Notes under the pieces: generated by a model | What the model was told of the DNA's origin: nothing | What the model saw: only the letters and a program-made list of their open reading frames with translations | Database searches by the model: none | Assembly (NCBI GenBank): GCA_030704615.1 | Contig: CM060731.1 | Span: 71,362,001-71,426,000 of the forward strand | Direction: 5' to 3' | DNA: 64,000 nt | Source: Takakia lepidozioides | Lineage: Eukaryota; Plantae; Bryophyta | Program-made: the position numbers and the translations under genes | Part shown: in pieces, positions 1 through 64,000 of the stretch | Layout: each line of letters opens with the position of its first letter | How positions within the stretch are numbered: position 1 is the first letter of the stretch

Positions 1-2135
1 CCTTTCAAAGAAAGAGTACTTGTAGAGGCTCAATGCCTACAGCTGCACAATTGATGCATCATGCGCATGTGGCGCTCAAGCTGTCTACGCCATAATTTCG
101 TTTTGAATTCTCTTTTAAACTTGTAAGACAATTTTTCCCAGAACATATGGGGGATCAGTGCGCCAACAAGACCGGCACCAAAGGAGAAATGCAGTGAGGA
201 GAGTTCCAAACTACGAGGGTCTTGAGGCAGGGATAAAATCACATCAACCCGTTACAACCAATCCAACCCTGTACTGCCGATTGTAACTGACAGCCTAGAT
301 GCGGGAGATGGGCTAGGGGAGCAACCCCGGGCCGCAAATCTTACCCTGCTCAGTGGGCGCACCGCTCACAGGTCTAGAATGAAGAAGACGATGTGATATG
401 GGAGAAGGAGTTACGCACCTCATCTTCCACCGGTGCAGCAGCTTTGGAGTGCATCGCAACGATGGGCAGGGATCGAGCTGATACGTCCGCAACACCGGAG
501 GTCGTGTGTCGTGAAACAGCTCGAAATCCCAAAAGATTTTTCAGCCTTATCATCTCTATGAAGGCAAGTACTGGGTGCGCCTCGCTTGCTCCGCCCAATT
601 GCTCGTGACACTGTCGGGTAGCGTGCAGGGCAGCACAGCGGCCTCCACAGAAAGAGCGTAGCACAAGCCCTTCCTTTAGACCTTCTGCGGTTCCCCAACA
701 CGTGTGGGATATGCCCGTAATTACCTGCATAGAAGTAATCCGCAGCTTCCCAGTTGATATGCCTTCCCTTCCAAGAACATTGTAAAGAATCACAATGCGA
801 GAACCTCGATCGGAGCGCTGCAGGAGATCGGAGAGGACAAAGACTGTGGCAAGGGATTGAGATTGCATCTAGGGCAATGAGATTATGGAAGCAAGCTACG
901 AGACTCACTGAACTTCATGCCATGTTGGATGATGGAGTCGGTCCTGTGATACTCTGTAAACTTTTGTTCTTCTAATCATTATCGTGGAGATTCTGACATG
1001 CTTGATATGTCCGTGCTCAACAAGTTTACGTCCCCGTCATTCTGTACTGTAAGAGCCCAGGCTTTCGACTTCATAGCCTAGACACAATTAGTTTACTGAC
1101 CCCAGTCCTGTATGCAGAAGAAACTGCATGGTGTGCATCTTTGCCTTTCGAGAGCTGCATGCCTGAAGGCAGGAACAATTAATTGTGCACCCTGACACCT
1201 CCTATTGGGAGACGGAGCTGGTTCGCCCTGATGTCGCTGATGTTGGTTCCCTCAGGCTTAGACCTGATGTCCAACATAGAATATAATGTCCACGACAGGA
1301 CAGATACAATGTTGCTGTAGTGCTTGTTTACTGCCTTTCTCTTTTAGCTTTAGAAATAGAGTGGAAAGGTTGTCACCTAACTTATTTGTCAGCTTTCCAC
1401 TCTGACACTCAAACTTCTCTTTGGCCCATGCATAACCTTTTACAGTTAGGGAAACTGATACACGCGGGCTTCAAAAGATGGAAGGTGACAGGTCCTGAAG
1501 ACCCCACCTTCGAAAATAAGTTTGCATGACACTTGGTGGGGACCGAATCATAACATCTCCAGGCAGGACCTGCAAATCTCACCTCAGCAGTGACAAACGA
1601 CCATTCAAATCCTGATGCATACACTGATTTACCCCAATCAACAATCCAGAGCAAAATGAGGTCAAGGTTGTGGGCACATGAACATCAAGGAAAATGTTGA
1701 TTATCTCCAATTTTGGACTGAAACATGAATGAGATGTCTGCTTTTCGCATTGACATAAATCTAATGTATCCGGAAGGATTGCGAGGATGGAATTAATTGT
1801 GACTGTTTGCAAACATGGAAAGCAACCACCCACTTCTGGGTTGCAAGCAGATTAAGCTATCTGCAGAGAATAACCGGCAGATTGCTGGAGAATACCGGAG
1901 TGAACTCTGTACTCTAGGTTGAATAAATATAGGCACTCTCGAGCATCTTTCTATCTGTATATACATACACCCTATGCATTTGTATTTGACTCCTGCCTCC
2001 TTATGCAACTGTTCCTGTGGAGATTATATTAATGCCGCAAGTAAGTCCCCTTTCTTTTCTTTGCAAAACTCCACTTAAACACCTAAACCCTGAACCCTTT
2101 TCATGCAGCTGATGCTTGAAGTACATCAAGCACTA

Positions 2136-4463
2136 TCATTCCAACAGCACACGGCTGCTGACTCCAGCTATGAACAGTTGCAGAGAGTGCTGCTCTTCTC
2201 TGGCATCCTCGTCCACTTCCAGAACTGCTGCTATAGCAAGCTTCTCTTCTGCTGGAACAAAGAAAATGTCTCCCTTTTTTACACCTGTAACCTTCCCATT
2301 GCCATTTGATGCTTTGGTGACAGCACCCACGCCATCAAAGACTAGTAAAATGGAGGGCCCAAGTGCCTGAAATGCAGTTGAGCTGCCCACTGGTAGCACC
2401 ATGTGCTGCACTTCGAATTCATCAAAAGGTGGAGTGTATTGCTTGGCGAAGGGACCATGCGGTGTGCCAACCAATACCTCCGGCATTCCCTGCCAGAGAC
2501 AACAGAAAGAGACTGAACTGGGTCAGCCACCGTTTCAACTCACTGTAAGAACCTGAAAAGAAGGTCACCAAATGTTAGACAACCTTTTGATAGTAATAAA
2601 CTCAAACTCCCAACACAAACCTGTGTTAGAACAAAGTATCAAGTAGAGTAGGGTCACCTGCTTGTAAGTGAGCATGGAGCAGAGGGTCAGCGTGTCACGA
2701 AACTTGGGGGTGAGCCCTGCGCGTACCACATTGTCTGAGGCTGCCATACACTCTACAATCTCTCCAGACAGGTAGGCATGTGGCTCATTGGCGTCCAAGT
2801 ACATGGCCTCACCTGGGGCCAGCTTCAAGTAGTTCAAGAAAAAAATGGCCAGAACACCCACATCTGCCGGGTATTGCTTCTCCAGCCGCAGCACTAACTC
2901 CTCCTTGACAGTGAGTTGTCGCACCTGCCATACATATGACATAGGGCATGGAAAATTCTTTTCCAACTGGTGGTACGTGTAGTTGTAACCATCTTCAGGT
3001 GCATATTATGATGACGACTCAATAAATCTTGACATTGATGGACTTTTCTGTAGATGATTAGCCAGATTGGCCACACAATTGCACTCTTATCAACTATCCA
3101 AATTTGTTTTGATGGAAAAAAGCCTGCTAGAAGCACATGGCAGCATGATTGTTCCCAAGAGTCTGTTCAGCGCACCTCTTCGTATGCTCCCTGGTGTCTC
3201 AGCAAACTATAATTTACCCTTGGCAGTCCTTGGCTGAAAAAAAAGAAGCACTGAATAGCAGTTGATCTCTAGCAGCATAAAAGGGATGGAAGGAAAGTAA
3301 CTTGCCTGCTTATCTCTTACAAGTCTTAAAATTAGTTCCGAAACTACGTCAGCTATGACATCCTTGGCAAGGGTCATGAGAGTAGTGAATGCGGCCTTCA
3401 GTGCACATTTTGCTCCTTCCCCATTAACTCTGTTCTTTCCCAGCCTCACAAGAGCCTGAGCCTTCTCCTCGCCCAGAAGAAACCAAAGTTCTGGCACTGT
3501 GTCCACAGCTTGCTTAAGCTCCTGTTTCAATCCAGCAGTGACAGTATGTTACCACCGCCCAAAAGTACATGATCCAACGCGTTACGGTATTATCATCATC
3601 TGCTAGTCCATGGAGAGAGTGAATTCAAGGCGGAAAAATGTGCGAACTGCCCATCTGTCAGAGGTTCAATATAAGAGTGTGCTAATCACAATCAATTCCA
3701 CAAATAACTGAATAGTGGACTTACCTCGGAGGTTACAAAACCACACAGAGCCTCGAAAGGAGTGAGAGCCAGAGCCATCTCAGGCTTGTGGTTGTCGTCT
3801 TTGTAATTGTGGGGTTGATTAAAGTGGAGCGTCTTTGCAAGTTTCTTGTCTGGATGTGCTTGGATTGATAATGCCTTTGCCACAGACAGAACCTGTCATG
3901 CCCTGCATTGCCCCACCTAAGTCTTGCTGTCTGGTTCATTGCACAGATTCTGAAAATGGCTCACGAAAAATGTAATCATTTTAGCATGTTGAATCATTGC
4001 AGGATACAGCAATCTCTGTAAACCAAGGGGTTTATCACTAAATATTGGAGCTTGTCTCAGTCTCCGTTGCCTTACTCGTTTTTCCCCATTCTCCTGCATA
4101 TTCCTCAATTGGGGGAAGTCACCATCAAATTAAAATTTGTAAGAGAATTTACTGCCGACAAGTACAAACCTTGAAAAGAAACGGTAACTCTCCATCCCAA
4201 CGCTGCTGCACGTTTTCCCCAAGTGCTTGTGGATTTCTAACCAACCATTCCTTCAGCAGCATGCGCTTCGGGCCATGACCATTACATTCTCCCTCGAAGA
4301 CCACCAGGGATGGTCCTGAATCATGTGTCCCCATCCAGAGCTCAGCGTAAGGCACATCTTGTATTTCATCTCCAGATGCCAGCGCATGCAGCCGACCCAC
4401 CTCGCTCTTGGCCCCAATCCGTCCCCAGTCATAGTGTTGGACGGTGCACTGCAATCGCAGCAT
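2136..4463 (-). CDS. PMI: Mannose-6-phosphate isomerase, type I (5 exons, ~432 aa)
   Basis: Exons read on the minus strand: 4463-4170 ([29 protein letters not shown]), 3892-3725 ([25 protein letters not shown]), 3521-3306, 2924-2658 (..[30 protein letters not shown]..) and 2489-2136 (..[10 protein letters not shown]..). All introns are phase 0 with AG acceptors. Total 1299 nt, in frame. The zinc ligands in QAH, KPE and EPHAY are intact. Confidence 0.95.
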
Positions 4464-6888
4464 TTGTTCTAATTTCGCTTGCTTCTCTCGGAGCTCTCCC
4501 TGATCTCCCAAACTTCTCTCTGTTCCTCGCCTTGGAATTCTCAATCTTCTTACTGAAAATATCTACGGGTTCAAAATTCAACCTATTTTTTCAGCCAGAA
4601 ACTATGGAAAAAAACACCTATCTTTTGACCAAAAATAAAGACTCTGCAATACCCATCAACACTCCATTCACAGAAGCCCAAAAGAGGAGATCACCACGCA
4701 TCCACAAACTCCGGGCACCGCACAAACAGCGCTACCAAAATCACCACTGAGACTGCGCAACAGAACCCCCAGAACTTCTATGCAACCCAGCAGGCCTTGC
4801 TCAGCACTCCACTCATACTACACTCTAACCGAAATGTCTAACGTGCCACACTGGGCACAAAGTCCCATCTCTCTCCAATCATTCGATCGTGACATATCTT
4901 CCTCTCTCCTCTCACTCTCCCGCATTCCATTATTTGTAAGCTTTTCTCCAACTACCCAACACCTTTCGTCTCTCCTTCTCAGAGATGGCAGTGAGGGACC
5001 GACGAGCCGAGTGGCAAGCCAAGACATGGGTTCAGAGCAAGTTCCGTCGTGGCAACTCAGATCGGTTGTGGGTCCCAAGCCTCCCCGCTGATTCTTGGCC
5101 ATCTACATTATAGGGGTGGTTACATTGTAAGGATGGGGGCGGTGGTGCCTACTAGTTATGTGAGTCAGGCTTGCGCTCTCGTGTGTATCTGCCACTGTGT
5201 GTAGGCCTACACATCTGATTGATCTGCCACACTCACTCATGCACGTCTGTGTTCCATGTTACTGCACAACCTCAGCCTGTGACCTGTACCCAAACATTCA
5301 CTCCTCTTCTCTTTTTGGGTTATCTGAGTCCAACCCAATCGTTGATGCAATATGTACTTTGGACTCATCTATGTACCCCAATTCATTTGGGGAGTTTGGG
5401 AAGGTCAGAAAAACCAGACACTGTGGGAACAGCCAATCGCGTGGGACCGCGGGAGGCTTGGAGAGGAAGGAAGTCGGTCGATGGGAGGTAGACACATGTA
5501 GAGCAATTTCATTAAAGAGGGATTCTTTTGAAGGTCCCCAAAATTGGAGGGTCGGACGAATGGGGTGGCGCGAAAAAGGGGTGTAGGTAGGGGTAATTTG
5601 TCTTGTGAGGTGTCAAGTAAAGGGAGAAAGAATGAACGAGACTAGATGCTAATGACTGTAGGTTCCCTAATACACTGGAAGTGTTTATCCCAGTAGAAGC
5701 ACCTGATATTTCAGTGAATGGTGACTCATAGGCCTGATCAGATCCATGTATATATAGATATAAGATGCCAACCGGAGTTAGCGTAAATAAGAGCCTCTTT
5801 CTTTTTCTGGAGTGGGCAGCCACACATAGGGTAGTCGGAATATACCTCATGTAGTCTTGGGCCCATCAGTGAGCCATCAAGCTTTCTTTCATCCAAAAGG
5901 CCTTAATTTCATCCATTGCCCTGTAACTGCTGCTTTTCAGGCGCATATGAAAACTACCGACCAGGCATTGCAGGTCCCCCCACAAACAAGACAAAACTCC
6001 CCACCAATAGATTCCATGTTGAAGTTTAGGCTCTGGCTAACACAACTAACCCAATTCTTTATACTTCGCAGCAGTCGGTAGTGGACCCCAAAAACATCAA
6101 GACCAGTGTAACAGACAGTGCAAGTTCTAGCGACGACCGAAGGTCGAGAGCTAGTTTAGCGTAGAGCAAGAATAGGGTACCATAGTGCCACGTCATCGTC
6201 GCCACGTTTCGTCGCCACGTTTCGTACGTCGTCAATTTCCTTCTATCTGCCCGGATTGCCCGAAAAATCCGAAAATAACTTCTTGAACGGTACTTCGTCG
6301 AGACTGACCCTTTTCCTCCCTGCTTCTGTTTGATGTTCAAAGGAGAGAGAGAGAGAGCGCAATGGCTACATAGGTTGAGAAGGCCTGGCATTTAGAAAAG
6401 GATAAGCTAGGTTTGGCTTGCCGAGGCGATCTATAATATACAGCCATGAAGTGTCAAGAAGGGTTAGAAAGAGCTCGACTATGCGGAGGGCATTTCTTTA
6501 AACGGCGCATCCAGGAGAGCGTTCTCCAGAGGAAAAAAGGTGAGCATATTTATCCTTCACAATGGTGGGACAACCTACATAGCAAGGTGTGGGCTTTCTT
6601 CTTACATGATGTAAAGAAGGTTTTCTGTTCTGCAAAAGTGGCTGTCCCTGTCTGTATCATAGGTTGTTGTTCCTAAACAGGCCATGAAATTGCATTGCGC
6701 AAGGGTTTTTCTTGGTGTTTACAAGGTACTTGGGAGGGTCTTCTTGGTTTTGGGAGGCCGTCTTGAAACTATGGCTGCTCAGCAGCTCCGTGGTGGTTCT
6801 CACAGACCCACCCAAGATCATCGGACTACACACCTAAACAGCGCACACTAGAGGTTATTTGGATTCGGGGTTGGTTGAATCCTCCATC

Positions 6889-6948
6889 GTATCACCTTTA
6901 TATGTGTTCTCTCTGCATGCAGCCACTCTGGCCTACTGAATGAAGGAA
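6889..6948 (+). repeat. 60-bp displaced copy of a PPR motif segment
   Basis: Matches 8631-8690 (ITFICVLSACSHxxLLNEG) with 2 mismatches. Confidence 0.85.
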
Positions 6949-7129
6949 ATCAAGATCCTGGCAACAGACATGGCTTTGAACCCCACAGCCTCCAGGTCAA
7001 AATTATCCAGCAGGGTCAAGACTTGCATTCAGAATCAGATCCCTGAAAACCGCTTCTTCCGCCAGGACTTAACCTGTTTGACAGGGCAATCCTGCTTCCA
7101 AGATAGAGTCGATTAACTTAGGGTATGTC

Positions 7130-9376
7130 CATGATGGGGTGGAGACTTTGGAGACCTAGGAGCAAATGATGGGGGAAGGGGTGAAGCCCAACCACATCAC
7201 GTTCATTTGCGTCTGCAATGCGTGTGCAAGTCTGGCAGCCCTGAAAAAAGGGCAAAGGGACCCATGGCGACATCGTCAAATTTGGAATTGTACCAGATGT
7301 CATTCGGAACAATGCCCTGGTGGACATGTATGCCAAATGTGGGTGCATTAAGGATGCGAAGGGAGTTAATTTCAGCATTATGGCTGAACGAGATGTGGTG
7401 TCGTGGAACGCAATGCTTGCAGGGGCGCGGGATGGAGGCTTTGGAGCTCTATTCCAGAGTTTGTTGAGCCTGTCACAGGCTGTCATTGTCCGCTGCTAGC
7501 AGGAAGGCAAGGATGTATGCATGATTTGTGCAGAGGCATGGATAGTTGAAGGAGCAGGGATAGAGTGTGGGTCCAGATTCATCCAAGGGGACCGGACTTC
7601 AAGCTCCAGATTACCTATGATTAAATCTGGAATTGTACCAGATGTCATTCTAAACACTGCCCAACGCGATGCTTGCAGGGTATGCACAGCAGGGGCGCGG
7701 GATGGAGGCTTTGGAGACCTATGAGCAAATGATGTGTGAAGGGGTGAAGCCCGACCACATCACGTCTGTGTGTGTTTGCAGTGTGTGTGCAAGCCTGGCA
7801 GCTCTGGAATAGGGCAAAGAGGTCCATGGTTGCATCGTCAAAGTTGGAATTGTACCAGATGTCATCCTGAACACTACCCTGGTGGACATGTATGCCAAAT
7901 GTGGGAGCGTTGAGGATGTGGAGGGAGTTTTCCACAGTATGGCTGAACGAGTTTCGGTGTCGTGGAACGCCATGCTTGCACGGTATGCACAACAGGGGCG
8001 CGTGATGGAGGCCTTGGAGACCTATGAGCAAATGATGTGCGAAGGGGTGAAGCCCAACCACATCACGTTTGTGTGCGTTTGCAATGTGTGTGCAAGCCTG
8101 GCAGCCCTGGAAAAGGGCAAAGAGGTGCATGGTTGCATTGCCAAAGCTGGAATTGTACCAGATGTGATTCTGAACAATACCCTCGTAGACATGTATACCA
8201 AATGTGGGGGCATTGAGGATGTGGAGGGAGTGTTCAACAATATGCCTGAACGAGATTTGGTGTCATGGAACGCCATGCTTGTAGGATATGCACAACAGGG
8301 GTGCAGGATGGAGGCCTGAGGGAAGGGGTGAAGCCCGACCACATCACGTTTGTGTGCGTTTGCAATGCGTGTGCAAGCCTGGCAGCCCTGGAAAAGGGCA
8401 AAGAGGTGCATGGTGACATCTTGTACCAAATGTCATTCTGGACATTGCCCTGGTTCACTTGTATGCGAAATGTGAGTGCAATGAGGATGCAAAGGGAGTA
8501 TTTGACAATATGGCTGAATGAAATGTGGTGACGTGGAATGCGATGATCGCAGGATATGCCCAGCATGGTTGTCATAGGGAGGTCCTGCAACTATTTGAAC
8601 GACTGCAAAAGAAAGGCTTGAAGCCGGACAGTATCACCTTTATATGTGTTCTCTCTGCATGCAGCCACACTGACCTACTGAATGAAGGAAGATGCTACTT
8701 CGATTCCCTGAGTCAAGATCATTGTATCAATCTGACAGTAAAGCACTTTGGCTGCATGGTGGACCTTCTTGGACGTGCGGGACAACTGGATGAGGCAGTG
8801 GACTTGATTAATAAAATGCCAATCAATCCAGATGTTGTGGTGTGGAAGGCCTTGCTTGGTGTCTGCAGAATCCATGGCAATGCGGAGATGGCTGAATGTG
8901 TGGCAACATCTATCTTCAAGTGGGATGAATAGGATGCCGCGACTTATGTGTTGCTATATCAAACATCTATGTTGCAGCTGGCAGGTGGGATGATACTGCA
9001 AAGGTGAGAAGAATGATGAAGGTCAGAGGGGTTAGAAAGGAACTAGATGACAAGTTGCATCCCAGAATTAAGGAAATCCATGCTGAGCTGAGAAGATTGT
9101 TTGGGCAGATGAAGGAGGCGGGGTATGTGCCTGACACACGCTTTTTATTGCATGATGTGGAGAAAAGGAATTTTCTCTTTGCCACCACAGTGAGAAGCTG
9201 GCCATTGGTTTTGGGCTGATCAGCACGACTCATCAAGAATCTTCGAGTGTGTGGAGACTCCCACACCTCCACCAAATTCATCTCAAAGATTGTTGGCCGA
9301 GCAATTGTTGTATGGGACGCTAACTACTTTCCACCACTTTGAAGATGGGATTTGTTCTTGTGGTGATTACTAGTGA
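7130..9376 (+). pseudogene. PLS-class PPR-E-DYW RNA-editing factor, pseudogene
   Basis: Repeated P/L/S motifs (VSWNAMLARYAQQG; GVKPNHITFVCVCNVCASL; NTLVDMYTKCG), then L2/S2/E motifs (HFGCMVDLLGRAG, PDVVVWKALLGVCRIHG) and a DYW domain ([38 protein letters not shown]). Several frameshifts, in-frame stops and deletions. Confidence 0.93.
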
Positions 9377-10070
9377 AAGGATGTTTTCTTGGAAAGATGT
9401 TAGTGTCTTGCTTCATTCATTGATCTGTGTAGCTACTCAGACCATCCACCATTTCCTGATAGTGGGGTCTACCCGGCATAAGTAGGAAGTCAGCCCACAA
9501 TTGCACTTGACTGAAGGGGTGATTTTTGACTGATTCTGGTGACAGTGGATGGAAATCAGAGTGTTGTCCTAATTCTGGGTTTGGGTGGTGGAGCTTCTCC
9601 AAAGCTTGAAGATGGAAGTGAATACGAATTTTAATGAGCTTGATGAGAGAGGCAGCACTGTGCACAAGTTTGTTCAGCATCTTAAATTTGGACATGTTTG
9701 TTTGTTTCTCATGGTGTGGCTTTGGATGGAGCCCTTGATGAACTTACATGAATATTGTCAAAAGCTAGCCTTAACCACCAAGATCCAATCCCATGGTGGC
9801 TGCTTGAAAGTTCATATAGTGAATGTAAGGGTATTTGGGTATGTTGTTATTGATTGATGCAGCTTGTGAAAATTGAACATTGAAATGCAGATCCGCCATT
9901 TTTATTCCAGAAAAAACAAAACACGGGATCTCTGCATGTAACACCGTGGGGATGACCAACCCCTTTTTTTTATGAAAAATTGAACGCAGTTCTCAGAATT
10001 CGTCGCTAATAGTGCGGAGCAACTCGAAGCCCTAGTGTACGTGTCTGTAGTAACTCTATCTGGTTTTGCA

Positions 10071-10225
10071 TGTAGCCCAGTGGTAATGGGCACATACCAC
10101 GTTGGATGTGTTTGTGGGTTCAAACCACGGTCTGGTGTGTCATGAAAGTATCCACCTTTCAGCTGGAAGACATTAGCCCTTGTGGTGAAGAGACACCATA
10201 ATTTAAGCTCTCTTTAGGAGGTGTC
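10071..10225 (+). mobile_element. tRNA-derived SINE, copy 1
   Basis: Pol III A box TAGCCCAGTGG (10073-10083) and B box GGTTCAAACC (10117-10126). Aligns end to end with the reverse complement of 10818-10974. Confidence 0.7.
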
Positions 10226-10799
10226 TACATTTATTTTGTTTGGGTTTTAGTCCCTGGGGATGAAGAGAGAAGTTCCTTGGGGAGGCATCATCCTTTTTTC
10301 TTTTGATTTTTTTGGTTTATTTTTCTAGAATTTACTGCTCTCTCTGCACTCTGTTGAGTCCCAGGCCGTCTCTCCTCTTTGTCCCTGTCTCTTCATTTCT
10401 TCCTCACCTCCATCTTCGCCCTCACATCTTTGTTTTTTGGTTTGTAGGGTCAGTTGATGAGCCACCCTGTCTTCTAGAATTCCGTTGTAGGTACAAATGC
10501 AGATATTTGTTTTTGTTGGTCCTTCCCCCAGACAAAGACTATGCAATGGTTTCTTGCGCTTGTCGGGGACCAGCTTTTTGCGGGACCAATGTTGCTGGAT
10601 GATTGTTTTTGGATGGAATACATCGATTTCGGCGTTGGATGAAATATATTTGCATGGTAGAGTTTGTTGTTTTTCGTGTCAAGTTTAAGCAAAAAGTATA
10701 GGTTGTAGCAATGGGTCAGTGACACCAATACATGAGCATTTTATAGAATGAATAACATGTAGGTAGCAATCACATAAGTAATCTTTGCATTCTTTGCAT

Positions 10800-10983
10800 A
10801 TATATATATATATATATGACGCCTCCCGAAGGAAGCGTAAATTATGGACTTGTCTATTGACCCCGAAGGGCTACTGCCTTCCGGCAGAAAGGTGGACACA
10901 TTTGTGACACCAATCGGTGGAGTGAACCCACAACCTCTTCCGAGGTGGTATGTGCCCATTACTGATGGGCTACAACTTGGTTG
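10800..10983 (-). mobile_element. tRNA-derived SINE, copy 2, with (TA)n tail and 9-bp TSD
   Basis: Homologous to copy 1. (TA)n tail at 10800-10817. Direct repeat TCTTTGCAT at 10791-10799 and 10984-10992. Confidence 0.78.
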
Positions 10984-11347
10984 TCTTTGCATGCAAATAG
11001 AGTATGGAACACTAACTGGACGGATTCAAGGCTATTATAGACTCAAACTGTACTATTGACTGACAACATTATTTGGAACGGGAACCTCACTTTGAGATGA
11101 TGAACTTGAAGGGCAGCGCTTGCATATAGCATACATATTTTTATTTTGATGGAGTTTACTGAAAAAAAATTGAAATATATGAATATTTGGCAATGTAAGG
11201 AATGGAAGTTTGTCTACTTATTTTCAGACAAAAGATAGTTTAAAATTTTTTCACAACCTGAATGGGAATAGCATGTCTAATCAACAAAATTAGAAAATAG
11301 AACCTCTTCAATAGAAAACTAATCGGACCGGAGCCGAAACAGTGTCC

Positions 11348-13505
11348 TTAGAAATAATGTATCAGTAACTGGCACTCCTGTAGACACTTGGGTTCATGGC
11401 TGATAGAGCGCGGGCCAATTTCAATATTGCAGTACCTCGTGCTTTTGAATATGGGGATCCAACAATTACAATGGCAGATCGGTAGTGCACATGTCTTTTC
11501 CATCATAGTCAATCTCTTGAGAAGTACGCGAAAATGTGTATAAGACATGATCTTCAAGTAGAACACATGCGGCTTTGCTTGCTGTATAATAATGCAACAA
11601 CAATGGATGAAGCTGATACAAGGTACCAAACAATCCGAGCGTGGTGGCTTTCATCCAGGGCTACAAGTGAGGATGTTCTGAAAGAGACGTTGGATGATTG
11701 GATGGTCTTCTAGCATTTTTGGTGTAGGCAATGGGGAGCTTTCATGACAACAGTAAGTCCTCTTCATGACATTGGAATATTCCAATCTTCGCAAGCTTTT
11801 GTTTCTGTTCGTTAAGTAATTTGTGCCGCATTTCTTTTCACATTTGTGTCGCATGCAACGTCCTCAAGGGACATGACATCCTACAACGCAGGTTCTTTAA
11901 AAAATGCACAACCTAACACTAGTCAAGACATTAGTGCATATATTACTATCAGATATTGCATCCTTGAAAATGGGTTTTTTCTCTCTTGCATGCATACACT
12001 CGTAAAGATTTTCAAAAAATCCTTTGTATTTTGGGTGCCAGCCTTATTTCTTGGAAATACGCCACGTCATGCGAGTGGCTTACAAAGCACCTGGCGCCAA
12101 TGGCTTATACACATAAGGCAAGGTGCTTACGAAATGCAGTCCAGTTACGATTCACCATCTTTCCAGATATCGTTAAAAAAAAACAGTTTAGTCCCCAACA
12201 TTATTGCCCATGCCAGAATGTTAATAGTTCCATGTTACCCTGCCTGTCTGCTAGTTAGGAAGTGCGTCCCAGGATTGTCTTGGTGGCAGCTTCTTGTTTC
12301 TATTGTCATCACTGTCTGGTTGCTCTTGTGGTTCGAGAGTGGGCCGCCATTCGGCAATAGGTTTATGTTTCTAATAGTACACCAATTGTTGCTCTCGTCT
12401 TCAAGATAATTGGATTCCTTAGCGTTGAAATCGGCAACTCCACTAACTCTGTACATATCTCACAGTCTTCAGTTGCACTAAAATTTTAGGAACCACAATC
12501 TTTTGACACACTTCAAAGTTTGGAGGAAAATTCTCATCCCATGCTAAGTTTTTGTAATAGGTATCTTCAAATCACTAAGCAGCTTCGCACCACCTATATG
12601 ATCAATAATGTTGACGATTGTAATTAGACAATTCAAAATATTCTCAAAAGTATGTCCATTGTGAGAAACATTCGAAATTGAACCAAAACCAAATGAAGAC
12701 ATCAACCTCATCAAGCGCTCATTATACCTCTTGATCTCATCTTCTAAGGCCTTTTGACCATGATCACTATCCCAAAAACTATCGTCATTGATGTAAGTAC
12801 CCACTTCATGTTGCTTTTTTCCTCGTAACAACAGTCTACACTCCAGTTTCTGATCATGAACTTGCGTACAATCTTCAATGGCACTGTAAACAAAACGAGC
12901 TTCAGAGTTCTGAATTTCTTGAAACAACTTTGATTTCCTGAAGAGCTTTTTCAAATCGGAGTGTTCTGCCATCCCGAAGTTCCCCCGACAATAACTCTTT
13001 CCATTGCACGATTCCGGATCTGCTTTTGACTTCAATTAGACCTATGTTAGGAAAGAAAAATAAGTGTGAGCAAAATTACAAACTATGATCGAGCAACATA
13101 AATCAGTATAAGTTCAATAAAAATTACTCGTACTTCATGGAGGATTTAACACCGCGATGCCCCGATAATGTCATTCCAAACTCAATAGGCACGCATGCGT
13201 CCTCCATTCTGGTTACACCACTATTCACACCGGTTTTATTCGTTATATATTTGTCAGCTAGCTCAGGGATATCTGTGGTCAAAATACAAGTAATGTTGCG
13301 AAGGGTATAAACTCCCACATGTGACTTCAAAAACCATGCAGCATCCGACAAATTCCACTTGGTACGTGGAGTGAGGAAGGGGATGAGGACCCGGTTTTTT
13401 GCAAGTCCAACTGGGACGCTTTGACATAAGCACCTTATATGTGTTAATGACATCGGTCACTTGACAATCAACAAACTGTTGTTTTGTAGACGTAGTATCA
13501 GCCAT
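11348..13505 (-). pseudogene. Decayed coding region of unknown identity, possibly transposon cargo
   Basis: Chain of same-strand ORF fragments (13263-13505, 13124-13453, 12544-13035, 12235-12456, 11348-11854) with a possible intron around 13045-13125. No motif recognised. Confidence 0.3.
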
Positions 13506-13717
13506 TTTATGACTTCATGACTATTGACAAGTGAAAAAAACCCTGTTAGTTGTGACATTGCAGTCGTAAACACCATAGAGTCATAAGCGTCAGTCGTGGT
13601 GCTAACTGTTGACGTGGCACCTGAGATGCCTCGTCATAGTCCTAGTCATGAGTGCAATCTGTAACTCCAGCAGTCCATGTGAGCTTGATGTGGCTCTCTA
13701 AAAATATGATTATAAAA

Positions 13718-13805
13718 AATTTGAAATTTGAAATTCAAATTCAAATTCAAATTCAAATTTGGAATTTTGGTGATTCAAATTTTGAAATTTGAAATTCAAA
13801 ATTTG
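13718..13805. repeat. AT-rich TTTGAA/TTCAAA direct and inverted hexamer array
   Basis: ttgaaatttgaaattcaaattcaaattcaaattcaaattt...ttcaaattttgaaatttgaaattcaaaatttg. Confidence 0.8.
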
Positions 13806-13878
13806 CATTGACCGTTGACCCCATACCATCCCAGATGTAACCACGGGGGGGGAGTGTCGCTATATGTATTTTTTCCAT

Positions 13879-13911
13879 ATCACGTGCGTACAAAGGTTTA
13901 TTTATACTAGT
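13879..13911 (+). mobile_element. Possible degenerate Helitron 3' terminus
   Basis: cacgtgcgtacaaaggtttatttataCTAG|T resembles the plant Helitron hairpin-plus-CTAG end, but the hairpin is imperfect and no 5' TC end was located. Confidence 0.25.
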
Positions 13912-14962
13912 AAATTAACACCCTATTTTCTTTATAATTTCTTTTTACAACAATTAATTAGATCTTATTTTAAATTGTCTTTTTAAATAATTGCAAAATT
14001 TCAAAGCATGTACACAAACAAGTACATTCCATATACCATAAGTCAAATGCCAGACCCAAGAAAAAGTTTAATTTTCATTAGCCACGAACTCATTCAAAGC
14101 CGCAGTATCACTTGGATCTAAAGAGTACATGTTTTGAGATGGTTCAAATGCCATAGTCACTGTTGAGATTATGGTATCAACATCAATCCACTGTGTATCA
14201 CTGGAATCATATTTGAACTCCAGGTGGCCTCTATCTGATTTCATCCTAGATTAGAGTTGGATGAAATATGACAAACTTCACAAGGATGGATACATTATAC
14301 TGTGAATAAAAACCTTTATTACATTAACTTTTAAAGTAAAACTATGGATTTTTTATGACCCTTCTTTTAAAAAAACTAGGTGAAAAGATATTGCCCTACC
14401 ATATTTTCTAAGTAAATTTTTTCTAAATTTTACCTCAAAAAAATAAATCACACCATATATTTGTTCTCACGTGGTTTTGAAAATACGGGTAATGACCCCC
14501 CAAGGACGTTACTAGACTATACACTAACCAACACACTTATTACATATATATATTTGATGCTGACCCTGAGTGGGGTCTGGAGAAAGGAGTGATAAAGATT
14601 TATCAGGTGGCCTGTAGAGGAAGAGCACGTTGGTTACCAACATTGGTTTATGTGATAGCATTGCTATCCATTAAGCGAGTAGAGTTTGAAGGCTGGGAGG
14701 AAAGAAAGGTGAATGTTTATACTCATATGCATGAAGAGCTTGTACTGGTAAAGAATTGGATTCCAAAGGATATTTTGTGGATCAAACTCACACCAAGAAC
14801 AGCTTTTCAGACTTGTTTGCCATATGGTTATATGGTAATGGAGACTTCAAGTATAGCCAAAGGGTGCATTGAAGCTTGAAAGAAACCCAGGCATATACGA
14901 GAGATATTATAGAAGAGAGTTTTGGTTATTGCCACATTAAAAAGAAATGAAAGACATGGGAC

Positions 14963-17900
14963 ATGAGTGATGAAAGAGAAGCTAGACGCCAGAGATATTC
15001 AGCAAAAAGAGAAAGCTATCTGAAAGCTAATTATCCATATCTTTGGGAGAGAGGAATAGACATAGGGGAATCATCTGGACCTCTTGTAGTGTGAAAAGAA
15101 GGGGCGTGAATCCCCTTCTGGTTAATCCTAAATCTGTACTCCTCCTACTCGTCCCTGTTGAAGTATCAGGGCAAAGGAAAGGAGCGTTCTCTTTTCTGTC
15201 CAACCATCGTCATGAGGCTATATGGGTTTTTCCCTCAGGTTCGTTCGTGATCAGAGTTTGCGGAATCCTCATCCACGCCGCAGCGGAAGAGAAGACATGG
15301 ATGGGAGTCTTTGGTTTGTTCTTGCCCTCGGTTCTACTTCTATGCAACAGCCTGGCCCTATGCTCACTGCGCCAACAGTGTTGGCGCGATCTTTTCTGTG
15401 ATGCAAGCAGCCCAATGGCAGCGGGGAATACGACCCTTAATGTGAACCCCCCTTGAGCAGTGACATGTCGGAAATCCCTTTTTGTAATGGTGACACAGAT
15501 TTAGAGGGAGACAGCTCAGATCTTCATAAACTGCAGGGGCACTGGTTTTCCTTCAGGATTCATGCTTTCTTCATCTCAATCTCCCCAAGTTGGCCATCCC
15601 CCCATCAACCCCTTTTGCTGAGCAGCTCTCTCTCTCTCTCTCTCTTTTCCTTTTCTCGTCTGTTTCTCTATCTCTGTCTATGTCTACAGGCTCCTTACTT
15701 CTTCACATACAGCCCATCTATCACGTAATGCAAATGCACACTCCGCCAGGCATCCAGTGCAACCAGCCTTGAAGTCATCCTTGGTCTCACAAGGCAAAAC
15801 CATCCCTTTCATCAGTCTCTCTATCTCTCTCTCTCTCTTCTCTCCGTCAATACTCAACCCTTCACACTACCCTTTTCTTTTAAAAGATCCCATTTCCCAA
15901 AACAGCTCTCATCCCTTCTTCAGATTCAACCTGAATACCCCAACATCTCTCTTTTCCTTTCAACAAAAGGGCTTAAGTCGTTCATATCCTGATACAATGC
16001 TGAAATCACACCTTATCCCTTTTGTGTTTTCATACAGTTCCAGCTAACCCTCAATTATCTCTCCAAGCAAACAAGCTATATCTACATTGGGTCCAGTGTA
16101 TCACTACCCCCCAGCAGCATTGTGTGTAGGTTTACAACACTGAAACAATGACAAGAATGAAGACAACAGTGACCATTCTGTTTTCTGTGACAACAGTCTC
16201 TCTCTCTCTCTCTTCACTCATTTTTCTTACTGACACTACGACGGCAGGTGTATCCATTCCTTCCATGTTCTGGTTTGAAGTCCAGAGTCTCCATTCCATT
16301 TCCAAAAACCTTTCCTCTATCACATGTCTCCACCCTTTCCTTTCAACAAACAGGGCAGTCCTAAATCTACCAAAAGCGATTTCTAAGTCCGCCAAAAGAA
16401 GAATCCCACAGTCTACCAACTTATCTGTTTTTATCCTCCAGTGAAGCGGTGGGTCAGCCTGCCAAGATGGCACCTCACCATCGCCTGTCAGCAGCCACCA
16501 CAACCTTTTCTCCTTGTCTTGATTCTAGAGTTTATCATGCCATGATGTCTCCTCATCATCCTATGGAGCATCCTGTGGTTTGCCAACTAAATTGCTCTAT
16601 TCTTCTATGCATGTAGCTCTTTAAGAACTGAAATGGACCTATAGCAAGAAGACAAAAAAAGCAGCTAGAAGCCTGATTACAGATAACCTATGTTGTCATC
16701 CAGCCAGCACTCCACATGCCTTATCGCCTCCATTGATTGTGCTCAGATTCTCTTCCTTGTGCTTCTGGCAGGTGGCCGTTCTCCTTGCTTGCTCATCTGC
16801 CCATAACTGTCATCTTCAAGACAGTGGCGGCAGCGGTGGTGCGCCGCTCTCCTTACATGCTCCTATCTCCATGAATTGATCATCACAACGAGAAAGACGG
16901 CACCACTTCCCTTTACACAGAATACCAAGCAGAGGCACTTAATGCTGCCCCTAAACCAAGCGAGTCCAGCGCAGGTACAACCTCTCAACACAGACTGCCC
17001 TGTCAACACCACAGCTCGCGGTAGCTGCTACGAATCGCCCGTCATCTTCCTCTTCGTTCTTCCTTCCTCGCGATTTTTAGGTTGAGCATCAGTGACGAAA
17101 ACGTTCATCGCATGGATGAAAAATGCATGGTCACGACTTAGCCATTTTTATTTTGGCAACGCATGAGTACAGTATGCCCACAAAATTACCTGTATGGAGG
17201 GATATATCCCTCTTGCAGTTGGTATCAGGGCCCTCCCATTATAGTGATGCAGGGTCTTAACGGTGAAGCCAAAATGTAATGTCACTCCCGTGCATTCACA
17301 CTACACTCTCACACCATTAAGAAAGAGTACATCACCCATACCGGAAGAACTAGAGTTGGATGCCACTCCTTCTGTTTCTTTGCAAGAAAGATTAAGGGAA
17401 TTGGTACGGGAAGAAGATCAATCACGAGGTGAAAGATCTGAGGTACATCCCTGGATAAAAGATTTGACAGAAATCTTTGATAAGAGTTGGCATGGAACAC
17501 CAAAAGCAGGAACTCCAGTTTCTGAAGCGGAAGGTGAAGAAGGAGGAGAGGATGTGGCAGAGCCAACGGAGAGTTCAGACTCTCCAACACCATTACAGTT
17601 GAGTTACATGAGTGAAGAAGAAGCCCAAGGGCAGAACTTGGAGGATGAAAACAGAGAGAAGAAATTGAAAGAGGAAGAATATGAAGAAGTAGACCCAACA
17701 GCTGAGGTTGAGACTACAACCAGGACATCCCAACCCGTTGGACCTGGATCAAGTGGAGTACTTGGATCACAAGCCAACGAAGGTGTCGGCTCAGGGGGAT
17801 CAGGCGGGCTACCTGGATCTGGCTCTGGGGGGACAGGGAGTGTGGGAAGTAGTGCAACTGAAGCTGGGAATATTGTGAATATCGTGGGGCCAGAAGCAGG

Positions 17901-20900
17901 GAGTGCTCAAGGGCCACCACTTGGTGGAAGATCCACCACAACAACAACAGGTCCAGAAGGACCAGCACCAGCAAGGGTGCCAGCACCTGTCAGTGGGCAA
18001 AAAGTAGGGCCACAGATGGCGTTACAACCAACACGGGCAAAACCACCTTTTCCAATATATTCAGGAAAAGGGGATCCGATGTACACATTAGCCAATTTGA
18101 GCACATGTGTATAGTGAACAATGAGAATGGCGATGATGCCAAGATGAGATTGTTTCCTTGTTCACTTATAAAGAAAGCAAGTGAATGGTATGCAAGATTC
18201 CCTGATAATCATTTCCTAACCTGGAATGGCTTGAATACAGCATTCCGAAATAGGTTCAGGACAAGTAAAACTGAGGATGAAGTGTATGGAAGTTTTACAA
18301 CAGTTAAAGCAAAAAGAAGCATGAAACTGTTGAGGAGTATATGGAAAAGATGGAATTGATGATGAAAAAGCTGGCTGCAGTACCAGCACCAGGTTTACAG
18401 AAGACTTGGTTTGTGAGTGGACTAAGACCAGAGTTGCAAAAGAAAGTGGATATGTTACCCCATAATACAGTGGAGGAGGCATTTGAAACTGCAAACAGAA
18501 TTGAGCAATTGGGAATGCTCAGGAGAGAGAAAAGGGATGATGAGGACTCTGAGGATGAGTCAGATGAAGAAGAAGAGCAAGAACTAAAAAGGAAGAGTAA
18601 GAGAAAGGAGAAGTTGAAGAGGGATAACTATGAGAAAAGATTGGAAGAAATCTTGAAGAAGTATGCCACAGAGGCTGCAACACATTGGAGGAAGGGTGTA
18701 TGGTGTGCAAAGTGCCAGAATGAAGGCCATACCACCACAGAATGCCACATGAAGGAGAAACACTGTACTATCTGTAAAATGGATAACCATTCTACTGAGA
18801 ATTGTTACTACAACAGAAGGACAGTTGCAAGAGAACCTAGGCAAGTAAGGGTGCATCAGGTGCAGCCCCAGCCAAGAAGAAACAATGATCAGGACCACTA
18901 TGGTAGGTCTGGTGGTATAACAATGGCATGGAAGGGAGAGGTAATTCAAGAGGGAATTACCAAAGAAATTCCAGAGGCAACTATCAGGGTAATCCAAGGG
19001 GGAATTACCAGCCCGGGAATCAGGATTACAGAAATAATCCAAGAACAGACCAAGGGCGAGGACCCAATGGTGAAGAACTATGTTACTATTGTAATCAGCC
19101 AGGACATCGCAAGGCAGCCTGTTCATTCTGGATTAGACACCAGAATGAGATGAGAGCTCCTGTGAATGAGGGCCCAGTGGTGGCAGCTCACATGGTTAGG
19201 CCATGTGTTGTACCAGAAGTAAGTACAATGATAGTAACAAGAAGTAAAGCCAAACTAATACCTCCAGTAGTAGAGGAAGAAGATGATAATGAAGGTGGCA
19301 GTGATATGCCTGAAGATGATGAGGCTTGGAGAGATGAGAAGGAACTGCACAAAGAAGTGGCAGATACCATAAGGGAAATGCAGAAGAGTACTGATATTCC
19401 TGTGGCAGATTCCTCTGATTCTGATGGAGAAGAAGAAGTGAGTGAGGATGAAAGGAAGAAAAAAGATGCAGACATGCAAAGTAATGAAGAGACTTTGGCT
19501 GAAGTAATATGCCAGACCAAAGCAGAGATTACCATTGGACAGCTATTGCTGTGGCACCTTATTGTAGGCACAGGCTGTATCAAGCAATCAATCGAATTGC
19601 CCAGGAGACAGGAAACACAGACCTGAACAGCAAGGTGACCAGTTATAATGTGAAGCCGCGAGAAACAGTCATGGACTTTGATGATTCTATGCCAGTAATC
19701 CAATTGAGAATTGGAAGCACAGAACTAACTGATGTACTGATAGATGGAGGTTCTGGAGTAAATATCATGACAGACCAATTAAGGAAGAAGCTTGGTCTAA
19801 GTAACATGAAACCAGCCCCATTTACAGTAACAATGGCAGATCAAAGAAGTGTACAGCCATTGGGATTAATAAGAGGAGTTAAGATACAGATACAGAAGAT
19901 GATCTTTATGATCACAGTAACTGTGTTGAAGATGGATGAAGTCATGGAGGCTTACTCCTTATTATTGGGACGTCCGTGGCTGAAACAGGCCAGGGTATTC
20001 CATGACTGGAATTCTCAGTTACTAACCGTAATGGGATACACGAGATACAAATTACCACAAAGAAATCTAGTAGATTACCTGCTACGAGAAGACCTCGAGG
20101 AGTCAGAGAGTATGACTGGAGAGGGAGGACTGGATGAGGAGCAGGAAGCTACCCTGTTTGCTGCACACCCAGAGTGGGAGCAGGTTGCAGAGATGCGGCT
20201 GGAAGGCCTAAGTTGTTTAAGGGGTATCTGTTGTGGTGTAGTGTCAGCAACACCAATTGAAGAGGAAACCAGCAGTTACCCATCACATTTCTATGAAGAA
20301 AAAGAAGGAGAAATGGAAATCCTAGAGGAACCAGCCACTGTGAGTTTACAGGATGAAGTGGTGACTGGTTGGACAATCACAGCTGATGAGCAAGTGAGGG
20401 AAGTGAATGTGGGAACTCAAGAGGAACCGAGGATGGTGAAGGTAGGAGCTGATTTGGAGCCAGAATTCTTTGAAGAAGCTAAGAGTTTGTTCATCAAATA
20501 CAGAGATGTATTTGCTTGGAGCTATGAGGATTAAAAGGGATACCACCTGAAATCTGTCAGCATAAGATTGAACTGGAACCGGTCAGTACCAATCAAGCAG
20601 GCAAGGTACAGAATGAATCCCAACTACGCACAGAAGGTTGGAGAAGAGATCAAGAAGTTGGCTGAGGCTAAGTTTATATACCCAATAGAGTATACAACTT
20701 GGTTGTCACCCATGTGATAGTTCCCAAGAAGAATGGTAAACTAAGAGTTTGTGTGAACTATAAGAAGCTGAATGCTTGTACGAAGAAGATCCTTTCCCTT
20801 GCCATTCACAGAAGCAGTATTGGACACTGTGGCAGGCCATGAGATGTACTCATTCATGGATGGCTTCAGTGGTTATAATCAAGTGCAAGTGGCAGAAGAA

Positions 20901-23456
20901 GACCAAGGAAAGACAGCTTTCATCACAGACTGGGTGCTTATGCATACAAAGTCATGCCCTTTGGACTTTGTAATGCACCAGCAACCTTTCAGAGAGTGAT
21001 AAGTGAATCTTTTCATGAGTATCTGGATGATTTCATGCAGGTATTCTTGGATGATTTCAGTGTGTACAGCTCTAAGAATGAGCACTTGCATAAATTGGAG
21101 TTATGTCTGGCCAGATGCAGATGAGAGGTCTGGGCCTGAATCCAGAGAAATGTACTTTCTGTGTGAACTCAGGGTGCTTCTGGGACACATTGTGTGTAAG
21201 AGGGGACTTCTTGTGGATCCCAGGAAGACAGAGGCCATTAAAGCCTCTCCACCACCAGTGAATGTTAAGAGTCTAAGGAGATTCCTTGGACAAACCAGCT
21301 ATTACAGAAGATTTGTCAGACGGTATGCACAGATAGCAGCACCATTGAGCAAACTTCTGAAGAAAGATGCAGTGTTTGCATGGACACCTGAATGTCAACA
21401 GGCTTTTGAGGAACTTACATTGTCAGTAACAACTACACCTGTGCTGATTAATCCTCACTGGCAGGAAATATTTCATGTTCACTGTGATGTTTCTGGAGAA
21501 GCACTAGGAGCGGTGTTAGCCCAAAATGTTACAGGAAGGATAGATTCACCTGTGTACTATGCTAGCCGATTGATGAACAATGCCAAAAGAAATTATAGCA
21601 CAACGGAAAGAGAAGCATTGGCAATGATCTATGCAGTGAAGAAATTCAGGCATTACCTGTTGGGGCAAGAAGTTTATGTTCTATGTGGATCACCAGGCTC
21701 TGATATACCTGGTAAACAAACTCTGATAAGCGGAAGAATAGCAAGATGGTTGATAATCTTGCACGAGTTTGAGTTCGAGGTTGTTTACAAGCCTGGAGAG
21801 ACTGCATCTTGTGCGGATCACTTGTCAAGGTTATCAACAGGAGAACCAGCCACAGGAGTAGATGATCAATTACCAGATGCGAGTCTATTTGCAGTGGAGG
21901 TGCAGGAAGTGCAGATGACTGGTTAGATTGGCAGTGGCCAATCAGATACTACCTTGCTCATGGTCAGTGCCCACCAAGTTATGGAAAGGAGCAGAGAAAG
22001 AGAATTGCTATCAAGGCTCTACCTTACACTATGTAGGGAGCAGAATGTATAAGCTAGGACCAGATGGAGTGTTGAAGCGATGCTTTATACCACCATGAAG
22101 TTAATAAAGTTTTGGAGGAAGTTCATAAAAGAGTGGCAGGAGGTCATTTTGGAGAAGAGACTACCAGCAGGAAATACTACATGCAGGTTACTGGTGGCCT
22201 ACTTTGTTCAAAGATGTACACAAGTATTGTCAGAGTTTGTGATGAATGTCAGAGGCTAGGACCTTTGCAGAGATCTGGGAAAATGTCTTTGCATCCTACA
22301 ATGCCTACGAAACCATTTCAGAAATGGGGACTAGACTTTGTTGGACCAATTAACCCACCAGCCAAGAATACACAGAACAGGTACATAATTACAGCCACTG
22401 ATTATACTACGAAGTGGGTGGAACCTAAAGCTTTGAGGGACAACACAGCCAAGTCCACAGCAAGGTTTCTGTATGAGAAATACTTACACGATTTTGTCCC
22501 TTGGAATTTATCAGTGATCAAGGAAGTCACTTCATTAATGAGACCATTGAATTATTGACTAAAGAGTTCATGATTGTGCATAGGAGAGTACAACATATTA
22601 CCCACAGGGTAATGGGCAGGCAGAGGCTACCAACAAAATACTATGTACTATCTTGGCTAAGATAGTCAATGCAAACAGAACGGATTGGGATACAAAGCTG
22701 CTGACAGCTTTGTGGTCATACAGGACTTCATATAAAGTCACCACTAAGTATACACCATTCCAATTAGTTTATGGTATGGAAGCTTTAAGTTCTTGTTACC
22801 TACCATGAGAACGGAATGGGAAGAGAATGGAATTGCAAGATTCCATTAAAGTCAGGAAACATGAATTATACCATGTGGAAGAAGTACGTGCTGATGCAGC
22901 TGATAATATGACCAGAATTCAGATGAAGAGAAAGGAACAGTTTGATGAAGGCAAGTTAAAGACTTTTAAGACGGGAGATTTGGTTCTATGGTTGCAGAAG
23001 AAGAGAAAGATTAAAGCTTCTAAGCTTAAATCACCATGGAAAGGACCTTATGTCATACAAAAGATGTATGATAACAACACCGCCATGTTACAAACCATTA
23101 ACAAAGAGATGCTGGGAAGAGTCAATGCTAATAAGTTGAAGGGGTACAGTGGTATCCATGACAAACCATTGCAGCATGATTTGCATGTTGAAACGCAAAA
23201 GCAGTCACGGGCTGCGCCAGTGTTACCAACGGAGTATAGAGCACTTGTCGCTAGGCCGAGCATATATGACAAGGGCGGACAGAACAAGCGAGACACAGCC
23301 TATCACAGCCCATCACGGCGCGACACAGCATATCACAGCCTAGCGCACACAGCCTATCACAGCTACCACAGCGTGTCACAACCTATCACAGCTTACCACA
23401 GTGTATCACAGCCTATCACGGCATACCACAGTATGACACAACCTATCACAGCTTAA
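14963..23456 (+). pseudogene. A1 gag-pol, frameshifted and interrupted by a 2.2-kb insertion
   Basis: MSDEREARRQ start; three CX2CX4HX4C knuckles; protease LIDGGS; RT MDGFSGYNQ..FLDD; RNase H HCDVS..EREALA; integrase WGLDF and the GPY motif. Confidence 0.93.
15085..17305. mobile_element. 2221-bp non-coding insertion with TGTAGTGTGAA terminal inverted repeats and 4-bp TSD (CTCT)
   Basis: Absent from the homologous gag of A3, whose empty site reads gacCTCTcacacc. Perfect 11-bp TIR. CTCT at 15081-15084 and 17306-17309. Confidence 0.9.
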
Positions 23457-23465
23457 CACAGCCTA
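23290..23465 (+). repeat. Post-integrase degenerate tandem array (CACAGCCTATCACAGC units)
   Basis: Also present at about 30855-31095, 36670-36910 (minus strand, ~30-bp units translating as RRDTAYHSPS) and 52380-52525. Confidence 0.85.
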
Positions 23466-23958
23466 CTAGGGTTACACAATCCATAGAATCAGTGACAGGT
23501 GGACGCAGGATAACTTCAGTGAAATGGCCGGCGGAAGAAAGGACGGAAGCCAGTTTAAAAGGGACACGTGGAAGTCAGGGCGTAACACACAGCCGAGAAG
23601 GAAGTGCAAGAACGGATGTCATCAAGAAAGGGGACAAGAATGGCCGTCAAAATACCTAATCAGTGCGTCAAATTGGATGAATGGCGGGCCCATTAATGAA
23701 TACAGAAAAGGGGGGCAACAGAACAAACGGCAAGTACAGAAAAGCGAAATTCTTGTCACATGTGTTATCTAGTGGACAGTCCACAGGGAAAGTTCACTAA
23801 AGAAAATTAAATCTAAAATCCAGTCACAGCGGTTACAGCCAATAGAAAACCAGAGAAGGGATCAAGAAATTAGAGGGAAATTAGGCGCAAGAGTCGGCGT
23901 CGTTCTGAGTAACGGGCGTCTCGACGGGACAAACCATCAATGTTATAGCTTTGAAGCT

Positions 23959-26900
23959 ATGGAGGAACTAACAGACTATACGCTCGCAATATTACTTACG
24001 CAGTGGCATAGGGACGAACAAAGAGCGGATCTTTTCTCTTGAGCGATGCTTGCAAGCCCGCAGGCTTACAAGAAATTACCCATAGCTTTTTGTGGCAACC
24101 ATACGTTTATGCTTTGTGCACTACAGGCATTTCTTCAATTGTTACAGCCAAAACATTTTCTGTGGTCTAGAATGAAGAGAGTGAGAGGAATGGAGGAAAT
24201 CAGGGTGAAGAGCACCACAATTCTGCAGAAACAAACGATTGCTACCCCACAGGCGATACAGATACTGAAGGAGCTGAGATTGCAAGGATTGCAAAGCAAA
24301 GATTGGACATTGCACCATAGACAGTACATGTTACAATTCTTGCAGAACTTTGAGCCAGGACAGGAGCAACAACGGTGAAGGGAGTTGAATTAGTAATTAC
24401 TCCCCTATACCTACAGCAATTGTTTTCGATTCAGCAGGCAGGTGCATGTGGAGGAGCACAGGGCAAGACTGCAAATAGGGGACTTATTCCAAGAAGGGAG
24501 TTTCTTTAAAACTCAGGGTTATGCTTGTACCAAGGCCGTGTACCCAGGGCTAAAGGAGGTAGGCCAGGTATTGAACGTTCTGTTTGCCATGAAACAGAAC
24601 CAACAGTATTTGAGCAGATCCTTCACAGAGGAAATACTCAAAGCCCTGAGAGGAGAAGAGGTAGAATGGGCGGACATAATGTACAACGCACTGGTAGAGG
24701 AGATGAAAAGATTACAGGGTACTGCCGCAAAGTCTCCTATCATAGTGTCTGGCCCAATCATTGCTCAAATAATTCTTGATTCTGGCATACTTGATGCGCG
24801 AGAAAGAAAGGAGATGGGAGTGTTTGAGCCAGAAACCACTGCAATGGAAGAGCAAGGCTCTTCACACAGTGAGGGTGGACTGGCAGGGCAACCCGAGAAT
24901 AAGAGACAGAGGCGGGGAAAGACTGTAGTGGTGGATCCACTGGCTTCACGGAATCCGCATGATAATGTTTCCCAAGTTTTTGTGCAGGAAGGGGCACAGC
25001 AGCACAGAGAACTGCTATTACTGGAAGCAGGACCTTCAGAGAGGGAAGAGGAAGTTACTTCAGTATCACAACCATCACAGCCAGAGGATCGGCTTGTCAC
25101 AAGGTTACCACAAGTTGTCCATGCACTTCAACTAGAAATAATTGATTTAGAAAAAGAAGGGTTAGATATTCCCACTACAGAACAGGTGGTGGCAGAAATT
25201 GAGAAGGGGGACCTTCTCTATGAATATTCTGGTATGGTCAAGACACAGTGATTCCGGAGGTGCAACGGTTGTCCAAGGGAAACCCTTGGTGCATATAATA
25301 CACACACCTGTGACGGAGGTACCACAGGTAGAATGTCAAGACACTGCAGCACCAGTGACGGATGAAGTGGTTCAGGAAGAAAATCTGGTGGGCAATGGCC
25401 TGAATGGTTCGTAAGGCATCACACTGTTGAGGATCAGGGAGAACAGCAACAAGCTCACCATGATGACCCTCAACAGGCTATGCTTATGAGTTTCATAAGC
25501 AGGACACTGAATTTGTTTGGGTACTTATGTCAAATCCCATGTTCCCACTACTCAATTGGCAGCTTTGAGGGAGGAACTCAGGAAGAGTTTGAGGCTCGAC
25601 TTGCAGAGTGTGCAAACAAGGTCGATGAAGAGGTCACTCTCAAAATGCAGCAAGACTTGGAGAGTACAGAAGCGGCTTTGCAATTGGCCAAGGAACAATT
25701 GATTGAGGCAAGCCTCGCACAAGAACACTTGCACGAAGCACATAAGCAACAGCTATACCAAATGCAGGTGAAGCATGAAAGCAAGTTGCAAGAAGTGAAT
25801 GCACTACATATGGAGTTGCAGACAGTGCATGACAGGATGGCCATACAATGTGCTACACTCACAACTATGCTTGACCAAATCTACAAAAGAAATAAACAGT
25901 CAAGCGGAAAAATGTACGAAGGCAGAGGAAGAGAATGTTGAGCAAATGAAACTCATTGTCGATATGAGAATACAATCTGTCGCAATGAGGATACTTTCAA
26001 GCAATACAGGCAGGTTGAAGCTGACCAAGAGAAGCACATCCTGGAGTTGCAACAAACGGTCATGGCCAATAGAAATGAAATCTCGGTCACTAACAAGGCT
26101 TGGAAGGAAGCCAATAATCTGCTTGCTATGCTGCCTATGCGCAATTGCCCTCATGCGAAGCGCATGCTTTACAACAGCAGTTAGATGTGTACAAACTCAG
26201 AGAGGAGCACACTCTCAGAGGAACCACAAGCAACTTGGTGGATAACCACCTTATGCAGGTCTGGTTAGCACAAGGGCCAGTGGAGGGCAAAGCACCACGA
26301 AAGCTCACCCAAAGCGAGATGAATGAGCTCAGACTGCAAGTGCAGAACATTGCCACAACTACTATAGACAATGTCTATAGTAGGATAGCAGAGTTATAGG
26401 AGGATGTAGACGGACTGCAGACTCAAGTGGAGGACCTCACTTCAATATCGACAAAAGAGTCTATATACCTGAGGAACAGGTAATGGCTTCTTATTTACAA
26501 GCCAGAACTTTGGCTTTTCAGTCTTCTTCACAGGAGGTGCAGGAGATGCCAATGATACAAGAACCAGTGCCATCAACACCACAACAAGTCACTGTGCCAG
26601 TAGCTGACCCTGTTGTTACTACAGCCACACCACAACCACCACAGCCTGACGTATGGGGCAATGCTGCTTTTAACCCACCAAAACTCCAGCTGCAAGGGAG
26701 TACAGTAGGGCTATGATTATGCCCTTCAACCAAATTCCCATTGTGTTGGATTTGGTTTGGAAAGAATTAGTCCTCCGTAGTCATTCGCACATTACTATCA
26801 AATCATGCGCATATGGCTGCCAGTGGCAACTAGGACTAAAGTTCTTCCGAATCAATCGACCAATTGAGGATCATCACTTTGCACAGTATGGCATGAGGCA

Positions 26901-27466
26901 GGTACCATGTTAAAGGAATTAATTGCTTTCCAAGTTGTACATGGATTCATTTATACCAAGACCAAGGAGGTAGCAAGTATTGTCATGGGGCGGGTTATAC
27001 TACGCTGCTTGTTTTCTGGTACGTTATCACATTGAGCAGCACAAGATGCAATCGCGCTTTCTGAGTTATTCCAGTGGGGATCATTGGGTCTTACCTTCAG
27101 TGCCACCTCATATGTACCTATATGAGGCAAAAGTTATGATACAAAAGGATTATCAAATTTTCATGGTTTCATGCGGCTGGAACAATTTGTCAACACAGAA
27201 ATTCGGCGGCATTGATATTTCTTTAGGGACATGAGGCATGGCATACTTGCACAATTCACAAAGTCATTGGTACCCCACTCACCTGGACAGACAAGGAGCT
27301 CAGGGTCTTCACCAATTTTGCCTCCAGAGGGCCTCACATATCCAGGTAGTGTTCATCATTCTCCGTCAACAGTGACAGTCCTCGGGCTCGTACACACAGT
27401 CCGCCACGAAACTCTCAACGTCAGAAAGGTGCTCGTTCACTAACGTTTGCTAATCCCAATCAGTAA
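23959..27466 (+). pseudogene. A1 extra 3' ORF (env-like position), frameshifted
   Basis: Fragments collinear with A5 48096-51865, with a deletion of about 240 bp near 27322. Confidence 0.85.
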
Positions 27467-27487
27467 ACCGTGAGGACACAACTTTTT

Positions 27488-27504
27488 GAGAGGGGAAGGG
27501 GTAA
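27488..27504 (+). other. Polypurine tract of A1
   Basis: GAGAGGGGAAGGGGTAA immediately before the LTR's TG. Equivalent tracts at 35113-35129, 46793-46808 (minus) and 48057-48074 (minus). Confidence 0.9.
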
Positions 27505-28513
27505 TGTTAGAGGACTGTTGGGGACTTAGGACACTTATACGGGATCTGTGGGTACCCTTAATTTTTGCATAGACTGAGACCAATAGGAGCCTTAGGGGTG
27601 ACAGCAGCGCACTTTAGAGGGGGGTACACAGCCCGTCACAACCAACACAGCCCGTCACAATCCGACACAGCCGACACAGCCAGACACAGTCAACACAGCT
27701 CGTCACAGCAGACACAGCCCATCACAGCCAACACAGCCCGTCATAGCCGACACAGCCACACAGCCAGTCACAGCCCGACAAAGCCGGTCACACCCAGCCA
27801 CAGCTTGACACAGCTGTCACGACCATAGGGAACGGATAGCAGGACAGGGAACGAATGTGGGGAACAACACCTGCGAATGGAACATGTTAGTTCACGGACG
27901 ACGGTTAGAGAGGAAAACGGTTAGAAAACGGTAGGAAGATAAGCTAGGAGCAAGGACTAAAATGAGGATTATTATTTTTTGGAGCACTTCGGGGGGGAAT
28001 CACTGCTGGAAGGAGACGAAGGAGCACTTCTGGGGGAGACTTCGGACATCACTGGGGGAAAGGAGGAGAGAGCGTATCTCTGAGCAGAAAGATGGAGAGC
28101 ACAGAGTAGGAGGAGGATCTGTTGATGCTTAATGAATGCAGGCAGTAGAATTGTAATGTAGAGCAGATTCGAGACTCCATGGCTTCAGCTTGATACTTGA
28201 TAGATATTAATCTGATACACACTTCATACTCACACTGTGTAGAGAGATCTGAGTGAAGCTATGGAATGAATGGATGAGTTGATGGAATCCGATAAATTGA
28301 TGAAGCAAATTGATACTTAATTACCAGCAGTAAGGTAACTAGCTAACATGAATGCGGGAAGGAAAACAAATAGGAAACCACCCCATAATACACTAGCTGT
28401 AGGTCATGACTGATTGTTCTGAGCGGACTGAGTACTTAGAGATTTCCATCTCTTCTATCTTGGATTTTCCGCCTCGAATAGCGAAGGGATGGGTGAGTGA
28501 AAGCTGCGCGACA
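27505..28513 (+). repeat. 3' LTR of A1 (~1.0 kb)
   Basis: TGTTAGAGG...GCGCGACA, with an internal ACAGCC array at about 27625-27820. Homologous to the other family A LTRs. Confidence 0.93.
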
Positions 28514-31500
28514 GGACTTTGTAATGCACCAGCGACCTTTCAGAGAGTGATAAGTCAATATTGTCATGAGTATCTGGATGATTTCATGCAGGTATTCTTG
28601 GATGATTTCAGTGTGTACAGCTCTAAGAATGAGCACTTACATAAACTAGAGTTATGTCTGGCCAGATACAGAATGAGAGGTCTGGGCCTGAATCTAGAGA
28701 AGTGTACTTTCTGTGTGAACTCAACGGTGCTTCTGGGACACATTGTGTCTAAGAGGGGACTTCTTGTGGATCCCAGGAAAACAAAGGCCATTAAAGCCTC
28801 TCCACCACCAGTGAATGTTAAGAGTCTAAGGAGATTCCTTGGACAAACCAGCTATTACAGAAGATTTGTCAGACGGTATGCACAGATTGCAACACCATTG
28901 AGCAAACTTCTGAAGAAAGATGCAGTGTTTGCATGGACACCTAAATGTCAACAGGCTTTTGAGGAACTTACATTGTCAGTAACAACTACACCTGTGCTGA
29001 TTAAGTCCTCACTGGCAGAAAATATTTCATGTTCACTGTGATGCTTCTGGAGAAGCACTAGGAGCGGTGTTAGCCCAAAATGTAACAGGAAGGATAGATT
29101 CACCTGTGTACTATGCTAGCCGATTGATGAACAATGCCGAAAGAAATTATAGCACAACGGAAAGAGAAGCATTGGCAATGATCTATGCAGTGAAGAAATT
29201 CGGGCATTACCTGTTGGGCAAGAAGTTTATGTTCTATGTGGATCACCAGGTTCTGATATACCTGGTAAACAAACCTCTGATAAGCGGAAGAATAGCAAGA
29301 TGGTTCATAATCTTGCACGAGTTTGAGTTCGAGGTTGTTTACAAGCCTGGGAGACTGCATCTTGTGGCGGATCACTTGTCACGGTTATCAACAGGAGAAC
29401 CAGCCACAGGAGTAGATGATCAATTACCAGATGCCAGTCTATTTGCAGTGGAGGTGCAGGGAAGTGTAGATGACTGGTTAGATTGGCAGTGGCCAATCAG
29501 ATACTACCTTGCTCATGGTCAGTGCCCACCAAGTTATGGAAAGGAGCAGAGAAAGAGAATTGCTATCAAGGCTCTACCTTACACTATGTAGGGAGGAGAA
29601 TGTATAAGCTAGGACCAGATGGAGTGTTGAAGCGATGCTTATACCACCATGAAGTTAATAAAGTTTTGGAGGAAGTTCATAAAAGAGTGGCAGGAGGTCA
29701 TTTTGGAGAAGAGACTACCAGCAGGAAAATACTACATGCAGGTTACTGGTGGCCTACTTTGTTCAAAGATGTACACAAGTATTGTCAGAGTTGTGATGAA
29801 TGTCAGAGGCTCGGACCTTTGCAGAGATCTGGGAAAATGTCTTTGCATCCTACAATGCCTACGAAACCATTTCAGAAATGGGGACTAGACTTTGTTGGAC
29901 CAATTGACCCACCAGCCAAGAATACACAGAACAGGTACATAATTACAGCCACTGATTATACTACGAAGTGGGTGGAAGCTAAAGCTTTGAGGGACAACAC
30001 AGCCAAGTCCACAGCAAGGTTTCTGTATGAGAACATACTTACACGATTTGGCTGTCCCTTGGAATTTATCAGTGATCAAGGAAGTCACTTCATTAATGAG
30101 ACCATTGAATTATTGACTAAAGAGTTCATGATTGTGCATAGGAGGAGTACAACATATTACCCACAGGGTAAGGGCAGGCAGAGGCTACCAACAAAATACT
30201 ATGTACTATCTTGGCTAAGATAGTCAATGCAAACAGAACGGATTGGGATACAAAGCTGCTGACAGCTTTGTGGTCATACAGGACTTCATATAAAGTCACC
30301 ACTAAGTATACACCATTCCAATTAGTTTATGGTATGGAAGCCTTACTTCCAGTGGAATTCCTGTTACCTACCATGAGAACGGAATGGGGAAAGAGAATGG
30401 AATTGCAAGATTACATTAAAGTCAGGAAACATGAATTATACCATGTGGAAGAAGTACGTGCTGATGCAGCTGATAATATGACCAGAATTCAGATGAAGAG
30501 AAAGGAACAGTTTTGAAGGCAAGTTAAAGACTTTTAAGACGGGAGATTTGGTTCTATGGTTGCAGAAGAAGAAGGAAAGATTAAAGCTTCTAAGCTTAAA
30601 TCACCATGGAAAGGACCTTATGTCATACAAAGATGTATGATAACAACACCGCCATGTTACAAACCATTAACAAAGAGATGCTGGGAAGAGTCAATGCTAA
30701 TAAGTTGAAGGGATACAGTGGTATCCATGACAAACCATTGCAGCATGATTTGCATGTTGAAACGCAAAAGCAGTCACGGGCTGCGCCAGTGTTACCAACG
30801 GAGTATGAGCACTTGTCGCTAGGCCGAGCATATATGACAAGGGCGGCAGAACAAGCGTGACACAGCCTATCACAGCCCATCAAGGCGCGACACAGCCTAT
30901 CACACATCACGACGTGACACAGCTATCACAGACGGCGCGACACAGTATCACAGCCCAGCACGGCGCAACACAGCCTATCACGACCTACCATAGGTGTCAG
31001 TCACAGCTTACCACAGTATCACAGGCTATCACAGGCAGTATCACAGCTACACGGTACCACAGTGTCACACACAGCCTGTCACAGCTAACACAGCCTACTA
31101 GGGTTACACAATCCATAGAATCAGTGACAGGTGGACGCAGGATAACTTCAGTGAAATGGCCGGCGGAAGAAAGGACGGAAGCCAGTTTAGAAAAGGGACA
31201 CGTGGAAGTCAGGGCGCAACACACAGCTGAGAAGGAAGTGCAAGAACGGATGTCATCAAGAAAGAGGACAAGAATGGCCGTCAAAATACCTAATAGCGCG
31301 TCAAATTGGATGAATGGCGGGCCCATTAATGAATACAGAAAAGGGGCAACAGAACAAACGGCAAGTACAGAAAAGCGAAATTCTTGTCACATGTGTTATC
31401 CTAGTGGACAGTCCAGCAGGGAAAGTCCACTAAAGAAAATTAAATCTGAAAATCCAGTCACCGGCGTTACAAGCCCCAAGAAAAGCCAGAGAATGTATCA

Positions 31501-34500
31501 ATAAATTGGAGGGAACTTAAGCGCAAGAGTCGGCGTCGTTCCGTTTTCTGCTTTGTGTCCCTGCAGTCATTTCTTCATTGTTACCACAAGCCAAAACATT
31601 GCCTTTGGGGTCTAGAATGAAGAGAGTGAGAGAATGGAGGAAATCAGGGTGAAGAGCACCACAATCCTGCAGAAACAAACGATTTCTACTCCACAGGGGG
31701 TATTAGTTACTGAAGAGCTGCGATTTGCAAGGATTGCAAAGCAAAGATTGGACATTGCAACCATAGACAGTACATGTTACAATTCTTTTCTTGCAGAACT
31801 TTTGAGCCAAGGAACAGATGAGCAACGACGGTGAAGGGAGTTGAATTAGTAATTCTTCCCCTATACCTACAGCATTGTTCGCATTGCCAGCAGGCCAGGT
31901 GCATGTGGAGGAGCACAGGGCAAGACTGCAAATGGGGACTATTCCAAGAAGGGAAGTTTCTTTAAAACTCAGGGTTATGCTTGTACCAGGCCGTTACCCA
32001 GGGCTAAAGGAGGTAGGCCAGGTATTGACGTTCTGTTTGCCATGAAACAGAACCAACAGTATTTGAGCAGATCCTTGCATAAGGAAATACTCAAAGCCCT
32101 GAGAGGAGAAGAGGTAGACTGGGTGGACATAATGTACACTCTGGTAGAGAATGAAAAGATTACAGGGTACTGCCGCAAAGTTCTCCTATCATAGTGTCTG
32201 CCCAATCATTGCTCGAATAATTCTTGATTCTGGCATACTGATGCGCGCGAAAGAAAGGAGATGGGAGTGTTTCGAGCCAGGAAACCACTGCAATTGGAAG
32301 ACCAAGGCTCTTCACACAGTGAGGGTGGCTGGCAGGGCAACCCGAGCATAAGAGACAGAGGCGGGGAAAGACTGTAGTGGCGGATTCACTGTCTTCACGG
32401 AATCCGCATGATAATGTTTCCCAAGTTTTTTGTGCAGAAGGGGCCCAGCAAAGCACAGAGAACTTGCTATTACTGGAAGCAATGACCTTCAGAGAGGGAA
32501 GAGGAAGTTACTTCAGTATCACATCCATCACAGCCAGACGATCGGCTTGTCACAAGTTCCACCACAAGTTGTCCATGCAGGTCAACCAGATAATAATTGA
32601 TTTAGAAAAAGAATGGTTAGATATTCCACTACAGAACATGGTGGTGGCAGAAAATTGAGAGGGGACCTTCTCTATGAATATTCTGCTATGGTCAAGGACA
32701 CAGGAATTCCAGAGGTGCAATGGTTGTCCAAGGGAAACCCTGTCGGTGATATAATACACAACCACCTGTGACGGAGGTACCAAAGGAGAATGTCAAAACA
32801 CTGCAGCACCGGTGACGATCGTGGTTGTAAGGCATCACACTGTTGAGGATCAGGGAGAACAGCAAGCAAGCTCACCAAGATAACCCTCAACAGGTATGCT
32901 TATGAGTTCCAGACAGGACACTGAATTTGTTGGGTACTTATGTCAAATCCTGTTCCCACTACTCATTGGCAGCTTTGAGGAGGAACTCAGGAAAGAGTTT
33001 GAGGCTCGACTGCAAGAGAATGTGCAAACAAGGTCGATGAAGATGTCACTCTCAAAATGCAGCAAGACTTGAGAGTACAAGAAGCGGCTTTGGCAATTGG
33101 CCAAAGAACAATTGATTGAGCAAGCCTCGCACAAGACCACTTGCACGAAGCACATAAAGCACAGCTATACCAATGCAGGTGAAGCATGAAAGCAAGTTGC
33201 AAGAAGTGAATAGCATTACATAGGGTTTCAGACAGTGCATGACAGATGACCATCCAATGTGCTACACTCACAACTATCTTGACCAATCTACCACAGAAAT
33301 AAACAGTCAAGCGGAAGATGTACGAAGGCAGAGGAAGAGAATGTTTAACAAATGAAACTCATTGTCGATATGAAAGTACAATATGTCGCAATGAGGATAC
33401 TTTCAAGCAATATAGACAGGTTGAAGCTGACCAAGAGAGGCACATCCTGGAGTTGCCACAAACGGTCATGATGGCCAATAGAAATGAAATCTCAGGTCAC
33501 TAACAAGGCTTGGAAGGAAGCCAATAATCTGCTTGCGGCCTATGCGAATTTGTTTGAACCCCATGCGAAGCGCATGGAGGCTTTACAACAGCAGTTAGAT
33601 GTGTACAAACTCAGAGAGGAGCACACTCTCAAGGAACCACAAGCAACTTGGTGGATAACCACCTTATGCAGGTCTGGTTTAGACAAGGCCAGTGGAGGGC
33701 AAAGCACCACGAAGCTCACCCAAAGCGAGATGAATGAGCTCAGACTGCAAGTGCAGAACATTGCCACAACTACTAAAGACAATGTCTATAGTAGGACTAG
33801 CGGAGTTAGAGGAGGATGTAGACGGACTGCAATACTCAAGTGGAGGACCTCACTTCAAATATCGACAAAGAGCCTATATACCAGAGGAACAGTAATGGCT
33901 TCTTATTTACAAGCCAGAACTTTGGGTTTTCAGTCTTCTTCACATGAGGTGGCAGGAGATGCCAATGATACAATAGCCAGTGCATAACACCACAACAAGT
34001 CACTGTGCCAGTAGCTGACCCTGTTTGTTACTACAGGCCACACCACAGCCACCACAGCCTCAGGATGGGGAATGCTGCTTTTAAACCCACCTAAAAAATC
34101 CACTGCAAGGAGTACAGTAGGGCTATGATTATGCTTTTCAACCAAATTCCCATTATGTTAGGTTTGGCTAGGAAAGAATTTTATCCTCCTCAGTCATTCG
34201 CACATTACTATCAAATCATGCGCATTTTGGCTGCCATTCTTCCTAACAATCGACCAATGAGGATCATCACTTTGCACAGTACTGGCATGAGGAGGTAACC
34301 ATGTTAAAGGAATTAATTTCCTTCCACGTTGACATGGATCATTTATACCAAGACCAAGGAGGTAGCAAGTATTGTCCATGGGATGCGGGTTTTCTGGTTT
34401 ACGTTACGTTATCACATTGAGCAGCACAAGATGCAATCGCGGTTTCTGAGTTATTCCAGTGGGGATCATTGGGTCTTACCTTCAGTGCCACCTCATATGT

Positions 34501-36128
34501 ACCTATATGAGGCAAAAGTTATGATACAAAAGATTCTCAAATTCGTTCATGGTTTCATGCGGCCTGGAACAATTTGTCAACAACAGAATTCGGCATTGAT
34601 GATATTTTCTATAAGGGACATGAGGCATGGAAATACTTGCACAATTCACCAAGTCATTGGTACCCCCACTCACCTGGACAGACAAGGAGCTCAGGGTCTT
34701 CACCAATTTTGCCATTCAGCGTTTACAGCAAGTTTTAAAATATAAACTTCCAGACATGGTAGGACAACATTGTATGCCCCAGAGGATTCCCACGAAAGTT
34801 TGACAATTAAACACATGAGAGGCGATGAGGATTCTGATACAACTGTTTCTTCAGCGGATTCTTTTGACATGGGAGAAGACTATGCAATTCAGATGGCAGA
34901 GAAGAAGCGACGGGGGTCTCCTATGCCTGAAGGTTACCTCGATATCAGCCTCCAGAGGGCCTCACATATCCAGGTAGTGTTTCAATCATCTCCGTCAAGT
35001 GCAGTCCTCGGGCTCGTACACACAGTCCGCCACGAACTCTCAACGTCAGAAAGGTGCTCGCTCACAAACGTTTGCTAATCCCAATCAGTAAACCGTGAGG
35101 ACACGGCTTTTTGAGAGGGGAAGGGGTAATGTTAGAGGACTGTCTGGGACTTAGACACTTATACGGGATCTGTGGGGTACCCTTAATTTTTGCATAGACT
35201 GAGACCAACAGGAGCCTTAGGGGTGACAACAACGCACTTTAGAGGGGGGTTACACAGCCTGTCACAACCAACACAGCCCGTCACAGTCCGACACAGCCGA
35301 CACAGCCGCCACATCAAAGCCACACACCAACACAGCTCTTCACAGCTCCACACACAAACCCGACACACATCACAGCCAACACAGTCGTCACAGTCCGACA
35401 CAGCCCGACACAGCCAACACAGTTGCAGAGCCAGTCACAGCTTGACACAACTGTCACGACCATACGGATAGTAGGACAGGGAACGACTGTGGGGAACAAC
35501 ACCTGCGAATAGAACATGTTAGTTCATGGATGACGGTTAGTGAGGGAAACGGTTAGAACAACGGGTAGGAAGATAAAGCCAGGAGCAAGGTCTGGAAAAG
35601 GATCGATTCTTGGATCACTTCGGGAAGGAGGCCAGAATCACTTCTTGGAGGAACTTCGGACATCACTGGGGGGAATGAGGAGAGAGCGTATCTTCGAGCA
35701 GAAAGAGGGAGAGCACGGAGTAGGAGGAGGATCTATTGATGCTTAATGAATGCAGGCAGTAGAATTGTAATGTAGAGCAAATTAGAGACTCCATGGCTTC
35801 AGCCTGATACTTGATAGATATTAATCTGATACACACTTCATACTCACACTGTGTAGAGAGATCTGAGTGAAGCTGTGGAATGAATGGATGAGTTGATGGA
35901 AATCCGATAGATTGATGAAGCAAACTGATAATTAATTACCAACAGTAAGGTAACTAGCTAACATGAATGCGGGAAGGAAAACAAATAGGAAACACCCCCA
36001 TGATACACTAGCTGTAGGTCATGACTGATTGTTCTGAGTGGGCTGAGTACTTAGAGATTTCCAACTCTTCTATCTTGGAGTTTCCGCCTCGGATAGCGAA
36101 GGGATGGGTGAGTAAAAGCCGCGCGACA
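28514..36128 (+). mobile_element. Ty3/gypsy family A, copy A2 (starts mid-RT)
   Basis: RT from GLCNAPATFQR, then RNase H, integrase, tandem array, a heavily indel-damaged 3' ORF (about 31545-35091), PPT and 3' LTR. Confidence 0.93.
35130..36128 (+). repeat. 3' LTR of A2
   Basis: TGTTAGAGG...GCGCGACA, directly after the PPT. Confidence 0.93.
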
Positions 36129-36672
36129 ACTGCGTAAGTAATATTGCGAGCGTATAGTCTGTTAGTTCCTCCATAGCTTCAAAGCTATAGCATTGATGGT
36201 TTGTCCCGTCGAGACGCCCGTTACTTAGAACGACGCTGACTCTTGCGCTTAAATTCCCACCAATTTCTTGATCCCTTTTCTGGCTTTCGATTGGCTGTAA
36301 CCGCTGTGACTGGATTTTAGATTTAATTTTCTTTAGTGGACTTTCCCTGCTGGACTGTCCACTAGGATAACACATGTGACAAGAATTTCGTTTTTCTGTA
36401 CTTGTTGTTTGTTCTGTTGCCCCTTTTCCGTATTCATTAATGGGCCCGCCATTCATCTGAATCGACGTGCTAATTAGGTATTTTGACGGCCATTCTTGTC
36501 CTCTTTCTTGATGACATCTGTTCTTGCACTTCCTTCTCAGCTGTGTGTTGCGCCTTGACTTCCACGTGTCCCTTTCTAAACTGGCTTCCGTCCTTTCTTC
36601 CGCCGGCCATTTCCGTGAAGATATCTTGCGTCCACCTGTCACTGATTCTATGGATTGTGTAACCCTAGTAGG

Positions 36673-39600
36673 CTATGTTAAGCTGTGACAGACTGTGTCA
36701 TACTGTGGTACACCGTGATAGGCTGTGATACACTGTGGTAAGCTATGATAGACTGTGACACGCTGTGGTAGGTTGTGATATGCTGTGTCGCGCCTTGATG
36801 GGCTGTGATAGGCTGTGTCATGTCGTGATGGACTGTGACAGGCTGTGTTGCGCCTTGATGGGCTATGATAGGCTGTGTCGCGCCTTGATGGGCTGTGATA
36901 GGCTATGTCGCGCTTGTTCTGCCCGCCCTGGTCATATATGCTCGGCCTAGCGTCAAGTGCTCCATACTCCTTTGGTAACACTGGCGCAGCCCGTGACTGC
37001 TTTTGCGTTTCAACATACAAATCATGCTGCAATGGTTTGTCATGGATACTACTGTACCCTTTCAACTTATTGGCATTGACTCTTCCCAGCATTTCTTTGT
37101 TAATGGTTTGTAACATGGCGGTGTTATTATCATACATCTTTTGTATGACATAAGGTCCTTTCCATGGTGATTTAAGCTTAGAAGCTTAAATCTTTCCCTT
37201 CTTCTGTAGCCATAGAACCAAATCTTCCGTCTTAAAAGTCTTTAACTTGCCTTCATCAAACTGTTCCTTCCTTTTCATCTGAATTCTGGTCATATTATCA
37301 GCTGCATCAGTACGTACTTCTTCCACATGGTATAATTCATGTTTCCTGACCTTAATGGAATCTTGCAATTGCATTCTCTTTCCCCATTCCGTTCTCATGG
37401 TAGGTAACAGGAATTCCACTGGAAGTAAAGCTTCCATACCATAAACTAATTGGAATGGTGTATACTTAGTGGTGACTTTATATGAAGTCCTGTATGACCA
37501 CAAAGCTGTCAGCAGCTTTGTATCCCAATCCGTTCTGTTTGCATTGACTATCTTAGCCAAGATAGTACATAGTATTTTGTTGGTAGCCTCTGCCTGATCA
37601 ATTCCAAGGGACAGCCAAATCGTGTAAGTATGTTCTCATACAGGAACCTTGCTGTGGACTTGGCTGTGTTGTCCCTCAAAGCTTTAGCTTCCACCCACTT
37701 CGTAGTATAATCAGTGGCTGTAATTATGTACCTGTTCTATGTATTCTTGGCTGGTGGGTCAATTGGTCCAACAAAGTCTAGTCCCCATTTCTGAAATAGT
37801 TCAGTAGGCATTGTAGGATGCAAAGACATTTTCCCAGATCTCTGCAAAGGTCCGAGCCTCTGACATTCATCACAACTCTGACAATACTTGTGTACATCTT
37901 TGAACAAAGTAGGCCACCAGTAACCTGCATGTAGTATTTTCTTGCTGGTAGTCTCTTCTCCAAAATGACCTCCTGCCACTCCTTTATGAACTTCCTCCAA
38001 AACTTTATTAACTTCATGGTGGTATAAGCATCGCTTCACCACTCCATCTGGTCCAAGCTTATACATTCTGCTCCCTACCATAGTGTAAGGTAGAGCCTTG
38101 ATAGCAATTCTCTTTCTCTGCTCCTTTCCATAACTTGGTGGGCACTGACCATGAGCAAGGTAGTATCTGATTGGCCACTACCAATCTAACCAGTCATCTG
38201 CACTTCCCTGCACCTCCACTATAAATAGACTGGCATCTGGTAATTGATCATCTACTCCTGTGGCTGGTTCTCCTGTTGATAACCTTGACAAGTGATCCGC
38301 CACAAGATGCAGCCTCCCAGGCTTGTAAACAACCTCGAACTCAAACTCGTGCAAGGTTATCAACCATCTTGCTATTCTTCCGCTTATCAGAGGATTGTTT
38401 ACCAGGTATATCAGAGCCTGGTGATCCACATAGAACATAAACTTCTTGCCCAACAGGTAATGCCCGAATTTCTTCACTGCATAGATCATTGCCAATGCTT
38501 CTCTTTCCGTTGTGCTATAATTTCTTTCGGCATTGTTCATCAATCGGCTATCATAGTACACAGGTGAATCTATCCTTCTTGTAACATTTTGGGCTAACAC
38601 TGCTCCTAGTGCTTCTCCAGACGCATCACAGTGAACATGAAATATTTCCTGCCAGTGAGGATTAATCAGCACAGGTGTAGTTGTTACTGACAATGTAAGT
38701 TCCTCAAAACCCTGTTGACATTTAGGTGTCCATGCAAACACTTCATCTTTCTTCAGAAGCTTGCTCAATGGTGCTGCTATCTGTGCATACCGTCTGACAA
38801 ATTTTCTGTAATAGCTGGTTTGTCCAAGGAATCTCCTTAGACTCTTAACATTCACTGGTGGTGGAGAGGCTTTAATGGCCTCTGTCTTCCTGGGATCCAC
38901 AAGAAGTCCCCTCTTACACACAATGTGTCCCAGAAGCACCCCTGAGTTCACACAGAAAGTACATTTCTCTAGATTTAGGCCCAGACCTCTCATTCTGCAT
39001 CTGGCCAGACATAACTCCAACTTATGCAAGTGCTCATTCTTAGAGTTGTACACACTGAAATCATCCAAGAATACCTGCATGAAATCATCCAGATACTCAT
39101 GAAAAGATTCACTTATCACTCTCTGAAAGGTTGCTGGTGCATTAAAAAGTCCAAAGGGCATGACTTTGTATGTATAAGGACCCCAGTCTGTGATGAAAGC
39201 TGTCTTTCCCTGGTCTTCTTCTGCCACTTGCACTTGATTATAACCACTGAAGCCATCCATGAATGAGTACATCTCATGGCCTTCCACAATGTCCAATACT
39301 GCTTCTGTGAATGGCAAGGGAAATGGATCATTCTTCGTGCAAGCATTCAACTTCTTATAGTTCACACAAACTCTTAGTTTACCATTCTTCTTGGGAACTA
39401 TCACAATGGGTGACAACCAAGTTGTATACTCTATTGGGTATATAAACTTAGCCTCAGCCAACTTCTTGATCTCTTCTCCAACCTTCTGTGCATAGTTGGG
39501 ATTCATTTTGTACCTTGCCTGCTTGATTGGTACCGATCCTGGTTCCAGTTCAATCTTATGCTGACAGATCTCAGGTGGTATCCCTTTTAGATCCTCGTAG

Positions 39601-42600
39601 CTCCAAGCAAATACATCTCTGTATTTGATGAACAAACTCTTAGCTTCTTCAGAGAATTCTGGCTCCAAATCAGCTCCTACCTTCACCATCCTCGGTTCCT
39701 CTTTAGTTCCCACATTCACTTCCCTCACATGTTCATCAGCTGTGATTGTCCAACCAGTCACCACTTCATCCTGTAAACTCACAGTGGCTGGTTCCTCTAG
39801 GATTTCCATTTCTCCTTCTCTTTTTTCATAGAAATGTGATGGGTAACTGCTGGTTTCCTCTTCAATTGGTGTTGCTGACACTACACCACAATAGATACCT
39901 CTTAAACAACTTAAGTCTTCCAGCCGCATCTCTGCAACCTGCTCCCACTATGGGTGTGCAGCAAACAGGATAGCTTCCTGCTCCTCATCCAGTCCTCCTC
40001 TCCATTCATACTCTCTGACCCCTCGAGGTCTTCTCGTAGCAGGTAATCTACTAGATTTCTTTGTGGTAATTTGTATCTCGTGCATCCCATTATGCACGGT
40101 TAGTAACTGAGAATTCCAGTCATGGAATACCCTGGCCTGTTTCAGCCACGGACGTCCCAATAATAAGGAGTAAGCCTCCATGACTTCATCCATCTTCAAC
40201 ACAGTTACTGTGATCATAAAGATCATCTTCTGTATCTGTATCTTAACTCCTCTTATTAATCCCAATGGCTGTACACTTCTTTGATCTGCCATTGTTACTG
40301 TAAATGGGGCTGGTTTCATGTTACTTAGACCAAGCTTCTTCCTTAATTGGTCTGTCATGATATTTACTCCTGAGCCTCCATCTATCAGTACATCAGTTAG
40401 TTCTGTGCTTCCAATTCTCAATTGGATTACTAGCATAGAATCATCAAAGTCCATGACTATTTCTCGCCCTTCCGGCTTCACATTATAACTGGTCACATTG
40501 CTGTTCAGGACTGTGTTTCCTGTCTCGTGGGCAATTCGATTGATTGCTTGATACAGCATGTGTCTACAATAAGGTGCCACAGCCAATAGCTGTCCAATGG
40601 TAATCTCTGCTTTGGTCTGGCATATTACTTCAGCCAAAGTCCCTTCATTACTTTGCATGTCTGCATCTTCTTTCTTCCTTTCATCCTCACTCACTTCTTC
40701 TTCTCCATCAGAATCAGAGGAATCTGCCACAGGAATATCAGTACTCTTCTGCATTTCCCTTATGGTATCTGCCACTTCCTTGTGCAGTTCCCTCTCATCT
40801 CTCCATGCCCCATCATCTTCAGGGATATCACTGCCACCTTCATTATCATCCTCTTCCTCAACTACTGGAGGTATTAGTTTGGCTTTGCTTCTTGTTACTA
40901 TCATTGTACTTACTTATGGTACAACACATGGCCTAACCATGTGAGGTGCCACCACTGGGCCCTCATTCACAGGAGCTCTCATCTCATTCTGGTGTCTTAT
41001 CCAGAATGAACAGGCTGCCTTGCGATGTCCTGGCTGATTACAATAGTAACATAGTTCTTCACCATTGGGTCCTCGCCCTTGGTCTGTTCTTGGATTATTT
41101 CTGTAATCCTGATTCCCGGGCTGGTAATTCCCCCTTGGATTACCCTGATAGTTGCCTCTGGAATTTCCTTGGTAATTCCCTCTTGAATTACCTCTCCCTT
41201 CCATGCCATTGTTATAACCACCAGACCTACCATAGTGGTCCTGATCATTGCTTCTTCTTGGCTGGGGTTGCACCTGATGCACCCTTACTTGCCTAGGTTC
41301 TCTTGCAACTGTCCTTCTGTTGTAGTAACAATTCTCAGTAGAATGGTTATCCATTTTACAGATAGTACAGTGTTTCTCCTTCATGTGGCATTCTGTGGTG
41401 GTATGGCCTTCATTCTGGCACTTTGCACACCATACACCCTTCCTCCAATGTGTTGCAGCCTCTGTGGCATACTTCTTCAAGATTTCTTCCAATCTTTTCT
41501 CATAGTTATCCCTCTTCAACTTATCCTTTCTCTTACTCTTCCTTTTTAGTTCTTGCTCTTCTTCTTCATCTGACTCATCCTCAGAGTCCTCATCATCCCT
41601 TTTCTCTCTCCTGAGCATTCTCAATTGCTCAATTCTGTTTGCAGTTTCAAATGCCTCCTCCACTGTATTATGGGGTAACATATCCACTTTCTTTTGCAAC
41701 TGTGGTCTTAGTCCACTCACAAACCAAGTCTTCTGTAAACCTGGTGCTGGTACTGCAGCCAGCTTTTTCATCATCAATTCCATCTTTTCCATATACTCCT
41801 CAACAGTTTCATGCTTCTTTTGCTTTAACTCTTGTAAACTTCCATACACTTCATCCTCAGTTTTACTTGTCCTGAACCTATTTTGGAATGCTGTATTCAA
41901 GCCATTCCAGGTTAGGAAATGATTATCAGGGAATCTCGCATACCATTCACTTGCTTTCTTGATAAGTGAACAAGGAAACAATCTCATCTTGGCATCATTG
42001 CCATTCTCATTGTTCACTATACACATGTGCTCAAATTGGCTAATGTGTACATCGGGATCCCCTTTTCCTGAATATATTGGAAAATGTGGTTTTGCCCGTG
42101 TTGGTTGTAACGCCATCTATGGCCCTACCTTCTGCCCACTGACAGGTGCTGGCACCCTTGCTGGTGCTTGTCCTTCAGGACCTGTTGATGTTGTGGTGGA
42201 TCTTCCACCAAGTGGTGGCCCTTGAGCACTCCCTGCTACTGGCCCCAAGATATTCACAGTATTCCCAGATTTAGTTGCACTACTTCCCACACTCCCTGTC
42301 CCCCAAGAGCCAGATCCAGGCAGCCCGCCTGATTCCCCTGAGCCGACACCTTTGTTGGCCTGTGATCCAAGTGCTCCACTTGATCCAGGTCCAACGGGTT
42401 GGGATGTCCTGGTTGTAGTCTCAACCTCAGCTGTTGGGTCTACTTCTTCATACTCTTCCTCTTCCAATTTCTTCTCTCTGTTTTCATCCTCCAAGTTTTG
42501 CCCTTGGGTTTCTTCTTCACTCATGTAACTCAACTGCAATGGTGTTGGAGAGTCTAAACTCTCCGTTGGCTCTGCCACATCCTCTCCTCCTTTTTCACCT

Positions 42601-42947
42601 TCCGCTTCAGAAACTGGAGTTCCTGCTTTTGGTGTTCCATGCCAACTCTTATCAAAGATTTCTATCAAATCTTTTATCGAGGGATGTACCTTAGATCTTT
42701 CACCTCGTGATTGATCTTCTTCCCGTACCAATTCCCTTAATCTTTCTTGCAAAGAAAAAGAAGGAGTGGCATCCAACTCTAGTTCTTCCGGTATGGGTGA
42801 TGTACTCTTTGATCTTAATGGTGTGAGAGGTCGAGATGATTCCTCTATGTCTATTCCTCTCTCCCAAAGATATGGATAATTAGCTTTCAAATAGCTTTCT
42901 CTTTTTGCTGAATATCTCTGGCGTCTAGCTTCTCTTTCATCACTCAT
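36673..42947 (-). pseudogene. A3 gag-pol polyprotein, best-preserved copy
   Basis: ORFs 42117-42947, 40914-42116, 39948-40904, 38178-39929 and 37737-38081 are all in one frame, separated only by point stops. A deletion of about 100 bp in the integrase core lies near 37600. GPY motif present; no chromodomain and no second RNase H seen. Confidence 0.95.
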
Positions 42948-43025
42948 GTCCCATGTCTTTCATTTCTTTTAATGTGGCAATCACCAAAACTCTCTTCTGT
43001 AATATCTCTCGTATATGCCTGGGTT

Positions 43026-43540
43026 TCATTCTAGCTTTAATGCACCCTTGGCTATACTAGAAGTCTCCGTTACCATATAACCATATGGCAAACAAGTCTG
43101 GAAAGTTGTTCTTGGTGTGAGTTTGATCCACAAAATATCCTTTGGAATCCAATTCTTTACCAGTACAAGCTCTTCATGCATATGAGTATACACATTCACC
43201 TTTCTTTCTTCCCAGCCTTCAAACTCTACTCGCTTAATGGATAGCAATGCTATCACATAAACCAGTGTTGGTAACCAACGTGCTCTTCCTCTACAGGCCA
43301 CCTAATAAATCTTTATCACTCCTTTCTCCAGTTCCCATTCAGGGTCAGCATCATGCACTCTCTTAAGAATGTTTTCTTTACAACCGTCTGGCAATTCCAA
43401 GAACCTTTGAAAGAATCGTTTGGATAATCTTTCCTTCTCAGTTTCACAAGGAATTTGATTCACATCAAATTCTTTAATTCTCCAACCACCATGATCCCAC
43501 CAGATGCCTATCACATCTGGTTGTTCATGACCCAGTTCCC
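43026..43540 (-). other. Long reading frame in the 5' leader between PBS and gag
   Basis: 43302-43540 and 43026-43301 are in frame, and the separating TAG is CAG in A1 (14589-14879). No clear ATG start. Confidence 0.35.
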
Positions 43541-43554
43541 CAGTATGGTCGCCA
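43537..43554 (-). other. Primer-binding site, tRNA-Arg-like
   Basis: TGGCGACCATACTGGGGA, 2 nt downstream of the LTR's CA end. TGGCGACCA is complementary to a tRNA ending ..TGGTCGCCA (plant tRNA-Arg, from memory). Confidence 0.75.
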
Positions 43555-43556
43555 AA

Positions 43557-44553
43557 TGTCACGTGGCTTTTACTCACCCATCCCTTCACTATCCGAGGCG
43601 GAAACTCCAAGATAGAAGAGTTGGAAATCTCTAAGTACTCAGCCCGCTCAGAACAATCAGTCGTGACCTACAGCTAGTGTATCATGGGGGTGTTTCCTAT
43701 TTGTTTTCCTTCCCGCATTCATGTTAGCTAGTTACCTTACTGTTGGTAATTAAGTATCAGTTTGCTTCAGCAATCTATCAAATTCCATCAACTCATCCAT
43801 TTATTCCACAGCTTCACTCAGATCTCTCTACACAGTGTGAGTATGAAGTATGTATCAGATTAATATCTATCGAGTATCAGGCTGAAGCCATGGAGTCTCT
43901 AATCTGCTCTACATTACAACTCTACTGCTTGCATTCATTAAGCATCAACAGATCGCCCTCCTCCTACTCTGTGCTCTCCCTCCTTCCGCTCAGAGATGCG
44001 CTCTCTCCTCCTTTCCTCCCGTGATGTCCGAAGTCCCCTCTCCAAGTGATCTCTCCCCCTTCTCCCAGAATTCCCCAAGAAGTGATCCTTCTCCCGTCCT
44101 CGCTCCTGGCTTTATCTTCCTACCCGTTGTTCTAACCGTTTCCCTCACTAACCGTCATCCGTGTACTAACATGTTCCATTCACAGATGTTGTTCCTAACA
44201 ATCGTTCCCTGTCCTGCTATCCATTCCCTATGGTCGTGACAGCTGTGTCAAGCTGTGACTGGCTGTGCGACTGTGTTGGGCTGTGTTGACTGTGTCAAGC
44301 TGTGACTGGCTGTGACGGGCTGTGTTGGCTGTGTCTGGCTGTGTAAGCTGTGTCGGACTGTGACGGGTTGTGTTGGCTGTAATGGGCTGTGTCGGGCTGT
44401 GACGAGCTGTGTTGGCTGTGATGGGCTGTGTAACCCCCCTCTAAAGTGCGCTGCTGTCACCCCTAAGGCTCATGTTGGTCTCAGTCTATGCAAAAATTAA
44501 GGGTACCCCACAGATCCCGTATAAGTGTCTAAGTCCCAGACAGTCCTCTAACA
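43557..44553 (-). repeat. 5' LTR of A3 (997 bp)
   Basis: TGTTAGAGG...CGTGACA on the minus strand. The outer flank is non-element sequence (CATCA). Confidence 0.93.
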
Positions 44554-45945
44554 CATCAATATCTTCTTTGGCGTCTGTCTCTCCCTCGGATGCAGTCTCC
44601 TCCTCACCCGTTCTCGGCAGTATGGGGGGCTGTTGTTCATCTCCAAAATCCTGCTCTTGCATCGCCAATCTTTCTTCATTGCCCTCTTCTTCCTCCTTTC
44701 CCTCTTTGTCTACTCATTCCAACCTCATTCTATCTCTGGCTCTCTTCCTGTCCCTAGTGCTGGTAAAGTATAGCAACTTCCTTCTCTTCTTCCTCTGGTG
44801 GAAACAAACGCTCCCCACACTGCCTCTAGAGCTCTCCAGTTTGACGTTTGCCACAACGGGGACTTTGGCATGTATCGAAAATACAATTTGGACATTGTTA
44901 ACCGTATTTGGATGCGGGTGTCATCATTATGTGCGAACGGAATTCATCCATTTCTTCGTCTCTCAATTACCCAAAAAACTAAGTGGTGGCACTTCAATTG
45001 CCGTTCGGTCTACTTGTGGGATATGTCAGATGTACTTTGCCGGTTGCCAGTACACGAAAGGCTTTCTGCATTCATGGAAATTGAGAAGTGCCGTAAAAAT
45101 CTGTCGCAAGTCGAATTTTGAACAGTACTTGCACATTGCCATTAATTGTTATGCTTCACATATGCATCCACGTATGTTGTACTGCCTATCCTACGATTTG
45201 CATTTCGCCGTCGCTGGCGCAATGCAGTGGTTTTGGTATAAAGCTTGGTGTCGGCAATCGTAATGTGTTGCGTATCTTCGTGCGAGGTGTCCCCCCGAGT
45301 GTCAGTGTTTTTGTTGTGCTCTTTTGGCACAGCACAAACAAATTTGATTCGGGGTTTCCTGTTTATTGGACTCCAGGGGTCGTTGTCGTCTTTCCATAAT
45401 GGATGGCTTCATATCCTGTGCAGTGTTTGCTTTTCATCCAAACACAATACGGCTTCTTGTGGCTTTTTGTCTTTGAAGACAGTTTTTCTAGTTGGTGTCT
45501 CTCAGTGTGGCTGACTGCGGAGTTCGGGGCAGACTTTCGCTGTGCATGTGATTTTTACAAAAAATTGTAAACCCCAAAATCCGTTGGGACTGTGCTACCC
45601 TTATTGACCTCAGTTCGTTTGGGGTGGATCCCCTCTCAAAAATTACGGGCTATCAGTTCGGGGGACCCTTTGTGGATCGCAACTTTGGTTTAGTCTAGGA
45701 AAACATATCCTGGGAGGGAGACAGACTCGCTCAATTTCATTCCAATGCAGGTAGTCTTCCACTAACTGCCACTGTAGATGACTATGCATTTGCAGTTGTT
45801 CATGAGGATGAGCTGGTTATAGTGTTCCCTCTAGAATTGGGTTCTCTGCTTGTTCAAAAAGACGTGTATGATGAGGATGGGAATTTGGATTCTAGGCACT
45901 TGCAGAAACCATTGGTTGGCGAGTGTGGGAGGAAGTAGAGAGTCC

Positions 45946-47014
45946 TGTCGAGCGGCTTTTACTCACCCATCCTTCGCTATTCGAGGTGGAAACTCCAAGA
46001 TAGAAGAGTTGGATATCTCTAAGCACTCAGCCTGCTCAGAACAATCAGTCATGACCTACAGCTAGTGAATCATGGTTGTGCTTCCTATTTGTATTCCTTC
46101 TTGCCTTCATGTTATCAATTTACCTTACTGGGTATACTGAAGCATCAAATTGCTTCAGTATCTACCAAGTTCCAATCATTCATTCATTCATTCCACAGCT
46201 TCTCTCATGTCTCTCTACACAGTATGATTGTATCGAACAAGTATCAGATTATGATTAATCATGTATCAGCCAATGCCATGGTGTCCCTATTCTACCCTAC
46301 TGTATGATTCTACAGCTTGCATGAATTAAGCCTCAATCAAGTCATCATCTCCTCTTCACTGTTCTGCTCTCCGTTTTGTCTCCTCCTCCCCTGACCAAGT
46401 CCTGCTCCTCAAGAAGTGATCCTGTGAAGTGATGCCCCTCATGTTGCCTCCCTGCCTAATCTATCCGCAAGCTGTTCTAACCACCTAACTAACTAATTGT
46501 CACCCCTGAAGTAACACGTTCCCTCTGCAGATGTCGTTCCCATACAGTCATTCCCTGTCAATGATAACCGTTCCCCATGTACGCTTTGACAGGCTGTGCC
46601 GAGCTGTGACTGGCTATGCAAAGCTGTGTCGGGCTGTGTCAGACTATGTCTGGCTCTCTACCCCCCCTAAAGCCTGCGCCTGCCACCCCTAAGGCTCCTG
46701 TTGGTCTCAGTCTACCATCTGTAAGTCTGCGCAAAAATTAAGGGCCCCACAGAACCCGCAAAAGCGTCTAAGTCCCAAGCAGCCCTCTAACATTACCCCT
46801 CCCCCTCTTAAAAAGCCGTGTCCTCATGGTTTACTGTTTAGGATCAGCAAACCATTGTGAGCGAGCACCCTTATGACGATGAGAGTCTCGTGAAGAACTC
46901 CGTGTGCGAGCTCGAGCCCTGTCACTGGCTGATGGAGGCGATTGAGTACTACCTGGAAATGTTTGACCCTCCTGTGGTTGATAACGAGGTAACCGCTCAG
47001 GCATAGGGGATCCC
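45946..47014 (-). mobile_element. Family A copy A4: 3' LTR (45946-46792, divergent subfamily), PPT and end of the 3' ORF
   Basis: Shorter, divergent LTR with the same termini. PPT at 46793-46808. Truncated by the A5 LTR end at 47015. Confidence 0.88.
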
Positions 47015-48095
47015 TATCGAGCGGCTTTTACTCACCCATCCCTTTGCTATCCGAGGTGGGAACTCCAAGATAGAAGAGTTGGAAATCTCTAAGCACTCAG
47101 CCCGCTGAGAACAATCAGTCATGACCTACAGCTAGTGTATCATGGGGGTGTTTCCTATTTGTACTCCTTCCCACATTCATGTTAGCGAGTTACCTTATTA
47201 TCTGCAATTAAGTATCAGTTTGCTTCAGAAATCTATCAAGTTCCATCCATTCATTCCACAGCTTCACTCAGGTCTCTCTACACAGTGTGAGTATGAAGTA
47301 TGTATCAGATTAATATCTTTCAAGTATCAGGCTGAAGCCATGGTGTCTCTAATCTACTCTACATTATAATTCTTCAGCTTCCATTCATCAAGTAACAACA
47401 GATCGTCACTTCTCCTACTCCATGCTTTTCATCTTTTCACTCAGAGATGTGCTCTCCCCCCTATTTCCCAGCCCTGATGCCAGAAGTCCCCCACCAAGAA
47501 GTGATTCCTTGACGTCCCCGCTCTTCGCTTTTTCTACCTACAAGCTGTTCTAACTGCTTTCCTAACTAACCGTCATCCCTGTAGTACACGTTCCTTTTTC
47601 AGATGTCGTTCCCTGCCAATGATAACTGTTCCCCAGCTGTGCCGAGCTGTGACTGGCTGTATCAGGCTGTGGCGGGCTGTGACTGGCTGTGTCGGGGTGT
47701 GTAGGGCTGTGCGAAGCTGTGGCGGCTGTATCGGGCTGTGACTGGCTGTGTTGGGCTATGTTGACTGTGCGAAGCTGTGACGGCTGTGTCTGGCTGTGTC
47801 GGCTGTGTCGGCTGTGCGAAGCTGTGACGGGCTGTGTTGGCTGTGACGGGCTGTGTTGACTGTGACTGGCTGTGTTGGACTGTGATGGGCTGTGACGGTT
47901 GTGTCGGGCTGCGATGGACTGTGTCGGGCTGTGTATCTCCCCCCTAAAGCCTGTTGTTGTCACCCCTAAGGCTCCTGTTGGTCTTAGTCTGTGTAAAAAT
48001 TAAGGGTACCCCACAGATCCCGTAAAAGCGTCTAAGTCCCAAGCAGCCCTCTAATATTTACCCCTCCTCCTCTCAAAAAGCCGTGTCCTCACGGT

Positions 48096-51000
48096 TTACT
48101 GTTTGGGATTAGCAAACCTTTGTGAGCGAGCACCCTTGTGACGTTGAGAATCTCGTGAAGGACTTCGTGTGCGAGCCCGTGTCCTGTCACTGGTTGAGGG
48201 AGATGATTGAGCACTACCTGGAAATGTCAGTCCTTCCTTTGTCTGATATCGAGGTAATCTTTCAGGCATGGGAGACCCCCGTCGCTTCTTCTTTGCCATC
48301 TGAATTGCATAGTCCTCTACCATGTCAAAAGAGTCCCCTGAACAACCAGTAGTATCAGAATCGTCTCCCCCCCTGAGGTGTTTTAACGATCGAACTCTAA
48401 CTGGAATCCTCTGGGGCATACAATGTGGTCCCACCATGTCTGGAAGTTTAATGTGTAAAACTTGTTGTAAGCGTTGAATTGCAAAATTGGTGAAGACCCT
48501 GAACTCCTTGTCTGTCCAGGTGAGTGGTGTACCAATGACTTGTGAATTGTGCAAGTTTTTCCATGCCTCATGGCCCTTAAAGAAAATATCGTCAGGCCCG
48601 AATTTCTGTGTTGACAAATTGTTCCAGGCCGCATGAAACCATGAACGAATTTGAGAATCCTTTTGCATCATAACTTTTGCCTCATATAGGTACATATGAG
48701 GTGGCACTGCAGGTAAGATCCAATGATCCCCACTTGAATAACTCAGAAAGGGCGATTGCATCTTCTGCTGTTCAATGTGATAACGTGCCAGAAAACAAGC
48801 AGTGTAGTATAGCCCGCAGCCCATGACAATACTTGCTACCTCCTTGGTCTTGGTATAAATGAATCTATGTACAACTTGGAAGACAATCAATTCCTTCAAC
48901 ATGGTACTTGCCTCATGCCAGTACCTCGCAAAGTGATGATCCTCAATGGTTCAATTGTTCGGAAGAACCTTAGTCCTAGTTGCACTGGCAGCCAAATGCG
49001 CATGATCTGGTAGTAATGTGCCAACGATTGCGGAGGACTAAATTCCTTCCAAGCCAAATCCAACACAATGGGAATTTGGTTGAATGGCATAATCATAGCC
49101 CGACTGTACTCCCGTGCAGCAGGAGTTTTAGGTGGGTTAAAAGCAGCATCCCCCCATACCTCAGGTTGTGGCGGCTGTGGTGTGGCTGTAGTAACAACAG
49201 GGTCAGCTACTGGCACAGTCACTTGTTGTGGTATTGGTAGCACTGGCTCTTGTACCACTGGCATCTCCTGCAACCCCTGCGAGGAAGACTGAAAAGCTAG
49301 AGTTCAGGCTTGTAAATAAGAAGCCATCAACTGCTCCTCAGATACAAAGACTCTCTTGTCGATATTTGAAGTGAGGTCCTCCACTTGAGTCTGCAGGCCG
49401 TCTACATCCTCCTGTAACTCCGCTATCCTACTATAGACATTGTCTATAGTAGTTGTGGCAATGTTCTGCACTTGCAGTCTGAGCTCATTCATCTCGCCTT
49501 GGGTGAGCTTTCGTGGTGCTTTGCCTTCCACCGGTCCTTGTGCTAACCAGACCTGCAGAAGGTGGTTATCCACCAAGTTGGTTGAGGTACCTCTGAGAGT
49601 CTGCTCCTCTCTAAGTTTGTACATATCTAACTGCTGCTGTAAAGCCTCCATGCGCTTCGCATGAGGTTCAACCAAACTCGCATAGGCAGCAAGCAGATTA
49701 TTGGCTTCCTTCCAAGCCTTGTTAGTGACAGAAAGTTCATTTCTATTGGCCATGACCGTTTGTTGCAATTCCAGGATGTACCTCTCTTGGTCAGCTTCAA
49801 CTTGCCTGTATTGCTTGAAAGTATTCTCATTGCGACAGATTGTACTCTTCATATCAATAATGAGTTTTGTCTGTTCGACATTATCTGCCTGTGCCTTTAT
49901 ACATCTTTCCGCTTGGCTGTTAACTTCTAATGTAGTTTGCTCAAGCGTAGTTGTGAGTGTAGCACATTGTATGGCCATCATGTCATGCACTGACTGCAAC
50001 TCCGTATGTAGTGCATTCACTTCTTGCAACTTGTTCTCATGCTTCACCTGCATTTGGTATTGCTGTTGCTTATGTGCTTCGTGCAACTGGTCCTGCGCGA
50101 GGCCTGCTTCAATCAAATGTTCCTTGGCCAACTGCAAAGCAACTGTTGTATCCTCTAACTCTTGCTGTAATTTGAGAGTGACCTCGTCATCAACCTTGTT
50201 TGCACACTCAGTGGCAAGTCGAGCCTCAAACTCCTTCCTGAGTTCCTCCCTCAAAGCTGCCAATTGGGTAGTTGGAACATGGGATTTGACATAAGTGCCC
50301 AACAAATTAAGTGTCCTGGTTATGGAACTCATAAGCATGGCCTGTTGAGGGTCATCATGGTGAGCTTGCTGCTGTTCTCCCTGATCCTCAACAGTGTGAT
50401 GCCTCACGAACCATTCAGGCCATTGCCCCACCAGATTTTCTTCCTGAACCACCTCATCCGCTAAAGGTGCTGCAATGTCTTGACATTCTACTTGTGGTAC
50501 CTCCGTCAGAGGTGTGGGTATTACAACAACAGCAGGGTTTCCCCTGGACAACCGCTGCACCTCCGGAATCACTGTTTCCCTGACCAAACCAGAATTTTCA
50601 TAGAGAAGGTCTCTCTTCTCAATTTCGGCCACGACCGGCTCTGTAGTTGGTATGTCCAACCTTTCTTCTTCCAGAGCAATTGGTGGTGATGCCACAGCAT
50701 ATACTAATTGTGGAGCCTCCAAAACAACAGAGTCAATTGGTTGTGGTGGTTGTGGTATTGAAGTGACTTCCTCTTCCCTCTCTGAAGGCCCTGCTTCCAA
50801 TAATAGCAGCTCTCTGTGCTGCTGTGCCCCTTCCTGCACAAGAGCTTGGGAAACATTATTATGCGGTTTCCGTGAAGCCAGTGGATCCGCCACTACAGTC
50901 TTTCCCCGCCTCTGTCTCTTAGACTGGGGTTGCACTGCCAGTCCACCCTCACTGTGTGAAGAGCCTTGCTCTTCAATGGCAGTGGTTTCTGCTTCAAACA

Positions 51001-51865
51001 CTCCCATCTCCTTTCTCTCCCGAGTATCAAGTATGCAAGAATCAAGAATTATTTGAGCAATGATTGGACCGGACACAATGATCGGAGACTTTGCAGCAGC
51101 GCCTTGTAACCTCTTCATCTCGTCCACCAATCCGTTGTACATTAACTCTGCCCAAGCAACATCCTCTCCCCTCAAAGCTTTCAGGATCTCCTCTGTGAAA
51201 GACCTGCTCAAATATTGTTGGTTCTGTTTCATGGCAAACAGAACGTTCAAGATTTGGCCAACCTCCCTAAGCCCTAGGTATTCGGCTTTGGTACAAGCAA
51301 AACCATGAGTTTTAAAGAAACTCCCTTGAAACAAATTCTCTATCCGCAATCTTGCCCTATGCTCGTCCACCTCCACATGTCCTGATGACAAATCAAACAG
51401 TTGCTGCAGGTACTGGGGAGTAATTTCTACATCTACTCCCCTCACCTGAGTAACTCCTGTCCGAGGCTCAAAGTTTTGGAGAAATTGTATCATGAACTGC
51501 CGATGATGCAAGGACCAGTCTTTGCGTAGCAATCCCTCCAATCGCAGCTCCTTCAGTAGCTGCACCGCCTGTGGTGCAGCGATTGTTTGCTTCTGTAAGA
51601 TTGTGGTGCTTTTCACCCTGATATCTTCCATTCTTCTCACTCTCTTCATTCTGCACAAATAGACAAGTTTTGGTTGCAACAACTGAAGAAACGCCTGCAG
51701 GGCACACAACATAAAAGTATGGTTGGCGCAGAATGAAATGGGTAAGTGCTTGTAAGCCTGCGGGGCTTACAAGTAGCGATTTAGAGAAAATGTACTCTCC
51801 GTTCGTCTGTCCTTGTGCCACTGCGTAAGTAGTAAGGCGAGCGTGTAATCTGTTATTTCTGCCAT
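48096..51865 (-). pseudogene. Family A extra 3' ORF (~1250 codons reconstructed; 802-aa open segment 49304-51712)
   Basis: ATG 51865 is in frame with 51712 (one CAA>TAA stop). The stop at 49304 is AGA in A1. One frameshift near 48950 joins 48096-48902. N-terminal QFLQNF..VRGVDVEITPQYLQQLFDL, then a long heptad-rich region. Confidence 0.8.
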
Positions 51866-52408
51866 AGCTTCAAAGCTATAGCTTTGATTGTCTCTCCTGA
51901 CGAGACGCCCGTTACTTGGAACGACGCCGACTCTTGCGCTCAAAATCCCTCCATTTTCTTGATTTCGTTTCTTGGAAATTACCCTCTGCAGATAATTCTG
52001 GCTGGTGATTGGCTGTTGGCTGTGTGATTTGTTTGTAATTTAATTTCCTCCCATGGATTTTCCACTCTGGACTGTCCACTAGGATAGCACATGTGACATG
52101 GATTTCGCTTTTCGGTACTTTTAAAGGGTTCCGTTACCCTTTCCATGTATGCATTAATGGGCCCATAATAAGTTAATATGCCGTGTAGGTACTTTGACGG
52201 CCAATTTTGTTTTTTTCCTTGATGACAGTCGCTCTTGCAATCCATATCCGGCTGTGTGTCTCGCCCTGACGTCCACGTGTCCATTTCTAAACGTGCCTCC
52301 GTCCACTTTTCCGCCGGCCACTCTCCGGATGTTAACCCACGTCCACCTGTCACTGATCCTATGGATTGTGTAACCCCAGTAAGCTGTGTTGAGCTGTGAC
52401 AGGCTGTG

Positions 52409-55400
52409 TCATACTGTGGTATGCTGTGATAGGCTGTGTTGCACTGTGGTAAGCTGTGATAGGTTGTGACACGCTGTGGTAGGTTGTGATAGGCTGTGTG
52501 ATGGGCTGTGATAGGCTGTGTCACGCTTGTACTGCCCGCCCTGGTCATATACGCTCGGCCTAACGACAAGTGCTTCATACTCCGTTGGTATCACTGGCGC
52601 AGCCCATGACTGCTTCTGCGTTTCAACATGCAAATCATGCTGCAATGGTTTGTCATGGATACCACTGTACCCCTTCAACTTATTGGCATTGACTCTTCCC
52701 AGCATCTCTTTGTTAATGGTTTGTAACATGGCGGTGTTGTTATCATACATCTTCAGTATGACATAAGGTCCTTTCCATGGTGATTTAAGTTTAGAAGCTT
52801 TAATCTTTCCCTTCTTCCGCAACCAGAGAACCAAATCTCCCGTCTTAAAAGTTTTTAATTTGCCTTCATCAAACTGTTCCTTTCTCTTCATCTGAATTCT
52901 GGTCATGTTATCAGCTGCATCAGCACGTACTTCTTCCACATGGTCAGAGTTGTGATGAATGTCAGAGGCTAGGACCTTTGCAGAGATATGGGAAGATGGC
53001 TTTGCATCCTACAATGCCTACTGAACTATTTCAGAAATGGGGACTAGACTTTGTTGGACCAATTAACCCACCAGCCAAGAATACACAGAACAGGTACATA
53101 ATTACAGCCATTGATTATACTACGAAGTGGGTGGAAGCTAAAGCTTTGAGGGACAACACAGCCAAGTCCACAGCAAGGTTCCTGTATGAGAACATACTTA
53201 CATGATTTGGCTGTCCCTTGGAATTTATCAGTGATCAGGGAAGTCACTTCATTAATGAGACCATTGAACTATTGACTAAAGAGTTCATGATTGTGCATAG
53301 GAAGAGTACAACGTATTACCCACAGGGTAATGGGCAGGCAGAGGCTACCAACAAAATACTATGTACTATCTTGGCTAAGATAGTCAATGCAAACAGAACG
53401 GATCGGGATACAAAGCTGCTGACAGCTTTGTGGTCATACAGGACTTCATATAAAGTCACCACTAAGTATACACCATTCTAATTAGTTTATGGTATGGAAG
53501 CTTTACTTCCAGTGGAATTCCTGTTACCTACCATGCGAACGGAATGGGGAAAGAGAATGGAATTGCAAGATTCAATTAAGGTCAGGAAACATGAATTATA
53601 ATACTTGTGTACATCTTTGAACAAAGTAGGCCACCAGTAACCTGCAAGTAGTATCTTCCTACTGGTAGTCTCTTCTCCAAAATGACCTCCAACCACTCCT
53701 TTATGAACTTCCTCCAAGACTTTATTTACTTCATGGTGGTACAAGCATCGTTTAAGTACTCCATCAGGTCCTAGCTTATACATTCTGCTTCCTACCATAG
53801 TATAAGGTAAAGCCTTGATAGCGATTCTCTTCCTTTGCTCCTTACCATAACTAGGTGGGCACTGACCATGAGTAAGGTAGTATTTGATTGGCCACTGCCA
53901 ATCTAACCATTCATCTGCACTTCCTTGCACCTCCATTACAAATAAACTCGCATCTGGTAACTGATCGTCTACTCCTGTGGCGGCCTCTCCTATTGTTAGT
54001 CGTGACAAATGATCTGCCACAAGATGCAAACGGCCAGGCTTGTAAACAACTTCGAACTCAAACTCGTGCAAGATTATTAACCACCTCGCTATCCTTCCAC
54101 TTATCAAAGGTTTGTTCACCAGATATATCAGAGCCTGGTGATCCACATAAAACATAAACTTTCTTCCCAATAGGTAATGCCTAAATTTCTTGACTGCATA
54201 AATCATTGCCAGTGCTTCTCTTTCAGTTGTGCTATAGTTCCTTTCAGCACTGTTCATCAACCTGCTAGCATAGTACACAGGTGAATCTAATATTTCCTGT
54301 AACATTTTGGGCTAACACCGCTCCCAACGCTTCTCTTGAGGCATCACAGTGAACATGAAATACTACATGCTAGTGAGGGTTAATCAGTACAGGTGTAGTT
54401 GTTACTGACAATGTAAGTTCCTCAAAACCCTGTTGACATTCAGCTGTCCATGCAAACACTGCATCTTTCTTCAGAAGCTTGCTCAATGGTGCTGCTATTT
54501 GTGCATACATTTTGACAAATCTTCTGTAATAACTGGTTTGCCCAAGGAATCTCCTTAGACTCTTAACATTTACTGGTGGTGGAGAGGCTTTAATGGCCTC
54601 TATCTTCCTGGGATCCACAAGAAGTCCCCTCTTACACACAATGTGTCCCAGAAGCACCCCTGAGTTCACACAGAAAATACATTTCTCTGGATTCAGGCCC
54701 AGACCTCTCATTCTGCATCTGGCCAGACATAACTCCAACTAATGCAAGTGCTCATTCTTAGAGTTGTACACACTGAAATCATCCAAGAATACCTGCATGA
54801 AATCATCCAGATACTCATGAAAAGATTCACTTATCACTCTCTGAAAGGTTGCTGGTGCATTACAAAGTCCAAAGGGCATGACTTTGTATGCATAAGCACC
54901 TTAGTCTGTGATGAAAGCTGTCTTTCCCTGGTCTGCTTCTGCCACTTGCACTTGATTATAACCACTGAAGCCATCCATGAATGAGTACATCTCATGGCCT
55001 TCCACAATGTCCAATACTGCTTCTGTGAATGGTAAGGGAAATGGATCATTCTTCGTGCAAGCATTCAACTTCTTATAGTTCACACAAACTCTTAGTTTAC
55101 CATTCTTCTTGGGAACTATCACAATGGGTGACAACCAAGTTGTATACTCTATTGGGTATATAAACTTAGCCTCAGCCAACTTCTTGATCTCTTCTCCAAC
55201 CTTTTGTGCGTAGTTGGGATTCATTCTGTACCTTGCCTGCTTGATTGGTACTGACCCCGGTTCCAGTTCAATCTTATGCTGACAGATTTCAGGTGGTATC
55301 CCTTTTAAATCCTCATAGCTCCAAGCAAATACATCTTTGTATTTGATGAACAAACTCTTAGCTTCTTCAAAGAATTCTGGCTCCAAATCAGCTCCTACCT

Positions 55401-56323
55401 TCACCATCCTCGGTTCCTCTTGAGTTCCCACATTCACTTCCCTCACTTGCTCATCAGCTGTGATTGTCCAACCAGTCACCACTTCATCCTGTAAACTCAC
55501 AGTGGCTGGTTCCTCTAGGATTTCCATTTCTCCTTCTTTTTCTTCATTGAAATGTGATGGGTAACTGCTGGTTTCCTCTTCAATCGGTGTTGTTGACACT
55601 ACACCACAGCAGATACCCCTTAAACAACTTAGGCCTTCCAGCCGCATCTCTGCAACCTGCTCCCACTCTGGGTGTGCAGCAAACAGGGGTAGCTTCCTGC
55701 TCCTCATCCAGTCCTCCTCTCCAGTCATACTCTCTGACTCCTCGAGGTCTTCTCGTAGCAGGTAATCTACTAGATTTCTTTGTGGTAATTTGTATCTCGT
55801 GCATCCCATTATGCACGGTTAGTAACTGAGAATTCCAGTCATGGAATACCCTGGCATGTTTCAGCCACGGACGTCCCAATAATAAGGGGTAAGCCTCCAT
55901 GACTTCATCCATCTTCAACACAGTTACTGTGATCATAAAGATCATCTTCTGTATCTGTTTCTTAACTCCTCTTATTAATCCCAATGGCTGTACACTTCTT
56001 TGATCTGCCATTGTTACTATAAATGGGGCTGGTTTCATGTTACTTAGACCAAGCTTCTTCCTTAATTGGTCTGTCATGATATTTACTCCTGAGCCTCCAT
56101 CTATCAGTACATCAGTTAGTTCTGTGCTTCCAATTCTCAATTGGATTACTGGCATAGAATCATCAAAGTCCATGACTGTTTCTCGCCCTTCCGGCTTCAC
56201 ATTATAACTGGTCACATTGCTGTTCAGGTCTGTGTTTCCTGTCTCCTGGGCAATTCGATTGATTGCTTGATACAGCCTGTGTTTACAATAAGGTGCCACA
56301 GCCAATAGCTGTCCAATGGTAAT
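52409..56323 (-). pseudogene. A5 pol (PR-RT-RH-INT) with inverted integrase core 52944-53600
   Basis: ORFs 55580-56323, 54901-55809, 54370-54738, 53601-54305 and 52409-52939 on the minus strand. The integrase core (WGLDF, SDQG, GQAE) is on the plus strand at 52978-53481. Confidence 0.92.
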
Positions 56324-57218
56324 TGTCCCACGGCTTTTACTCACCCATCCCTTCGCTATCCGAGGCGGGAACTCCAAGATAGAAGAGTTGGAAATCTCTA
56401 AGCACTCAACCCGCTCAGAACAATCAGTCATGACCTACAGCTAGTGTATCATGGGGGTGTTTCCTATTTGTTTTCCTTCCCGCATTCATATTAGCCAATT
56501 ACCTTACTGTTGGTATTTAAGTATCAGTTTGCTTCAGCAATCTATCGGATTCCATCAACTCATCCATTCATTCCACAGCTTCACTCAGATCTCTCTACAC
56601 AGTGTGAGTATGAAGTATGTATCAGATTAATATCTATCAAGTATCAGGCTGAAGCCATGGTATCTCTATTCTGCTCTACATTACAACTCTACTTCTTGCA
56701 TTCATCAAGTATCAACAGATCGTTCTCCTCCTACTCCGTGCTCTCCCTCTTTCTCCTCAGAGATGCGCTCTCCGCTTCATTTCCAAGTTCTGATTTCCCC
56801 CGAAGTGCCCCCACTCCTTCCCCAAGTGATTCCCCAAGAAGTGATGCTTTTCCAGTCCTCGCTCCTGGATTTATCTTCCTACCCGTTGTTCTAACCGTTT
56901 CCCTCACTAACCGTCATCCGTGAACTAACATGTTATATTCGCAGATGTTGTTCCCCACAGTCGTTCCCTATCCTGCTATCCGTTCCCTATGGTCGTGACA
57001 GCAGTGTCAAGCTGTGACTGGCTGTGTGAAACTGTGACGGACTATGACTGGCTGTGCGACTGTGTTGGACTGTGACGGGTTGTGTCGGACTGTGATTGGC
57101 TGTGCGACTGTGTTGGGCTGTGACGGGCTGTGTTGGGATGTGATTGGCTGTGCGACTGTGTCGGGCTGTGTCGGGCTGTGACAGGCTGTGTGGGACTGTG
57201 ACGGGCTGTGTCGACTGT
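56324..57218 (-). repeat. Family A LTR (A6), truncated within its ACAGCC array
   Basis: The U5 end ..GCCGTGGGACA joins directly to A5 pre-protease sequence. The middle of this LTR differs from the A5 3' LTR, so the two are not a pair. Confidence 0.88.
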
Positions 57219-58373
57219 GGATCCGCAGTCTTTTACGTTTCTACTAGGGATTCCAGAGGCAATGAGCTCCTTGTGGATGAGTCAATCGTGGACTCTTGGG
57301 ATCCTATTTGGAGACAGGTGAACGAATCCTTATAACTTCTTCTCTCCAGGAAACCTTCGACCCAAGCATTCTTCCTATGGTCGTGACAGCTGTGTCAAGC
57401 TGTGACTGGCTGTGTGAAACTGTGACCGGCTGTGACCGGCTGTGTCGGGCTGTGTCGGCTGTGCGAAGCTGTGACGGGCTGTGTTGGCTGTGCGAAGCTG
57501 TGACGGGTTGTGTTCTGAAGACACAACGGCGGTAGACAACATGTGCAACTTCTCCTGGGCCATCACCGGCTTGCTTGGCTTGTTGAAATGGTTTTTCACC
57601 TCTTGAAGAAACTGTGGTCCGAAGGATGGGTCGGCAATTCTCAACTGCTTCACAAAAGCACTCATAATTTCTTGTGGCGGTCATCTCTTGCTTGATGTGA
57701 CTCTCAACCCCCTTTGCTATCCTTTTCTCTTCAAGGGCAGAGCTGTAGTATTCTAGTTTGCCACGTTGTCCTGCATTTGCAATGTCTTGCTGCAAGAGAA
57801 TGCACGACAAATGCATTAACACAAGGGCAAGGGAAACAAACAGAAACAAAGATCTGGAAGCAGGAATATCCAAAGGCCAGATGACGGAAGATGTATCTCA
57901 CCGCGTACATATACTCCATGAAAGCCTCACGGGTCAACGAGTACCATGTTTCTGATGTCTTGGAGCTCTTGCACTTCTTGTATGTCTCTGCTGAAAGGAT
58001 GGTCTTGAAGTTCGTCAAGGGCATCTGGCTGATCCTCTGTATCCTGTACAGAGTGTGAACCGGACTCATTTCACATGCAATGTCTCCATCCCTCTGCAGA
58101 ATGATGTGTGAAAGTCAGAATGAAATTCAAGAACCGACAACAGAGGACTGGAACCAAAGAACCACGGAACCACAACAGGAACATGTAGAATGAGAAACCA
58201 TCCTATTCACATCATTCATTGCCGTCAGAAGACCCATCATGTTCCCGTCACAATCCAGCACCATCGTTCAAACACAGTAATGCCACTCTTCATCCTGTGA
58301 GTGCAGCCTCCCAATGACAACCATCCGTGCAAACAACCGGTGGTTTCCATCCCATACGTGAAACATCTTCCCT
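57219..58373. pseudogene. Fragment of an intron-containing gene with a ParB/sulfiredoxin-like DGNHR motif, split by an inversion
   Basis: Plus strand 57219-57373 (AVFYVSTRDSRG..SWDPIWRQVNES) joins in frame to minus-strand 58373-58199 (GKMFHVWDGNHRLFA..), then exons 58093-57902 and 57789-57513 with phase-0 GT-AG introns. Two stops, and probably a frameshift in the last exon. Confidence 0.65.
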
Positions 58374-58545
58374 GGGAACGGATAGCAGGACAGGGAACAA
58401 CTGTGGGGAACAACATCTGCGAATGGAACATGTTAGTTCACGGATGACGGTTAGTGAGGGAAACGGTTAGAACAACGGGTAGGAAGATAAATCCAGGAGC
58501 GAGGACTGGAAAAGGATCATTTAAGGGGGGTTCACTTCTTGGGGG
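57374..58545. repeat. Family A LTR fragment in two pieces (57374-57512 minus; 58374-58545 plus)
   Basis: The pieces are contiguous in intact LTRs (..gtcacgaccatagg|gaacggatagcagg.., compare 27815-27850). Confidence 0.85.
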
Positions 58546-60680
58546 GCCAAACCTCAGGCAATCCAGTTCTGGTATGGAATTTTGGACAAGGAGCTCAGGA
58601 GAAGGGTGCGGGATGCAACCCTGTTACAAGCAGCCCAACCCACATTAGCAGATGTATTTCTGCTGGCTGAGCGGATTGAGCTCAACATGGTGGAGGAGCG
58701 AGTTGTTACCATTGGATTTGGCAAAGACATGCCTGCACGAGGCGCAGCTGCTAGCCCACAGGCACAAGGGACTGCCCAACAGCGTGGTCAGGGGGGCAGG
58801 GTTTCCTAGCCCAAGTTCCATGGAGCTTACAGGGGACCTCAGGTGCAGAGGCCCGTGCCATCTTTTGCAGGCCAACAACAACCAGGGGTGATATGTTGGA
58901 CATGTGGAGGACCCCATGTCAAAAGAGATTGCCCAGAGAGTGGCAGAAGGCCGGCACAAGCACAGCCTGCACAGTTGCAGTGTGGGCATTGTGGCAAGTA
59001 TGGGCATGGAGATGCCCAGTGTTATGACTTGCATCCTGAGTTGTGCCCAGGCCAGTTCCAAGGGAACAATGGTGGCCGGGGGCGAGGTGGACCAGCCCAG
59101 AGAGGACGGGGTGGCCAGGCACAGGCCAAGGGCAAGCTCATCATGGCCAAGGACGCGGAGGTCAGGGTGTTGACCAAGGCATGGCCAACCGGCTTCAGCA
59201 GCTAGAGCAGATGCTCGCTGCCATGGCTACAGCTCAGGCGGTACCGGCTCCCAGGCGGGATGGTCCACCTCCTACTCCTGAGGCAGGAGATATAGGAGGC
59301 ATGGGATTCATGTGCGGAGCAGCACTACCACTAGTGCAGGTGGAGTCTGCTGCAGCTGTGACTCGAGGAACAACACGAGTTCCTGAGCCACGAGGTGCAG
59401 AGGTGGAATTGGATCCACAGCGTGGGGAGGCAAGCCGTCAGGCGAGGCTTCCTCAGTCATTCACATTGGCGGAGACTGTGTCGACGCCATCCATGGCACC
59501 TAGTTCTCGCCCGACTGTTACCGAGGCGGAGGTTACTATGCCATTGGGGAGAGCTACACGTGCAGCACTGACACCTGCTACCAAGGCTAGTGCAGCCGGT
59601 GTGTGGCTGGGGGCAGCCACCTCTGTGTGTCAAGCCCCACTGTTCTCGGCAACCATGATTGCGACGCCGGGGGTAAGACCAGCTGCAGTGTTCAGACTAG
59701 CAGCAACACTCTGTGAGAGTGAGGAGGTCACTTCATCTTCTACGGAGTTAGTGGAAGGTGTAGTGGCAGAGGGATCCTTGGATTTGAGGGTCAAGACTGC
59801 CACGACTGCGCCATGGCAAGCTGCAGCTGCCAGGTTGACGGAGCTGCCAACTAGGCCAGCCTTTGAGCGCACCATGGTGACACCTGGAGTTGTCATGTTA
59901 GACAACCAGGATGACATTTTCACTTTGAGTGGACCGGCAGGCAAGAAGTACCGGCCACTGCGGGTCTTGTTGGACTCGAGAGCTCAGCCACTAATGTTGG
60001 GCATAGCTGCTATTACAGGTTTGGGCCGCATGGAGGCGGATATGGAGCCTTGTCCTTTCCAGATACAGACATCTGTGGGAGGATCAGAGCAGGCTCGGGG
60101 CATGACACGGCGTGAGTTGGCCATTGGACTACAGCCGGATTACCCTACAGATGGCTCAATGATGCGAGCCAAGGCCATTGTGACAGACGCGGTCTCGTAC
60201 GATGTCCTGGTTGGTGGGGCAGTGTTGTACCCCATGGGCTTCACCCTGGATTTTTGGGAGGAGTCAGCTTCCTATAGGCCTGGATGGCAGTCAGGGGAGG
60301 GTCGTCATGTACAGCTCCCTGTGACATTCATTGGAGGTATTGCGGCTGCCCAGCGGGGCAAGATGCCAACACTAGCCACCTTCACAGCTGCAGCTAGTTG
60401 GCCTGGAGAGTTGCTGGAAAGCAATGCCCATGCAGAGGATGTGCCACCTCTAGCAGAGCAGGATGACATGCATGGTACGGCGGAGTTGCCCGCCATGGTT
60501 GCTCACACTCCATTGTGGGGTACGAGCAAGGATTTGCAGCAGGCTGCTGATGGATGGGTGCAACAAGCCTGGGTAGAGGCCTTTGTACCGTCAGTTGAAG
60601 AGGAGAGTGCGGTGATTGCACCAGGACCACCTCAGTTGTCGCCATTGGACACCACACCTCTTGTGTGGCAGTGCCCGAAT

Positions 60681-61635
60681 GAAGGCATATGCCTTCTGGA
60701 CTTGTTTGGCGGGATCAGCACTGGATTGGCTGCAGTGCTGCAGGCAGGTGTACGAGTTCGACGTTACCTGTATGTGTAGAGGGATGAGACCGCACAATAC
60801 GTCTCACTGTGCCATGTTGCTCAGATTGTGCAGTAGTACCCTGAGTTGTTGCCGGTGTCTGCAGTTCATGGATATCAGCAGGCCTTGCCAGCAGACATTG
60901 CGTTGCTGGGGGCGCAGGATTTGGAGCGAGTTGGCTCCATTGATCTAGTAGTGGCAGGTTGGCCCTGCCAAGGGCATTCATCAGCCGGGCATGGCAATGG
61001 ATTGCGAGACTCGAGGACGGGTCTGTTTTGGGAGATGGTGCGGATTTTGCGCCACTTGCAGCTTCATCAAGCTATATCTCTAGCATACATCTTGGAGAAT
61101 GTGCCACTGATGGGTGATTCTCGGGCCAAGGTGATGGCCAGTGTGCATCAAGTCCAGTCGTGGCTTGGGTCAACAGTGTTGCTAGATGCAGCTGCAGTAG
61201 GGTCACGGGCTCATCGTCCATGGCTATGGTGGACTAACTTGATGCCACCCGCACTGCTCAAGGATGCATTTGATGGGGTGCAGCGGCCGGCACACCTCAC
61301 CGTGGATGGCATTTTGGACACAGGGAGGCAGTCTCAATGTGTGAGTCATGCTGACCATTCGCCTTTGGCAGTGGTCAACAAGGTGGGTCAACCACGAGCA
61401 GCATTACCTACACTGCTCAGCTTCCCCGGATCCCATGCTTTTCGGGATGGTGGACCTGGCCTATTGTGGGATAGCCAATTGCAATAATTAGTGGAGCCCA
61501 ATGCTGACGAGCGCGAGCGAGCGATGGGTTTTACCACTGGTACCACGGCGGTGCCATCTCTTTCTGAGGCATCACGTCGTCAGGTGTTGGGGCAAGCAAT
61601 CGATCTCAATTGCTTGACCTGGATTATCAGCTTGG
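60681..61635 (+). pseudogene. C5 cytosine DNA methyltransferase domain (DNMT3-like) within family B pol
   Basis: Motif I LDLFGGI; II YLYV[E>stop]; III ADI; IV DLVVAGWPCQGHS (catalytic PC at 60963-60968); V DSRTGLF; VI YILENV (ENV at 61095-61103); VIII AHRPW..WTNL; IX ERERAMGF; X RRQVLGQAID. Three in-frame stops and no frameshift. Confidence 0.92.
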
Positions 61636-62096
61636 CTATGGCTGAGCAGCGCAGAGTACGGAGTACACTTCCCTTCATGGTCTCCCTACCTACCGAGACG
61701 GTACAGGCAGCGAGTGGGGGCGAGCAGGTGAGGACCACGAGGTGCGGGCCGCATCCATGGCACACGTGGGAGGTGCTCGAGGTTCAGAAGGAGTTGGCAG
61801 CCAAGGTGGCGGTGATGGATCAGGTTGGGGATTTTTCTCGGGTTGAGGAGGTACTCAAGGATGGGATGATGGGGCAGGATGAGACATTGTCACTGACAAA
61901 GGAGGCAGTGGTCACTGCTCAAGAGGTTGCAACATAGCAACCACGGGACGCGTCTTCTACCTCTAAGCCTGCTGGACTCAAGGTTGCAGTCACGGAGGAC
62001 AACTGGGAGCCTGATGTTGGACCTATAGTCACCGAAGGAGAGAGACGACGTATACGGCGGTTCTTCAGGGCTTACAGAAACTGCTTTGCCTTCAGT

Positions 62097-64000
62097 TTGA
62101 AGGACTTAGGAGCACTGAAGGGTCAAGAGATTCGCATTGAATTGGCTACTGACACGCCAATCTTTCGGAGACCCTACAGATACAGTGACATGGAGAGGTC
62201 CTTGATTCAGATGAGAACTCAGGACCTTTGGGAGGCTGGTTTGGTGGAGTTATCTGGGGGAGAGTATGCTTCAGCCACAGTGATGCCAGCCAAGAAGGAT
62301 GTCTTTGGCAATTGGACGGAGAGACGTATGTGCGGTGATTACCGGCCTGTAAATCGTCAGACCAAGTTCGATAGGTATGCCATGCCAACACCAGAGGAGA
62401 TCTTTGATGCCATTGGGCATGCCAAGGTCTTTAGCACGTTGGATTTAAGATCCGGATATCACCAGTTGCCGATCAAGGAGGCGGATAAGCAAAAGACGAC
62501 ATTATGGGGGATCAATGAGCACGGGAAGGATTGCCTATACCAGTGGCGGTTCTTACCATTTGGGCTTAAGAATGCTCCGGCAGAGTTTCAGAGAGTCATG
62601 GACAGGATTCTAGCAGGGGTGGAGTTTACTCGGTGCTACATAGATGACATCATCATCTTTAGTGCTATGGTGGAAGAGCATGAGAGACACCTTCAGGGGG
62701 TATTTGAGCGCTTGAGGGCGCACGGATTGAAGTTACATCCGGGAAAGTGCAAGTTTTTCCACAACCAGATTGAGTATTTGGGTCACATGATATATCCTGG
62801 AGGATTGGGGGTACAGCAGACTAAGGTAGAGTCCATTGCACAGGTTCCACGCCCCACGGATGTGAGCCAAGTTTGAGCTTTCATGGGGTTAGCAAACTAT
62901 TATAGACTGTTTGTTAAGGGATTAAGTGCCATTGCAAAGGCTCTAACCAAGCTGACCAAGGTGGACCAGGAGTGGCAGTGGGAAGATGAGCAAGAACAAG
63001 CTTTTCAAGAGCTCAAGGCGAGGTTGACCTCGGCACCCATCTTGAGACGACCTATCAGGGGGCGTCCTTTTCAGCTGCTTACAGATTGGAGCATGCTGGG
63101 GCTTGGAGCGGTGCTCACACAGGTGGATGATGAGGGAAGAGAGTTCGTAGTGGCTTATGCTAGCCGCTCGAACAACGTTGCAGAGTCTAAGTATAGCTCA
63201 TATGAGGGAGAATGCTTAGCTGCAGTGTGGGCCGTGGCACACTTCAGGTGCTATCTATACGGCAATCTCTTCACCCTTGTCACGGATCACCAACCACTCA
63301 AGTGGTTGATGGAGTCAGACAAGCTTACGGGGAAGCTTGCACGGTGGGCACTCATCCTTCAAGAGTATGACTTTCAGGTGGTGCATCGACCGGGTTTGGT
63401 CAATCACAATGCAGATGGGTTGAGTCGCAATCCATGCACGAGCCAACATGATGACACTGGAGCTCGGTGGCATGGTGAGACAGACGAGGAGATGGTGCCC
63501 GGATGGCATGCATCTGCATTTCTGTGTATCTTGGCAGCGGAAGGCCAGGTTGGACCTGCAACAGGGATGATTGTAGATCAAGTGTCTGAGGACCCTGAGG
63601 CCAGCAATGAGCAAGGTGACGCCAAAGATATACATGAGGATTCAGTTGTGTTGGACTACCTCCGCACTGGAGACACTGCAGCCACTGTGACTGCCAAGGA
63701 GAGGGATCGGATCCTACAACGAGCCAAGAGGTTCAAGTGGGAGGGGACACACCTGCTCCAAGTGTAGTAGGATGGTCGAGTGAGGATTGTGCCTCACCCA
63801 ACACAGCGGGCACGGTTAGTGCGGCATGCCCATGAGGAGTTGGGGCATTTTGGGGTGCGACGCACTCATAGTCTACTGCAGGGGCAGTATTGGTGGCGTG
63901 GTATGCACACAGAGGTGCAACAATTTGTGGCTAGGTGCATGGTGTGTGATAGGGTGCGTGCTTCATTCAACACCCCTACTCCACAATTGCACCCTCTTCC
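62097..64000 (+). pseudogene. Family B RT, RNase H and start of integrase
   Basis: Same frame as the protease and DNMT. YIDD at 62637-62648. Stops at 62874 and 63765-63770. Confidence 0.93.

Follow-up and report, generated by a model that had tools for sequence, protein, structure and literature searches.

Does a land-plant Ty3/gypsy element at the end of the window (the whole stretch of 64,000 nucleotides analysed) carry a cytosine DNA methyltransferase (DNMT) of its own and, if so, in what amounts would the enzyme be made and for what? The role of retrotransposon-borne cytosine methyltransferases is a question that dates from 2018, and part of the difficulty is that their known hosts are awkward to study. 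The sequence-only reading took the locus for one ancestral protease-DNMT-RT-RNase H-integrase frame interrupted by point stops alone. The frame and the order of domains stand, but the stop at aa 966 of the frame is conserved and apparently programmed.

The copy in the window

The element and its left neighbour are made up as follows.

58374..58537, minus strand: part of the long repeat from an unrelated gypsy family, directly next to the truncated Gag (93% complementary to 56824-56987)
58546..59052, plus strand: Gag fragment with the C-terminal part of the capsid and two zinc knuckles of the CCHC type (tblastn, 55% to Marchantia Mp4g09160 residues 189-357; translation)
59103..60659, plus strand: spacer, aspartic protease and linker to the DNMT (alignment, 52% identity to Mp4g09160 residues 372-1268)
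60660..61670, plus strand: DNMT3-like C5-cytosine methyltransferase domain, 337 aa (Pfam PF00145, E 1e-11, 45.3 bits against a cut-off of 22; PDB sequence and fold matches)
61935..61943, plus strand: amber stop and hexamer, TAG CAA CCA (UAG-CAR-YYA), end of the Gag-protease-DNMT ORF; predicted readthrough site
62040..62876, plus strand: reverse transcriptase (RT), YIDD at 62637-62651, with a stop near its end at 62874-62876 (RVT_1 1.1e-30)
62877..63390, plus strand: RNase H (RT_RNaseH 1.8e-34; RT_RNaseH_2 2.2e-31)
63640..64000, plus strand: integrase start (HHCC zinc-binding domain), cut by the window end (Integrase_H2C2 4e-16)

Translation of 59040-63998 with X at stops gives 1653 codons in a single frame with 7 stops (aa 580, 599, 816, 966, 1279, 1576 and 1577), which confirms that the ORFs at 59043-60779, 60846-61487, 61491-61937, 62097-62876 and 62883-63767 share one reading frame. 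Pfam matches along it come in the order DNA_methylase (PF00145), RVT_1, RT_RNaseH, Integrase_H2C2, and the arrangement around the DNMT is the Gag-PR-RT-RH-INT of Ty3/gypsy. The protease has no Pfam match in the window and is recognised by homology alone; its active-site motif, at 59967-59987, is changed in this copy, and in ORF1 of an intact relative (L048) Asp_protease_2 scores E 2e-4, below cut-off. The Gag fragment is 5′-truncated, has one stop and, in the window copy only, lies in a frame unlike that of pol. The end of Gag and the start of the protease are in a common frame in 30 of 44 related loci and likewise in L048, and in relatives Gag, protease and DNMT form a single ORF.

The decayed copy is surrounded by nested insertions. 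The repeat piece at its left edge, which also matches four further places within the window, marks loss or displacement of its 5′ part, and no LTR of the copy was found within the 64 kb. At the stops at 60777 and 60834 sister copies differ in 98-100% of depth, and at the two integrase stops (63765-63770) in about 100%; the stops at aa 816 and 1279, which are not among the 40 of 404 variants listed, are taken for decay from the sense residues that relatives have there. The window copy is thus dead and truncated, yet it is a member of a many-copy Ty3/gypsy family. That its host is a DYW-bearing land plant is borne out by a PPR gene, now decayed, at 7140-9375, the tail of which is of the E/DYW type. 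The repeats of this gene are at best 53-59% identical to Diphasiastrum and its C-terminal part 54-55% to Ginkgo and Diphasiastrum, which points to no supported clade.

The methyltransferase domain

The profile search for a C5-methyltransferase that the sequence-only reading had called for returned the PF00145 match listed above, and the motifs are in the canonical order that it had described: I at 60702-60716, IV at 60957-60974, VI at 61092-61106, VIII at 61209-61223, IX at 61515-61532 and X at 61575-61592, in the standard numbering. In profile comparison DNMT3A is best (1.9e-27), ahead of DRM (2e-15), HhaI (1e-9) and DNMT2 (only 6e-6), and for the predicted structure (pLDDT 96.7) the best Foldseek match is 6f57, DNMT3A (E 3.7e-20). 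The domain between protease and RT is, as judged from motif order, profile matches and predicted fold, a genuine DNMT3-like C5-methyltransferase. In the window copy it is broken by stops at 60777, 60834 and 61485 and one conserved motif-VIII position is substituted. Among 82 aligned relatives the motif-IV cysteine is present in 78, the motif-VI glutamate in 80 and two motif-VIII arginine positions in 78 each. In 46 of 57 loci one frame holds both the end of the protease and the start of the DNMT.

The methyltransferases of viral contigs (30 loci) are all distant, with 24-46% identity along short segments, and were set aside; in the ESM Atlas nothing was gained beyond a PF00145 cluster dominated by Streptophyta.

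Relatives and descent

The DNMT is not confined to this copy, as it would be had it been a private acquisition, and none of the refuting conditions named in advance that could be checked came true. In sequencing run X1 38,308 contigs fall on 60500-64000, with each of the 30 bins covered; a contig from another organism extends from DNMT through integrase with 149 differences; and relatives were found in Marchantia, Calypogeia, Sphagnum, Coleochaete, Closterium and Klebsormidium. The Marchantia polymorpha gene models hold the whole Gag-protease-DNMT ORF, Mp4g09160 being one example.

Tree congruence and dN/dS, two of the proposed checks, both speak against a passenger domain. DNMT and RT distances agree over 28 elements (Mantel r 0.82), more weakly in the chlorophyte-type group (r 0.48), and over all 69 rows 16 supported splits conflict between the two trees. 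Between lineages the DNMT has dN/dS of 0.09-0.20 in four unsaturated pairs, from which it is judged to be under purifying selection; within the largest family the values are 0.48-1.0, as in decaying copies. In the RT tree 54 DNMT-linked or related RTs are split from 14 generic gypsy RTs with support of 100/100, the comparison set being those 14 without curated plant gypsy clades such as Phygy. Common RT descent and purifying selection on the DNMT thus both hold when set against the KnitGypsy-Dnmt3 group, and on these sequence comparisons the element belongs to a land-plant branch of the Gypsy-DNMT3 lineage described from Klebsormidium in 2018. The surmise that the lineage extends beyond algae is upheld, since the RT of this land-plant copy groups with the Klebsormidium elements.

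Literature searches, which covered neither subscription papers nor the supplementary figures of 2018 and the supplements of the 2026 preprint, returned no land-plant report of such elements; nor did they bring up any of the five Marchantia loci looked for, or a statement on readthrough or a stop in such elements. The term 'streptophytes' as used in PMC12344493 and bioRxiv 10.64898/2026.05.21.726589 could include land plants.

Ends and integrase of relatives

In relatives, and only there, the integrase has a PHD finger and the ends can be read. They are of the DDE-integrase kind, TG...CA with a short target site duplication, which is an exact 4 bp in 8 of the 10 distinct insertions for which both ends are present (in L029 after a 1-nt offset); in L035 it has one mismatch, and L040 has no duplication. 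The expected paired LTRs gave way to split direct repeats, arranged A-internal-PPT-B or A-internal-PPT-B-GC-A-B. The DIRS-like A-coding-B-A-B form is complete in three distinct insertions (L046, L070 and L072/L077), and six other complete copies have A...B only. The readable ends of relatives do not show a pair of complete, identical LTRs followed by a tRNA primer site, and no TGG-type primer site was found in four loci inspected by eye.

A conserved stop between methyltransferase and RT

No variant of at least 5% occurs at 61933-61943 in any of four runs, though the flanks vary. A stop stands at the codon homologous to aa 966 in 65 of 66 related loci, as against 17 of 60 for the next-highest codon, the loci not being independent (68 linkers represent 55 distinct copies, and 60 of the 68 belong to one family). 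In L048 it is the sole internal stop in 2418 in-frame codons, and L052 has one stop in about 1780. The hexamer after it is CAA CCA in the window and L009, CAG TTA in L048 and L049 and CAA TCA in L052; these variants alter amino acids yet retain CAR-YYA, so that all five have an in-frame UAG in the TMV-type context. In the largest sampled family it is CAA CCC (52 of 68 linkers), with the last base off consensus and an in-frame ATG directly after, and 16 of 68 linkers have TAA at the junction. Reinitiation is therefore possible in that family. Marchantia and Calypogeia ORFs terminate 68-74 aa past the DNMT. RNA structure 3′ of six junctions gave z-scores of +1.31, −0.81, −2.74, −1.94, −1.18 and −1.29, and no stimulatory structure conserved across the six was found. 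One contig that spans the junction comes from a run guessed to be RNA; it is not taken as expression.

Because the conserved stop separates DNMT from RT, the DNMT does not belong, as had been supposed, to one Pol polyprotein with RT: as the reading frames are laid out, ORF1 is Gag-protease-DNMT, ending at the conserved amber, and RT, RNase H and integrase are likely made by readthrough. The resulting excess of DNMT would not be universal, since in some algal relatives a single ORF without a stop encodes both DNMT and RT.

What the enzyme would do

The reading that we favour, and consider somewhat probable as a whole, is that of a gypsy element whose ORF1 encodes Gag, protease and a DNMT3-like enzyme ahead of a leaky amber, with the enzyme packaged at capsid levels and methylating new cDNA. 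A minority of ribosomes would pass the stop to make RT, RNase H and integrase; from its ORF1 position ahead of a stop that is only occasionally read through, the methyltransferase would then be made in capsid-protein amounts. Particles would take it up and the protease would release it, and it would probably methylate cytosines of the newly made cDNA prior to integration, so that new copies are pre-marked and either tolerated as 'self' or self-limiting. The PHD finger would probably steer integration to chromatin with an unmodified H3 tail.

With the same architecture and readthrough, the abundant enzyme may instead work outside the particle, in the nucleus, on integrated copies, their promoters or host chromatin, regulating the element itself or reshaping host silencing. 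In retroelements, a domain that is fused to Gag and lies behind the protease is more apt to be assembled into the particle. Both apply here and render this alternative unlikely, even though capsid-level synthesis would exceed the need of one cDNA per particle, the host already methylates transposons (differences between the window copy and its sisters are mostly transitions) and the discussion in PMC5890265 raises the option.

Rather improbable is that the stop is a true terminator, the DNMT being the C-terminal domain of Gag-protease, and RT, RNase H and integrase coming from a separate transcript, splicing or reinitiation. The in-frame ATG, three codons past the stop in L001 of the largest family and before RT in L052 and L062, would serve it, as would a Coleochaete transcript annotated as a complete RT-RH-IN-PHD ORF and the precedent of a minor junction promoter in Tca2 (PMC2194720). 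But the frame is kept across the stop, CAR-YYA is kept at the nucleotide level in lineages with saturated synonymous sites, and in the window, L009 and L048 the first in-frame Met downstream of the stop sits within RT.

The domain may also persist because it binds nucleic acid or has a structural part in the particle, or it may methylate RNA rather than DNA. Codon-controlled CpG is 0.61 in the window copy, 0.64, 0.76, 0.73 and 0.64 in four relatives and 0.39 in L009, as against 0.38 in the neighbouring gypsy that lacks a DNMT; since depletion is weaker in the DNMT family than in that neighbour, CpG gives self-methylation no support, and there is no footprint beyond host background. The Klebsormidium domain produced no de novo methylation in yeast, a result that its authors call inconclusive (PMC5890265), and Gag-level amounts would fit a structural part. 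Against these points, the catalytic Cys, Glu and Arg positions are kept in 78-80 of 82 relatives, the nearest structures are those of DNA enzymes, and DNMT2 is a far weaker match; we regard this reading as quite improbable. That the window copy alone acquired a DNMT gene of host or foreign origin as a passenger, by capture or insertion, as its decay among nested insertions might suggest, is hardly credible and already refuted by the relatives, since liverwort, peat moss and algal elements have the domain in the same position and frame, with congruent DNMT and RT trees and purifying selection.

A broader joint reading, which goes beyond the favoured one, is offered tentatively. Seed-free land plants including Marchantia would host an old, overlooked gypsy lineage, in which capsid-level DNMT3 made by way of a leaky amber pre-methylates particle cDNA and the integrase PHD finger reads unmodified H3 tails; the split-repeat ends would be tRNA-independent, regenerated from the internal B-GC-A junction and integrated by the DDE integrase, and the same clade in chlorophytes would have shifted its DNMT between RNase H and integrase.

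Implications

The conserved stop is a concrete constraint on function: the enzyme would be needed in capsid-like, not polymerase-like, amounts. Because the Marchantia polymorpha gene models contain the whole ORF1, the question becomes testable in a model plant. Annotation misses the link of DNMT to RT because the two fall in separate predicted proteins; Gag-protease-DNMT gene models can pass for host methyltransferases, and elements without paired LTRs likely evade standard LTR finders.

Comparison with known systems

The hexamer after the stop (UAG-CAR-YYA) is the same as that of TMV, and in MuLV, Tca2, SIRE1 and RIRE2 an in-frame stop likewise sets the polymerase apart from an N-terminal product made in abundance (PMC2754532, PMC2194720). 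In these four the stop lies between gag and pol, whereas here it follows protease and DNMT; the similar stop of Tca2 gave no readthrough in a yeast reporter (PMC2194720). The Chlamydomonas gypsy elements REM1 and Gypsy-7a_cRei also have a PHD finger in the polyprotein, with a proposed role in steering insertion; unlike here, no DNMT is reported where PMC9940879 and PMC6673714 describe them.

SymbioDIRS-Dnmt3 and SymbioLINE-Dnmt are retrotransposons that also bear a C5-methyltransferase, and SymbioDIRS domains methylate CG de novo in yeast; they differ in being of tyrosine recombinase or LINE classes, in representing independent captures and in their dinoflagellate hosts (PMC5890265). The EpiLTRs of Euglena and Cymbomonas are, as here, of gypsy type with a DNMT and a chromatin reader, but have DAM, a chromodomain and a DNMT that is sister to DNMT4 (bioRxiv 10.64898/2026.05.21.726589). 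The present element is not of that kind: its DNMT is nearest DNMT3, and neither DAM nor chromodomain has a Pfam match in the window frame or the two ORFs of L048. In the preprint, too, 'streptophytes (Gypsy-DNMT3)' count as an acquisition apart.

Closest is KnitGypsy-Dnmt3 of Klebsormidium nitens (de Mendoza et al. 2018, PMC5890265), which likewise has gypsy domains with a DNMT3-related domain between protease and RT. The K. nitens protein KFL_009030040 matches at 45% identity with the same domain order, and the methyltransferase here is, as there, DNMT3-related and unrearranged. The two share purifying selection, the A-coding-B-A-B repeats (here seen in relatives) and an RT on the same side of the 100/100 branch. 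On that side the land-plant group does not have the K. nitens element as its sister. The PHD finger, the 4-bp duplication and the TG...CA ends go unmentioned in the main text of PMC5890265. In that paper the DNMT is part of the Pol ORF, and between DNMT and RT the gene model of K. nitens has no stop; here DNMT is not in one ORF with RT and RNase H, and amber and CAR-YYA stand between. Because this in-frame stop divides DNMT from RT, the element is classed as a variant lineage and not as a member of the Klebsormidium family, from which it differs further in its land-plant host and its many copies.

The stop between methyltransferase and reverse transcriptase

The window copy reads in one frame over 59040-63998 (1653 codons, translated with X at its seven stops), as the sequence-only reading had concluded from five ORFs. 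A Pfam search of this repaired frame confirms the domains. It gives DNA_methylase first (1e-11, which passes the cut-off), then RVT_1, then RNase H and lastly the zinc domain of the integrase, which extends past the window end. The protease is recognised through homology to Marchantia Mp4g09160, and in one relative also as a sub-threshold Pfam match. Gag lies upstream:

58546-59052, Gag fragment with two CCHC knuckles, in a frame other than the pol frame

A repeat belonging to an unrelated gypsy family truncates its 5′ side. The copy is dead, because its DNMT has three stops and a motif-VIII substitution, its protease motif is altered and its Gag is frameshifted.

The stops had been taken for point decay, and for six of the seven this holds. 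Four, among the variant rows listed, differ in 98-100% of sister depth and are therefore private to this copy; two more are sense codons in relatives. Unlike these, the amber TAG at 61935-61937, between DNMT and RT, is not decay, judging from sequence comparison. The homologous codon is a stop in 65 of 66 loci, and any other of 1404 codons is a stop in at most 17 of 60. The stretch 61933-61943 has no variant at or above 5% in four runs, and its flanks are variable. In L048, a related metagenomic locus, the junction stop is the sole stop in 2418 in-frame codons that run from Gag to the integrase end; L052 is alike over about 1780 codons. Marchantia and Calypogeia ORFs terminate at the same place. 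Of the proposed ancestral PR-DNMT-RT-RH-INT polyprotein, the domain order stands (by Pfam and homology) but the stop-free frame does not. Gag, protease and DNMT do form one ORF in relatives (30/44 and 46/57 loci in frame; also L048).

Lineages saturated at synonymous sites carry CAA CCA, CAG TTA or CAA TCA as the hexamer after the stop; the variants alter amino acids and the CAR-YYA pattern is constant. In TMV, CAR-YYA signals readthrough, which runs at about 10% in vivo (relevant sections of PMC2754532 and PMC2194720). Reinitiation is disfavoured because the first Met past the stop falls within RT in the window copy, L048 and L009 (another related locus). Readthrough at the junction is strongly implied. 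Counting against it, the largest family has CAA CCC then ATG (52/68 linkers), the loci are non-independent (55 distinct copies, with 60/68 linkers in one family), some algal relatives have no stop, and no conservation of 3′ RNA structure was found. Tca2, too, shows that local signals do not always bring about readthrough of an in-frame stop (section concerned of PMC2194720). One linker of the 68, that of L067, encodes tyrosine in place of the stop, a single instance that may be chance; at the leaky UAG of TMV, the amino acid put in is likewise tyrosine (PMC2754532, in the part concerned).

The methyltransferase domain

With a profile built from 82 family members, DNMT3A comes top (1.9e-27), followed by DNMT3C and DNMT3B (about 5e-24) and, lower, DRM (2e-15), HhaI (1e-9) and DNMT2 (6e-6). 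The predicted domain model (pLDDT 96.7) has DNMT3A with DNA as its best Foldseek match (3.7e-20). The catalytic positions are kept in most of the 82 aligned rows (Cys 78, Glu 80, two Arg 78 and 78). Across copies, DNMT dN/dS is 0.09-0.20 between lineages in four unsaturated pairs (three further pairs are saturated) and 0.48-1.0 within the decaying peat-moss-like family.

Family spread and trees

In one sequencing run 38,308 contigs fall on 60500-64000, covering all 30 bins, a depth that is not a copy number. A second-organism contig spans this stretch, differing from it at 149 positions and by 2 gaps. Protein searches give relatives named Marchantia polymorpha (50-75% identity), Calypogeia, Sphagnum, Klebsormidium (KFL_009030040, 45%), Closterium, Scenedesmus and Coleochaete. 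A metagenome scan confirmed 119 stretches, and 80 loci were retained; 60 of the 80 are nearest Sphagnum-named proteins in a comparison among five named references.

In a maximum-likelihood tree of 68 RTs, hand-picked from 188, 54 DNMT-linked or related RTs split from 14 generic gypsy RTs (100/100). L009 and the Calypogeia, Marchantia and peat-moss-like elements together make up the sister group of the window element (100/93); a Coleochaete transcript branches off two nodes further out. DNMT and RT distances correlate, with a Mantel r of 0.82 in the 28 elements whose DNMT precedes RT and of 0.67 over all 69.

A large group of proteins, P0082-P0215 (e.g. P0087, Scenedesmus KAF8056149.1), places a DNMT of the same clade after RNase H and before integrase. 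The full RT-RH-DNMT-INT order is present in 33 of 212 proteins, and in part in more; the group's RTs form one cluster (100/99) within the DNMT-linked branch. No description of a chlorophyte Gypsy-DNMT3 was found in the portions covered of the literature on these elements. The RT nearest the DNMT-linked branch (98/84), P0397, bears an adenine methylase (PF05869) and a PHD finger, hinting from its sequence that methyltransferase modules have been exchanged in one PHD-bearing gypsy lineage.

Several element ORFs (P0004, P0005, P0007, P0012, P0018, P0036) are filed as ordinary or hypothetical Marchantia genes. Marchantia ORFs of this kind include Mp4g09160, Mp8g17980, Mp2g26090, Mp6g11220, Mp8g15430 and others; one has the UniRef name DNA cytosine methyltransferase. 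Such gene models might be counted among host DNMTs by mistake. NCBI and UniRef list P0498, which is an RT-RH-IN-PHD protein of the DNMT-linked lineage, as coming from an uncultured cyanobacterium, probably because plant or algal sequence had contaminated a bin.

Integrase PHD finger and element ends

Seen in relatives only, a PHD finger lies at the integrase end (Pfam 2.6e-10; motif in 18 of the 25 loci that are long enough to judge). The solved structures closest to it are those of CHD4, PHF12, PHF21A, ATXR5 and KDM5A, and several of these proteins recognise H3 tails that are unmodified. Relatives end in TG...CA. Paired LTRs with TSDs had been expected: exact 4-bp TSDs flank 8 of 10 distinct insertions, but split repeats replace the LTRs, with a ~340-bp repeat A at the left end and, at the right, either a polypurine tract with B (~114 bp) or the series B-GC-A-B. 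Four loci of these relatives, checked by eye, show no tRNA primer site following repeat A. The B-A junction looks like the junction of an integrase circle and probably serves as template for both ends; A...B copies could come from recombination between two B repeats.

Proposed mechanism

The architecture of the element is seen in the sequences. From a single RNA, most ribosomes would yield Gag-protease-DNMT and a minority would continue into RT-RH-IN-PHD. The DNMT would be packaged at capsid level, freed by the protease and left to methylate new cDNA, and the PHD finger would steer integration. This is the most likely mechanism, and as a whole slightly more likely than not, its methylation target and purpose being conjectural. 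Base composition, examined in a single test, does not speak for CpG self-methylation: CpG is less depleted in the window element (0.61; L009 0.39) than in the neighbouring DNMT-less gypsy (0.38). Active SymbioDIRS elements are likewise without extra CpG depletion in the relevant part of PMC5890265.

Other features of the window

7140-9375, + strand, decayed PPR gene with E/DYW-type tail
17248-25941, + strand, unrelated gypsy family, nested copies
28403-33987, + strand, unrelated gypsy family, nested copies
36070-42959, - strand, unrelated gypsy family, nested copies
49304-56434, - strand, unrelated gypsy family, nested copies

The PPR gene has best identities of 53-59%, to lycophyte and Ginkgo proteins. 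With its E/DYW-type tail it marks the host as a land plant, in keeping with the suggested extension of the DNMT-bearing lineage beyond algae. In the unrelated gypsy family, an extra ~820-aa ORF that matches nothing in Pfam above cut-off lies 3′ of pol (49304-51766), another ORF precedes gag (42117-42959), and the long repeats contain 10-nt tandem arrays. Between two inverted pieces of this family's repeat lie about 800 bp (57520-58340) that have short ORFs on each strand and, again, no above-cut-off match in Pfam.

Comparison with known elements

In the open literature searched, no report of such elements in land plants and no mention of the DNMT-RT stop was found. Marchantia does not occur in the main text of PMC5890265 or in the three of its supplement files that were searched. 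Two later papers say 'streptophytes', with species unnamed in the parts concerned, and the plant LTR classification (PMC6317226) mentions neither methyltransferase nor PHD in the parts covered. DNMT-bearing gypsy elements as a kind are already known from Klebsormidium (PMC5890265, in the part concerned). The present element would be a variant of that kind, new to the literature searched in its land-plant host and junction stop, and the A-coding-B-A-B layout reported for KnitGypsy-Dnmt3 of Klebsormidium nitens is that of the relatives described here.
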